Part shown: piece after piece, positions 1 through 64,000 of the stretch
Numbering within the stretch: the first letter of the stretch is position 1
Layout of the letters: each line of letters begins with the position of its first letter
NCBI GenBank assembly: GCA_024679065.1
Contig: JAGIQG010000026.1
Span: 19,096,001-19,160,000 of the forward strand
Origin: Sphyrna mokarran
Taxonomy: Eukaryota
Direction: 5' to 3'
Length of the DNA: 64,000 bases
Notes under the pieces: model-generated
The model's input: only the letters and a program-made list of their open reading frames with translations
The model's database searches: none
Told to the model about the DNA's origin: nothing
Position numbers and translations under genes: made by a program

Positions 1-811
1 TCGTGCTACCAAATAAACCTGTTGGACTTTAACCTGGTGTTGTGAGACTACTTACTGGTCTTTGTAACCCTATATTGGCTGTGTTCTTTGTCTTATCAAT
101 AATTGTACTCTGATCCTTCCCTTTTCCATCTATTAGCAATAAATTAGAAATCTGTTTGAACACAATATTTTCAAATATTGGGGTGCCTGTTTTTTTTTCA
201 GCCTGAGCAATGGATGTCTAACAATGGAAAATTAGGGAGGAGAGTGAACTGCCTTGGGCATCAATGTATGTAATAGGACCCCAGATACAATTCAGGTACC
301 AATGGTAGATTCTGCTCTGGCCAGTTGCAAAAGACATTGTACAGCCTGAGCAGTGAGTGGTGTTGAAATGGAAGGAGGCCATCACCTGTAGTCCTTGGAC
401 TTGTGACATAACTGGTCATGAAAACCCAAGTCGGAACTAATTTTTTTCTTTCCCATGGAGACAAATGATATTCTTGAATCGAGACTGGAAATCATGGGAT
501 GCCCAGTGGTGTAAAATGCTCTCCATTCTTGCCCTGTTAAGTTGCTGAGATAACAGGATGCCTATACATGAGGAATATAATGAAGCCATTTGATTAGTGT
601 TAGTTGCTTGTTTAAACTTGAACTTCTGCAGTCTGAGTGCAAGTTAACTACAGCAAAATCATGATGGTTGTACCTGTTCTTGGTGGCAAATTAATGACTT
701 TGCCCACTGGGGAAAAGTCAGTCTCAAAACACATACCCTTGATCCCAGATGTTTTTTTTCCTGAAGTCCTGTAGTTTTCTGAAGTCCTGTAGTTTACTGG
801 TATCTTGATAG

Positions 812-877
812 CTTTACTGGTTAAATGTTGAAATTAAGCTGGCATTACGCCAACATTCATCTAATCGATATCTTGAG
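812..877 (+). CDS. Candidate coding exon of an unidentified gene
   Basis: tcttgatag| ... GAG|GTAACA, 66 nt, phase 0-0, open frame LYWLNVEIKLALRQHSSNRYLE, two CpGs retained, not in a recognisable repeat. No homology recognised. Confidence 0.4.
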
Positions 878-1569
878 GTAACAATTGCATTCCTGACCCT
901 TCAAAAGGAATACTCATACAGAAACTGTAATCGGTGTAAAAAAGGGGATTAGTAGCTATTACTGGCTTCCATCCAGTGGACTGCAGACCGTGTTGCAATG
1001 AAATAAAAATCAATTGTAATTATTAATCTGTGCTGGGCAATATGCCACTATGCCAGCTGGACATAATCTCAAAAATACACAAAATATAATTGCAGAATGA
1101 ACTCAGCAATTTGCTACATAAAATAACCTGGATCAAAGAGACCCCTTGTTTCATACACATACAGTGGGATTCTCCAGTCTTGTCAGTGGCATGACCTGGT
1201 ACGGACGAGAATGGAAAATTTGGCGTTCTGGCCAGAACTTCATTCACACACAACAGCACTGGAAAAGACAGTGGACAGGTTCCTGAGCAGTGGCCCTTTG
1301 GCTGCTACTCCTGACAGGAGAATGCTGCGGCATAAGGCAATCATGTTTCAGACTTTGATCAGTTTATTATAATACAGGCAACACCTGCAAAGCATCATAG
1401 AGATCTCTCAGCTCAAAAATTAGGAGCTGCAGTCATAACTGAAGCATGAAATACGTCACCCATGGCACACTTATTAATTGGATTTAAACTCCACTACGTG
1501 CTGTGGTGCAATTTGAACTTGTGTCCCGAAGTCATCAGTCTGGTCCTATGGATTACTAGTTTCTTCCAG

Positions 1570-1662
1570 CCAGGTGATCTTCTGTACAAGTCCTAACCAG
1601 GCCTGTCTACTTGGCAGCGATCAGACAACATTGGGTACTTCCAGACTAGCATGGCCATAACC
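1570..1662 (-). pseudogene. 5S rRNA-derived fragment (pseudogene or SINE3-type head)
   Basis: Minus strand GGTTATGGCCATGCTAGTCTGGAAGTACCCAATGTTGTCTGATC...GGCCTGGTTAGGACTTGTACAGAAGATCACCTGG aligns to 5S nt ~1-95 with many CpG-type changes. Confidence 0.75.
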
Positions 1663-2180
1663 TCACTCCCTCAGCTCTGCACTGGAGTATCCACCTTCAT
1701 TGCTCAAGTGCTAGAGTGGGACTTAAACATGGAACCCACTGATTTCTCTGATGGGGTGTTATCCAGGGTTCAATGTTGTACAAGTCACTAAGGAGAAGTT
1801 CCCTGCTCATCTTCGAATATTGATGTGAAGATGCCAGCATTAGACTGGGGTAAGCACAGTAAGAAGTCTCTCAACACCAGATTAAAGTCCAACCAACTTA
1901 TTTGATAGTAAACCCACGAGCTTTCAAACGCTGTTCCTTTGTCAGGTGTGTGAAAAGTTCCAAAAACTTGTGGGTTTACTATCAAATAAATGGTTGGACT
2001 TTAACCTGGTGTTGTGAGACTTCTTACCATCTTTGAATATTGCTAAGGGATTATTTACACTGAGGGCAAACAGGGCTTCTGTTTAATTTCTCACCTTAAT
2101 GAACAACACCTCTGCCAGCGTCAATCTGGACTTTCTGTTTGAGGTTCTGGTGGGACTTGAACCCACGACCTTATGTTCAG
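1662..2180 (-). mobile_element. DeuSINE (SacSINE1-like) fragments, one interrupted by the Penelope-like insert
   Basis: CACTCCCTCAG..CTGCACTGGAGT...GTGGGACTT.AA and GTGGGACTTGAACCCACGACCTT match the antisense tRNA head/Deu-domain as recalled; more remnants ~9780-9960 and ~24230-24400. Confidence 0.55.
1823..2027. mobile_element. Penelope-like element termini in fold-back arrangement with 15-bp TSD
   Basis: Inverted copies of CAAATAAA..GTTGGACTTTAACCTGGTGTTGTGAGACTTCTTAC; flanked by CATCTT(C/T)GAATATTG at 1808-1822 and 2028-2042. Confidence 0.75.
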
Positions 2181-5100
2181 TGTACCTTGCTTATTTTTGC
2201 CTGGTATGTCTAATGTTTACGAAGTTCAAAATCCCAGAGGCATTGCTAACTATTTGCTCAATATGTTCTGTCGCCCTTCAAAGATCTGAGCATATAACCT
2301 GTCAGATCCCTCTGTCCCCGTACACTCATTTAGAACTGGGCCATTATGTATAGATTGCTGTTCTGCCAGAGTGTTTCACCTCAAACTGCACCGTATTCAG
2401 TTCCATCTGTTACTTGTCTATTCACTTTGTAGCCTATCTTTGTTCTGTTGCAGTCGATTAGCATCATGCTCCTTGTCTGCTGTGCCTCCAAGGTTACTAT
2501 CATAGAAAAAGACTACCTTATATTCCAAGTCACTTGTTTACATTTAAAAAAAGAACTGATTTTAGCACTGAACACTGCTGTCGCCCATTCTCGTCTTAAA
2601 AAAAATTCACCTATAAGTTGCTGTTTTCTGTTCGTAAGTCACTTTCAATTCAAAAGGACTCTGATTCTTTCTATTCTGCCCGTCTCCTTTGAGAATCTCA
2701 TTCAGCCTGCACCAACTCGCTGATAGAGCATTTTATCCCCCTAACCTACCCAAATTTGGACACTGCAGGATGATATAAGCTGGCTAATTAACCTAACTTG
2801 CATATCTTTGAGCATGGGAGGAAACCCACGCAGACACGGGAGAACGTGCAAACTCTACACAGTCAGTCACCAAAGATTGGAATTGAACACGGTTTCCTGG
2901 AGCTGTGAGGCAACAGTGCTACCCACTGAGCCACCCATTAACCAGCCACTTTATATGGTACTTGATAAAAATCCATTTAGATGATAGCATTTCTTCAAAA
3001 TTCAATTAATTTTCTAAATTAGCACTGGCGTTCCTTAACTCAAACCTTTATCTTTTTTTCCTTGCTCGTTTCTAAAACTTACCCAAAACAAGTCTGTTTG
3101 ACTTATTCGCAGAAACTGCAAGCCATCTATTCCCTCTTCCTAAACAGGTGTTCAGGTCTATCACTCCAGATGATGGGAAATCCTTCTGCCACCTCTGCTC
3201 CACCTTCCTTTTTAACAACGTGGTTCATGAGCCAATCAGACTAGATGACTTAACCATTCTTAAGCATAGTTGGCCTTTCCAGTACATCCTGCCCTTCTAT
3301 TTTAATACTGTCAATTACCTTTATCTCCCGACTGCATTGTAGATAGGCTGGCTTTATGGAGTCAGGTGAGTTGCTCACGCAGAATTCCAAGTCCAGAAGC
3401 TGATCTTGTGGACATAATGTTTATATAACTGGTCCAATTCCTACTCTGATTAATCGTTTATCTCCACCTCCACCCCCCGCAAGGGATTGTTTACTAATGA
3501 TTACGCCATCAAGGGGAGATGGTTGGATTCTCTTGTTGGAGATGGTCATTGCATGGCACTTGTGGGGTAAGTATCAGTCACACCATACATCAGCTCAGGT
3601 CTGAACATTGCCTAGGCCTTCATGCATATAGGCAAAGCCTGTTTCAGTGACTAGAGTTGGGAATAATCAGTGAACAACCTCACTTCTGACCGTGTATAAT
3701 CAGACATGGTTGAGCCTCATACTACCTGGAGAAAATTTGCAGTGATGTCCTATGGCTGTTCAAAGCCAGTCCTCATTCTTTGCTAGGTATGTCTGCAACT
3801 GATGGCAAAGTCTTTCCACAGCCAGGTTGTTAAAAGGAAGTGGGGGTGGAGATGGCAGAAGGATTTCCCATAACCTGGAGTTACAGATATGACATCCTTG
3901 TTTAGGAAGAGTGAATGGATGGCCTGCAGTTTCTGTGAATAAGTTGAACAGACTTGTTTTTGGGTAAGGTTTTAGAAACAAGCAAGGAAAAAATAGAGAT
4001 TTGAGTTAAGGAAAGCCACCACTAATTGTGTGAGTCTTTCCATTAATTTCAGGTTGTCAGGTCTCCTTGATGCTGTGGTTGCTCCAATTCTGGCTTGATT
4101 TTCCAAGGACAGTTACACATTCTTCACCTCTGCAATTCAAGGCTTTCCCTCCAATATTTGGACCAAGGCTATCATGAAGTCAGTAGCTGAGTAGCCCTGA
4201 CAGAACTCAAACCGAGCATAAGTAAATACTACTTAATGGCAATTTTGCTGACACTTTCATCACTTTGATTGAGAGAACTCTGGGACACAATTGGCTGAGT
4301 TGGATTGTCCTGCATCTTGTACATTGTACGTGGCCAGTTTTCCACATTGTTGGTTACTTGGTCAGTGCTGTCACTTAACATTGTATTTAAGTTGCAGCAA
4401 TTTGTATTTAAGTGATTCAAGGGAACACTAGCCTGTTAGCACAGGTATGAACTCTTTATATCTTCACCTGTTCCTCAGCAAGAAACTGCAGATCTGGCAG
4501 ACAAAACTTCCAAAAACAGCAGATCTCTACTGGTACCAGAACAAAATAGTTGTATTTCCAACTGTATCAATGATATCAGAACTTCACATGTGCTGTCAGC
4601 TACTTTCTATTCTGTTTCAGGATTGAGCTCCCTCCCTAGACCTTGATAATTTTCTCTGTCAACCCCACTCACTAATTCAGTTGTGTAAGGGGACACTTAG
4701 AAAGCAATGATTTCCTGGCTATGAGTTGAGTTGGTAAAAACAGTGACCTTTGAGACACACTCGCTGGTGGTCTTGAGGTTAACCTGTGTATGGATAAATT
4801 CATGCTTCAGTCGTTGCCTGTGGGATGAAATTTGCATTGGATTCTCCCAATTTTTTTCTGCTTTTTTTTTTGCTTTAGAAGGAAAATCCTGGAGAAAAAA
4901 TATTTCTCTGTTTATCTTTTCTTTTCTCTGGGATTTTCCTGTCTTGAATACAAGGGTTTGAGCAGTCCTTTGGAAATGTTATCCCCCTCTGGAAGAGAAA
5001 GAGAAGCTCATATGTAAATATACCAACTAAACTGATTCCAGTTTAAAACTTCAAGCCTACTTTTCCCAATTTAGGTACCTTTCAGGAAAGTAGGAATCTT

Positions 5101-8100
5101 GATAGTGGAGCAGGGAACCTCAGGAAAAGATGTTTTCCTACTAGTGGTAGCTTGCATGTCTTTTCAGCAAATAACATGATTAAAAGCACTGGGATCAGCC
5201 CTGTATAGCCTCAGTAAAACTCCCCTATTTATTTGTTCCCCAAACACCAACGTTCAACTTGCCTTCTGAATCACTTACTGTACCTACATACTCACATTTT
5301 TTTGTTTATTAACCTAAGATTTCAAAACTCAGCAATAAGGGATCTGGGCATTTAATTACGTGAGAGTCACAATCAGAATCCCCTTATGTTCTCTTGACAG
5401 TTTTATTTTTTTAACCTATTCTTTAGCAACCATACATTTGGTCTTTTCATCCAAATCACTTAGGTTATAAATAGTTGAAGCCCCAACTCTGATCCCTGTG
5501 GCACTCCACTAGTTACAGCTTGCCAATCTGAGAAGTCATTATATCCTTGCTTTGTTTCCTGTTTTAGTCAATCCCTCGTTTATGACAATAACCCCATTTC
5601 CCTTCTTCTCCCCCCCCCCCCCCAATCCTTATTAGATACCAACATTTTCTCTATTACAGATGTTAAGCTAACTGCCTGTAGTTACCTACAACCTGTCTCC
5701 TTTCTTGAATAGAGAAGTTTGATTTGCTATTTTCTAATCTCATACTTGTGACATTTATGGCCCCACTTCATTCAGAAAGGACTGACAACCAGAAAACCAG
5801 TTGTGACTTGATAATTGGATATTGTAGTGTAAGCATCTGGCACCTATAGGTTCAATGATGGACTGAGTACAGTGAGAAGACACACATCTGTCATGTGTGC
5901 CAGCAAACATGGAGACAGCTCCTAACTTCTTCTAAGGGTCAAGAAAGACATGTGTTAACCTCAGCATGACCACAGACTTAAATACAGATATTTGACAATA
6001 CAACACTCCTTCACTCCGACTACAACTTTACAGAAAGACCCAGAATCAACTGCTCTCACTGGAGTGTTTCTAAACTTCACTCTCAAAGACCTAGTTTAGA
6101 ATCTTCTCCCAAACAATGTTTTCTCAGATGCCTTTAACACAAACCCACTTCCAGATTTCATTCTGTCCTTTCACTATTTCTCTGCCTCGAATATCACGTG
6201 TTTGTGAGCTTCCACGCAACCTCTTGGGTACTTGGTCACACCAATAGAGTATGACTGCTTCATGGGTTGTACTGGCTTCTTGTTAACCAATTTCACTAGG
6301 TCTGCACCTTTTTAGCTAAAAGTATCTTGTCCCTTTTTTGGCTTCAGTCTTTCTGAGACTGACTTTGTCTTGGTTTCTTGCACTATCTGTTCTTTAGCTT
6401 CTGGGAACTTACTTTCTTCATACTCCACTGACTTCCCTCTGTCCTTCCAACTGCTACTGAGTCCAGCTTAACTAAACTCAGAAAATGAACCTAGAGTGTC
6501 CCCTGGTTGCTAAGCTACGGCCTCATGTTGCTTTAACACACTTTCTAGAATCCCCAATAGAAGGCCATTCAGCCTATCAAGTTTGTACTGAGTATCTTAT
6601 CCAGACCATCTCCTCCATCCTATCCCTGTAACCCCACACATTTAATTGTGTTAATCCGTTTAACCTACACATCATTGGACTAGTGGGAGGAAACATGGAG
6701 ATGTGCAAATTCCACAGTCACCTGAGGCCAGAATTGAACCCAGGTCTCTGGTGCTCTGGGGCAGCAGTACTAACCACTCTGCCACCCATTTTACCTCCAT
6801 CATAAACCCTGTAATCACAATGCAGGTACAGTTTGCAATGAAACTAAAACCCACAAACATGCAAGTCCCTTTATTTAACATGCATCTAACTAAAGATTTA
6901 ACCCTTTGTCAGTGCACTACAGAAACACCAAATTAAACTCTAAGCTATATCTTATTTCTAATATCCAAGAATCATACAAATATAGATTATTGAAACCCAC
7001 CTATTTCCTGACACCAGATTTTTTAAAGCAATAGATCCAGTTTCTACCCAGTGTACCACACATGTAGACTCACGTAACCTAACTGGATTTTTTATTTTGC
7101 ATTTGACTTATTCGTAGTAATTGATTCTGCACCTTGGACTGTTTGTCAGATTGACTGGTCTACGTTCATTCTTGGAAACGCTGCCTATATTTTTTTTATG
7201 CATTAAAGAGTACTTATTGCTGGGAAACTGATGTATTCATTTTACTGTATTTTAATTGTAAATGTAAATATTTTCCATTGTCTTGGATAACATCCAGCTT
7301 TCTTGGTTTGTAATAAACAGTTTTACAGTCAGTGGCAGCTGACCGACTTTAGCTAGAGGTGAGAATACAGGGAGGGAGGAGAACCTCACTATAGCTCAGC
7401 TAGGTGAGAAATACAGGGCAACGAATCACAGCATCTGACGAAATGGAATATCTGTCATGAGTCTTTCATGTTTGGTCACTGGAACAAAAGATCAAATCAG
7501 ATAATCAAAGTCATTCATGCATATTTTTAAAGTCAGCTATTAGTCATTTTAAAAATAGTCAAATATATCTTTTCTCATCAATGGCACCATGCCCCAAGAG
7601 GGCATTGGTGACGGCGTACTTGCATTTTTTATTCATGGGACATGGGCACTGCTGGCTGGCCAGCATTTATTGCCCATCCCTAGTTGCCTGAGGGCAGTTG
7701 AGCGTCAACCACATTGCTGTGTGCTTTGCCACCTAACCATCTTCCTGGTTCAATAACTGAGCTGAAATCTTCTGACTCAGGAATGCTACCCACTATGCCA
7801 CAAGACTTTCCCATAACTGTTTGCAATATTTTTATGAAGCAAGAAATTCTTTTGTGTCAACTTCTGAATCCTCTGGTACTTACAAAGTGATGTCAAAGGC
7901 TCTTTCCATTGATTTATTATTATTGCCACAGGATACAGTAAAAAGTGTTTTTTGTTTTGCAAGCTGTTACAGATGATACATACCGTTCATTGGGTACATC
8001 GAGGAGGAGAAGATCAACTTTGTGTGACAGGACCATTCAAAAGACTGATGACACCTTCTTCCTTGCTACCATCAGACTGGAACTCTTGTGAGCTATTGGC

Positions 8101-11100
8101 CCAAATTCTCCATTGTCCTTTTCCAGGTTGCCAAGGGCAATAGGGAAGCCTCTGGAACATCACAATGGCCCAAATTAGATTTGTGGGCAACAGTGTATGT
8201 GCTCCAAAGCTGCCAGGGTTTCTCATGAGAGCAATGATGATGAACATTAATAGCACAGAAAAAGTATACCTAATCCACTGATGTTGCAGACAAATGGGAA
8301 AATGAAATTTTTCCCTCCTGCTCTCCTAATATCCCAGCTGACTTGCAGAGGATGTTACTTCATTTGTCGGCTAAGTGGCTGTTTTATTTTTTTGACCAGC
8401 TCATCCTGATTTTTCAAATAAATGGAAATTGGACACGGTTCACTAATCAGTATTCAAAATTCATAGGATAGACTATTTGCAGATGACGGCAAACCTGACT
8501 AATGGATAATGGAAGTAGATGCTTGGAATGCCATTAACTGCCTCCAAGCCATGCACCATCCTGACCTTGACAGTTTCAGCCCCTCCCTGTTGGTCAAAAT
8601 CCTGAGACTCCCTACTTAAGAGCACTAAAGCATATTAGCTACAACTAATGTTCTCAGTGTTTGTAATCTTAATTATCTGAATGTTTAAATGAGATGTATC
8701 TTGCAATTTCTTTCACTCAATTCACCATTTCAAGGACAATATTCAGTCAACAAAACATCTTCATGCTGTTAGAAAGTGATACCCTTTCTAAGCCAGAAAA
8801 CTCCAGTTGGGTATACTTACAGAATTCCTTTGTTTGTTCAGTGAAATTAAGTAACTAAAAATCCTATTTAGAATGCATATACTTGTTAATATTAATATCC
8901 GTGTGTGTCATTGCCCAAGAAGCATGTTCTCCTCTCTTGGAGAGAAACATGTTAGAGGCACTGGGAAGAAAATAAAACCAAACTTGCCAGTAACATTCTT
9001 TGTTTTTTTTAAGTGCTTAATTCTGAAATCCATAATAGGAGTAAGCACTTGTTGTTTATTAAAGGAAGAGTGGTGGTATCGTCACTGGACTAATAATTCA
9101 GAGACCCAGGGTAATTCCCTGGACACTTGTGTTCTAATCCCACTATAGCAGATGGTGAAATTCAAATTCAGTAAAAATTGGATTTCAGAGTCTGTTGGTG
9201 ACCATGAAATCATTGTCAATAAATCCATCTAGTTTGCTTATGTCCTTTAGGGAGGGAAATCTGCTGTTCTTGCCTGGTGTGGCCTACATGTGATTCCAGA
9301 GCTGCAGCAAAAGTGGTTGACTCTCAATTATCCTCTGAAATGGAGGGCATTTCAGAGGATTAGTGATGGGCCCAGCCAGTGATGCTTAATAAAACGAATA
9401 AATAAAAAATGAATTACCTGTTAGAAGGGAATCACCTTTCCTTTTTGACCTTGAAGCTGTGCATCGGAAAGCTAAAGTCATGTCCCATTATTCCCTTGGC
9501 CAAGCTGTGTTTTGATTGCCATAGATTCCTTGAGAATTGTCTCTCTAGCAAAGATACCATTCATCGATTTGTGGCTCAATTAATCAGTTTTGATGGTTCC
9601 TCAACTTTCTTTCAATTGTCAATTCTATCATTTTCACTGTCCATTTCATCTGCTCAGTCATCTTTTAACTAACTGGTCTTCCACAGCAAAGAGGCTCAGA
9701 TTTATATTTCCACATTTTACAACCTCAGTCACTTTGTGCTACCATGGAAGCACTTTTGATTTCTAGTAACTACTACACAGCAAGATCCCACAAAGTAATA
9801 TTGATCTGATGAATCTGTTTTAATGATGTTGGTTGAAGGATGAATATTGGCCAGGACATCAGGCCTATCTCCTGCTCTTCACAGCAGTGCCATGACATCT
9901 CTTGCACTGACCAGTTTTCTTTTTTTTGAATGTCTTGCCTGAATGACTGGTTTAAACACAGTCTTTCTATGACTACCTGACTATTATTGACATAATATAA
10001 AGTATTTCCTGTTCTGGAATGGTATTCTTAAGAAATCAGAATTTCTTAAGTATCAATTCTAGTGTCAATATATTTCTGAATTAGTGGCATGTTTATAGTT
10101 AACTATAATCATGCAGTTAGATCTAAAACTAAAGACGTGCTTGACTTCCAATTGATTATTAATGCTGTTCCTGAACTCCCCACTTCTGCAAAATTGCTTC
10201 AGCTACAACACCCAACTCCATCTTTGTACCATCAACTGTGGACTACAAAACAATGCCAAAGCCTTTTTTCTCTCAGTACTTACAAGACATTTTTCTGTAA
10301 ACATTGAAGCTATCCTTTTCAGTTTCTGATGGCACTGAGCACAGTTCCTCCTTTAACCTTCCCAATTGCTCTTTGGCTAAATCTTGAAATGCTGACCCCA
10401 ATGTTTCTGATCCCACATGCAAGTGTTTTTATTGATCCTGCTTTCTTTCATCCCCAGAATGTGCCCTGTTTGCATCCCAACAATTGTCTCTCAATCTGTC
10501 CATTCATTTGTTTCCCTCTTTACTTCTACAATAATTTTCTTGATCCTTCAGGATGCAGTTGATCCAGAATTTCTTTGCCTCCACACAATGACCTATCCTT
10601 TTATCCTGGATGTTGTGTGGCTTCATTGAGTTCCTGAATGACTGGTTGTGCCAAATCCTTCCTCTCCACTGGAGTAAATCATAGAATCACTACGTAACTT
10701 GCACATCTTTGAACACTAAACGGAAATGTAGCATGGCTAATCTGCACATCTTTGGAGTGTGGAAGGAAACTGGAGCACCCGGAGGAAACTTGCACAGATG
10801 CTGGGAGAACACGTAAACTCCGCACAGATGGACATCCACGATTGGGATTGAACCCAGGTTGCTGGCACCTTGAGGCAGCAATGCTAACTACTAAACAAAA
10901 CCACAATTTAAATCCACTTCAGTAATAAAAACACAGGGCAATATTTTATAGCCTTGCTCGTTCCAAAACTAAAATCCCACCTAAGGTTAATGGATCTTCT
11001 CATGCTCTACCCCTCGCTCGTTTTGATTCCCGGGCAGTGGGGAGTGTGGTGGGTACAGTAAAATTCCACTATTTTTAGTTATTTTTGCCTTCTGTGAGAC

Positions 11101-11488
11101 AGAAGCTTAGCTTCAGCTTGTTGTTTTCCAGAATTGGATTAAACCTAATATTTAACTTTCTTTTAGTGGTTCTAGTTTCTCTCTTTAGAGCTTTCAGTTT
11201 CTTTTAAGTTTCAGGTGGCTAGGAATTTTAGGGAAAGGTTGACTATCTATATTGATTTTGATACAATTCATTCCAGGGAGAAACTGAATGTAATGGCTTC
11301 CACTTCTATTGAGAACAATAGCTGTTCTAGCTGAGCAGTTAAGCTGGGAATGGGCAGCAGAGAGGCCTGTAATAGTTTTGATATACCGAGCTGGAAAAGG
11401 ATCAAAAACTTATTTTTGTAGTTTCCTCTTTTGGCTGGAAAATGTTGAGCAGTTAAAGGTTGAATGTGAAATACTGAAAAAAAATATT

Positions 11489-12221
11489 GGGGTGATTCTC
11501 CAACCTTGCTGTGCTGTCTAGGAGATTGCGCTGGTCTTGCAGTATAGCATGCAAACCTAAAAATCCATTTCGGAACCAGCACCAAACAGTTTGTAAATCT
11601 CCAGGTCCTTTTCTAATAAAGGGTGCAAGTCCATTTAGCGTATTTAGCCCATTCAATCCAAGTGCACAGAATTCATCAGCCTTCAAGTTGGTGCCAAAAT
11701 GGCCAGAATCATTACTGGTCTCCACAAGCTGAGAGACCACTGAAGTCCCTGAGTGATCAGGGACATGGGCCATCTGGCAGAGTTCAATTGATACCCCAGC
11801 AGTGGCCACCAGGCACCCTAGTGATGCCAGTCAGACACCCCCAGAATGCTGGAGCAGTGCCAAGAGGATGGGACCTGAAGCCTATGATAGGAGGAGGGAT
11901 TATGCAGGGGTGGGTCATGTCGGGAGTCTTGGTGGGGAGGGGGCATGTTGGGTTCGGCAGGAGGAAAGGAGTAGGCAAATATGCTGCCTATTGTGGGGGG
12001 GTGGGGATATCTCCCAGTGCACTGAGATTGGGTATCCTTGCGCAACTTTGAAGCCAGACTCACCAGTTTGCTCAGCTGCTGCCCGCCCAGCATGGAATGC
12101 ATAACTCTCCGAAACAGTGATGAGTATGAGAGGATTGCAGTGCGGAGAATAACTGAGACCAGGGTGGATCACTCCATTATCCTTACGTTATGACATTTAG
12201 ACATTTTGGAGAATTCTGCCC
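11489..12221. mobile_element. Putative non-autonomous DNA transposon (Harbinger/PIF-like TIRs)
   Basis: GC-richer block bounded by GGGGTGATTCTCCAA ... TTGGAGAATTCTGCCC imperfect inverted termini; the overlapping short ORFs are not coding-like. Confidence 0.5.
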
Positions 12222-13049
12222 TTTGAACTTTGAGCTACATTTGTATAATTTATTTTTGATGCTACAAGAACCATTAAAAATAAGACAAGGATCTGTTGAG
12301 AAGTAGTTAACATCTTGCAAACTGTGTATTCTACTTAGTCATGGGTCCTGTATAAATTCTACAGTTTCTTAGGTTACAGATGACCTTGTCTTCCAATGCT
12401 GATATTATCTTCCTTCTGCTTGATAATAAAATGTGTAAAAGCTTGCATGACATCTAACTACCTCTTTCATTGTCTTTAGGTCATTCCATAGTCTAACTGT
12501 AAAGATAGGGTGCAAATATTGGGGCAATAACCAATAGCAAACTGTCAACATTTATTATTTCTCTGACATTGATAGCAACCTCTTGAGTCTGCATGTGTGC
12601 AGTTATTCATTTTTCCTAGGGTATTCCTGAAACCTCTGTAATCAATTAGAAATTACTGAACTGGTGAAAATTTCCATGTTTACTTTGAACAGCCTCACTG
12701 GCCTGGGGTGGGGGTAGATTCTGCATTTTCAGATTAATTTTATTTTACTTTCTACCATAATCCCATATGTGTCTGAATCATCACTTACTTCAGTCTCTGC
12801 ACTTGAGAAAAAATAATTGCAAGCGCATAATTCCTAACTCTCAAGATATTCCACTGGGAAAGAAGGATGATTACCGGAATTCTAGTCTCACCTGCCATGG
12901 AATTGAAGCGTGCAAGGGGCAGACAACAGGAACGTCCATTGACCTCAAGCAGGAATTTCTGGTTCACCTTGAGCAAGAATGAGAAGGGTGCACCATCCAT
13001 GGCATTAAAGATGGTATGAAATTGAGAGAAAAGATATCCAAAGCAATAG

Positions 13050-13875
13050 AGATTATTGGAAAGAATTTGGGAACCAGCAAAAGATGCCAAGTGAGAAATT
13101 GGAGTATGAGAGGAAGAAATGCAAAAGTGAGCATTGTTCCCTCAAGGGTGAAACTGAAATATTTATAATGGGAAAATGGCTTAGAATTTGAACAAGTAGT
13201 TTGTATCTCTCTTCACAATAGAAGATACAGAATCCCAAGAATAGTATGTAATTGAGGCAGAAGGGAGTTAAAATAGCCACTAATGGAAAAAGGACTAGGA
13301 AGACCAGCAGGACTGACAAGTCCCATGAACTTAATGGCCTACATTTAGATCTTGAAGAAAGTGGATGCATTGACTGTAATCTTCCCAAAGATTTCATAAA
13401 TTTTGGAAAACTGCAAAAACTACTATAAAAAGATGGGAGACCAGAATCTGGAAACTAAATGCCACATAGAATTTTGTCAATGATGAGAGTAGGATGCTGA
13501 GAAAATCATAATATAACAGGGAACAGATGGATTTTGTGAAAGGGAAATTGTGCTTAACATTTAGAGTGTAACAAACATGGCAGATAAAGGAGAACAAGTC
13601 GATGTAATCCATTTGCATTTCCAAAAGACATTCCATAAAGTGCCACAAAGTTACTGCAAAAGATAAGTGCTTGTGGTGTCAGGGTGATTATATTAGCATG
13701 GTTAAAGGACTGAAGTTGGGATAAATGGGGCATTTTTCAGATTGGCAAACTAATTGGTAAGAGTGTTCACAGGATGAAGGGACAAATGGTGATTGTAGCC
13801 AGATTTGCTGATGATACAAAGATTGATAGGAAAATAAGTTGTCAGAGGGAATACCAAGAATCTGCAAAGAAATAA
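13050..13875 (+). mobile_element. Degenerate CR1 RT fragment
   Basis: Decayed DVIHLHFQKTFHKVP (~13601) and RFADDTK (~13801) motifs. Confidence 0.8.
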
Positions 13876-14178
13876 AAGTTTGGCCTCACATGCTACCTTC
13901 CTTTTCACCACACTGACCAATGCTGACGAGCTGCTAAGGTCTTGCCAGAACTTACCAATTTTTTTGGAAAATTCCTGCTCAATTGCAAGGTGAAAATTTG
14001 TACATTATCTTCCTTTGGGCATTCCAGGCTGCAGACACAATCATCAATATTCTGTGTTGCAGAAATTTGAGATTCTTTTTTCTTGCCCAATCTTCCCTCT
14101 CTCCTTTCTCCCCCGCCCCCATTGTGCAACCAAAGTCTAAAACTTCACTAATATGTATCTGTATACTTTGGCACACAG

Positions 14179-14236
14179 TTACGTGCCAATTCATGACTAC
14201 AACTCTTTTGTTGTCAGCTTTTTTGAAACATTGCAA
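14179..14236 (+). CDS. Candidate coding exon of an unidentified gene
   Basis: ggcacacag| ... CAA|GTGAGT; two open frames (TCQFMTTTLLLSAFLKHC or YVPIHDYNSFVVSFFETLQ). Confidence 0.45.
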
Positions 14237-14740
14237 GTGAGTAAGCACACGCTTTCTAAACTGTCTTCCAAGCCTATCAAAGTATAGTAAATATTGCAAT
14301 GTTAAATGTTTCCTCCTCTAACCTTATGGAGAATGAGTATTTAAATACTCAAGCAGATATTTATGTCCTAGTTCATATGCTATAATAGAGGGCACTTAAC
14401 CACTTTGACAATCCCTAGTGTCTCATGGTGACTGCAAACCCTGTGACAAACAGCAGAGAAAATCCATTGTTTGTAATGGAGCTGTGAAAGCCATCATGAT
14501 GATTTAATTAATCCTTCCTGAATATCTGACCTTTGTACAGCCAGTGTTGGTTAGAAATTTTAACCTATGATAGCAAAGCTTATCAACGGCAATACGTAAT
14601 GTGTTCTGAGTGCTATACATATATAGGTGTTTCTGTTGCTGAGATAATAAGTACACGCAGATGTGAATTTTGAACTGCTTTGCTGTTGAACTGTTTCAAG
14701 CCACTTAGTGCTAGTCTAGTGTTCTCTAACTACTGTATAG

Positions 14741-14808
14741 ACTCTGGCTAAAGGAGCAAGAAATCCTAGTTCTTGCTATTGAAGAGAAGAATAAATTCTA
14801 CAACAAAG
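14741..14808 (+). CDS. Candidate coding exon of an unidentified gene
   Basis: CTAAC branch-like motif then tgtatag| ... AAG|GTAAGA; only one open frame, LWLKEQEILVLAIEEKNKFYNK (phase 2-1). Confidence 0.5.
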
Positions 14809-17033
14809 GTAAGACTAGATACACAGTCTGCATTTCAAGATGGGGTGCCAAGCAATAGTTCCCTGTCTTTTTGAAATGGACTATGTCAGAAATATCCTTA
14901 TCAAACTATTTGTATGGAAATATTTGACATTTTCATTGATTTTTGGAGTGATATTCCCTTGAATACGGAAGATTGTAAGTTATATTAATTTGGATTGTTC
15001 TGATGATTAAAGGACTTGATAGGATGGACGAGGTGAATTTTGTCTGCTGAGGGGGTTTGAAACAAGGCTGAATAATCTTTAACGAGCAAGATCATTCAGT
15101 GGTAATGTTAAGAATTTGATAATGGAAACATAGACTACTCTTCCCCACCTACTACAGGGAAGGATTGATTGTTTTGGCTTTATGCAGAGTTTTTTCAGTT
15201 TGTCACCGGGGTTAAATGAAGAGAGAGGGAAACTTGTGGAGTATTTGGCACTGAATGGGGTGGCAGAGTAGTTGGCACTGCTGCCTCTCAGTGTCAGGGA
15301 TCCAGGTTTGACTCCCACTTGGGTCACTGTCTGTGTGGAGTCTGCACATTCTCCTGGTGTCTGCATGGGTTTCCACTGGGTGCTCCAGTTTACTCCCACA
15401 GTCTGAAAGACGTGCTGGCTAGGTGCATTGGCTATGCTAAATTCTTCCGCGTGTACCCAAACAAATGTCAGAGTGTGGCGACTAGGAGATTTTCACAGTA
15501 ATTTCATTGTCGTATTAATGTAAGCCTACTTCTGATACTAATAGATAAACTTTGGCCTTGTGATTGGGCTGAACAGCCTGGCATTGTGCTGTCAATATTC
15601 TTTTTTAAAAATCCCATTGCTATTACAAGCTAATTTTGGTGGTTGAAGAATCCTGGTCAGAACTCTGCCTTTTTTTGTTACAGTAAGGCGATGAAATATA
15701 TACTTGTGCTGGAGCAATTGCACAAAACCATGGCTCAACATGTCATTCAAAGAAAGAAATGGTTAAACAATGCAGCCAACCTTCCATTCTGCAGTAGACT
15801 ATTCATTTGATAGTGTCAAAACCTTGAGGTGGGACATTGCTGTATCTTCTCAAATGTAATATGGTCACCACACAAAAAAAAACATTGCCATGTATTGCAG
15901 CATTCTGGAACTATAGATACTGTTGTCTCCACTGCATCTACAGTGACATTACCATATTGCCGATTTTCCCCCCACACCCCAATTCTGACCAAAATTCAGT
16001 TGCCCTCATAAAGCAAATCATTACAGATTTTTACTTTAAAAGTTTAATGCTAATAAATGTAAACTTGGTGGGGGGAAGAGCTGGCAAGTTGTGTTTTTTA
16101 TTTTGTAGCTTTGAGCTGCTGGTAGCTTGCACTTGACTATCCCATGCAATGAGGCAAGGTGTTCCTGGATTGTGATCTTTGCCTTCAGAGCTTGCGTGCA
16201 CATTCAATATCTGCTTAATCTTCAGCAGTCATGCTTTTGGAGTTTGTCCCATGCTTGTGCCCGTGCTGTAAGTCGTTTACAGTTCTTAGTCATTGCATCA
16301 AAAAACAGCCATTTGTAAGTCTTGAATCTACCAGGAATCAAAGGCCTGCTCTTGTTGCTATTCTGGTTTGATGGTAGTAGTGCTTCATAAACATCTGAAG
16401 CAAATTTACTTGTCTACAAGGGATTTAATTTTCTAGTCTGTACACTTCTATATTGCACAATACAAGAAAAAAATTGACATCAGCAAACTGCACTCTGCTT
16501 GGGTAGATTTCCGGTAACAAAATCAAGGTCCACCAATAATTCTTGCTTGCTTTGCATATTTGCAGGAGGTTAAAGATTATTACTGTCACATGTAGGTTTA
16601 CATTAACACTGTAATGAAATTACTGTGAAAATCCCCCAGTCTCTAGAAATCTGGCACTGGTTCTGGTACTCTGAGGGAAAATTTAGCATGGCCAATGCAC
16701 CTTAACCAGCATGTCTTTGGAATATGGGAGGAAACCTACGCAGACACAGGGAAAACGTGCAAACTCCACACGGACAGTGACCCAAGCAGGGAATCAAACC
16801 CAGGTCCCTGGTGCTATGAGTCGGCAGTGCTAACCATTGTGCCATTTGAAGGGTTAGAATGCCTTATTTGGTTTAATAGTGTTCATCACTCCCATAAGTG
16901 CCCTGAGCAGCTTACTTTTATTGGGCCTGCTATTTTTTACTTGTAAGTAACCCAAGAGAGTATAAATAGTATCTTTGAGACCCGAACTCTTACCCTCTTG
17001 TCTTTCACACATGTGCTTATTTTGTTTTTCCAG

Positions 17034-17216
17034 ATGTACCAAACAAATATTTGGCTGGTTGTTAATGTCCATTATTTTTCTCATTACACAGCAAGAACTA
17101 TACAGACAAAATCTTTTTCATCTCTATTTGATGCTTTTATTTCAAGCCACACAGGTAGAATAGCAGTAATGGTTGTCTACTTTCTTAATTCATTGCCATC
17201 AATAATATAAAATAAA
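17034..17216 (+). other. Candidate terminal exon (stop 17063-17065, AATAAA 17211-17216)
   Basis: Long pyrimidine tract ttttgtttttccag|; a phase-1 join to the 14741 exon gives DVPNKYLAGC*; polyA hexamer ~150 nt later. Confidence 0.38.
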
Positions 17217-18649
17217 GACTATACCATCCCTGACAATTTCTGGCAACATTTTTTCTGTTGCATTCCATCTTTCTCTCATTATGATCTGGTGAGAAAGGGT
17301 CAAATGGCTCCCATTTTTTTCCCTCTCCTCATTTGACTTCAAGAATTGTTTTTGGAAAGGATGTCAGTTTTTAAATGGTTTATGTGCCATGATCATAAGA
17401 ACCAATTAGACAGGTTTTCTTGAGTTTAACAAAGACATTAACTTTAGTGTACTTAAACTGATCTTGAGTAAAATAAAGTATGCTCTGATTTCTGTGTGCA
17501 CACACTTACTACTTTTGCACATATGCATGCTCCCCCACACCAGTAAGAGTAGGGGGGAAGGACAGATTTGCCAATTGAGTCCAAAGAAATGAGAAGAATA
17601 TAGTGTTTATAGTTTGTCTCCCCTGGCTTCATACTGAAGTTGAAGGTTTTCTGACTTTGCTTTAGATGTCAAGATGGTTATCTGGAGACATTGGTACTGG
17701 ATGGAATTCAGCAAGGATATCTCTGAATCATTGAATGTCTACAGTACAAAAGGAAGCCATTTGGCCCATCAAGTCTCTGCCAACCACAATCTCATCAACG
17801 GCCTATTCCTACAACCCCTCACATTTACTCTGCTAATCCCCCTGACATGAGTCAATTTGGCATAGCCAATTCACCTAATGCGCACATTTTTGGACTGTGG
17901 GGGTGAACTGGAGGAAAGCCACGCAGACATAGCCACAGTCATCAAATGGGATTCAAAGCTTGCAATGTGAGTTCGAGGGAGAGCGGAAAGGAGGAAGGGT
18001 CCCACCCGGCTCTTCTCTCACCCACACTGAGCTGCTTGTTCTTTTGCAGAGACAGCAGATGTTTAAGCACAAAAAAAAGTCGGCTTGTCACATGCCCATC
18101 ACCCAGTAATGGTCATTACTAGTGTATTCTCTCTTGTAACGTAGTTGAAATCTATGCATCTTCTTCTTCAGCCGGTGCCTCATTATTCAACTGAGTTTAG
18201 TGTATTCTCATTGTAGCTTGGCTTCATGTCTGGAAACCCCCTGCTGAGTATCCCGGATGATTGCCTTGATACCTTTTTATGATAGATCGGATATGTGACT
18301 CACTTGTACTCTCCCGTGGCAATCATCAATGTGTCTCTATCTTGATGGATTGGAAGGCAAGAAGTCATGATGCAAATTAGGAAACCATCTTTGCAAACTT
18401 ATATTTGATCTGTCTTTTTTAAAAAAGACCTCTTCAGTTTGTCCTAGTCATGTGATTAAAAAGAAAATTATCCAACAAAAGCATGTTTTCCTGTCTTGTG
18501 CTGTAACAGTCTAAAGAGAAAAAATGCTAATGGCATAGAAATTTACTGGTCATTGTAATGTATTGGCAGACAGAACTATTCAACCTCTGCAGTGAATCCT
18601 CTTTGTTCCAAAAAACTGGTTTGTTTCTCGAAAGTTTTTTCTCTTCTGG

Positions 18650-19485
18650 CATTTACAGGATGCAAGACTGGGCGGAGAAGTGGCAGATGGGCTTCAACGC
18701 GGATAAATGTGTAGTGGTCCATTTTGGCAGGAATAATGGGATGAAGGAGTACAATATAAGGGGTAGGAGTCTTAGCTGTGTTGTAGAGCCGAAGGATCTT
18801 GGGGTCCGGGTCCATAGGACCCTTAAATCGGCCTTGCAGGTGGAGGAAGTGGTCAAGAAGGCGTACGGTGTACTGGCCTTCATTTATCGAGGAATTGAGT
18901 TTAGGAGTCAGGAGGTAATGATGCAGCTCTCTAAGACTCTTGTCAGACCCCACTTGGAGTACTGTGCACAGTTCTGGTCGCCTCACTATAGGAAGGATGT
19001 AGAGGCTATTGAAAGAGTGCAGAGGAGATTTACAAGGATGCTGCCTGGATTGGGAGGCAGGCCTTGGGAAGATAGGTTGAGGGAGCTGGGACTGTTCTCA
19101 CTGGAGAGACGTAGGTTGAGAGGCGACCTGATAGAGGTTTATAAAATGTTGAGAGGGATAGATAGGGTGGACTCTCAGAGACTATTTCCCCCGAGCTGAA
19201 ATGGTCACTACGAGAGGACACAGATTTAAGGTGCAGGGAAGCAAATACAGAGGGGATGTTAGGGGTAAGTTTTTCACTCAGAGGGTGGTGAGTGAATGGA
19301 ATCGGCTGCCGTCGGAGGTGGTAGAGGCAAACTCGCTGGGGTCTTTTAAAAGACTTCTGGATGAGTATGTGAAACGAATGGGATAGGGGGTTATAGATAG
19401 GTCTGTGGATTGGTAGATATAAATGTGATTGGCGCAACTCGTGGGCTGAAGGGCCTGTTTGTGCTGTAATGTTCTATGTTCTATT
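18650..19485 (+). mobile_element. CR1-clade LINE 3' fragment, young
   Basis: DWAEKWQMGFNADKC...RPHLEYC...LFP then MVTTRGH...FFTQRVV; single frameshift; short 3' UTR ending (TTCTATG)n. Confidence 0.95.
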
Positions 19486-22049
19486 GAAAAGTTAAGCTTA
19501 CTTATTAGTCACAAGTAAACTTACGTTAACATCGCAATAAAGTTACTGTGAAAATCCCCCAGCTGCCACACTTCGCCTGTTCAGGTACATTGGTCATGCT
19601 AAATTCTCTTTCAATGTACCTAACCAGCATGTCTTTTTGGACTGTGGGAGGAAACCCACACAGACACAGGGAGAACATGCAGATTCCATACAGACAATGA
19701 CCCAAGCCAGGAATCAAACCCAGGCACCTGGCACTGTGAGGGAATAGTGCCAATCCCCATGCTGCCCATTAATCCCATGTTGGGATTTGCTGATTGTTTT
19801 TCTAAAGGACCAGATCACAAATTTAACACAATCTAAAACTTTCAGCCACCCCAAGCATGAAACCATTTGTCCTTTGACTTGGACCTAACTAATTGTTCTG
19901 GAATTTGACAATCCATTGCCTATGACCTATTTAAGTATGACTCTCAATAGTTAACACATCTTCAAATAGTGTATGTATATTTTTTAAAACATCTATGGCT
20001 GTTTTTGTCAATTTTAGAAATAATTTGTCACCCAGTGTAGAATGCATTTTCTTTAAACCAAGACTTTTTACATATTTTATCAGGGTTGGGTAACTTATGG
20101 TATGAATGAACCACTTTAGCATTGTGAACAACTTTTTAAATGTTGCAGAACCTGAATGTTCAGGTGGAAGTCAATTTCTACTTGTTATGGAACATGGTTC
20201 GTGTCCATTCCAAGGATGCATACAGTTATTTTGCACCCACTCCATAAAGTGTTCCCGTACCTTTTTGCAGTGTACTTTTTAAAAAGATCTTGATGTTTAA
20301 ATGCTACAGTTAAAAGCACAGTTTAAAATTTGAGTTTGCAGTGTTATCGAGTAATAAGTGGCCACAGATTCACCATCCCAGATGTTTGAATAATTTTAGT
20401 TGAAAATAACTTGCCTCTTCTCGCCAATGCAGATAATAAGACTTTTTACATATATATTTAATTAACAAACATGATACCAAAGAGGCAAGCACTCTGCTTT
20501 ATGTTTTTACCATTTCACCAATAAACATGTAGCAGATTTAAAATTTGCATGATTCAACATATGGAGGGGCCATTGACTGATTGGAAATTGCCTACATCAG
20601 CTCTGACAATTTTTAGCCACTTCATCCTCTAGCCCTATTTTAATATTTTTCCCCCTTCAGATTCTAATCCAATTCTCAAATCTGATCCACCACGCTTATT
20701 TAAGTAGCACATTACCAAAATCAGCAAGTTGTTACGATCTGCTTTGATCTTTGGACCGATATCCTTAAATTGCTGTCCCCGGAACTTGTTGAAGCTTCTG
20801 CCACTTAAAGCAGATTCCCCTTATTTAATGAGTTTTTTTAATGCTCCTATTAAATCTCTCCTTTTTTAGTCTAAAGTGAAAAGCCACCACTAATCTGTCA
20901 TTTTTTTAGTTGGTCTCTTCCACATCATAGAATACCGACAGTACAGAAGGAAGCCATTTGGCCCAATGAGCCTGTATCGACCACAATCCCACCCACACCC
21001 AATTCTGATAATGCCCCCAGGTTTACCATGCTCATCCCCCTGACACAAGGTCAGTTTAGCATGACCAATCAACCCAACCCACACCTTTTTATGACGTGCT
21101 CTGAATTGAGCATAATTTTCCACCTGAGGCTCCAGCAGAGTTTTTATATAAAGACTTACCATAACTTCCTTTTCTTTGCATTTCCTTATAATAAAGCCAT
21201 GAATTCCTAACATTTTTTATCTCTAACCATTTCCGCAACTTGTCCTATCACCTTGCAATAGTGATGTATGTAACCCCCTCCCAGGTGATGTCTATGTCAT
21301 GTGAATGAGTGTTGCAATGAGTTGCCCAATAATACTTTATTACTCAATAGCCACATCTGTATTGTCACTAACCAAATATAGTTGTATATTGAGCAACACT
21401 CAGCTAGCAGGTTCATTTGTCAAAAAATTTCCATTAAATGTGAAATGGGCACAATCATGTAGCATACATCATGGGAACATTCCGACCAACCTGACCATAT
21501 ATTCACCTCCATGCAAATACATATTGAATAGTGACAATTTCTGCCACAAGAATTCCAAAGCTTCAAAACTCGCAATGATTGCCCTCTGGTCATATCGAAC
21601 ATCTTAGATCCTCTCAAATTTTAGACAACATTTAGAAACACAGAAAATAGAAGCAGGAGTAGGCCATTCATTATGATATGCCCTATTAAATATAGGACAT
21701 ATTTAATGTCCCAATCCTCTCTCCTCTCACATCCTTTGATCCTTTTAGCCCCAAAAACTATATTTAATTTCTTCTTGAAATCAATGCTTCCACAATTTTA
21801 AGTACTATGATTATATTAACCCATCTATTCCCATGAAACAAAGCTGCAAGTACTGAGCTTTTTTTAATTTTCTCTAATTAGGCAGCAGAATCTCTAAGTT
21901 CCTACTGCACTCTTTCTGAAACCTTCCTATTGTTTGGCACTTGATTTCACTAACTGAACCTGTCTTGTGGTTTAATTTATATTTCATATTTGGTACACTT
22001 TGTGATTTTAAACCTGCAATTTTTTTTTTTGAAAAAACCATTTTACTAA

Positions 22050-22332
22050 CAGGCTGACACAGTGGTTAGCACTACTGTCTCACAGCACCAGGGACCCAAG
22101 TTCATTTCTCTGTTTGGATCACTGTCTGAGCAGACGCTGCACAGTTTCCCCATGTCTGCTTGGGCTTCCTCTGGATGCTCTACTTTTCTCCCACAGCCTG
22201 AAAGACACATCAGCCATGCTAAATTCTCCTTCAGTGTACCCGAACAGGCGCCAGAGTGTGGCAACTAGGGAATTTTCAGTGACTTCACTGCAGTGTTAAT
22301 GTAAGCTTACTTGTGTCACTAATAAACTTTAA
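22050..22332 (+). mobile_element. V-type SINE with alternative (non-CR1) tail; representative of ~7 copies
   Basis: Same head/core, then CTAAATTCTCC.TCAGTGTACCCGAACAGGCGCC...TTCA.TGCAGTGTTAATGTAAGC.TACTTGTG.CACTAATAAA. Others 15255-15550(+), 16570-16845(-), 19495-19770(-), 37810-38095(+), 48560-48845(-), 56915-57183(-). Confidence 0.88.
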
Positions 22333-22524
22333 CAGTTGCAAATATATTTGGGGTCTATCCTGTATTATCCAGTGCAGGCATTCCTTACTTGTACTGTCCC
22401 TCTCTTGGACTGTTAATGTTAAGCAGTGTCCAGGAGAGCAAGTTGTATAAATACTTTTCCAGGAACATCTGCCCATCTTTTTTTAACTTGCAAGTCTAAT
22501 TCCTGTTAACACACATATTTTTTT

Positions 22525-24064
22525 TTTTAAGCAACACAGCACGGGAAACAGGCCCTTCGGCCCAACGAGCCCGTGCCACCGTAATACCAAATACATTATC
22601 CTATTTTAATATTCCTATATAATAATATATATATTAATCCTAATTTGGAAAATTTTCACCACAGGGACAATTTGTTTCCCAATCAGCCTAAGAGCGAATT
22701 TTTGGGTTGTGGGAGGAAACCGGAGTGCCCGGAGAAAACCCACGCAACCACGGGGAGAACGCGCAAACTCCCGCAGACACCGGCCCAATTCCAAGTGTCT
22801 GCACAGCCACATCGATAGTCTCTGAGCTGTCATGGTGCCCTTCAGGTGGTCCACATAAAGCACTCATATACGACATGAGGTACCAGGCAACCCATGAATC
22901 AACATCCAAGAGCTGTACCCGCACCACCTGCCGAATGCGTGCTCAAATTATGGACGAATTACCTGTGGAAAAAAGCCGTAGTTAAACAGTCCTAATATAT
23001 CCCTCTATCTGCATACCGCTCATGTGGCTGTCCAAGAGACCCTTAAACAGCCCCAGCGTGCCTGCTCCCACCACCTTACTCGGCAGTGCATTCCACACCC
23101 CCACTACCCTTTGTGTGAAAAACTGCCCTCTAATATTCGTCTTATACATAGCCCCCCTCACCCTAAGGCCATGACCCCTCGTCCTATCCATTTCTGAAGG
23201 TGGAAAAAGTTTACCTCCATTTACTCTATCTATACCCCTTATAATCTTATACACCTCTATGAGATCCCCTCTAAGCCGACGTCTTTCAAGGGAAAACAAC
23301 CCCAGTCTATCTAATCGTTCCTCATAGGACAGTCCTTCCATACCAGGCAGCATCCTGGTAAACCTCCTCTGCACTCTCTCCAAGGACTCCACATCCTTCC
23401 GATAGTACGGAGACCAGAACTGGGCGCAGTATTCCAAGTGAGGCCTAACCAAAGTTGTATACAACTGCAACATCAAACTCCTACTCTTATATTCTATACC
23501 CTTTTCTATGAAAGCTAACATACTATACGCCTTCTTTGTCACCTTCTCCACCTGTGAGGACACCTTCAGAGACTTGTGAACCTGCACCCCCAAGTCTCTC
23601 TGCGTCTCTATGCTCCTTATAGTTTTACCTTTTATCCTATAATTCTCTTCTACATTTTTCCGGCCAAAATGCATCACCTCGCATTTTTCCGGATTAAATT
23701 CCATTTGCCATCTATCTGCCCAATCTACCAACCTGTCTATGTCCTGTTGTATTGCCTGACACTGCTCTTCTGTACCCGCCAATCCAAGCATCTTGGTGTC
23801 ATCAGCAAATTTGCTGATCTCACCACCTACCCCTACTTCCAAGTCGTTTATGTAGACCACAAATAGAAGAGGACCTAGTACTGAGCCTTGTGGCACTCCA
23901 CTAGTGACAGGCTTCCAGCTGGAAAAAGAGCCTTCCACTACTACCCTCTGTCTCCTCCTTCCGAGCCAGTTTTCGACCCATCTACATACCCGACCCTGTA
24001 TCCCATGCGCCTTCACCTTCTCTATCAGTCTACCATGAGGAACCTTGTCAAACGCCTTCTGCAT
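22525..24064 (-). mobile_element. CR1-clade LINE, 5'-truncated, intact 360-aa RT C-terminal ORF, extended 3' UTR
   Basis: QKAFDKVPH, GVPQGSVLGPLLF, KFADDTK, LVRPHLEYC, LFSLERRRLRGDLIEVYK and FFTQRVV motifs; 3' tail GGGCCGAAGGGCCTGTTTCC..GCTG. Confidence 0.96.
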
Positions 24065-24609
24065 GTTTTACTGGGAACAGCCTTTTATCACTTTGCAATA
24101 TAGCTTTAGCATTGGAAATCTGATTAATAGCAGAGAAGATGTTTATGTAACTGATTTGTGTTGTCAAATACCACAACTATTGTACATTTAAACACCGACT
24201 ATCTATGGGATCAATAGTCAATTTTTTTTTCCACTCTTTGTGGGTGCTGCTGGTTGAGTAATGTTGAACTCGTCAGGAAAACTCTCTGCTCATTTTAACA
24301 CATACCTGGCCAGGTAGTCAATCTCTGAGTGACATCCCATCTGAATGTTGGCAGCTCCACAATTGCAGTCTAACCAGGTGCTGGGGGATGCTTCTAATAA
24401 GTGACACACACATGTGCCTTGAATAATCCTTCACTGGATTTCTATAGTGAGCTTTCAATTAAATTTGTTTTTTTTAAGAGCAGAAATCTCGTAGTATTAC
24501 GGGATCAGAAGATAATGCTGTTTTGTACCACAGGGCAGAACCATGGTTAGCACTGCTGCCTCCAGTGCCAGGGACCCAGGTTACATTCTGGCCTCTGTGC
24601 AAAACTGTG

Positions 24610-24827
24610 CCTAACCCTCTCTCCACTCTCATTGTCTGTACCTTTTTTAAGATTTGATTACCTCTAAAAACTTGCATTCCAACCATTATCTTGCAGATTG
24701 AGTTTGTCAATATATGTCTTGTTTGTGAATACAACTCCCACTCACCTGATGAAGAAGCAGTGCACTAAAAGCTTATGCTATCAAATAAACCAGTTGGACT
24801 TTAATCTGGTGTTGTGAGACTTCTTAT
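24610..24827 (+). mobile_element. Penelope-like element terminal repeat fragment
   Basis: CACCTGATGAAG...AAAGCT..TGCTA.CAAATAAACC..TTGGACTTTAA motif; other copies at 1-57(+), 32200-32432(-), 42880-43185 (inverted pair). Confidence 0.72.
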
Positions 24828-25095
24828 CAAATGCAGCGCAGACAGACAGTAATCTCCCTGTGACTGCGTGGGTTTCTTCCAGGTGCTCCTGTTTCCTTCC
24901 ACACTCCAAAGATATGCAGGTCAGGTGGAGTGATCATACTAAATTGCTCTGTGTTGAAAAACATGCAGATTAGGTGGATTAACCATGGTAAATTTGGGGG
25001 GGAAATGGCAAAGGGGGTATAAAATGCCCTTTCAGAGGGTCACTGTGGATTCGATAGGACGAATGTTCTCCTGCATTCTCCTGCATCTCCTTTGG

Positions 25096-25267
25096 CCTGC
25101 AGCAGTTGTAGATGCGCCAAGTTTGGTGGCGTTTAAGAGGTTAGTTGATAAGTATATGGAAGAGAAGGGAATGGTTTAGTTTGGAGGGGCATTGCTTTTT
25201 ATATTGGTCGGCGCAACATCGAAGGCCGAAGGGCCTGTTCTGTGCTGTTATGTTCTATGTTCTATGC
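25096..25267 (+). mobile_element. Very short young CR1 3' end inserted in a SINE tail
   Basis: AAVVDAPSLVAFKRLVDKYMEEKGMV* + tail (TTCTATG)n; near-identical to 51688-51810. Confidence 0.9.
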
Positions 25268-25439
25268 ATTGCAGGGATTCTATGGTTTTGATTTTGTTGT
25301 TGAAAGCGAAACCAATCTCTTTGGAAGCCAGCGATTGAAAATGTATATACCACCCAAGACTTGTTAACAGATTTGAAAAACATAATGCCCTGGGAACAGT
25401 ATCTTCACTTATATTCCGTATTTTCCACTCACTTTATCA

Positions 25440-25790
25440 TTTGATTTTAATTTATTATTGTCACAGGTACTGGGATTTAGAGAAAAGTATTGTTTCTTGC
25501 ATGCTATACAGACAAAGCATACTGTTCATTGAGTACACAGGGAAGAAGGAAAGGAAAGAATGTAGTGTTATAGTTACCAAATAGGGTGAAGAGAAATATC
25601 AACTTAATATGTGGTAATTCATTCAAAAGTCTGATGGCAGCAAGGAAGAAGCTGTTCTTGAGTCAGTTGATATGTGACCTCAGATCTTTGTATCTTTTTT
25701 CCCGATAGAAGAGTGTGTCCAGATGCATGAGATCCTTGATTACGCTAGCCGCTGTTCTGAAGCAGCAGAATGGAGACTCTGTTTGACCTG
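25440..25790 (-). mobile_element. Rex1/Babar-type LINE 3' fragment
   Basis: Minus frame KRYKDLRSHIN*LKNSFFLAAIRLLN matches the Rex1/Babar C-terminus; tail TGTGACAATAATAAA. Further copies ~7915-8065, 32740-33010, 39805-39960, 40575-40940. Confidence 0.75.
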
Positions 25791-27189
25791 CATACATAAT
25801 CCTGACTTCCCAGTCAGCTATGCTCATTGTTTTTAATTCTCTATTTTGCTTCCACTCTGAGTTGTTTTTGCACACCAATGACTTTCAAATGCAATTTCGT
25901 GAGGCAGCATCTTTTTATCTTTTAGATGGTCCCTCTTTGGATTCCACAATTTCAGATCTTAACCTCAATGTTACCCTTTGGATGGCAGCTGTTTGGTGAC
26001 GTCCACTTTAACATACACTGCCTCTCAGCTACTTTCCATTTACCACCTTGTTTTGTCTTTTCTTCACTCCGTTTTCTGTCATTTTTATCTTCAGACTATC
26101 ACAAATCTTCCTGCTTGTCAGTTCTGTTTTCCACACCAGCCTTACTTTAAAACTGTTCAATCTCTACATCCTTCCACTTCTGACAAACGTCACCTAACCT
26201 GAAAGGCTAACTTTGCTTCTCTCTCCACAGATACTGCTTGGTCTGTCGAGCATTTTCTACCACTTTGACATTTTTCATCACTTTATTGGTTTAGGATGCT
26301 TATTGTAAAATCCTTACAACACAGAAGGAGGTTATTTGGCCTATTGAGTCTGCACCGACCACAATCCCACCCAGGCCCTATTCCCATAACCCTTCATATT
26401 TATCTTGCTAATCCCTCTGACACTAGATTAAATTTAGTACGGCCAATCAACCTAACCCACACACCTTTGGACTGTGGGAGGAAACTGGAGCACCCAGAAA
26501 AAGCTCATGCAGTTACAGGGAGAATGTGTAAACTCTACATAGGCAGTAAGCCGAGGCCACTGGCGCTGTGAGGCAGCAATACCTGTGCTGCTCTGATGGT
26601 GGTAATAGCTTTGGTCAGATTAAACCACCTGTTGTAAAGGAAATGAGTTTTGAATTGTTGTAGTTTGCAAACCACCCCCTTTTTAAATCTTCTTTTTGAG
26701 TCTGAGACGAAAACAGAACGTGATCTTTAGTGTTACTGATGTATGTCAGTAATGTTGCCATATCCTGGAGATAAAACTCACACAATTTAATTTTTAAGGA
26801 GATCATGAGAAACAATTTGAGATTTTTGGAATACTTGATGGTTTGCTTCCCTTTAGAGATGAAAAAGATAAGCTGTGATACTAGTCCTCAAATGCCTTCA
26901 GCTATTTAGTAAGTTGTCTGGGCACTGGCATGGACCTGTTGGGCACATGGTCTGTTTCTGTATTGTTTGTAGACGGGACTTCATTTTGCAATAATTCTCT
27001 TCAGGTCCATTATAGACAACAATGCTGGCTCAATTGGAGCTGATTAGTGAAGTTGGTGATCCCAGGCCAATCTCCATTTTTATAAGTTCTGCGTATCCTC
27101 TATCCACATGAGTTTGACCTTGTGGACATTTTAGATTCTGTTTCAATGCAGGTTCAAAAGAATGATTACTAATCACCAAAAAGCCTTTT

Positions 27190-29580
27190 TTTCCTATTGT
27201 AAGGTAGCTTCGCATAATGTAACATTCTATTTAATTAACTTTCTCATTAATGACACGTCTAGCAATCTGTTTCCTCTTGCAATGGCCCAACTTTTGAACA
27301 TTTCTTCCCTAAGATTTATTTTATGCACATTCATGTCATTCTTCACTAAATTTCCCTGTTTGAGTCCCTCCAGCCACGATGGCATGCATCCTGAGCAAAT
27401 TCACAAATACCTTCCCTGATTGTGACCAATCATCTCTCCTAAACGTCTCATAGCATGAAACAGGCCCTTCGGCCCAGCTTGTCCATACCACCCAGTTTTT
27501 ACCACTAGGCTACTCCCAATTTGGCCCACATTCCTCTATACCCATGTAACTGTGTAAATGCTTTTTAAAAGACAAAAATTGCATCTGCCTCTGGCAACTT
27601 GTTCCAAACACTCACTACCCTCAATGAAAAAAAAATGCACCTCTGGATCCTTTTGTATCTCTCCCCTCTTACCTTAAATCTATGTCCTCTAGATTTAGAC
27701 TCCCCTACCTTTTGGGAAAAGATGTTGACTACCTACCTTATCCATGCCCCTCATTATTTCACTGCTACTTGTCCAAATGGAAGCCAATATCCCTTCAGCT
27801 ATGTCTTCATTGCTTTTCTAGCTCCAAGTAATTGCCCCTACGTCCAAAATGCATCATTAGTTCCCTTCTCTCCTTTTTGCAGACTAATCCTCACTTTCCA
27901 TGGGAAAGCTGAGACACAATCAAATGACTCACTTGGAGTATTGTGTACAGTTCTGGTCGCCACATTATAAGAAAGATGTGGAGGCATTGGAGAGGGTGCA
28001 GAGGAGGTTTACCAGCATGTTGCCTGGTATGGAGGGAAGGTCTTATGAGGAGAGACTGAGGGATTTGAGGTTGTTTTCATTAGAAAGAAGGCAGCTAAGA
28101 GGAGACCTTGTTGAGGCATATAAGATGATCAGAGGATTAGATAGGGTGGACAGTGATAGCCTTTTTCCTTGGATGGAAAAAGCTAGCATGAGGGGACATA
28201 ACTTTAAATTAAGGGATGGTAGTTATAGGACGGATGTAAGAGGTAGGTTCTTTACCCAGAGGGTGGTAAGGGTATGGAATGCCCTGTCTGCTGCAGTTGT
28301 AGATGTGCCAAGTTTGGGGGCGTTTAAGTGGTCAGTGGATAGGTTTATGGATGAAAAGGGATTGGTTTAGGTTAGAGGGTCATTGCTTTTTCTCAATTGG
28401 TCGGTGCAACATCAAGGGCCGAAGGGCCTGTTCTGCGCTATACTGTTCTATGTTCTATGACTCCAGCTTCTGACTTGTTGTGGTACTGTTGGGTTGTCAT
28501 CTGACATGAACTATATTTTTCTTAATTCACATTTAGAATTAAATCCATCATTTTCACTACTTTTCTTTTTGTTACTGATTGCATCTTGTCCCTGGCCACT
28601 TGCTTGGTGAAAGGTTTGACCCAAACTTGAGTTTGAACTCTGCAATCCATCCTTCAACAAGACTGTTCAATTCTGCCTCTGCCTGTACTTTGCCCACAGC
28701 TTCCCATTGACAATTTTCCTTAATGTCAAAGGCCAGCTCCCTGTATCCTGCTCTTCACTCCTCCCATTCTCACTGATTTTTACATTGGTTCCTTTTTCTC
28801 CAGTGCAATGAGTTTACAATCCTCATCCTACTCTGACCTTCCTGAGCCCTAGCTCTGCAACCTTGTACCACAAATTCCATATTTTGACCATAAACTTGTG
28901 TGCATCATTCACAAGCCTCCAGTCCGGCGTGTGATTGAATATTCTCCACTTGCCTCAATGAGGACAGGCCCCAAGAAGCTCAACATCATACAGAACAAAA
29001 CAGCCCACTTGATCTATAACCCTTCCACAAGCATACGCTCCTTCCACTACTGAGTCACAGTGACAGCAGTGTATCCCATCTACAGTATGCAGTGCAGGAA
29101 CTCACCAAGGCTCCTATGTGGTACCCTCTAAACTCAGAAGGACAAGGACAGTAGATACCAAAAAAAAGGGTTTGGACAGTTGCATGGGTATAGATGGATG
29201 TGGGCCAAATTGGGAGTAACTTAGTGGTAAAAACTGGGTGGCATGGACAAGTTGGGCCTTTTTCATGTTGTAAACCTCAGTTATGGACAGATATAGCATG
29301 TCAACTTCAAACACAGCAAAAACTTTTAGGAGGGATGATTTGTCACAATCAGGGAAAGTGTTTGTGAATTTGCTCAGGATGCATATTATCGTGGCTGAAG
29401 GATTTCAAATAGGGAGATTTGATGGAGAATGGCATGAAGGTGCATAAAAAATCTTAGGGAAGAATAATGTTCAAGAGTTGGGTCATTGTCAGAGGAAACA
29501 GACTGCTAGGAATGTCATTAATTGGAAAATTTAATTAAATAGAACGCTACAGTATACAAAGCTACCTTACAGTAAAAAGA
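27190..29580. repeat. Imperfect long inverted repeat: arms ~27190-27565 and ~29161-29580
   Basis: e.g. GCATCCTGAGCAAATTCACAAA (~27387) vs TTTGTGAATTTGCTCAGGATGC (~29361); TGTAAGGTAGCTT vs AAGCTACCTTACA. Confidence 0.9.
27920..28460 (+). mobile_element. CR1-clade LINE 3' fragment
   Basis: HLEYCVQFWSPHY...FFTQRVVRVWN; tail GGCCGAAGGGCCTGTTCTG + (TTCTATG)2. Confidence 0.95.
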
Positions 29581-30782
29581 GTGAGGATATTTTAATTATT
29601 AATACCACCATCCAGAAGTTCCCATCCAAACCATTTGCCATCCTGATTTGGAAATATATTGGCATTCCTGCATTGTCGCTATCACTGGGTCAAAATTCTG
29701 GAATTTCCATAAAATTAATTTAAAAAATTAAATCATCCCTGGCCTTCCTCCTTTTTTTTTTACTTGGTATTCATTACAGTTATAAATAGTTGTCATATTA
29801 CTGGATTAATTTAACTATGAAATGCAAGTTTAGCTCTTAATAGTAAATGAACGTAGTCTTTCTGTTACCAGAAGCTGCAGAATTGTACTCATGTCCTCCT
29901 TTGGGGAAGAAAACTGCACATCCACAAAGGATTGTCAACTCTGATTGAAAGCATTCTGGAGTTTTCTACCTGAGATGGAGACTTGTAAACAAAGACAGCA
30001 TTTGGAGGCCATCCCTCAATGGTAGTTAGTCAGCTGTTCAATGGCCTCTCAACAGTTCTCTAGAGGATACCATGCGAGAGAAGTGCTCAAGGGAAAATGA
30101 TTAGTTTGAGCAAGTTAATTTAAATGTTTCAACTAGTTTAAAATCTTTGCAATTGCTTGCATTAATGTACTTCTGTGTACAATGAACTTCATGTTATCAA
30201 ATATTGATATCTGATTAATGAGCTAACTTAAGCAATTGAGATGTTTTCAGGAAGGCAAACAACAATGGCACATTTGAAGGTATCTTAATTTTGCAATTTT
30301 TTCAAATATTATTTTCTATCTTGCAAGGCTTTTTTTGATGCAAAACAAATTTCCATAGCACCAGGGATATATTAGAATTGGTGAAGAAATACCTTCAGGT
30401 TCTACAATGCCATATCCAAACAATATCATACTTCTATAATATGATGTATCCAAACAATTCCTCCTTTAATTAGAGATGGACAATAAGTAAATCTTCTAGA
30501 TCCCATTTATGGAAGGTATTAGAGTCTTAGATCTGAACCCCAAGATACATTATGAAGGCAGACTAGACCCTAACAATTTCTCTATTTGGCATAAATAAAA
30601 AAGGCTTCCTCACTCCAGGAGTAATTTCACTGACAAATTAGAGATCCTTTATTAAAACAAACTGATCTTGAAATATGAAAGGAAATCTCTAATCTCTAAT
30701 TTATCACTTACAGTTCCAAATGAGCAATATTCTTCTTAGACACACAACTCCCTTTAAATATAGTTAACAATCACAAATATAA

Positions 30783-32150
30783 GTGGAGTGATCAGCAAGA
30801 TGGCAGGCGATACAAAGATGGCTGGACTTGTGGATAGTGAGGAGCACTGTCAGGCGATGCAGCAGGACATAGGCTGGTAGCTTGGGCAGATAGATGGCAG
30901 ATGGAATTCAATCCTAAAATGTGAGGTGATGCATTTCAGGAGAAAGAATGTAGGGGGGAGGTATATGATAAAGGGTAGAGCTATTAAGAGTATAGAAACG
31001 CAGAGGGATCTAGGGGTGCAGGTGAACAAGTCTCTGAAGGTGGCAGAGCAAGTGGAGAAGGTTGTGAAGAAAGCATATGGTATGATAGCCTTTATAGGAA
31101 GAGGTACAGAGTACAAGAGCTGGCCTTTAATGTTGCAGTTGTATAAAACATTGGTTAGACCTCATTTGGAATACTGCGTCCAGTTCTGGTCGCCTTACTA
31201 CCGGAAGGACGTGGAGACTCTGGAGAGAGTGCAGAGGAGGTTTACAAGGATGCTGCCTGGTATGGAAAGTCTGAGTTACAAGGAGAGGTTAGGCAAATTG
31301 GGGCTGTTTTCCTTAGAAAGACGTAGACTTTGAGGAGATCTAATAGAGATGTACAAGATTATAAGGGGTATAGATAGAGTAAACAGGGTTAAGCTTTTTC
31401 CTAGGATGGACTCAAATAGCACAAAGGGTCATGGGTTTAGGGTGAGGAGGGGTAAGGTATAATTTGGATGCTAGAGGGAGTTTTTTCACAGAGGGTGGTG
31501 GGGGTATGGAATGCGCTGCCAAGTAAAGTGGTGGAGGCAGGCATTCTGGAGTTATTTAAGAAATACTTAGATGGGCACATGAACAGAATGGAATGGAGGG
31601 GTATAGAAAACTGATTTAAAATAGGGATCATGAGCCTTGGGAGTCTCTGGGAAGTGTGTAAATAGATGATGATATTGATGTACTTGTTTTTATCCTACAG
31701 GTGCTTTGGTCCATCTTGTTGTCTAACAAGGGGCATACATGCGATGGGTCGTGAGAGGGCTGCTCTTGGGTTTTTTTTCGAGAGTATCCTAGTGCTTCAC
31801 GTCGTTAGTGTACGCTTGACCTGGACCATTTGATGGGCAACACGACAGCTCAGTGACTATCGCTGTGCTGTGCAGATACATGGATTTGGGCCTGTGTCTG
31901 TGGGAGTTTGCGCATTCTCCCCGTGCTTGCGTGGGTTTTCTCCGGGTGCTCCGGTTTCCTCCCACATCCCAAAGTTGTGCTCTTAGGCTAATTGGCAAAA
32001 CAAATTCTCCCTAAATTGTCTCAAATTTGGTTTTTAATCCATAGATCTATAAACATAGACAGGGATCATGGGTAGAGGTGGGAACATTGGGGTGGCAGCG
32101 CGGGCTCGTTGGGCCGAAGGGCCTGTTTCCCACACTGTTTTGTTCTTTGT
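30783..32150 (+). mobile_element. CR1-clade LINE, 5'-truncated, sister subfamily of 22525-24064, extended 3' UTR
   Basis: SIETQRDLGVQV..SLKV..QVEKV.KKAY, RPHLEYC and FSLERRRL motifs with stops/frameshifts; same 3' UTR modules and tail. Confidence 0.94.
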
Positions 32151-34039
32151 TTTTTACTTGCTATATGAGTGTAGACAGACTTGGAGTTTTCAGGAATATA
32201 GAGTAAGAAGTCTCAACACCAGATTTATTTGGTATCACGAGTTTTTGAATTGTTTCCCTTCATCAGGTGAGTGGAGAGTTGGGTTCACAAACAAGGCAAA
32301 TGTAGACAAAGACTCAACTTTAAGATAATGGTTGGAATGCAAGTCTTAACAGGTAATCAATCTTTACAGGTACAGACAATGCACGTGGAGAGAGGGATAA
32401 TCATAGGTTAAATCACCTCTTTAACCTGTGATTAAAAAAATATACTTGCACACTTACATCATAAGGAGGGGGGCTGGTTATGGAGAAGGGAAATGATTCA
32501 AGTGAGATACTAGCAAATGTTTGTTCTCATGGCATGGAACTTCTTACTTTTCCACACTGCAGAGTGAGAAATACTGCATTTGGGACGAAAAGGAAACCAT
32601 AAGTGTTTTTGAGGAAATGGTTTTTTACTTTCACTTCCTTTTCTCTCTCAAGTACTGAGCATAATTCACTGGAACCAGCTATGTTTTGAAAAAAAGAATG
32701 CAAGTCTGCCTTTATCAATTTTTTTTTAAACTTGGGGATTATGCACTTATTGTGTTCCTTGGTGACTGTGGGTGGGAAGGAGAGAGCGTAGGAAAGGAGG
32801 AGAATGCAGAATTGAGTGTTACAGTCAAAGCCAAGGTGTAGAGAAAGATCAACTTAATGCGAGGTAGATCCATTCAAAAGTCTGATGACTGCAAGGAAGA
32901 AAGTTGTTTTTGAATCAGTTGGTACGTGACCCCGGAATCTTTTTCCCAATGGAAGAGAGAATGTGTGGAGTCCTTGATGATGCTCCCTGCTTTTCTGAAG
33001 CAGTGGGAATTGTGGGCACTTGGACTCCTTTAGTGCTACTTCTGGTGGTGCAGTTGGCAGGAATAGTCTCCAATATGTTAACTCTGGTGTGACAATGGGC
33101 GTGGGTGGATTTCAATCCTTCCATTATTGCTTTTATATAAAAGCCAATCCCTTAATTGTGGCTAAAAATTTAGTCTTTGACTCAACGCTTTATATTTGTA
33201 AATATGGCCTGGAATTCTCCCAGCTATTTACACCAGTGGGATCAGTGATGCATCCCTGCCATGAGTTTCCTGGCTACATAGGGTGGCTTCAGTAGGAAAT
33301 CAGTAACTTCATTGCAGTGTTACTTGTGACAAATACAAGATCCTGTCACCTGCAATTGGCATACCACCTCAAACCACTGAAAAATAACTAAAGGGAGGCC
33401 AGAGAATATTGCTAGGTTATAGCCATCTAAAGTATTGCTGCAATAAACTGACAGACGTAATGCTGAAGACTTTTAGTACTTCTTTGGGGCAGCTGTTCAA
33501 GGCCACAAGGAACTCATAAAGTTCTGAGCACTGCACCAAGTTCCGAGAACATTGGTTTAGTGTGCAGACACTTTTTACAGTGGCATACAGTTTGCAAAAG
33601 ATTATGAAATAACCTGCTGGCTAAAACACACAAATATTTTAACTTTATGAAATGGGAGGAAAGATATTTAAGTTGCGAATAGAAATACTAGCAGCAAATA
33701 TTGTGTAAAATGGGGCCACTGTAGCATTTAGAAAGTAGAAACTTCAGTCAGTGATCACTGTAAAAGGCTTTGTTTTGATCCTGTGGTTGAGTGGGTTATG
33801 TCATTTGAAATTTCAACCAAAGAAATGTTCCTACTTCCTTGGTGCAAGTCCCAGATTTTTCCGTGGATAAACATACCATCTGGCAGAACATTAGCCTCCT
33901 GGCAAGGTTTTGTATCTGATTTTTGTTTTTTAAATTTGATCTGACAGGGCTATAATGCGGCATAATATAGGGGAAGAAAAATCAACCAGAGTTTCTGCTC
34001 TTAGTCAATTAATGTTACGTCTATGCAGACAAAAGTCTG

Positions 34040-34390
34040 TCATTGATGTTTACAGCATGGAAACAACAGACTTTTTGGTCCAAACTTGTCCATGCTGGCT
34101 TTTTTTAACCACTAAGCTAATTCTAGTCGCCCATATTTGGCCCATATCTCTATGCTCATGACTGTCTAAATGCTTTTTAAAAGACCAAATTGTAACTGGC
34201 TCTACTACCTCTGGCAGGTCATTCCAGGGATTCACCATCCTCTCTGGAAAAAATGCTCCTCTGGATCCTTTTTTTGTATTTCTTCCCTGTCACCTTAAAC
34301 CTATGCTCTCTAGTTTTAGACTCCCCTACCTTTGGGAAAAGATGTTGACTATTTAGCTGATCTATGCCCCTCATTATGTTATAGACTGTT
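34040..34390 (-). mobile_element. CR1 3' end fragment
   Basis: VNPWNDLPEVVE...FKKHLD plus 3' tail; same family as 27450-27760(-). Confidence 0.85.
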
Positions 34391-37003
34391 ATGTGTCTCT
34401 ATCTTTTTCAGGGTGTCTCTCTCTCTCTCTTTCTCGTGTATGTGTGTGTGTATAGCTCCTGTAAGAATATCCAATCAAACAAAATATTCAAAATAGCCAA
34501 AACTTCAATCATTCCCACTAAGAATCAGTGTAATCTGAGAAAGGGGACAATTGGAATGGGGTGGGGGAACAGATGGAGTGACACCAGCATTTTCACCTTT
34601 TGACTGCCCTTGACCAGACTACCACAGAAGTTTCCTCCCAAACTTCACATTCCAAGCAAACTATTTCAAATGTAGGACAAATCAGGAACCAGTCGGAGTG
34701 GGGAGAAATTCCATTCACACAGGAAGATTGCATTGAACATGAGGGGTTCAGCCATTCTGAGAAAACAAGACTATACTTTCCCTTCCTTGAACCCTAAACT
34801 ATTGTCTTAATCAAAAAAAAATGATAGTGTGTCTGAGGCAGTTAGAGTGGTATCTCATCAGACTCTCTCAAGCTTGATATTTGCTTCCAGTGTGTATAGT
34901 AGATGGTCTATGTGTCTAGATAGCTTTAAGATATACATTCCCTCTCCATAATAGTTTACTTATTCTTACTGGAAATACAGTGTAATGGGATGGCCATTTA
35001 ATAATCGGGATGTTTGTTCTACAATTACAAGGCTTAGAAATACAACAGACTGGTGACACAATGCATTCGAGAGTATATATAATGACAGGCCAAATCCTTT
35101 GATCTCATATCTTCTGATGGACACATTTGTGGCACCAATCGCAATGCAATTCGAGCGATTTGTATAGAACCTGGCTTGTGGTGAAGGTTGCATCATTTAA
35201 CTGTACCAGCATAACAAATAAATCCAAAGTTAACGAATTAGAACACCTTGGTTCAGCACTTTTTTTCCTGCACATTGTGGCAGGCTATCTTCAAATGCTT
35301 AAACCCTGCTGCTTTTTTTTGGAAAGTATCCCTGAAAGTATTTAGGGATTTTAAAGGCAGTCTCTGATCCTGCAGCTCAGTGTCATGACTGGACCCAAAA
35401 TTATAACAAAACATTGAGTGACAAGGATCAGGGAGAATGGAGTCTGAGGCGCAGTAAAATGCAAGCAAACTTTGAGCTGAAGTCTATAGAGGATGTGACG
35501 CTGCACAACATTGAAATTGTCTGGAGATGTAAAAGGCACTTTCAGCAATAGATTTGCCGAGGGTGGTGTTATCGTAGACAAACGAAAGGAGCATTTGGGG
35601 TCAGCTTATCCATAATTAAATAAGATTGTGAGCAGTTTTATTCAGCCCAAGGTAATGAGATGTTTACCTAAAAAAAAGATAAAGTTAAGGTGGTAACAGG
35701 AAAACCAGAATGTACCCAAGAGAACAGGAACAAGAAGTGGTATAACTGAGTAACAGGAAGGAACGGTTCACAGGAGAAAAGGCCCAGAGCAGTGGCTAAA
35801 TCGCATGGGTGACTGGACTAGGGGAGTGGTGGGGATTTTGGTTACCGAAGCCTGGTGGAGACTAGAGGCACTTGCTGTTCACCGACAGGAGCTTATTCCT
35901 GTATCAAATAGAGCGGAAAGTCTTCACATTCAGTACCTTCCAATGTTGCAGTAAGATGTTACATGTTTAATTAACCAAATTGTCAGCTCACAGGTGCAAA
36001 GGACAAACAGCTTTTCCAAAGATTTTATTTGAAAATTTCAACAAGTGTCCTTTTCATTTGGCTCCTGCGGATTCACTGGGTAAAGGCATCCTCAGTAATT
36101 TTCTCTCTCTGTCTCAGTCTTTGTACACTCTCTCCACTCTGTTTATCACTCCCTCTCTTGGATGATGCACAGCAAGTGTCTATCCAGTTGGTATGTTCCT
36201 CAGTTAGTCTGTTAATGGGTTTAGGAGAATTGAGCTGCCTTCCACTGGCTCACAGAGTTGGTAGGCGGTCAAGTAATAAGCTGAAGTGCAGAGCTTTTCC
36301 CACCTTGTGGCTCCTCTTGTGCCCATCAGTATTGGTCCTTCCTTTTGCTTCTCCTGTCACTACATTATAAAGGAACAAATCAGACACATGTAATTTGGTC
36401 TAATAATCAGCCGTGAATCACCAATCAAACTGATTTTACACATTGCCATCATTTTGAAATCTGGCATGTTTCACTTTAGGGTCTTGTCTACATTCAGCTG
36501 CTTAATCTGGAACGGGTCATGGCTAGTCCATTGTACTTGGTGTGTTCTCTCGAGCGCACAGTGAGGATGACTAAGGGAACATCGTCATTTGGAATGAGAC
36601 CCACAGTCTTTGCCGGTGATGTGAGGCTAAAGCATTTCATTTGCAGAAATCAATCTCCAGTAAATGATCCTTACTCTGCCAAGGGAAAGAGGAAGTATAA
36701 CTGGGAGTGCTAAAGGCCAAAAAGAGAAACACAACTGGCACAGTCCGCATGAGGCACATGGAAGTGGTGTACCGTTGATTCAGGAATGGATTCCGCAAAG
36801 GGACCACTCCGAAGCCAGGCATTCCACAGTGGCTTCTTCCAGCACTGCATAAAGTAACAGGGTACCCACACAACAAAGCTATGGTTTGGAAAAAAAAAAC
36901 CTTGGTGTGCTGACACCTGCCATCCTGGTTTTCCTGGGTAGAGTAAGTGATCAGGATAGTCAATGAGATTAAACTGAGGCTTTACCTAATGCAGTTGTTT
37001 TCA

Positions 37004-37037
37004 ATGTCATCTGGGCCTCTTGGTTAAGACAAAGTGT
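37004..37037 (+). pseudogene. U2 snRNA 5' fragment (nt ~1-34)
   Basis: TCTGGGCCTCTTGGTTAAGACAAAGTGT vs U2 TCTCGGCCTTTTGGCTAAGATCAAGTGT: 23/28 identical, ungapped. Confidence 0.55.
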
Positions 37038-40000
37038 CTGATCAACCCTGGGATAGGGTGCAATGCTTCACCCTGTCAGCTTGAATCTTATTTGACCAAA
37101 CCCAAGACAGGATGTATATCCTTGTCGGCTCGGATCTGGTTTGTCTCTCCTGGGTACTCCTGGCTTTTTTGATTAGGAATAAAGTTCCACAAATAATCTG
37201 CTTTATCCAAACAACAGGCCAAGAGCTAAAACAGCTAAAAAGGTTAGATCATGAAGACAGATTGTATAGTCGATGCTTCAGTTACCTTGAGTACAGAAGA
37301 TTAAGGGTAGGTTGAATTGACGTATTTAAGGTGATTAAAGGATTTGATGGGGTAGAGAGACATGATCCCCTCTATTAAGGGAATCAAGAATATAATGTGA
37401 AGTTCGAGCTAGGCTCGAGTGAGGAATTCCTCACTTGTTGGGCAGAGGAGATCTGAGACTTCTCTTTCCAAGATCAGACTCTCTCTGCCAGCCCCGTTCT
37501 CCTCCCTCTCTCTGCCCGCCCCAGCATTTGTTGTCTGCAGAATCATTCTGGGATGAGGATAAATTTGTGCATCAGAATGATTAATTACTCTCTGTGCCTC
37601 TAGTTTAACAACTTTATTTGCAGATTAGTCTTGTGATTTATTTAAATCAAATGGGCAGATCTGTCTGTCTTCGCTGCAAATGACTAGACATAATTATTTT
37701 AACAGTGAAAGTAAACACTGTTTATTTTGTGTGAGAGTATTCTGCTGTCCAGATAAAACTGAGCTAAATGTTTAAACCTTTCTTAGCTTTTAAATGCTTC
37801 CAAATCCAGATGCCCCAGCAGGCTGATTAGCACTGCTACTTCACAGTGCCAGGCACATGGGTTCAATTCCCAGGTTGGGTCACTGTCTGTGTGGAGCCTG
37901 CACGTTCACTCTCTATCTGCGTGAGTTTCCTCCAGGTACTCCGGTTTCCTCCAACAGTCCGAAAGACGTTCTGCTTAGGTGTGCTAAATTCTCCCTCCGT
38001 TTACCCAAACAGGCACCAGAATGAGGCGACAAGGAGATTTTCACAGTAACTTCGTTGCAGTGTAAATGTGATCCTGCTTGTGATGCTCAAAACTTAATTC
38101 AAAGTTTAAAAACCAAAAGACTTGCCTTTGTGTAGTGCCTTTCATTTCCCCTTTATTATGAACTGACAGAGCAGCTAATACACAAACTCCCTTTCAGATG
38201 CGAAAGTACAAATATTATTTCACTTCAGTAAATTGATAACTTATTCTGTTTTTAGCATTTAGGTATTTGTTTTAAATTTTGTGAAAAATTGTAAATATTT
38301 GTCCAGACTTTTCTGAATATGGGATAACAGGACTTGCACTGTAAAGAATATAATGTTTGAGATGTGTCTTCTCTTTTTTTCAATAATGATTTTTAACTCC
38401 TGGTTTATTTCTTCCAGTAGAGTTGTCTCTGAAATAGTTTGCATGTTCTCTGCTTAGGTAGCATTATGAGGCTTGTTGTGCAGCACAGTGCAGTTTTCCC
38501 ACATACAGTTCAGGAAGGTGTTGCTTTGTGCTATTTCATATGGGAATGCTGTCTGGCCAGTTTTCAGGTGTGAACAAGTGTGTACTCGCTTTGATGTGTT
38601 CTAACCCTAATCTGATTGGACTAACGCAACAGGTTGCTGATGCGTGACTTGTGACAGGCGGATCTTGTCAAAGATCTTCTCTGGCACTTAAAGACAACAC
38701 CACAGTTCACTCTCTGTCTACTCTCATCAAAGGATGTCTGCAGTGATGTTAAAAGACAACTTCCCATCAGCAGGCAGGTATATGAAGTTAATTGGGAAGA
38801 AAGTCCACTTACCAGAGCTCCTAAGGTAATATTCAGCAGTTTATAAAGATTTAGAGATATGCGGTGCTTCACAAAATGCTGTTGAGTTCTAGTGTTATTA
38901 TTTGTGTATTACAGATGTAGTTAATAGAATTGTAACACTTTCCCATTTTTAATGTAAGCAAGACCATTTACCCCATCTTTTCAATGTTAGTCAGATGATT
39001 ACAGTGCAATAACAACTTGTTAGTTTGGTTATACTTGGTTTAAAAATAATCAGCAATATTATCTGCTCACATTTCTGTGATGGTTAAGCAATTTTAACCT
39101 GTAGACTGGGAAAGGCGCAGCTACTGCTGTTAGTCAGGGGAACAAGAGGAGTGTTATAGCTGACCAGTGTCCCAGGTTAACAAGGGAATGAGGAAGAGAA
39201 AGGTCAGATCAGGTAAGTATGTGTATAAGTAAGCTTGCATGTTGCTCTTGTAGTTTATAACTACACAGGAATATCTAGATAGTTCTAACCTCGATACTCT
39301 CTCCTTTTATTGAATTTTATGTTACTTTCTTCTGTGTCCCTTTTGAGGGGTGCAGTTCTGTTCTGCCCAGTTGCCAACATTAATCCTTCAATCAGAATTT
39401 GAACACAAGCTTTCCGGTCCTTGTTGCTTCACCATTTGTGGAAGCTTGCTGTGCACCAATTGTGTGTTCCTGTAAAACATGTGGGGTAATCTGATCATAA
39501 AAGTGTTTTTAATTTCCCGTGCTGCACTGTCTGTGTTGTATAGGAACTGATTGTTTACAATCTTTACAGACTCCATTTCATTTAACAAAAAACCTTGTCA
39601 GAATAACTTTAGGAATATTGTGCTATTTGGCAAAAATGTCTATAGTTGAGCTCAGTAATGTTGGCGTGAAGTAACAAGCAAGCATTTCTAAAATGAAGAG
39701 TGAGTGAGCACAAGATATCAGCAGCAACTAAGAATTTACAAACTAAATTCTGCGAATAGAATTGCCTGTTTAGAATTGTCTGTCAAATCTCACTTGTGAA
39801 GAATGATTTTGATTTATTATTGTCGCATGTATTAGTATACAATGAACAGTATTGTTTCTTGCGTGCTACACGGGAAAAGCAATATCATTCATAGAAAAGG
39901 GGAGGGTGCAAAATGTAGTGTTATAGCTAGGGTGTAGGGAAAGATCCACTCGAGGTAGGTAGCATTGCTAGAGAGTTTAAAAAGTTTTAAGAGCAGAGAA

Positions 40001-42274
40001 TGAGAGTAGAAGATAGAATTAGAGGCTATGCTAGGGACAGCTTGCAAGAAGTCACTTGAGAATTATGTGTGCTGTTTTCATGCAGTTACTAAATTTATAG
40101 GTTGTTGAGTTGAAAAAGATTGGGTTCATGGGCACAATTTGAATTTCTAAATTAGTAATTCTGTCCATTTAGAGGAGATCTGTTCAATGGTAAATGGGGT
40201 TCTCATCCCAGAATGAAGCTATTCCGGGGAATTTTCTTCTCTGAATACAATGATATTATTGAACTTTAGCCTGACACTTCCTAAATTCTGTGTGCCTCAC
40301 AATCACTGCTAGAATGCATCCTCCTCCCTCACCCCCATCAGGGTCGCTATTAGTTATTTTGAGCTATGTTAATAACTATTAAAACCACCAGGCCAACTTT
40401 TTTGTAGTAGAATGTAAATGGAACTCAATACTCTGACTTGAATCTGAGACTGAGTAGCGGCTCGCAGTGAGATCTTTCTAAGTTTGGTTTTTGAACTTTG
40501 TTTTTAAATGCAATATTTCTATCCCAGCAGAGGCAATGTTCCCTCCAAACCTTGAGTGTCAGCCTCATGGGACTTTGATTTTATTTATTGTCATAAGTAC
40601 TAGTATATATGTATTGTTTCTTGTGCACTATACAGACATGACATACAGTTCATAGGGAAGGAAAAGTGAGAGTGCAGAATACAGTGTTACAGTCATAGCT
40701 AGGGTGAAGAGAAAGATCAATTTAGTGAGTGGTAGACCATTCAAAAGTCTGATGGGAGCAGAGAAGAAGCTGTTCTTGAGTTGGCTGGTACATGGTCTCA
40801 GACTTCTATATCTTTTTCACAAGGAAGAATGAAGTGAGAGTACTCAGGGTGTATGGTGTCCTTAACTATGATGGCTGCCTTGCTGGGGCAGCAGGAATTG
40901 TAGACAGAGTCAGTGGATGGGAGGCTGGTTTGTGTGATGGTCCCTAATCTGGGGAGCTAACACTTTCTAGGTTGGTCATGGTTTGGACTGGTGAACATAA
41001 ATTTTCTGGGCAGACAGGGGCAGTTGAGATCAAACAGTCTCTTTGCTGCTGCTTCTTTACCCCGTGACTGGGCTTGATCCTTTTCTCTATATCTCTCTAC
41101 TCGAGGATCGCTCTGGGCTTTGTGTTAAATTCTCTGTTCCCAGGGAGGATATGGATGAAGTCAGAGAATCCCGCCATCTATATCATCACACGGCAGCAGA
41201 CCAGGATTGCTGCCTGTGAACACAATCATCCATTACCATCCTGTTAATGGACTCTGTTGGCCACTGGGAGTAGATTAATGGACTTACATAAAGTTTTAAC
41301 TCTGCTTTTGAGGACACATCTGGTAGTCCCCAGACCTTTCCTACTTGTTGGCTTTCTGGGTATAAAGAGTCCTAGTAGAATATTTTCACACTGTCTCAGT
41401 CTCACATAAACCTTAGATTGTTACACTTTTGAATGAAAAAGTGTGTTAGCTCATTGCACAGTCCCTGCATCTATTATGTCTAATGGTTGACCACAATCCA
41501 ATGGTGGATACATGCCTTTTTGTTTGCCTGATGTTGAACTGTTTTATATTTGACAATCAATGCTGTTCTTGGCGGAGTGTCTTAGAATGGCAACAAGAGT
41601 GTGATAGCATCTGAAATGTAGAACATAGTTGATTGCTGACTCTTGTCTTGGGAATTCTGGTGGCATATTTCTCACCAGGCATTAATGTATGCACTCCATG
41701 TGCAGTAGAACCATAGAATCATAGAACCCTACAGTACAGAAAGAGGACCTTCGGCTATCAAATCTGCACCGAACACAATCCCATCCAGGCCCTAACCCCA
41801 TATTATGTCCACTAATCCCTCTAACCTATGCATCCCTGGATACTAAGGGACAATTTCTTCGCATGGCCAATCAACCTAACTCTCACATCTTTGGAGTGTT
41901 GGTGATTCAGAGACCATAGGTTGGCATGTACAGTGCTTTTAGACCCCCTAATGTGGGCAGGCTGGTTTGCTACCTCCCCTCCTCCCTGGGCCTTTTTCCC
42001 CGAAGTGAAATGACAGGGTTAGGGAAAGAAGGTAGATAGACCAGCAGGGCTAATTCCCTGCAAGTGGTGGTGGCCGGTTAAGACATTTAAGACTGATTTT
42101 TGTTCAGAGGGCAACTGGAGATTCAAGGCAAGTGATGGCTATTACTATGCACAGGCTCTGACCATTTAACAGGATCAAAAACACAATACCTTGGATCATT
42201 TTGGTTCTGCGTGTCACACCAAATTGTCACTGCTGTACAGTGCCTCCTTCAGACGAACATATGGAAGTCACTTT

Positions 42275-42632
42275 TTTTTTTATTCATTTATGGGACATGG
42301 GTGTCATTGGCTGGGCCAGCATTTATTGCCCATCCCTAGTTACCCGAGGGCAATTAAGAGTCAACCACATTCTGTGGGTCTGGAGTCGCATGTAGGTCTG
42401 ATCAGGTAAGGATGGCAGATTTCCTTCCCTAAAGGACATTAGTGAATGAGATGGGTTTTTACTACAATTGACAATGGTTTCATGGCCATCAGTAGATTCT
42501 TAATTCCAGATTTTTTTTATATATTGAATTCAATTTCCACCATCTGCCATGGCAGGATTTGAACACTGATCCCTAGAACATTAGTGGAGTTTCTGGATTA
42601 ATCTAGTGATTAATACCACTAGGCCATCACCA
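42275..42632 (-). mobile_element. Third tRNA-derived SINE family (tail shared with the second CR1-group LINE)
   Basis: Minus strand A box TGGCCTAGTGG, B box GTTCAAATCC, tail GGATGGGCAATAAATGCTGGCCCAGCC...AATGAATAAAA, also seen at the LINE end 46420-46490. Others 9065-9408(+), 51480-51910(-), 56100-56330(+), 7625-7800(-). Confidence 0.82.
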
Positions 42633-43499
42633 CTCAAAGAAGTGTTACATCACCACCTGTACATTAGAAACACAAATCACACCTCTTACGTTGTACTATG
42701 CATCTGTCCTATAAAACCAGTGTTACTGGGGACTAGGCCTCATGCCTGGAAGAGGCCTTCCAGTGGAAGACCCTGCAGCATTGGTGCTCCTGGCAGGCAA
42801 ATCCTTTCCTCCCACCTTCAGCTCAAGCCACAAAGCTCCCCAAGGGGTAATTCGCTCAACCTTGGCAACTAATGAAATAGTAGTAAGAAGTCTCACAGCA
42901 CGAAGTTAAAATCCAACAGGTTTATCTGGAATCACAAGTTTTTGGAGCGCTGCTCTTGCAGCTGAGTCTTGTGGGTATGCATGATCTTCTTGGAAGTCGT
43001 CTCTATTTTTGAGCCAGCCATTTGCGATGTTGATGGTAGCCATAATGTGGAGCTGCCGGTGTTGGACTAGGGTGGAGCAGCGGTCTGAAAGCTCCTGATT
43101 TCAAATAAACCTGTTGGACTTTAACCTGGTGTTGTGAGACTTCTTACTGTGACCTCCTCAGTCCAACACCAGCATCTCCACATCATGAAATTGCAGAGAG
43201 GGCCCCCCCTCCATCTTAGTGGGCCCTCCCTTCCTCACCTGAGAAGGAGGCTCTGCTGCTGCTATGTCAGTGTGGCCACGAATAGGTTAGACTAGTGCTG
43301 CAATTAGAGCAGGCACAGACAGGTCAGTGTTGCCCACAGATGTCGGCCCTTGATCCTGACGCTGAGTTCCGAAGTTGGCAGGGAAAATCCCAGCTCTTCA
43401 CTTTGGCATGTCGTCAACACCTTCATTTCAGCAACCTTTCGTCAGGGGCTGGTTGACTCTAACATTTTAACATGTCTGTACATGCTTTCCACATGCATG

Positions 43500-43855
43500 G
43501 TTAGAAATGACTACAATTTATAAGAAAGCAGCCAGATCATTCCGGAAATAGCGCTGACCTCGACTGCTGCAGTCACCTGCCCTACATTCCTGTTGACGTC
43601 AGTAAGTGGAGGAAAATGAAACCTTGCGTTCTTGCTGTTTAGCCTGTGGGACAGTTCCCCTGTTGGTGTAAGCAGCGAGAGAGAAGCGGCATAACTAATT
43701 CCTGCTGGTGCAAAGTCTAATCTTGAAAAATTAATGATCAAAACGACACTGTCCGAATTATTTGTAGAGCTGGAAAAGAATAGCCTTTTCCTAACTCGAC
43801 TTTTCTTGGCAGTTTATTTGGCTTAAAGTCTGTTTTTTATCATTTTGAAGTAAGA
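43500..43855 (+). promoter_or_regulatory. Candidate promoter / 5' non-coding exon of the GRAMD2-like gene
   Basis: Locally CpG-retaining unique sequence with CCGGAAAT (ETS-like, 43542), TGACGTCA (CRE, 43594-43601), GGAAAATGAAAC (ISRE/IRF-like, 43611-43622) and a GAA|GTAAGA donor at 43849/50. Confidence 0.4.
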
Positions 43856-44334
43856 TTGACATTTTACTTTTTTTCTGATGTTTTGCTGACAGCCATGGGA
43901 TGTGGAGAGATGTTCAGAATGATCAACAGCTTTCCGCACTGGGGCCTTCCAAATTTTTTAAGCAATAGGCGGCACAGCAGTTAGCATGGACCTGGGTTCA
44001 ATTCTTGCCTTGGGTTCGTCAAGGTGCTCTGGTTTCTTCCTATACTCCAAAGGTACTAAAATTGTCCCTTGGTATTAGGAGGAATTAGAGAAGTGAGTAT
44101 GTGGGTTACGGGGAAATGATCTGAGTGAGATTGTTGTCAGTGCAGGCTCGACGGGCTGAATGGCCTCCTTTCAACGTTGTAGGGATTCTGAGTGCAGAAC
44201 CATCTTTATTTATGATGCTGCCTTTCACTCCCTACCCAATTAAACCACACAAAGAAGGAAAATATATGATTTTTTAAAAAATTCATTTAAGGGAGGTTAG
44301 TTCATTCAAGGAATATTAATAAGGTTGCAAGATC

Positions 44335-45260
44335 TCAGAAGATTTACAAGGATGTTGCCGGGACTTGAGAAACTGAGTTACAGAGAAAGGTTGAGTAGGT
44401 TAGGACTTTATTCCCTGGAGTGTAAAAGAATGAGGAGAGATTTGATTGAGGTGTATAAAATTATGATGGTTATAGCTAGAGTGAATGCAAGAAGGGTTTT
44501 TCCACTAAGACTATGGGAGAAAAAAACTAGAGGACATGGTTTTCAGGTAAAGGGGGAAAATTTAAAGGGAATATTAGGGGGAGGTTCTTCACACAGAGAG
44601 TGGTGGAAGCGTGGAATGAGCTACCAGATGAATTAATAAACATAGGCTCACTTTAAACATTTAAGAAAAACTTGGACACGTACATGGATGGGAGGGGCTT
44701 AAAGGGATATGGTCCAGTTACAGGTTAGTGGGACTAGGCAGAAAAGTGGTTTGGCATAGACGAGAAGGGCCAAAAGGCCTGTTTCTGTTCTATAGTTCTA
44801 TGGTTGGCTCGGCAAGCATATATTACATGTCTATAAAATACTGTTTTGATGTCAACTGGGGTATTATATCTCTTTCTGGATTTGGGAAGGATGTGAAGGT
44901 GTTAGACACGGTGTGAAAGATTCATGAGAATGGTTCTAGGATGTGGAATCACGGTTACGTACGCTGATTGGAGAATCTGGGACTGTTCTCCTGTGGTGAA
45001 GAGAAAATTTAAGAGGAGTTTTGACTGAGGGACTAGCCAAAGTAGATGAGGAGAAATCAAAAGATCAAGAACTGAGGACACAACTGACTAAAAAAAGATG
45101 ACAACAAAAGTTTTTTTTAAAAAAGCATTGAGTTTTTAGGACTAAGAATGAGTTTGGAGGCAGGTTTAATCAAGGCCTTCAGATAGTTATCCACTTTTTC
45201 TTTGGAAGAAAATTTACAATACAATGGGGTGGAACTCAGTGAATTTCTCTTGCAGAGAGT
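44335..45260 (+). mobile_element. CR1 3' fragment (44335-44800) followed by an older degenerate CR1 fragment
   Basis: RRFTRMLPGLEKLSYRERL...DLIEVYKIM...TRGH with CR1 tail; second decayed copy from ~44860. Confidence 0.88.
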
Positions 45261-47127
45261 CACCATTAAGTGGCGCTGTGGGTAATATCCTTACCAGAAG
45301 CTCCAGATTTAAGTCCTACTCCCAACTTAATGGCCAAGGAAGGTGAATTCACAGCGCAGCCAAACCGGTTGAGTATCAGCTTGTACATTCTTCCAGCACA
45401 CACCCATGAAACTGGTCAGTGCAGGAAAGATTTCTATCAACCTTGTGATGGAGGGAGGTTCTACCATCACTATCAATGATACAACATGTATAGAATTGGA
45501 TCCCTACAGTGCAGGAAGAGGCCATTGAGCACCAACTCTGACCGAGCACCTTAGTCAGGCCCTATGCCCATAACAACACAAAGTTACCCTGCTAATCTCC
45601 CTAACCTATACATCTTGGAACACTAAGGGGTAAATCAACCTAACCTATGCATCTTTGGACTCTGGGAGGAAACCCACACAAACATGGGGAGAATATGCAA
45701 ACGCCACAGTGACCCAAGACCGAAATTGAACATGGTGCTGTGAGACAGTAGTGCTAACCACTGCCATTATGCAAGTGTGCATGTTGCCACAGCAACTTGG
45801 AATCCTTGGACAACTGGTATGGATCAGATTAGTGTTGACAAGGTGGGATTTGATCTCCATTCTGGCAGAGATGACCTGAGTCTTTGCACCGCCCCCCCTC
45901 CTCCCAGTGGTGCTGTGGGTCAGACCTTGCCTTTGGGCAGAGAACTCTCAGATATTACAAAGTGCCACCCAGATCCTGACTGTTGCTGACCTCTGCTCCA
46001 CTGATAGAAAATTGACTGAGGCTATTAGAGGTTTCTTAAGTACTTGTGAGTAAACCTTTTTACAAGTTTTTTGTTTTAGAAATGAGCATTTTCTCCAGCC
46101 AAATAACTCAAACTGCTACATCTGGGCAACCACTTATATGCTCCCTTCCACCCTCCTCACTCCAGTTAATTATATTCCTTTCTAAGTTTGGAACTATCTC
46201 CCAAAGTCATGATGTGACTCTTGCTTCAAGGGCTTCTAACAAATTTAACCTTTCACCAGACTTACAGTACCTTTTTATCTACCCCACCATCCATATATCC
46301 AGTCTTTAATTCAACATCTGCCTTTCCTGTCCTTCCCAAGGTGAAGAAGAAGAAACTTGTATTTATATTGTGACTTCCACAAACTTGATGATACACAGCA
46401 GTATGATTTGCAGTCAGTTATTTTTATTCATTCAAGTGATGTAAGCATTGCTGGGTAGGCCAGCATTTGTTGCCCATCCCTAATTACCCTCGAAAGTGAT
46501 GGTGAGCAGTTTTGTTGAACTGCTGCAATCCATGTTGTGTGGGTACTCCCACAGTGTTATTGAGGAGGGACTTCCAGGGTTTTAACCCAGCGACAGTGAA
46601 GGAATGCAACTAATTATGTTTCCAAGTCAGGATGGTGAATGGCTTGGTGGTGATTTCTAGATGGTAGTGTTGCCTTGAATCTGTTATTCTTGTCCTTCTC
46701 AATGATAGCGGTTTTGGGGTTTGGAGCTGCTGGTGAAGGATCTTTGGTGTACTGTAAAATGTTAGGAAACTCCTACGCCCCAACAATAAAGTTCTTGGTA
46801 TTTGAGCAAATGTAAACATTATTCTTATTTTCTAATCAGGTCTGTTTTGGATGGTTAGTTCATGTTGAACCACTTGAATGTACAATATTAATATTGTACA
46901 ATGGTTCTTTTATTGTGAACTCTTTATTGTATCTAGGAAGTAGAATCAACAAAATGTGGATTTTATTGCACGTGGGCTGTACTTGTTTTTCTGGTGTTCA
47001 TTTTTTGGTTTCTCAAGACTGCAACAAATCTGAGCTGTGTACAGTAGTTGAGGAGAACATGAACCAAACTCACAACTAACCTGATAGCGATAGCGAGCAA
47101 TTCCAAATTGATCTGTTAATGTGATAT

Positions 47128-47447
47128 TAGGGCAGCACAGTGGGTTAGCACTGCTGCCTCTTAGGGTCAGGAATCTGGGTTCAATTCCAGCCTTTGGTGA
47201 CTGTCTGTTTGTGTGGAGTTTGCACGTTCTTGTCATTTTTGAGTGGGTTTCCTCTGGGCACTCCAGTTTCCTCCCACAGTCCAAACATGTGCATGTTAGG
47301 CTGATTGGCCATGCTAAATTGACCCCAGTGTTGGAGAATTAGCAGGTTAAATATGTGGGGTTGCAGGAACAGTGCCTGGATGAGATTGTGATCTATGGCT
47401 GATTCTATGGGCAAAATAGCCTCCTTTTGCACTAAAGAGATTCTATT
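47128..47447 (+). mobile_element. tRNA-derived V-type (HE1-like) SINE with CR1-type tail; representative of ~18 copies
   Basis: GTTAGCACTGCTGCC head, B box GGTTCAATTCC, core GTGGAGTTTGCAC.TTCT...TTTCCTCCCACAGTCCAAA, tail GGGC..AAT.GCCTCCTT.TGCACT..GATTCTAT. Others ~2690-2937, 6560-6790, 10677-10905, 17725-17945, 20925-21090, 26305-26590, 41705-41900, 43965-44190, 45490-45768, 52540-52730, 53905-54250, 54630-54925, 55590-55930, 58168-58420, 58495-58680. Confidence 0.9.
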
Positions 47448-49050
47448 GTAGGGCTCTATGTTGCTTCAGGAAGAGGTTAGAGACTTCAATAGTTGAACAA
47501 TAACTTTATCAATAACACGTAACTACACACATACCTACCGGATAGAATCCAGATGATAGATGCATCTTCTACCACTACACTAACTACTCTCACTCTGCAT
47601 CAAGTGGAAGATTTTGTTTCCCCAGTCCTATATTAACTTAGTATCAAACACCTTAATTCTACAATATCCTGCTTCTGATCTGCACGCATCTGAATTTGCC
47701 TTTGAACAAACTACCTATCTGCAAAGTCTAGAAATAGCACTAAGAGCAGTAATGTTAATGGGCCAGTCAGTGAGGTTGCTGATTCGTGATATCCAAGTCT
47801 AGCAATCTTCCTGGCAAGACATTTCCTTCCAATAGCGTATAGTGACATTACCATCAATTTGTGGATTTCTTTTCCTACTTATTCCCAGCATGGAGCTGGA
47901 GTGATGTTTGTTTTTAGGCTGTTTGTAACCAATCACATTAAAAGGTTTTGCACAGCTCACCCTCAAACAGAAAACAAAGCACAAAAATAACATCACTTTT
48001 GCATTGATCTGTTTAAACTTTGAATATTTACACAGGGTGAAGGTAGAAGCCAAAAATATTCTGAACTTATTTTAAAAATCTTCAAATTTAGCTCCATAAT
48101 GAACTAATTGGACAGCACGCTAAAGATGTTTTTTTTGGCAGGGCAAGTTCTGATGTTCATTAAATTTGGTGCATCACATTGCTGTGTTTATATTTAAAAA
48201 AAACCCAATGACATCAGATTTAAACAAGATGCAACTTTGCCTTTTGGGGTTTCCAACAATGGACATAAAATTTTCATTCTTGCTGGCTGACTAACCCACT
48301 CTAGGGAGAATGTAGAATGCAGGATGTGGCAGAACCTTGAGTGATTGAATGCAACTCTAGGATTTCCCCACAAGCCCCAACTCCTGAAGTTGCAGGTAGC
48401 TTCGGAGGGGTGGCAACGGTGAACATTTTGTCCCCGGAATCCACGTCGTCCGAATCCGAGTGGGAAGACCATTGAAGTTCAGGGAATGTTGGTGAACAGA
48501 CTTCAGAGATTCAGGGAAAGGACTCCTGAAACAGCAAAGGGAAATTGCTACACTAAAAGTTTTTAATGTTTATTAGTGTCACAAGTAGGCTTACATTAAC
48601 ACTGCAATGAAGTTACTGTGAAAATTCCCTATTTGGTACACTCCAACACCTGTTCAGGTACACTGAGGGAGAATTTATCACAGCAATGCACCTACCCAGC
48701 ATGTCTTTCACCTGTGAGAGAAAATTGGAGGAAACCCAGACAGATACTGGGAGAACATGCAGACTCCGCACAGACAGTAACCCAAGCTGAGAATCTAACC
48801 CGGGTCCCTGGCACTGAGGCAGCAGTGGTATCCACTCTGCCACTCATATAGGGCATGGATACCTGGGAGGTATCTCCTCGTTAATAACACAGGAAGAGCA
48901 ATTAGTGGGTCACATGATGGTGCAATTTGCTTGCTCTTGGTCACTTGTTGAGTGTTTGCTTTGCGAAGCTGTTACAGATTGAGTGCGATGCTGGGAATTC
49001 CCCGGGGCACCTCTCTGAGCTTGCTGATTTGAGATTTCCTCATTTTGTAG

Positions 49051-49197
49051 CAACTGCCCCCATGAGATTGGACTGATGGCTGAAAAACAGAAGAAGAATA
49101 AAAAGAAGCTACAAGCGCAGTCAAAGATGTCCAGCCTGGAAATGGATTCCATTTTGCCTGAGTTTCAGCAACGAGAGCGAACAACGCAACTCACCAG
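49051..49197 (+). CDS. GRAMD2: GRAMD2-like exon (candidate start ATG 49076)
   Basis: cattttgtag|c acceptor, AG|GTGACG donor, 147 nt, phase 2-2; encodes NCPHEIGLMAEKQKKNKKKLQAQSKMSSLEMDSILPEFQQRERTTQLT(R); phase matches the next exon. Confidence 0.75.
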
Positions 49198-52100
49198 GTG
49201 ACGTACATAATTTCTATTGCCTGTGCGTCTCTCGAAATAATGCAAGGCATGGTTGAAAATTGTTTTTTTAATTAATTTATGGGATGTAGGCATTGCTGAC
49301 TGGACCTAGTTATTGCCCTTGAGAAGGTAATGGTGAACTGCTTTCTTAAATGACTGCTTTCCCTGAGTGTAGGTGCATCCACAGTGTTCAGGAGGGATTT
49401 TTGACCCTGCCACAGTGAAGGAACAGTGATATTTCCAAGCCAGTGGAACCTTCCAGGAAGTGGTGATCTCAGATATATGTTACCCTTGTCCTTCTTGATC
49501 AATAATGGGTAACCTCGGCTAGTGAGTAGGCTGCAAGAAGGGCCCTCCATCTTAGTGGGCTGGAAGTTTGTTCACTAACTAGGACTCTTGAGTAAGATTG
49601 AATACAATTAATACACACCAAATATTTCATAACTTATAGAAAATGCTTAACTATTTCATAATATATCAACTTCAAACAGTAAAAAAATTAACACTTTGGG
49701 TGCAGGGGGAGCACATGGTTCTCAACGCAGTGCGCAACTAGCATGCACCACATTTCATACTAGTAGGAAAGAAGCTACACAGATGGAAACCAGAAGAATG
49801 TAGCAACTCTGCATGAGCAACATGTCTTGAGTTGCAATCAGACCCCTGATGGGCTGCAGGTCGCCCATCATTGCTCCAGATGGCAGTGGCTCTGGGTTGG
49901 AAGGAGCTGCCTAAGGAGCTTTGATAAGTTGCTGTAGTACATCATGTAGGTGGTACACATGGGATCATTGTACATCAGTGGTGAAGGGATTGAATGTTTG
50001 ATGGAAGGGATCCCAGTCAAGCAAGCTGCTTTGTCCTGGTGATATTGGGCTATACTCATCCAGTATTCCATCACGCTCCTGATCTGTGTCTTGTAGATGG
50101 TTGACAAGCTTTGGGGTTCAGGAGGAGAGTTAATCGTCAAAGTCTCTGAGCTGCTCTTAGCCACGGTTTTTGTATGGTTAATCTAGTTCAGTTTCTGACC
50201 AATGATAACCTCCAGGATGTTGACAGTGAGGGATTCAGTGATGGTTAGATTCCCTCTTGTTGGAAATGGTCATTGCCTGGTACTTGTATGGCAAGAACGT
50301 TACTTGTCAGCCCAAGCCTGGACATTGTCCAGGCCTTGCTGCATTTGGACATAGACTGCTTCAATAGAGGATTCGGGAATGGTGCTGAACATTGCACAAT
50401 TATCAGCAAAAATCCCACTTCTGACCTTTTGTGATGGAAGCACAATCATTGAAACAGTTGAAGATGGTTGGGCCTGGAACACTACCCTACATTGCTCTCC
50501 TGAAATTGAGATGATTAACTCCCAACTTTTACAGCCATCTTTCATTCTGATAGGTGTGACTCCAAGTGGAGAGTTTTCCCATTATTCCCATTGACTCAGC
50601 TCCTGATGTCACATTAGGTCAGATGCTGCCTTGATGTCAAAGACGGTCATTCTCTCTTCATCTCTGGGGTTCAGCTCTTTTGTCCATCTTTGAATCGAAG
50701 CTTTAATGTGAAGAAACTGAGTGTCCATGAGCAACTTTTAGCAGAGCAAGTGCTGCTTGATAACACTGACCCCTTCTGTATGTTACTGATTATTGAGAGT
50801 GGACCAACGCTGGATTTGTGGTGCTTTGCGTGTAGAGCATACCTGGGCAATTTTCTACATTACCGGGTAGATGCCTGTAATTGCAGAAGGAGGCAGTCTG
50901 CACCGACTACAATTCCACCCAGGCCCTATCCCCATAACCCCATGCTGTTACCCTAGCTACTCTACCTGACACCTAAGGGGCAATTTAGCATGGCCAATCC
51001 ACCTAACCCATACATCTTTGGACTGTTTATAGCTGTACTCCAGCAGTTTGGCCAAAGACAAATTCTGAGGAACAGGTCTTCAGTAATATTTCAGGGTCCA
51101 AAGGCTTTGAAGTATCCAACGCCTCCAGCCGTTTCTTGATATCACGTAGAGTGTCTTGATATGGCTGAAGACTAGCATTTCTGATATTGGGGACTACTGG
51201 TGGAGGCAGAGACAGACTATCACTTGGGACATCTAGTTGAAGATTGTTGAGAATGCTTCAGCCTTGTCTATTGGCTCCCCCATTATTTGAGGATGGGATA
51301 TTTGTGGCCTCTCCTCCAGTGAGTTGTTTAATTGTTCACCAAGATTCATGACTGGACATGGTGGGACAGTGGAACTTAATTCTGATCCTTTTTGGCCGTG
51401 GAATTATTTAACTCTATTACTTGTTGCTTATGGTGTTTGATATGCACGTAACAAAAATCTGGTGCCTAGGTTTCAATCCTTTTTTCATTGGTTTTTGAGT
51501 GGTTTGGTGGCCTGCTATGGGGCTAGAGTCACATGTAGGCCAGACTGGGTAAGGACAGCAGATTTCTTTCCCTTTCAGGGAAAGGGAAACCCATCTCATT
51601 TACGAAGGACATTCATAAATGAGATTTCACAGCGATCAGCAATGGTTTCACCATTAAACTTTTAGTTCCAGATCTGTTTTTTAGGTTTTATGGAAGAGAA
51701 GGGAATGGTTTAGTTTGGAGGGGCATTGCTTTTTATTTTGGTCGGCACAACATCGAAGGCCGAAGGGCCTGTTCTGTGCTGTAATGTTCTATGTTCTATG
51801 TTCTATGTTTTAAATTTCACCATTTACCATAGTGGGATTCGAACCTAAGTCCAAAGTGTTACCCTGGGTCTCTAGATTATCAATACATTGATAATACCAC
51901 GATACTACCATTTAGTAAAGCTAATAAATTTTTTTTCTGAAAATAAATGTTTTAAACCCAATTCCTTGGGAGCCACTCCAGTTTTGTGTGCAAGCTTCTC
52001 CAGCAGATACTAAAGAATCATTTCTAAGTTCTCAGCACATTTCAGAATGAAAATGAGCTGAGGTCAGAGAATTAAAGTTGTAAAGTCCTCACCTTGTCTC

Positions 52101-55100
52101 TAATCCACTCCTTTAAATGTAACTCAATGGAAATGAAGATCATCATTAACTTGATTGTTGCTTTTTCAGATCACAGGCCATTGATTTACCTGGTTTAAAG
52201 AATGAAGATGAACCAGGCCTTGGAAGAAGGCGATCAACCTCTGCTTCGGTAAAGATCTACGTTCCATGACAATTTTGTTATGCCAATGAAAATAATGGAA
52301 TTAAAGTGAATGGCACATTGCGTCTGTGACAAGACTCAAAGTTAGAGATAATGGCAGGAATTGAAGGCATTATTGGTTGCTTGGTTACGCTAGGATTTGC
52401 CCTGGCCCAGAGGTGGTGGTGGTATTACAATGTCCAAAAGAATCTGTTTTATAGTGGGATTGTCACTGGTGATCTCTCCCAGCAGCTTGGGAAATCTGCT
52501 AGAAACTATCATGACACTCATTTGTATCCTGTTAATGGAATCATAAAATCATTAGTTACGAAGGTCATTCAGCCCATCAAATCTGCACTGACTCTCAAAG
52601 AGCATCCTAGCCCATACTTCATGCATTTACCCTGCCAATCCCCTAAACTACACGCCTCGGGAATGTGGGAGAACGTGCAAATTCTACACAATCATCCAAG
52701 GTTGGAATCGAACCCATGTTCCTGGCATTGTTGACGGGTGCAGGTGAAGGTCCATCCACTCAATTCTGTGCAGTGCCACTAGTAAAACATGCAGGGAAAC
52801 ACATGGAAATATTTGCGGCGTGGAGCTGGTGCTGGAAATCCAGTGCTAGGAGACGCGCCTGGGGCTAGACACCTACGGGTTGCACTAATCCGGTGTGTGA
52901 GCACACCACAAATGGAGGCAAATGCATCACATTTATGAATAGATTGGCTTCCTGATAAACCTGCCCGTATGTGGAATGGGATTTGTATTTCTGCCCTAAG
53001 TGCCATGGAAAATCCTGATTGACAAAAGTGGGGGAAAAGGCCTTTGTTTGACCCAGATTTCTTCCTCTACCCACGCGCATTACAGTTTCTGCAACAAACT
53101 CAAGACCAGCTACTTAAAACACTCTTTTTTTATCCACAATTTACAACAGTTACTTGGTGTGCTTCTAAACAAGTAACTCTGGGGTTACTTGTTATCAGAT
53201 AAAAATGTTTGTAACAAACTTTGTATTTGTTACAAAAATTGATTTCTTTTTCTCTGTCTTTCAGATAGTCAAGTCGAATGTCACGTTTCACAAGCTGTTC
53301 AAAGACATTGATGAGAATGTGATTGACAGTAAGTTTCTGTATCTGGAATGGATCAGGGTTGAGGCTTTCCAAGGCTATTGTACATCTGCATGCCAGTGTT
53401 CTGTAATATCCATGTCCTGGCTTTATAGAAACCACTAATAATGAAACATGGGGAGCTGCCATTATACACGTATCAACTTTAGCTTGATCTCAGTCTGAAT
53501 ACTATTTTGATTGTGGCATCTATGACCTTTCACGTTCTGAATTTGTGTAACTCCTTCATCTAACTAGACCTATTTCCTAATAGGTTTCAAATGTGCCTTG
53601 CATAAGGAAGTCCCATACCACGGCAAAATGTACGTGTCTGAAAACTACATCTGTTTTTACAGCAGCATTTTGAAAGAAACAAAGGTACGTCTTTTTAAAG
53701 AAAAAACCTTAAATTTAGCACTCTGAATAAAATTTATGGCCACAATGATGGAAAACAATCATTTTGGTGATGGACGATGGTTAGATCTGATATCAATTTG
53801 TGTAAATATCACCTTAAGTCAGATGATACATAAGGCATTCAATGACGACTTCTGCGGCGAGGGGATGTTTCTACTCCATCAGCTATTAAATTAGTGACCT
53901 AGGTATTAGAATCATAGAAACCTACAGTGCAGAAAGAGGCCCTTTGGCCCATTGAGTCTGTACCGAACACAATCCCACCGAGGCCCTACTCCCATATCCC
54001 TATGTATTACCTACTAATCCCTCTAAGCTAAGGATCTTAGGACACTAAGGGGCAATTTTAGCATGGCCAATCAACCTAACCCATACATCTTTGGACTGTG
54101 GGAGGAAACCAGCGCACCTGGAGGAAACCCACACAGACACAAGGAGAATGTACAAACTCCATATAGACAGTGACCCGAGCCGGGAATCGAACCCAGGTCT
54201 CTGGAGCTGTGAAGAAGCAGTGCTAACTACTATGTTAGTGTGCCGCCCTTTGATTCCTTTGTTCCCTCTTCATTGGAATAAAGAATGCATGGTGTTGATC
54301 CCACCAGAAGGAACTCTTCATTTGTAGACAACAAAATAAAAGAAGACTTATTCCAACTTTACAGATCAAAGAAAAAGAAACTTTATTACTCTAACACTTA
54401 AGTCCTCATCCTGGGCCATTCCAAGCTCCCATAAACTCCAGCAGTTTCTTATTTATACTGGGTGGCTGACCACCACATTTTTGTCATTGGTTACATAGTT
54501 TACTGGGTCAGCTGACTCTTACAGCATGTTACCATTGGTCACGCTACAACAGATCCAATGTTATCATTGGAATCGAGATGTAATCAAGAAGAGTCGCATA
54601 GATGAAATATAGTATAAAGTAGCAGAACACAGATCATAGAATCCCTACAATGCAGAACAAGGCCATTTGCCCCATTAAGTCTGCACCAACAGCAATCCCA
54701 CCCACATCCGATCCCCACATTTACCTTGCTAGTTCCCTGACACTAAGGGTCAATTTAGTATGGTCAGTCAACTTCATCCACACATCTTTGGACTGTGGGA
54801 GGAAATCGGAACACTCAAAAGAAACCCACCCAGACATGGGGAGACTCCACACACTGACTCGAAACTGGAATTGAATCTGGATCTTTGGTGCTGTGAGGCA
54901 GCAATGCTAACCACTGTGCCACCATTTAATTAGATGTTAATTTATTGTCTTCTCTCCCTCTATATTCAGCTCGTTATTCCTGTCACAGCAGTGATTTCGA
55001 TGAAGAAGCAGAACACAGCCCTTCTAGTCCCCAACGCTCTGTCTATCAAGACCGTGGAAGGAGAGAAGGCAAGTTTTGTTTTTCCAATTCCATTAATTCA

Positions 55101-58100
55101 TACCTGAAAAAGGGAGAATTTGCAAGACATTTCCCAGCTCTCTATAGAATCCTCTCTGAAAATATTAGATTTTATTCTTTATATAGTGATCCTTTTATCA
55201 TTTCTCCTAATGCTGAAGCCTGTTGATTTTCAGAGAATCATTAAAAAAAATGAAAGCTGCAAATATTAGAAATGTTAATTTAAAGAATCATCTGAAAAGA
55301 AAGTGATGGCTAAATGTTTCAAATTCTGGTGAAAGAAATATTTACCTGTCTTTCTGTTAAGGATATAAATAAATCCATTGTGCATTTCTAATATTTGAAC
55401 ATGTATTTTTAACACAGCAGTAGCAACAGAGAATGAACTTGCTTTTCAAACCAACACTGCAGTCAGGATGTGGGACTGATCTGGTATCTGAGTGTGACTC
55501 CAAATTTTTTTTAAAATTATTATTAATTTTTGAAATGCGAGTTCCACTGGCAAGGTTGGGATTTGTTGCCATTGGAATGGTGGTGATGGTAGATCATAGA
55601 ATCCTTGCAGAAGGAGGCCATTCAGCCCATCGAGTGTGCACCGATCACACTCCTACCCAGGCCCTATCCCTATAACCTCATGCATTCTAGTTAATCCTCC
55701 TGACAACCAATCGGCAATATAGTATGGCTAGTCCAACTAACCTGCACATCTTGAGACACTAAGCGACAATTTAGTATGGCCAATCCAACTAACCCGCACA
55801 TCTTTGGGCTGACAGGAAATCCATGCAGACATGGAGAGAATGTGCAAACTCCACACAATGACTAACGCCAGGAATTGAACCTAGATCCCTAGTGCTGTGA
55901 GGCAGCTTTGCTAATTGCTGTGCCACCCTAGATCAGCTTGAACAATTGCAATCTGTGTAGTGAAGATGATTCTGCTGCGCTGTTGGGTAGTTTAGTTCAG
56001 CAGTTTACTACAGCCGGGTGGCTTTCCTGGTTTTTAAGAGTCAACCACAGCCATTTGGGACTGTAGCCACATCAGGCCTGACCAGAGCAAGTTCCTTCTT
56101 TAACGAAATAATAAAAATTAGAAGACTAATAATCATGATACCATTGTCAGGAAAAACGCACTTGGTTCACCAATGTCCTCCTTTAGGGAAGGAAATCTGT
56201 CATTTTTTACCTGTTCTGGCCTACATGTGATTCCAGAGCCACAGCAATGTGATTGAATTTTAAATGCCCTCAGGGATGGGCAACAAATGCTGGCCCAGTC
56301 AGCGATGCCCACATCTGGTGAATGAATAAAAGGAATCATTTGAACTAGATATATCCCATAGCTTCATGGTCACATTTACTGATAGGAGCTTTGATATAAG
56401 CTGAGTTCAAATTTGCAAAATGATCAATGATACACAATTGATAACCCACACTCTAGAATCAGAGGGATTATACATTGACAAAACCAGGTTTCAATCAACA
56501 TCTTGTTTACTTAGAGCATGTGATGAGAATTTGCTTTTGAGTTGCAGATTGCTTTTGTTCAAATAGTTTTATTTAAATGCCAGTAAAAATGGGCACAATT
56601 ATTATCTGCCTGGAAACTAAAATCTGTTTTGACCTTTTGCAGCATCTGTTCGGGTCATTACGGTCAAGAGAAATGACGTTTAAAATTCTGAAGAACATCT
56701 GTGCCCATCTAGAGGTAGCTTTGCAATCATTGCTGATTTGTTGTGTGGTAAATAAAATCAGTTTTGCTGCAGGAACTCGGACCTGAATTTTGTGTCTGTT
56801 GGGCATGTGTGCACTCAACAGGCGCAGAACAAGCTTCTGGCTGCTGCCGTTGGCTCCAGACACACGAATTCACACACATCTGACCAATCAGTGGGCCTGT
56901 CCAAATAAAAGCTTTTAAGCGTATTTATTAGTGTCACAAATAGGCTGACATTAACACTGCAATGAAGGTACTGTCGCCACACTCCAGTCCCTGTTCGGAT
57001 ACACCAAGGGAGAATTTAGCATAGCCAATGCACCCAACCAGCACGTCTTTCTCCACTGTGAAAGGAAACCCATGCAGACATGGGGAGGAAGTGCAGACTC
57101 CGCACAGATAGTGACCCAAGCTGGGAATCAAACCAGGGTCCCTAGTTCTATGAGGCAGCAGTGCTAACCACTGTGCCACCGTGAAAATAGCAGGCGCAGG
57201 CTGGTGTTTCTAATGTGCTCCTGGAAAGGAGGTAGCTGTTGCAGAGCTGTCTTGGAGAACTGCTGACCCGATTTTAAAATAGTATAAAAATTGCAAAGGA
57301 AGAGCTATGCAAAGATGTCGGTGATATTGTCGACAATGTGGAAGATTATCAAATCAGTAGGATCTTGATCAGCTGGAGAGTGGGCCAAGAAAGTAGTAAA
57401 TGGAGTTCAATACAGATAAATGTGAAGTGTTGCATTTTGGAAAGTCAAAGGTTAGTTTAGATAGGCTTTTTGGTTGGCACGGACCAGTTTGGGCTGAAGG
57501 GCCTATCTCTGTGCCGTAGATTTTGAGCGTCTAGGTCGTACACTCAAACACAAACTTCTAAATTTTATTTCAGATCTGACATTTTATCCCACTTCTGGAT
57601 CAAGGTTGAAGCTAAAACATAATAACCACCTGGTCAATCGGCCCATCTGCCAACTGTAAATACAGACAGCCCTGTAAAGTTGTTTCAATTTGGCCCCGTA
57701 GTGGACTAAAATATCTGCTGGATTGTCAGTGGGGCTGGGGGGATTTCTGACTCCTGCACTCGCCTGTCCACTGAAATAGTGCACGAGTATTCATTTGAGT
57801 CGGGATGTGCACCTGACTTGTTCATCTACAATTTTGGGGAATGTAAGATTCTGACCTGGCTGTGTACTCCATGCATATGTTTAACCTGTATCATTTCTGT
57901 CAGGAGATTACGAAGAGGCATAAATTATTGAATTGCTGTGGTGTTTTATAAACCTCTAATAACAAATCCTGTTTTCCAGAATGGAAGTCCAACTAACAGC
58001 CCCCGGGTTTCAGTAGTTGATGCCAGCTTTAGTACAGATTCCAAAAACTCACAGGTAAGAAACTTAACTGCAGCTACTTATTGTTTTCCATAATACCAGC

Positions 58101-61100
58101 TTTAACTGCTATTGGATACTTGGTTAGTTGCTTCAGTTTGCTATTTTACACTGTTATGTAAGATTGACTGTAGAATCCCTACAGTGCAATAAGAGGCTAT
58201 TAGGCTTATTGAGTTCCAACTTCAAAGAGCATCTTACTCAGTTCCCCATCCCCATAACCCCTGTGCATTTACTATAGCTAATCCACCCAATCTGTACATC
58301 TTTTGGAGTGTGGAAGGAAACTCACAGAGAATGTGCAAACTCCCAACAGACAGTGACCCAGAGCTGGAATTGAACCCAGGTTCATGGCACTGAGACAGCA
58401 GTGCTGATCACTGTGCCAGTGTATTGTGCCGTTAAGTTTTAGACAAAACCAGATTCCATAAAGAATTCCAAAATGAATAATAATGATTAGAGATATTCTC
58501 CCTGTGTCCAAAAGAGGTGCAGATTCGGTGGATTGGCCATGCTAAATTGTTCCTTAGCGTCAAGGAAATTAGAAGGGTAAATATGTGGAGTTATGGGAAT
58601 AGGGCCTGCATGGGATTGTTATCGGTGCAGACTCAACGGACTGAGTGGCCTCCTTCTGTACTATACTGTTGGACTATAGGATACCTTGTCAGTGCGTGGT
58701 TACCTACCTCTGTTTCTTTCAATCCCCAGGAGATGACTTTGTCCAGTTTTGAACGAAATAGCCAAGACCTGGACACTACCGATTGCTTTGACACTTCCCT
58801 AGAACCAATATCAGGTGCAGGTTAGCAACGTTCAAATGGATTTATTACAAAGGGACCAGATAACTCTCTTTATTTAACAAGTATAAAGTCTTGGCAAAGC
58901 ATTGCTTGATCCGGAGAAGTTGACAGCTGTACTCAGAGCTTCCTTGTGTGATGCAATGTTTTCATATGATTGCATTTGACCTGTGTATTATATATCTTCC
59001 TTCAGTATGGGCTAGGCCGCAGACACTTATGCAATGTTAAAACAACAAAACATGTTCATGCCTTAACTTCTTTTTCATGCTCCTTCCCCTATCAATGCTA
59101 TCCAAGTGTGCAGTTGTCATCATTTAGCCGAGCTTCCGTTCCAGACAAGTAGGAAGGAGAGCTGGAATTCATGACCATCTGACCAGAAGTCCTGTTTTTC
59201 TATTGTTTGAGCTAACCAGCTTCTACTTCAAAGAACCCTGAGCTTCACACTTCACTGCTGAGTGAAATGTAAAGGACACCTGTATGGGAACAAGAAGGAT
59301 GATTTGAACTACTTCTAAATGTGGTTTTGTTCATGTGCTTTACCTGCATTGGACATTTGATTCTAATAAATTAATTGTACCTACAATTAATACCTGGATA
59401 CAACAACACTAGGCGCTATAGTCAACTTGGGTACAAACAACACTAGGCATTGAATGCTCAAACTTCCAAGCTTTAATTGTTTACTAGCAAGGAGAACACT
59501 CATTCAATGCAATGTACTACAAGATGTTCTCCTGATTCATACTGTAGCAGTTCTAGTTCACGGTATTTTGCTCTTTAGAATTTTGTTATTAAAAGGGTCT
59601 TATTTTCATCATGTGGCCGAGGCTGTGAACAGTGTTTATGAAACAGACACAAGGTTTAGATTAGTCATTTATCCTGAATACACGAGTGCTGGCCTCACTG
59701 AAGGCCTTATTTGAAAATAAGCATTTTTTCATTTTCACCTTATTGTTATAATTTAATTTTCATGCCTTGCCTACTGGGAACCCAAATTGAAGATATAATT
59801 CCAGTCATTTCTTTTTTATTTCCATTTATTTTACCAGTGACATGACAATTGTTTCATGAAATGTAATTAGTATTCCTGGTTGGAGCACCTATTTGTTACA
59901 TGGGCTGTTAGTTTGTTTATTGGCTCAAACTTTATTGTAGGGATGCAGGAATTTACTTATGACTTTGATAATCTAAAAATTACACTATTGGATCTGTAAG
60001 TTTGCTATAAACTAGTTATAATTTGGTCTCTGTTTTAATGTTCAGCTGCTTGGGCCTTGTGCCCAAATTCTCTCCCTAACTGCACTTTGCTGTTTCCTCA
60101 TTTAAGATGCTTCTTCAAACCTACAGATTAGAAATTGGGCTTGCTTTTTGGGTGCTACACGCACTTTTACGAACTCTTAAAAAGCTGCCCATGCCCATCA
60201 TTACGCCAGTAGAGATGAGGGCATTTGTCACATGTTTTTGTAAGTGCGCAAACCAGGTGGACCCTGCCATCAATGCTGACTTGGTGCGAGCAGTGCCTCT
60301 TGTCAGCCAATGTCTTGCAGAGCTGAACATGTGTACAGAAGCAGGAAGGAGTCGCCTCCATCAGCATTTCATGTGACCATCGATCCTTCCACACTGACTG
60401 CTGCCATTCTGCCAAGTGTTTGATACTCTCTGTAGTTGTTTCGTATTGGCAGATTGTTGAAGGACTTTTGTGATCTTTATGGTTTTTGCACAAATCAGCT
60501 GTCCCCTTGGTGATGGTGGCACCAGTAGATGTTGCTCTTGACTATGGGAAAGCAGAAGTCATACAGAGCAGAACCAACTTCTATGACTAGCAGCCCATTA
60601 ATCCCTTCATATCAGTTTGCCCACTGCCTTTTGGATAGCTTCTCCTTCCATTGTGTGCTATCCTGTCCTTCAAAAGAAAGTACGAGAGTAAATATTGTGC
60701 AATTGTTGTGTCGCAGTTATGGTTGAATAGTTGGCAATGTACACAAGCTGCAAGGTATGTGTGTGAAGCTTCTATTAATGGGTGTGTGAGGGTGAAGTGA
60801 AGCAGGTGAATGTTATCTATGAATCCAGTTTAGTGATTGTTGAGAGGCGATTGGGTGTGTAGTGAGTTGAGCAATGTCCTGAAGTTAGGGGTAGAGTTGG
60901 TGGAATGTGCTATTTGAAGATGGACCCGCCCGTGACCTTTTGGTCATTGAGTTGCTTGTGACACTGCATCTATGACTTTGGTTTGACTGCAAGCATCCAC
61001 CTCCACAGTTATGGAGCTAGCTACCTTCTAAATGAGGATAATTTGGGCAATGACTGAAAATTCTTTTGAGACACTTTTCTCTGATGCTGGACCATTTTTC

Positions 61101-63702
61101 AATGTCTTCCAGGTCAGATTTGCTTCCTGCATGACTTGCAACCTGGTCCACCTATGTGAGTTGTGCAGGCCAGCCTTAAATGGTGCTAATCTCTGAGTCT
61201 ATGGGCCTCCTGCTGATGTGAATCAACAACTTGGATAATGCTGGCTGGATATAGCAATCATCCAGATCATTGGAGTGTTGGATGACTGTATCGCAGTGAA
61301 AGTTTTCATCTGTTATCTTAACAGACATTGCCTATTTGTAATATCCCGAATGAGCCCACATTTGGTTAGCACAATAGTTAGCACTGCTGCCTCACAGCGC
61401 TAGGATCCCAGGTTCAATTCCGGCCTTGTGTCATTGTCTGTGAAGTTTACAGTCTGTCTCTGTGTCTCTGTCTCTGTGTCTCTGTCTCTGTGTGTGTCTC
61501 TCTCTCTCTCTGTCTCTTTCTATTTGCATCGCCTCCTCTTACTGATATCAGATACCACCTGATATCTTCAGGTGATCTAGTGTCAAATTTTGTTTGATAA
61601 TTGCTTCTGTGAAACTCCTGGACTGTTTGACTGAGGTAAAATTACTATATGTAAAGACAATCTGTTGATGCACAAGGGTTATCATGAAGTCTTGTGCCAA
61701 TTTCTGCAGCCCATTACATCCCTCAATGAGTTTCCTGATGAGGCTCCGAGGTGTGAAGTCCTAAAGGGGAGGACCACCAATTGGCTGCAAATCAGCTTGG
61801 GCTGTGTCAGGAGAGCTCTCAATCCACCCTCTGATACCGGGCCACCTGTACCAGCAAAAAGAGAATAGCTACACTTCACTTTGTTAAGTGATTTAGTGCA
61901 TTCCAGGATCCAAATCCAGATTTGATTTGGCAGCAGGGATACAGCACAGATGAACATGAACTCCTGATTAACCGGTTCTTTAGAAACACACTAAATTTTG
62001 CATGTTATGTCTCCATGAAAGCATTGGCAAGAGTGATTTATCAATCAGCAAAACATGATTAGCTGCACCCACCCAGATTCCAACCATATTTGTAAGCATT
62101 ATAACAGTGGGCTGGCCATATTATTGGCAGGGAAGTGTCTTCAGTGTCTGTGGCAGTAGTTACTGCAAATCTCACAGCAACGCATGTGAGAATTCCTGCT
62201 CTTAGCATGTGTTCCATGACCTGACTTGCCCATCAAGTGAAATTGGATGGATAGCAACAGTTAGCTGTGCCCGTAATACAGCTGTATGAATTTTTAAAAA
62301 TACTCTCAGAATATTTGCACTATCTCCACATTGCTACTTTCCTCTGTCGCCAAGTCTCCAACCCTTTTATTGTCATTTATTACAAATTTTCTTTCCCACA
62401 CGTCAGTGTGCTCTTTACACTTGATCTGCTCTGCACCTAGATCTGGAAATAATGATGCAAATTAACTGGCGTGGGAAGAGCACATTACCATGGGCGCAGA
62501 GTTAGCGCCAGCTCTTAACCATTAGAGAGAACTCGCATCCAACTAGGGACAACCTGCCCCCTATTGTTTTGACCCGAATGAGGTCCGTGCCTGATATGTT
62601 TTAGGAATTTATCATGTATGATCCTGTGGACCTAACATTCCAAAACTGCTCACCATGTCACTATGTGGGTGGGATACTATTGGAGTTGTTGTCATTCTCA
62701 AATGATTAGAAAATATTGCAGATGCTGAGGGATAAATTCTTGTCTTCACCTATTCTCTGGATTGAAAATGGCGGATAATCTGCTCTACCAGATTACCCTG
62801 TCTCCCACCACGAAGATAAAATTACCTGTATTTTGTATCAGCTTTTCTTTCTAAATTTCATTTAATACCAGAGACTTGCAAGATAACAAACTGGGAGGAT
62901 AAGAATGAATATGCTCTTTATGCCCTCCAAAGGATGTTTGCCGAACATGTCTGTTTCAAATCAAGCCCTTTAATTTATAATTTATTGCTTGGATGATTCT
63001 TCTGATGTAAAACATTCAAGGATAAAACCTCTTATGGTAGGTCCTAGAGTTTGTGTGTGTCACACTTGTACTTTTCCACATAATGGGTGAGATTTTCTGA
63101 CCTATGTTTCCTGCCAGTGGGAGTTGGCTCGTTGTTTGGTGGTAGCAGGATTTTCCAATCCCACTGCGGTCAAGTAGGGGAGCACACTGCCAGCAGGACA
63201 GGAGAATCCCTCCAACATGAATGAATGGAGAATTCTGGCTGTTATTTTTACTTAAACTAGGTAAAGCATTGTCTCTGTGTAAAAGCTTTGACATTCTCTG
63301 GTGATCATGATAGACACCAGGATGGCACACTCCATTTGACACTTGTTCTCTGCCTCGTCACTGTACAGCTCCTTCTCTTGCGAATATGAACTTTTTTCCA
63401 TCTTGCTGTGTTCAGTCTTGAGATTCTCATTTGTAGCACACTTGAACTCTGAAGGGCCATGCTTGAAACTTTCTTTTTTTTAACCAATGCTGCCTGAGTT
63501 GCTAAGTGTTTCTTTATCTTTCAGTTACCTGGCTTCTCTAGTTTAATCACAAGATTCTTTTCTTACGTCAGCACTGCCTGACTAGTCTTTTCATTTTGTC
63601 CTCCCGCAGACGCTGCTGACGCAACTCAAAATGGGATTTCTCTTTGTAAAGAGACCAAAGAACAAGAAGGGCAATCTGACGAGGAAACTTCATGCTACGT
63701 TG
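49051..63702 (+). CDS. GRAMD2: GRAM domain-containing protein 2 family gene (GRAMD2A/2B-like), multi-exon, 3' end outside window
   Basis: Nine AG/GT(GC)-bounded exons splice in consistent phases to MAEKQKKNKKKLQ...TQLTR-SQAIDLPG...STSAS-IVKSNVTFHKLFKDIDENVIDS-FKCALHKEVPYHGKMYVSENYICFYSSILKETK-LVIPVTAVISMKKQNTALLVPNALSIKTVEGEK-HLFGSLRSREMTFKILKNICAHLE-NGSPTNSP... FHKLF, CAL.KE..Y.GK.YVSEN.ICF and KK..TALLVPNAL are GRAMD2 GRAM-domain hallmarks. The exact paralogue is uncertain. Confidence 0.92.
49880..51420 (-). mobile_element. Degenerate LINE of a second CR1-group family (with nested SINE ~50870-51030)
   Basis: IFADNCAMF (=MFADDCTMF)...QMQQGLDNVQAWADK; LSTIYKTQIRSVMEY. Related fragments at ~3340-4380(-), 28890-29710(+), 46420-46750(-), 49265-49510(-). 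Confidence 0.85.
51688..51810 (+). mobile_element. Very short young CR1 3' end inserted in a tRNA-SINE
   Basis: TATGGAAGAGAAGGGAATGGTTTAG...GGCCGAAGGGCCTGTTCTGTGCTG(TTCTATG)3; host SINE spans ~51480-51910(-). Confidence 0.9.
52170..52248 (+). CDS. GRAMD2: GRAMD2-like exon
   Basis: ctttttcag|a acceptor, TCG|GTAAAG donor, 79 nt, phase 2-0; SQAIDLPGLKNEDEPGLGRRRSTSAS. Confidence 0.82.
53265..53328 (+). CDS. GRAMD2: GRAMD2-like exon, GRAM domain start
   Basis: tctgtctttcag| acceptor, ACA|GTAAGT donor, 64 nt, phase 0-1; IVKSNVTFHKLFKDIDENVID. Confidence 0.93.
53584..53684 (+). CDS. GRAMD2: GRAMD2-like exon, GRAM core
   Basis: ttcctaatag| acceptor, AAG|GTACGT donor, 101 nt, phase 1-0; (S)FKCALHKEVPYHGKMYVSENYICFYSSILKETK. 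Confidence 0.95.
54970..55068 (+). CDS. GRAMD2: GRAMD2-like exon, GRAM core; ends in GC donor
   Basis: tatattcag| acceptor, AAG|GCAAGT donor, 99 nt, phase 0-0; LVIPVTAVISMKKQNTALLVPNALSIKTVEGEK. Confidence 0.93.
56643..56714 (+). CDS. GRAMD2: GRAMD2-like exon, GRAM C-terminal helix
   Basis: ccttttgcag| acceptor, GAG|GTAGCT donor, 72 nt; HLFGSLRSREMTFKILKNICAHLE (cf. family motif F.SL.SR..TYK.L..VC.HLE). Confidence 0.93.
57980..58054 (+). CDS. GRAMD2: GRAMD2-like exon
   Basis: gttttccag| acceptor, CAG|GTAAGA donor, 75 nt, phase 0-0; NGSPTNSPRVSVVDASFSTDSKNSQ. Confidence 0.88.
58730..58820 (+). CDS. GRAMD2: GRAMD2-like exon (alternative donor at 58814)
   Basis: tttcaatccccag| acceptor; EMTLSSFERNSQDLDTTDCFDTSLEPISGA; two phase-1 donors, CAG|GTGCAG and CAG|GTTAGC. 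Confidence 0.78.
60930..61010 (-). pseudogene. Decayed Myb/SANT-like DNA-binding ORF fragment, probably Harbinger-derived
   Basis: Minus strand VEVDACSQT / KS*MQCHKQLND resembles the V.A.S...RTW.QCRKKFNDL motif, with a frameshift and a stop. Confidence 0.45.
61453..61520. repeat. Compound TC/TG microsatellite following a SINE head
   Basis: (TCTCTGTG)n/(TC)n run visible directly. Confidence 0.9.
63610..63702 (+). CDS. GRAMD2: GRAMD2-like exon
   Basis: ttttgtcctcccgcag| acceptor, TTG|GTAAGG donor, 93 nt, phase 1-1; (D)AADATQNGISLCKETKEQEGQSDEETSCYV; phase fits the preceding exon. Confidence 0.75.
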
Positions 63703-64000
63703 GTAAGGATCACATACCACACACCTGGAAGAATGGTAGCAAAATGACACTCCTACATTCAAATCAAAGCAAATTCCCTTTTGTGTCAAATGCTTGGCAG
63801 CAACAGGTCACCTACCCACTTCACTCCTAGTTTTTGAACAGTGCACACACCGAGAAGAAGAAAATAATGAAATACAGTAACTGAATTAATTAGTGATTGT
63901 TAATCGTTCCCAGATAATAGAGGAAATAACTGAGATGGACCTTTTGTCCAACTTAACACAAGGATGCTTGAATTGCAAAGTCAATTAATCTCCATCTTCA

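Follow-up and report, generated by a model that had tools for sequence, protein, structure and literature searches.

A CR1 LINE lineage of Sphyrna mokarran carrying a probable captured V-SINE head and core in its 3' UTR

At least six CR1 subfamilies, all belonging to one ORF2 clade, were found to have a tRNA-headed V-SINE placed between ORF2 and the tail of the LINE itself. Sequence comparison supports the view that the V domain is a fixed, selectively retained part of the 3' UTR of this autonomous CR1 lineage. The explanation judged probable, with considerable room for doubt, is that the head and core of the V-SINE were captured once, that the polymerase III promoter was broken and, in most subfamilies, lost in part, and that the core has been kept as a cis-acting folded RNA that aids copying.

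Module copies and comparison elements in the window

The window, that is, the whole 64,000-nt stretch of DNA analysed, contains two copies of the module, which an earlier note on this DNA had described as CR1 copies with UTRs of about 450-530 nt and a set of ordered blocks. The positions were verified, and both copies are 5'-truncated CR1 3' ends in which the distance from the ORF2 stop to the element end is about 450 nt (copy A) and 530 nt (copy B). Block 2 starts at 22913 in copy A and at 31762 in copy B, and block 3 at 22853 and 31822, respectively. The CR1 label is based on ORF2 motifs, an ORF1 type, and a tail that we take to be characteristic of CR1. The parts of the subfamily A copy are as follows.

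22518..24058, minus strand: 5'-truncated CR1 copy, subfamily A, with a short poly(A) end, matching the near full-length copy L110 at 98.6%
22982..24058, minus strand: ORF2 3' part with the reverse transcriptase and the C-terminal region, stop codon at 22984-22982
22959..22981, minus strand: acceptor-like sequence (putative site), a T-rich tract followed by CAG|G, whose AG lies at 22964/63
22841..22962, minus strand: pre-head segment including block 2, long stem-loop predicted
22781..22840, minus strand: what remains of the tRNA head of the V-SINE, with a changed A box and with the T arm/B box deleted near 22790
22701..22780, minus strand: V core, 80 nt, family A differing from the free-SINE majority at 11/80 sites
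22663..22700, minus strand: post-V SINE segment, by alignment to free SINEs
22518..22580, minus strand: CR1 3' tail hairpin and poly(A)

The subfamily B copy is made up of the following parts.

30779..32151, plus strand: 5'-truncated CR1 copy, subfamily B, with a TTCTTTG-type terminal repeat, matching the long copy L102 at 93.8%
30779..31619, plus strand: 3' part of ORF2, with indels in this copy, stop at 31617-31619
31683..31704, plus strand: acceptor-like sequence (putative site), a T-rich tract followed by CAG|G, whose AG lies at 31699/700
31701..31834, plus strand: pre-head segment including block 2, long stem-loop predicted
31835..31893, plus strand: what remains of the tRNA head of the V-SINE, with the T arm/B box deleted near 31884
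31894..31973, plus strand: V core, 80 nt, family B differing from the free-SINE majority at 7/80 sites
31974..32013, plus strand: post-V SINE segment, by alignment to free SINEs
32014..32093, plus strand: hypervariable spacer, no alignment possible between subfamilies
32094..32151, plus strand: CR1 3' tail hairpin and terminal repeat

Three further elements of the window were used for comparison.

18650..19490, plus strand: CR1 copy with an ordinary short UTR
27920..28460, plus strand: CR1 copy with an ordinary short UTR
53900..54240, minus strand: free V-SINE with a whole tRNA head and a CR1-type tail

The short distance from ORF2 to tail that had been claimed for three other CR1 copies was confirmed, the tail ending 76-80 nt past the ORF2 C-terminus. 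The tail of copy B gave alignment scores of 54-78 against three short-UTR CR1 tails and 44-62 against three family-1 SINE tails; because the scores against the short-UTR CR1 tails were higher, it is considered to be the LINE's own tail rather than that of the SINE. No differences were present at 45 tail sites among the A, B, and C majorities. The hypervariable spacer differs between A and B at 53 of 78 aligned columns, and its length varies widely among subfamilies. Both a CR1 3' tail hairpin with a terminal repeat and scattered 5' ends, which reflect frequent 5' truncation, are present in the family.

Distribution and ORF2 phylogeny

Exact searches with the hairpin returned 35,200 matches in the genome and none with the reversed control, so that the module is not limited to the two window copies; the module-bearing CR1 lineage comprises tens of thousands of genomic copies. 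The module is common to at least six CR1 subfamilies (A, A2, B, C, D, and F), two of which are represented in the window. A 211-nt stretch of copy B had 1,345 candidate matches, of which 40 were scored, all at 98-100% identity, and a 211-nt stretch of copy A had 26 matches at 85-100% identity. Module copies numbered 19 in 100 stretches of 10 kb, and free SINEs, at 202 per Mb, were about tenfold more frequent. In a sample of 52 module copies unranked by identity, the ORF2 C-terminus was located no more than 260 nt away in 40, and the remaining 12 begin at scattered points inside the UTR; the module is thus linked to ORF2.

The tree of ORF2 sequences placed 17 of the 18 module rows in one clade with 100/100 support, as compared with 39 short-UTR rows. 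The stray module row, L233, is a composite, and the one-clade test excluded it together with the unassigned rows. The position of subfamily D as the earliest branch is weakly supported (70/74). Insertion of separate SINEs into individual LINE copies, which the density of free V-SINEs in the genome would favour, has a next to negligible probability in the face of tens of thousands of copies with the same junction, the same derived states, and a single ORF2 clade.

ORF2 is under purifying selection, with dN/dS values of 0.12-0.16 over about 350 codons (A, A2, B, and C), and no stops occur in ORF2 of the six family majorities. The Pfam domains Exo_endo_phos, Exo_endo_phos_2, and RVT_1 were above the cut-off in the family A copies L110 and L107, the RVT_1 match of L107 lying in the region equivalent to the ORF2 part at 22982..24058. 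Lipase_GDSL_2, an esterase-type ORF1 domain, was matched in L110 only and below the cut-off (E 1.3e-6; 29.5 bits, cut-off 32.9). A filter biased against long UTRs yielded 70 long CR1 3' ends from a 1 Mb sample, comprising 51 with a short UTR, 7 with the module, and 12 unassigned; since short-UTR ends make up 51 of the 70, the module is dispensable for CR1 success. One subfamily B copy, L021, carries an insertion. A metagenome match (L284) was rejected as a chance match, because the similarity ends at the search pattern itself.

Decay of the tRNA head and single capture

The core had been described in the earlier note as headless and preceded by a hairpin; this hairpin proved to be what is left of the tRNA head of the V-SINE. 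Block 3 could be aligned to the free-SINE head over positions 1-51, counted from the SINE 5' end, with a single 18-nt gap at the T arm. The score of this alignment was reached by 0 (C), 0 (A2), 20 (A), and 73 (B) of 3,000 position-profile shuffles; a loose local alignment of the family A head was weak, its score being reached by 206 of 2,000 shuffles. Judged against what we presume to be the A and B box consensus, the A box is altered in all six subfamilies, and the B box is mutated in D and deleted in the other five. In subfamily D, the T arm is in place and the B box broken, and 24 of 78 sites in the majority sequence depart from the free-SINE head; the other five subfamilies (F, B, C, A2, and A) lack those 18 nt.

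Because D keeps the T arm and a broken B box and the younger subfamilies lack those 18 nt, the SINE would have been captured once by the LINE, and the LINE would not have been the donor of the V domain. Either insertion of the SINE or template switching, on the branch that leads to the clade, may account for the capture, and the tail of the SINE itself would have been lost. The earlier proposal that a LINE lineage retained the V domain through SINE capture or as its donor is thereby supported in its first part and contradicted, by the decayed head, in its second. Donation of the V-SINE core by the LINE would accord with the derivation of some SINE bodies from LINE 5' regions (PMC5786205), but it is very improbable, in that the LINE also holds the tRNA head in decayed form, whole in D, the module occurs only in a single clade that is itself nested among short-UTR CR1s, and V-SINEs extend to cnidarians and molluscs (PMC4824008).

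None of the 52 unranked copies begins at the head, and no head-start derivative family was found, with 140 head-start matches as compared with 92 for an interior control. Six of 12 head-start matches examined were small deletions. Unlike the V-SINE, the module is thus not moving as a short independent element that starts at the head. The pre-head segment gave no independent match in a 1 Mb sample at E < 0.01.

Conservation relative to ORF2 four-fold sites

In comparisons between subfamilies, 1-7 of the 80 V-core sites differ, as against 4-45% of ORF2 four-fold sites. The pairs A-C and B-D are independent, with no branch in common, and in both (P<=0.002) the V core was found to have diverged more slowly than the four-fold sites, with 3/80 vs 23/129 differences for A-C (P 2e-3) and 2/80 vs 35/114 for B-D (P 1e-7). 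The head remnant was conserved in B-D (5/59, P 6e-4), and for A-C it showed no significant conservation in the six-family test (6/60, P 0.1). Differences between the V core and the core of free tRNA-headed SINEs of the same genome, which are presumably HE1-type V-SINEs, amounted to 6-11 of 80 sites across families. The claim of conserved blocks between diverged spacers therefore stands for the head remnant, V core, post-V segment, and tail, applies to block 2 in some pairs only, and fails for the acceptor block, which was not conserved beyond four-fold sites in the first three comparisons (8/26, 7/26, and 4/26). A shared reading frame in the UTR is excluded by indels of 1, 11, 18, and 22 nt between subfamilies.

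Five V-core states are common to all six subfamilies and distinct from the SINE majority, and 180 of 190 SINE-like matches carry 0 or 1 of them. Four V-core sites group A, A2, and C in agreement with ORF2. It is improbable that the module has no function and owes its low divergence to repeated template switching or gene conversion, among LINE subfamilies or with free SINEs. This explanation would gain from the tenfold excess of free SINEs (202 vs 19 per Mb), from a few V-core sites that conflict with the ORF2 tree, from a pre-head segment of C that is nearer to B, F, and D than to A, and from the proposal, in a passage of PMC5804259, that conserved domains are recombination hotspots; it is opposed by the LINE-specific V-core states, which are fixed in six subfamilies and rare in free SINEs, and by the majority of variable sites, which nest as ORF2 does. 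The spacers on both sides have also diverged, and each swap would therefore need two switches at the same borders.

Predicted fold of the head and V core

For the head and V core, the predicted fold resembles that of the free SINE: a four-way junction is closed by pairing between the head 5' end and the V core, and the V hairpin comes after it. This hairpin, with an internal loop, is predicted in all six subfamilies and in the free-SINE majority. Folding z values ranged from -2.8 to -5.5 in every subfamily, 305 of 312 cells were paired in the consensus fold, and 35 of the 52 consensus pairs were also present in the SINE's own fold. In the first hairpin, for which the register was chosen after the LINE hairpin had been inspected, 10-12 of 12 pairs were kept despite 10-13 changes (null 25-2,932 of 200,000). 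Covariation gave mixed support: comparison of the SINE with D gave three two-sided compensatory changes and two two-sided pair gains, but with pairs fixed from the SINE alone retention was not significant, the null reaching the observed value in 1,013-3,217 of 20,000 draws. Pair retention in the pre-head stem-loop was not significant in 9 of 10 comparisons, and the Rfam 15 covariance models gave no matches at E up to 10 in the region 31600-32200.

Variation among the LINE subfamilies affects only 8 of the 52 pairs and in most cases one side of the pair, so that constraint at the level of sequence, in DNA or RNA, accounts equally well for this pattern. A history in which the capture took place and the V core was kept for its DNA-level sequence (an enhancer, a binding site, or silencing escape), or for a protein-binding sequence independent of the junction, is rated as rather unlikely. 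The loops are as invariant as the stems, covariation is scarce within the LINE clade, the whole-structure null is not significant, and SINE central domains have been suggested to have enhancer or epigenetic functions (PMC4824008), all of which would suit such a history; the two-sided SINE-LINE changes in predicted stems, including a pair that links the head with the V core, and two separate changes from G-U to G-C in a single stem in A, A2, and C argue against it.

Splice acceptor candidate

A pyrimidine tract followed by YAG|G is present in six subfamilies and is no more than suggestive of a splice acceptor. The acceptor claimed in the earlier note was upheld as regards the tract and CAG|G but not as regards its use, with no spliced joint in RNA contigs and no recurrent spliced copy. 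Four runs, of which one is probably RNA and is the sole source of evidence for transcription, supplied contigs over 31500-31900, the region for which RNA and other species were covered; no joint at 31699/700 was found among the loose ends listed, contigs being prone to drop rare forms. Genome patterns for copies that lack the tract and start where the exon would start gave 17 from other families and 2 of a young B variant; their upstream sequences were unrelated, and a shared donor was not found among them.

The selected unit could also be a spliced terminal exon, CAG|G joining an upstream donor of the LINE or host to the module in a short non-coding or exon-trapping transcript, to which a low probability is assigned. 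ACAGG is invariant in six subfamilies, the preceding tract keeps its pyrimidine content and not its sequence, and the upstream UTR has shrunk from about 150 nt (D and F) to less than 15 nt (A and C), ending just before the tract, as such an exon would lead one to expect. Against it stand the acceptor block, no more conserved than four-fold sites, the lack of a joint at 31699/700 among those loose ends, and the lack of a common upstream donor in the 17 + 2 tract-lacking copies.

Discussion

In the HE1 V-SINE/HER1 LINE pair, the part that is shared is the tail, whereas the LINE described here bears the SINE head and V core before its own tail, the two systems being likened by description only. 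That pair, listed for sharks and rays in PMC3747384, resembles the present case in combining a tRNA-headed V-type SINE and a CR1-type LINE with related 3' tails in one genome. No such domain was known in LINEs according to a statement in a 2016 paper (PMC5804259), and nothing similar to conserved SINE bodies had been found outside SINEs according to a passage of PMC5786205. The latter also describes exchange of modules between LINEs and SINEs, in the opposite direction, with SINE bodies derived from LINE 5' regions (RTE and Vingi).

Capture of a V-SINE by a mobile element, with the head lost and the V domain spread by the carrier, is likewise described for the MER6 MITE of mammals (PMC6887750). 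According to the same account, MER6 is a non-autonomous DNA transposon derivative in which the V domain is not in a copied RNA, whereas the carrier here is an autonomous, RNA-copied LINE; unlike in MER6, constraint was gauged here against the carrier's own ORF2. The Vhc subdomain of V-SINEs is a predicted hairpin of about 40 nt with an internal loop (PMC4758252), and the V core of the module is predicted to form a similar hairpin, the likeness being one of form. The sections of that paper drawn on here report that the Vhc hairpin is not preserved in the fish V-domain context and do not describe a head-V junction. Canonical vertebrate CR1 with an esterase ORF1 (PMC13343379) shares the endonuclease and reverse transcriptase of ORF2 and possibly the esterase-like ORF1, for which the match here fell below the cut-off. 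The relevant portions of that source make no mention of a SINE module in the 3' UTR, using 'UTR' once, for a 5' UTR, and term a poly(A) end unique to Zenon, an end that is also present in family A.

If the preferred explanation of a captured and folded V domain is correct, the fold would bind a host or LINE protein, or shield the RNA, and in this way any RNA carrying it would be copied more often, an advantage that would likewise account for the retention of the V domain by SINEs. The core would be under purifying selection for a likely folded-RNA role in the survival of the transcript or in its assembly for copying, and without the B box the LINE 3' end may no longer give rise, through transcription, to a new SINE parasite. 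The term 'functional RNA element' is used here as an inference from conservation and predicted folding. A broader proposal, given slightly less than even chances, is that the V domain, which SINEs have conserved for more than 500 million years and which is not known to have a role in them, is a promoter-independent RNA element, made up of a four-way junction with the tRNA head and a hairpin, that boosts the copying of any RNA bearing it. The autonomous CR1 lineage would have acquired it from the SINE that parasitised it, would have disabled the promoter in two steps (mutation of the B box, then deletion of the T arm), and would have re-tuned the stems by compensatory change.

In the module, the V domain is found apart from both polymerase III transcription and the parasitism of SINEs: it is under constraint within an autonomous element that carries its own neutral clock, the four-fold sites of ORF2, and of which an intermediate, subfamily D, is preserved. 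Comparison of module copies also supplies a predicted structure for the V domain. In practical terms, such genomes contain tens of thousands of elements annotated as 'SINE' that are the 3' ends of LINEs.

CR1 copies with a long 3' UTR

Two CR1 LINE 3' ends in the window carried a long 3' UTR module, made up of an acceptor-like tract, a pre-head segment (block 2), a tRNA-head remnant (block 3), an 80-nt V core, a post-V segment, a spacer and the CR1 tail:

22518-24058, minus strand: copy A (family A), CR1 3' end
30779-32151, plus strand: copy B (family B), CR1 3' end

The five ordered blocks lay at the positions first claimed, and the three other window CR1s had the short UTRs described in the earlier note, with 76-80 nt from ORF2 end to tail end. 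Copies A and B were 77% alike in their ORF2 parts and 75% alike in the UTR from block 2 onward. The module is real, but its description as headless was wrong, since a SINE head is recognisable in block 3.

Capture of a V-SINE

Block 3 coincided with the 5' end of the window SINEs once these were set to the sense strand. Against the majority sequence of 97 free SINEs (tRNA-headed V-SINEs outside LINEs), it corresponded to head positions 1-51 followed by a single 18-nt gap at the T arm. The head score was matched by none of 3,000 profile shuffles for subfamilies C and A2, by 20 for A and by 73 for B; a looser local head alignment was weak for A (score reached in 206/2,000 shuffles). The 18-nt segment was present in the copy at locus L153, a member of the older subfamily D (40 scored matches, 88-100%), whose majority sequence kept the entire head with 24/78 sites different from the SINE and a B box mutated relative to the box consensus. 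In F, another old subfamily, the T arm was absent. Median identity to the subfamily's own majority was 91% for D and F and 96-97.5% for B, C, A2 and A, and D and F were linked to ORF2 by ORF2 alignments from 12 and 10 copies, respectively. The tail behind the module scored 54-78 against short-UTR CR1 tails, and 44-62 and 21-23 against SINE tails. This nearer likeness to CR1 tails and the whole head in D indicate that a V-SINE entered the UTR upstream of the LINE's own tail. The decayed head and the retained LINE tail agree with one of the two origins proposed earlier, that a LINE lineage captured a SINE, and capture of a V-SINE by a CR1 lineage is considered almost certain.

In a tree of 67 ORF2 3' ends, including 39 short-UTR rows, a clade with 100/100 support held 17 of the 18 module rows plus a D-type row truncated by the edge of its locus; the stray module row, L233, was a composite of two elements. 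The module clade was again supported at 100/100 in a second tree, from which L233 and unassigned rows were left out and which included 16 short-UTR rows; there the arm-less subfamilies fell on one side of a weakly supported branch (70/74).

Abundance and linkage to ORF2

The copy A UTR had 26 genome matches; for copy B, 40/40 scored matches were at 98-100% (1,345 genome candidates), and for the third type, C, 40 scored matches were at 94-100% (1,306 candidates). A 19-nt hairpin pattern gave 35,200 exact genome matches and its reversed control none. In 100 stretches of 10 kb chosen at round coordinates, 19 module copies were counted against 202 free SINEs having both a head and a core, which extrapolates to ~53,000 module copies in the genome (Poisson range ~32,000-82,000). 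Among 52 copies not chosen by identity rank, the ORF2 C-terminus lay at most 260 nt away in 40, and the remaining 12 began within the UTR; 5' ends were scattered. The family A copy at L110 encoded an endonuclease-RT ORF2 and an esterase-like ORF1 scoring below the Pfam cut-off. The B-type stretch 31500-31900 was present in contigs of four sequencing runs (four organism codes), many at at least 95%, and A-type pieces in two of these; because one run may be the source species, this represents a few close relatives at most. Variants outside the six-family tests (L188:6600-7160(+), L210, L196:6356(-), L075, L234 and L207) included a C-type ORF2 followed by a longer UTR, B types of greater age, and C forms in which the small hairpin behind the CAG was intact.

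Constraint on the module

ORF2 dN/dS was 0.12-0.16 in A, A2, B and C. Between the six subfamilies, four-fold sites differed by 0.04-0.45, the V core at 1-7/80 sites and the head remnant at 2-11 of ~60 sites, the head and core borders being set by SINE homology, independently of the LINE alignment. In the comparison of UTR-block with ORF2 silent divergence, the V core was slower in both of two pairs having no branch in common: 3/80 versus 23/129 four-fold sites for A-C (P 2e-3) and 2/80 versus 35/114 for B-D (P 1e-7). The head remnant was constrained in B-D (5/59, P 6e-4), with no significant constraint in A-C (6/60, P 0.1). Of the claim that blocks were conserved while spacers diverged, the parts on head, V core and spacer stood; the acceptor tract showed no sequence constraint in any of 15 subfamily pairs, and block 2 reached P < 0.05 in 8/15. 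The spacer between post-V and tail (32014-32093; 22581-22662) far outpaced four-fold sites, with A and A2 already differing at 26/75 columns; its length ranged from ~35 to ~150 nt, and no alignment between subfamilies was possible there.

Conversion by free SINEs is an unlikely source of the low V-core divergence, because five LINE-specific V-core states were fixed across all six subfamilies and rare among 190 SINE-like matches (none of the states in 127, one in 53, two in 7, three in 2, and all five in a single match that is probably a module copy). Four variable V-core sites united A, A2 and C and two added B, in agreement with ORF2; three were in conflict. Selection on the module is very probable.

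Predicted structure

The region from head to V hairpin folded better than shuffles in each subfamily (z -2.8 to -5.5; free SINE -2.2). The alignment fold contained 52 pairs (305/312 cells paired), 35 of them also in the free SINE's own fold; pairing between the head 5' end and the first half of the core was predicted to enclose three hairpins, with a V hairpin bearing an internal loop after the junction. Between SINE and D, 39 pairs were unchanged, 3 had two-sided changes and still paired, 2 had one-sided changes, 2 were gained via two changes, 5 via one, and 1 was broken. For the first hairpin, whose register was picked after seeing the LINE, a random-substitution null attained the observed pairing in 25-2,932/200,000 trials; with all pairs fixed from the SINE alone it was attained in 1,013-3,217/20,000, a non-significant result. 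A long stem-loop (z -2.0 to -4.1) was predicted for the 130 nt upstream of the head, with pair retention not significant in 9/10 tests. No Rfam match to the module was obtained. In run X1, six contigs with a loose end at 31866 carried a C-type hairpin variant with only five A-to-G changes, whose 19-nt pattern had 0 matches in the genome; this hints weakly at A-to-I editing of a double-stranded module, the run being perhaps from another species and its RNA status a guess.

The acceptor-like site

ACAGG was invariant and preceded by a pyrimidine tract in all six subfamilies, and the UTR upstream had been reduced from ~150 nt to <15 nt, stopping before the tract, as would suit a site used for splicing. 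The odds of such use are nevertheless low: no spliced joint was present in contigs of four runs, and 19 genomic copies picked for absence of the tract had no common upstream donor. In two of these 19, L285 and L293, ORF2-like sequence runs straight into the putative exon start, from a different point in each; an internal deletion, a nested insertion or a rare splicing event could account for this. In L283, a B copy, a 5' inversion has its breakpoint exactly at the T-rich tract.

Comparison with known elements

Two free SINE families shared head and V core and had different 3' halves, a CR1-type tail occurring in only one:

15255-15550, plus strand: free SINE, one family
48550-48850, minus strand: free SINE, same family
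53900-54240, minus strand: free SINE, other family
47125-47450, plus strand: free SINE, other family

The presumed resemblance of the window SINEs to HE1, together with the very high CR1 content of elasmobranchs (PMC13343379), makes a shark or ray the probable host. Element ends also varied (window 22518-22530; L031-L056), with poly(A) in family A, a TAATC-type repeat in some A2 copies and a TTCTTTG-type repeat in B, C, D and F.

The available part of PMC13343379 reports very high CR1 content in elasmobranchs and describes poly(A) tails as unique to Zenon within CR1-group elements; family A looks like an exception, because it combines a poly(A) end with an esterase-like ORF1. In the portions available, PMC3747384 lists the HE1/HER1 pair, PMC4758252 predicts a Vhc hairpin, PMC5804259 states that conserved SINE domains have not been found in LINEs, the comparison of Repbase SINEs with LINEs in PMC5786205 yielded only the 5' regions of RTE and Vingi, and PMC11481361 still described the role as unclear in 2024. 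MER6 (PMC6887750, in the part available) provides a precedent for a V-SINE borne by another element. No description of a LINE with such a UTR was found in the literature searched, which excluded subscription papers, Repbase and Dfam; an unannotated consensus may exist in supplementary repeat libraries.

Proposed role

In a 1 Mb sample, 70 long CR1 ends comprised 51 short-UTR, 7 module and 12 unassigned ends, and near-identical short-UTR ends formed large clusters (29 and 13 of 75 short ends). Because short-UTR CR1s outnumber module ends and form such clusters, the benefit of the module cannot be large or essential. Copies beginning at the head (140 matches versus 92 at an interior site; 6/12 inspected were small deletions) are not above ordinary truncation frequency. 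Without a B box, the LINE 3' end would be prevented from turning into a new SINE.

Capture, promoter decay and constraint are documented here, and we lean towards an RNA-structural role in cis. In a CR1 lineage whose captured V-SINE is promoter-dead and selectively retained, the module may act on the LINE RNA by stabilising it or by aiding binding of ORF2 protein or a host factor, as suggested for SINE central domains in the available text of PMC4824008.
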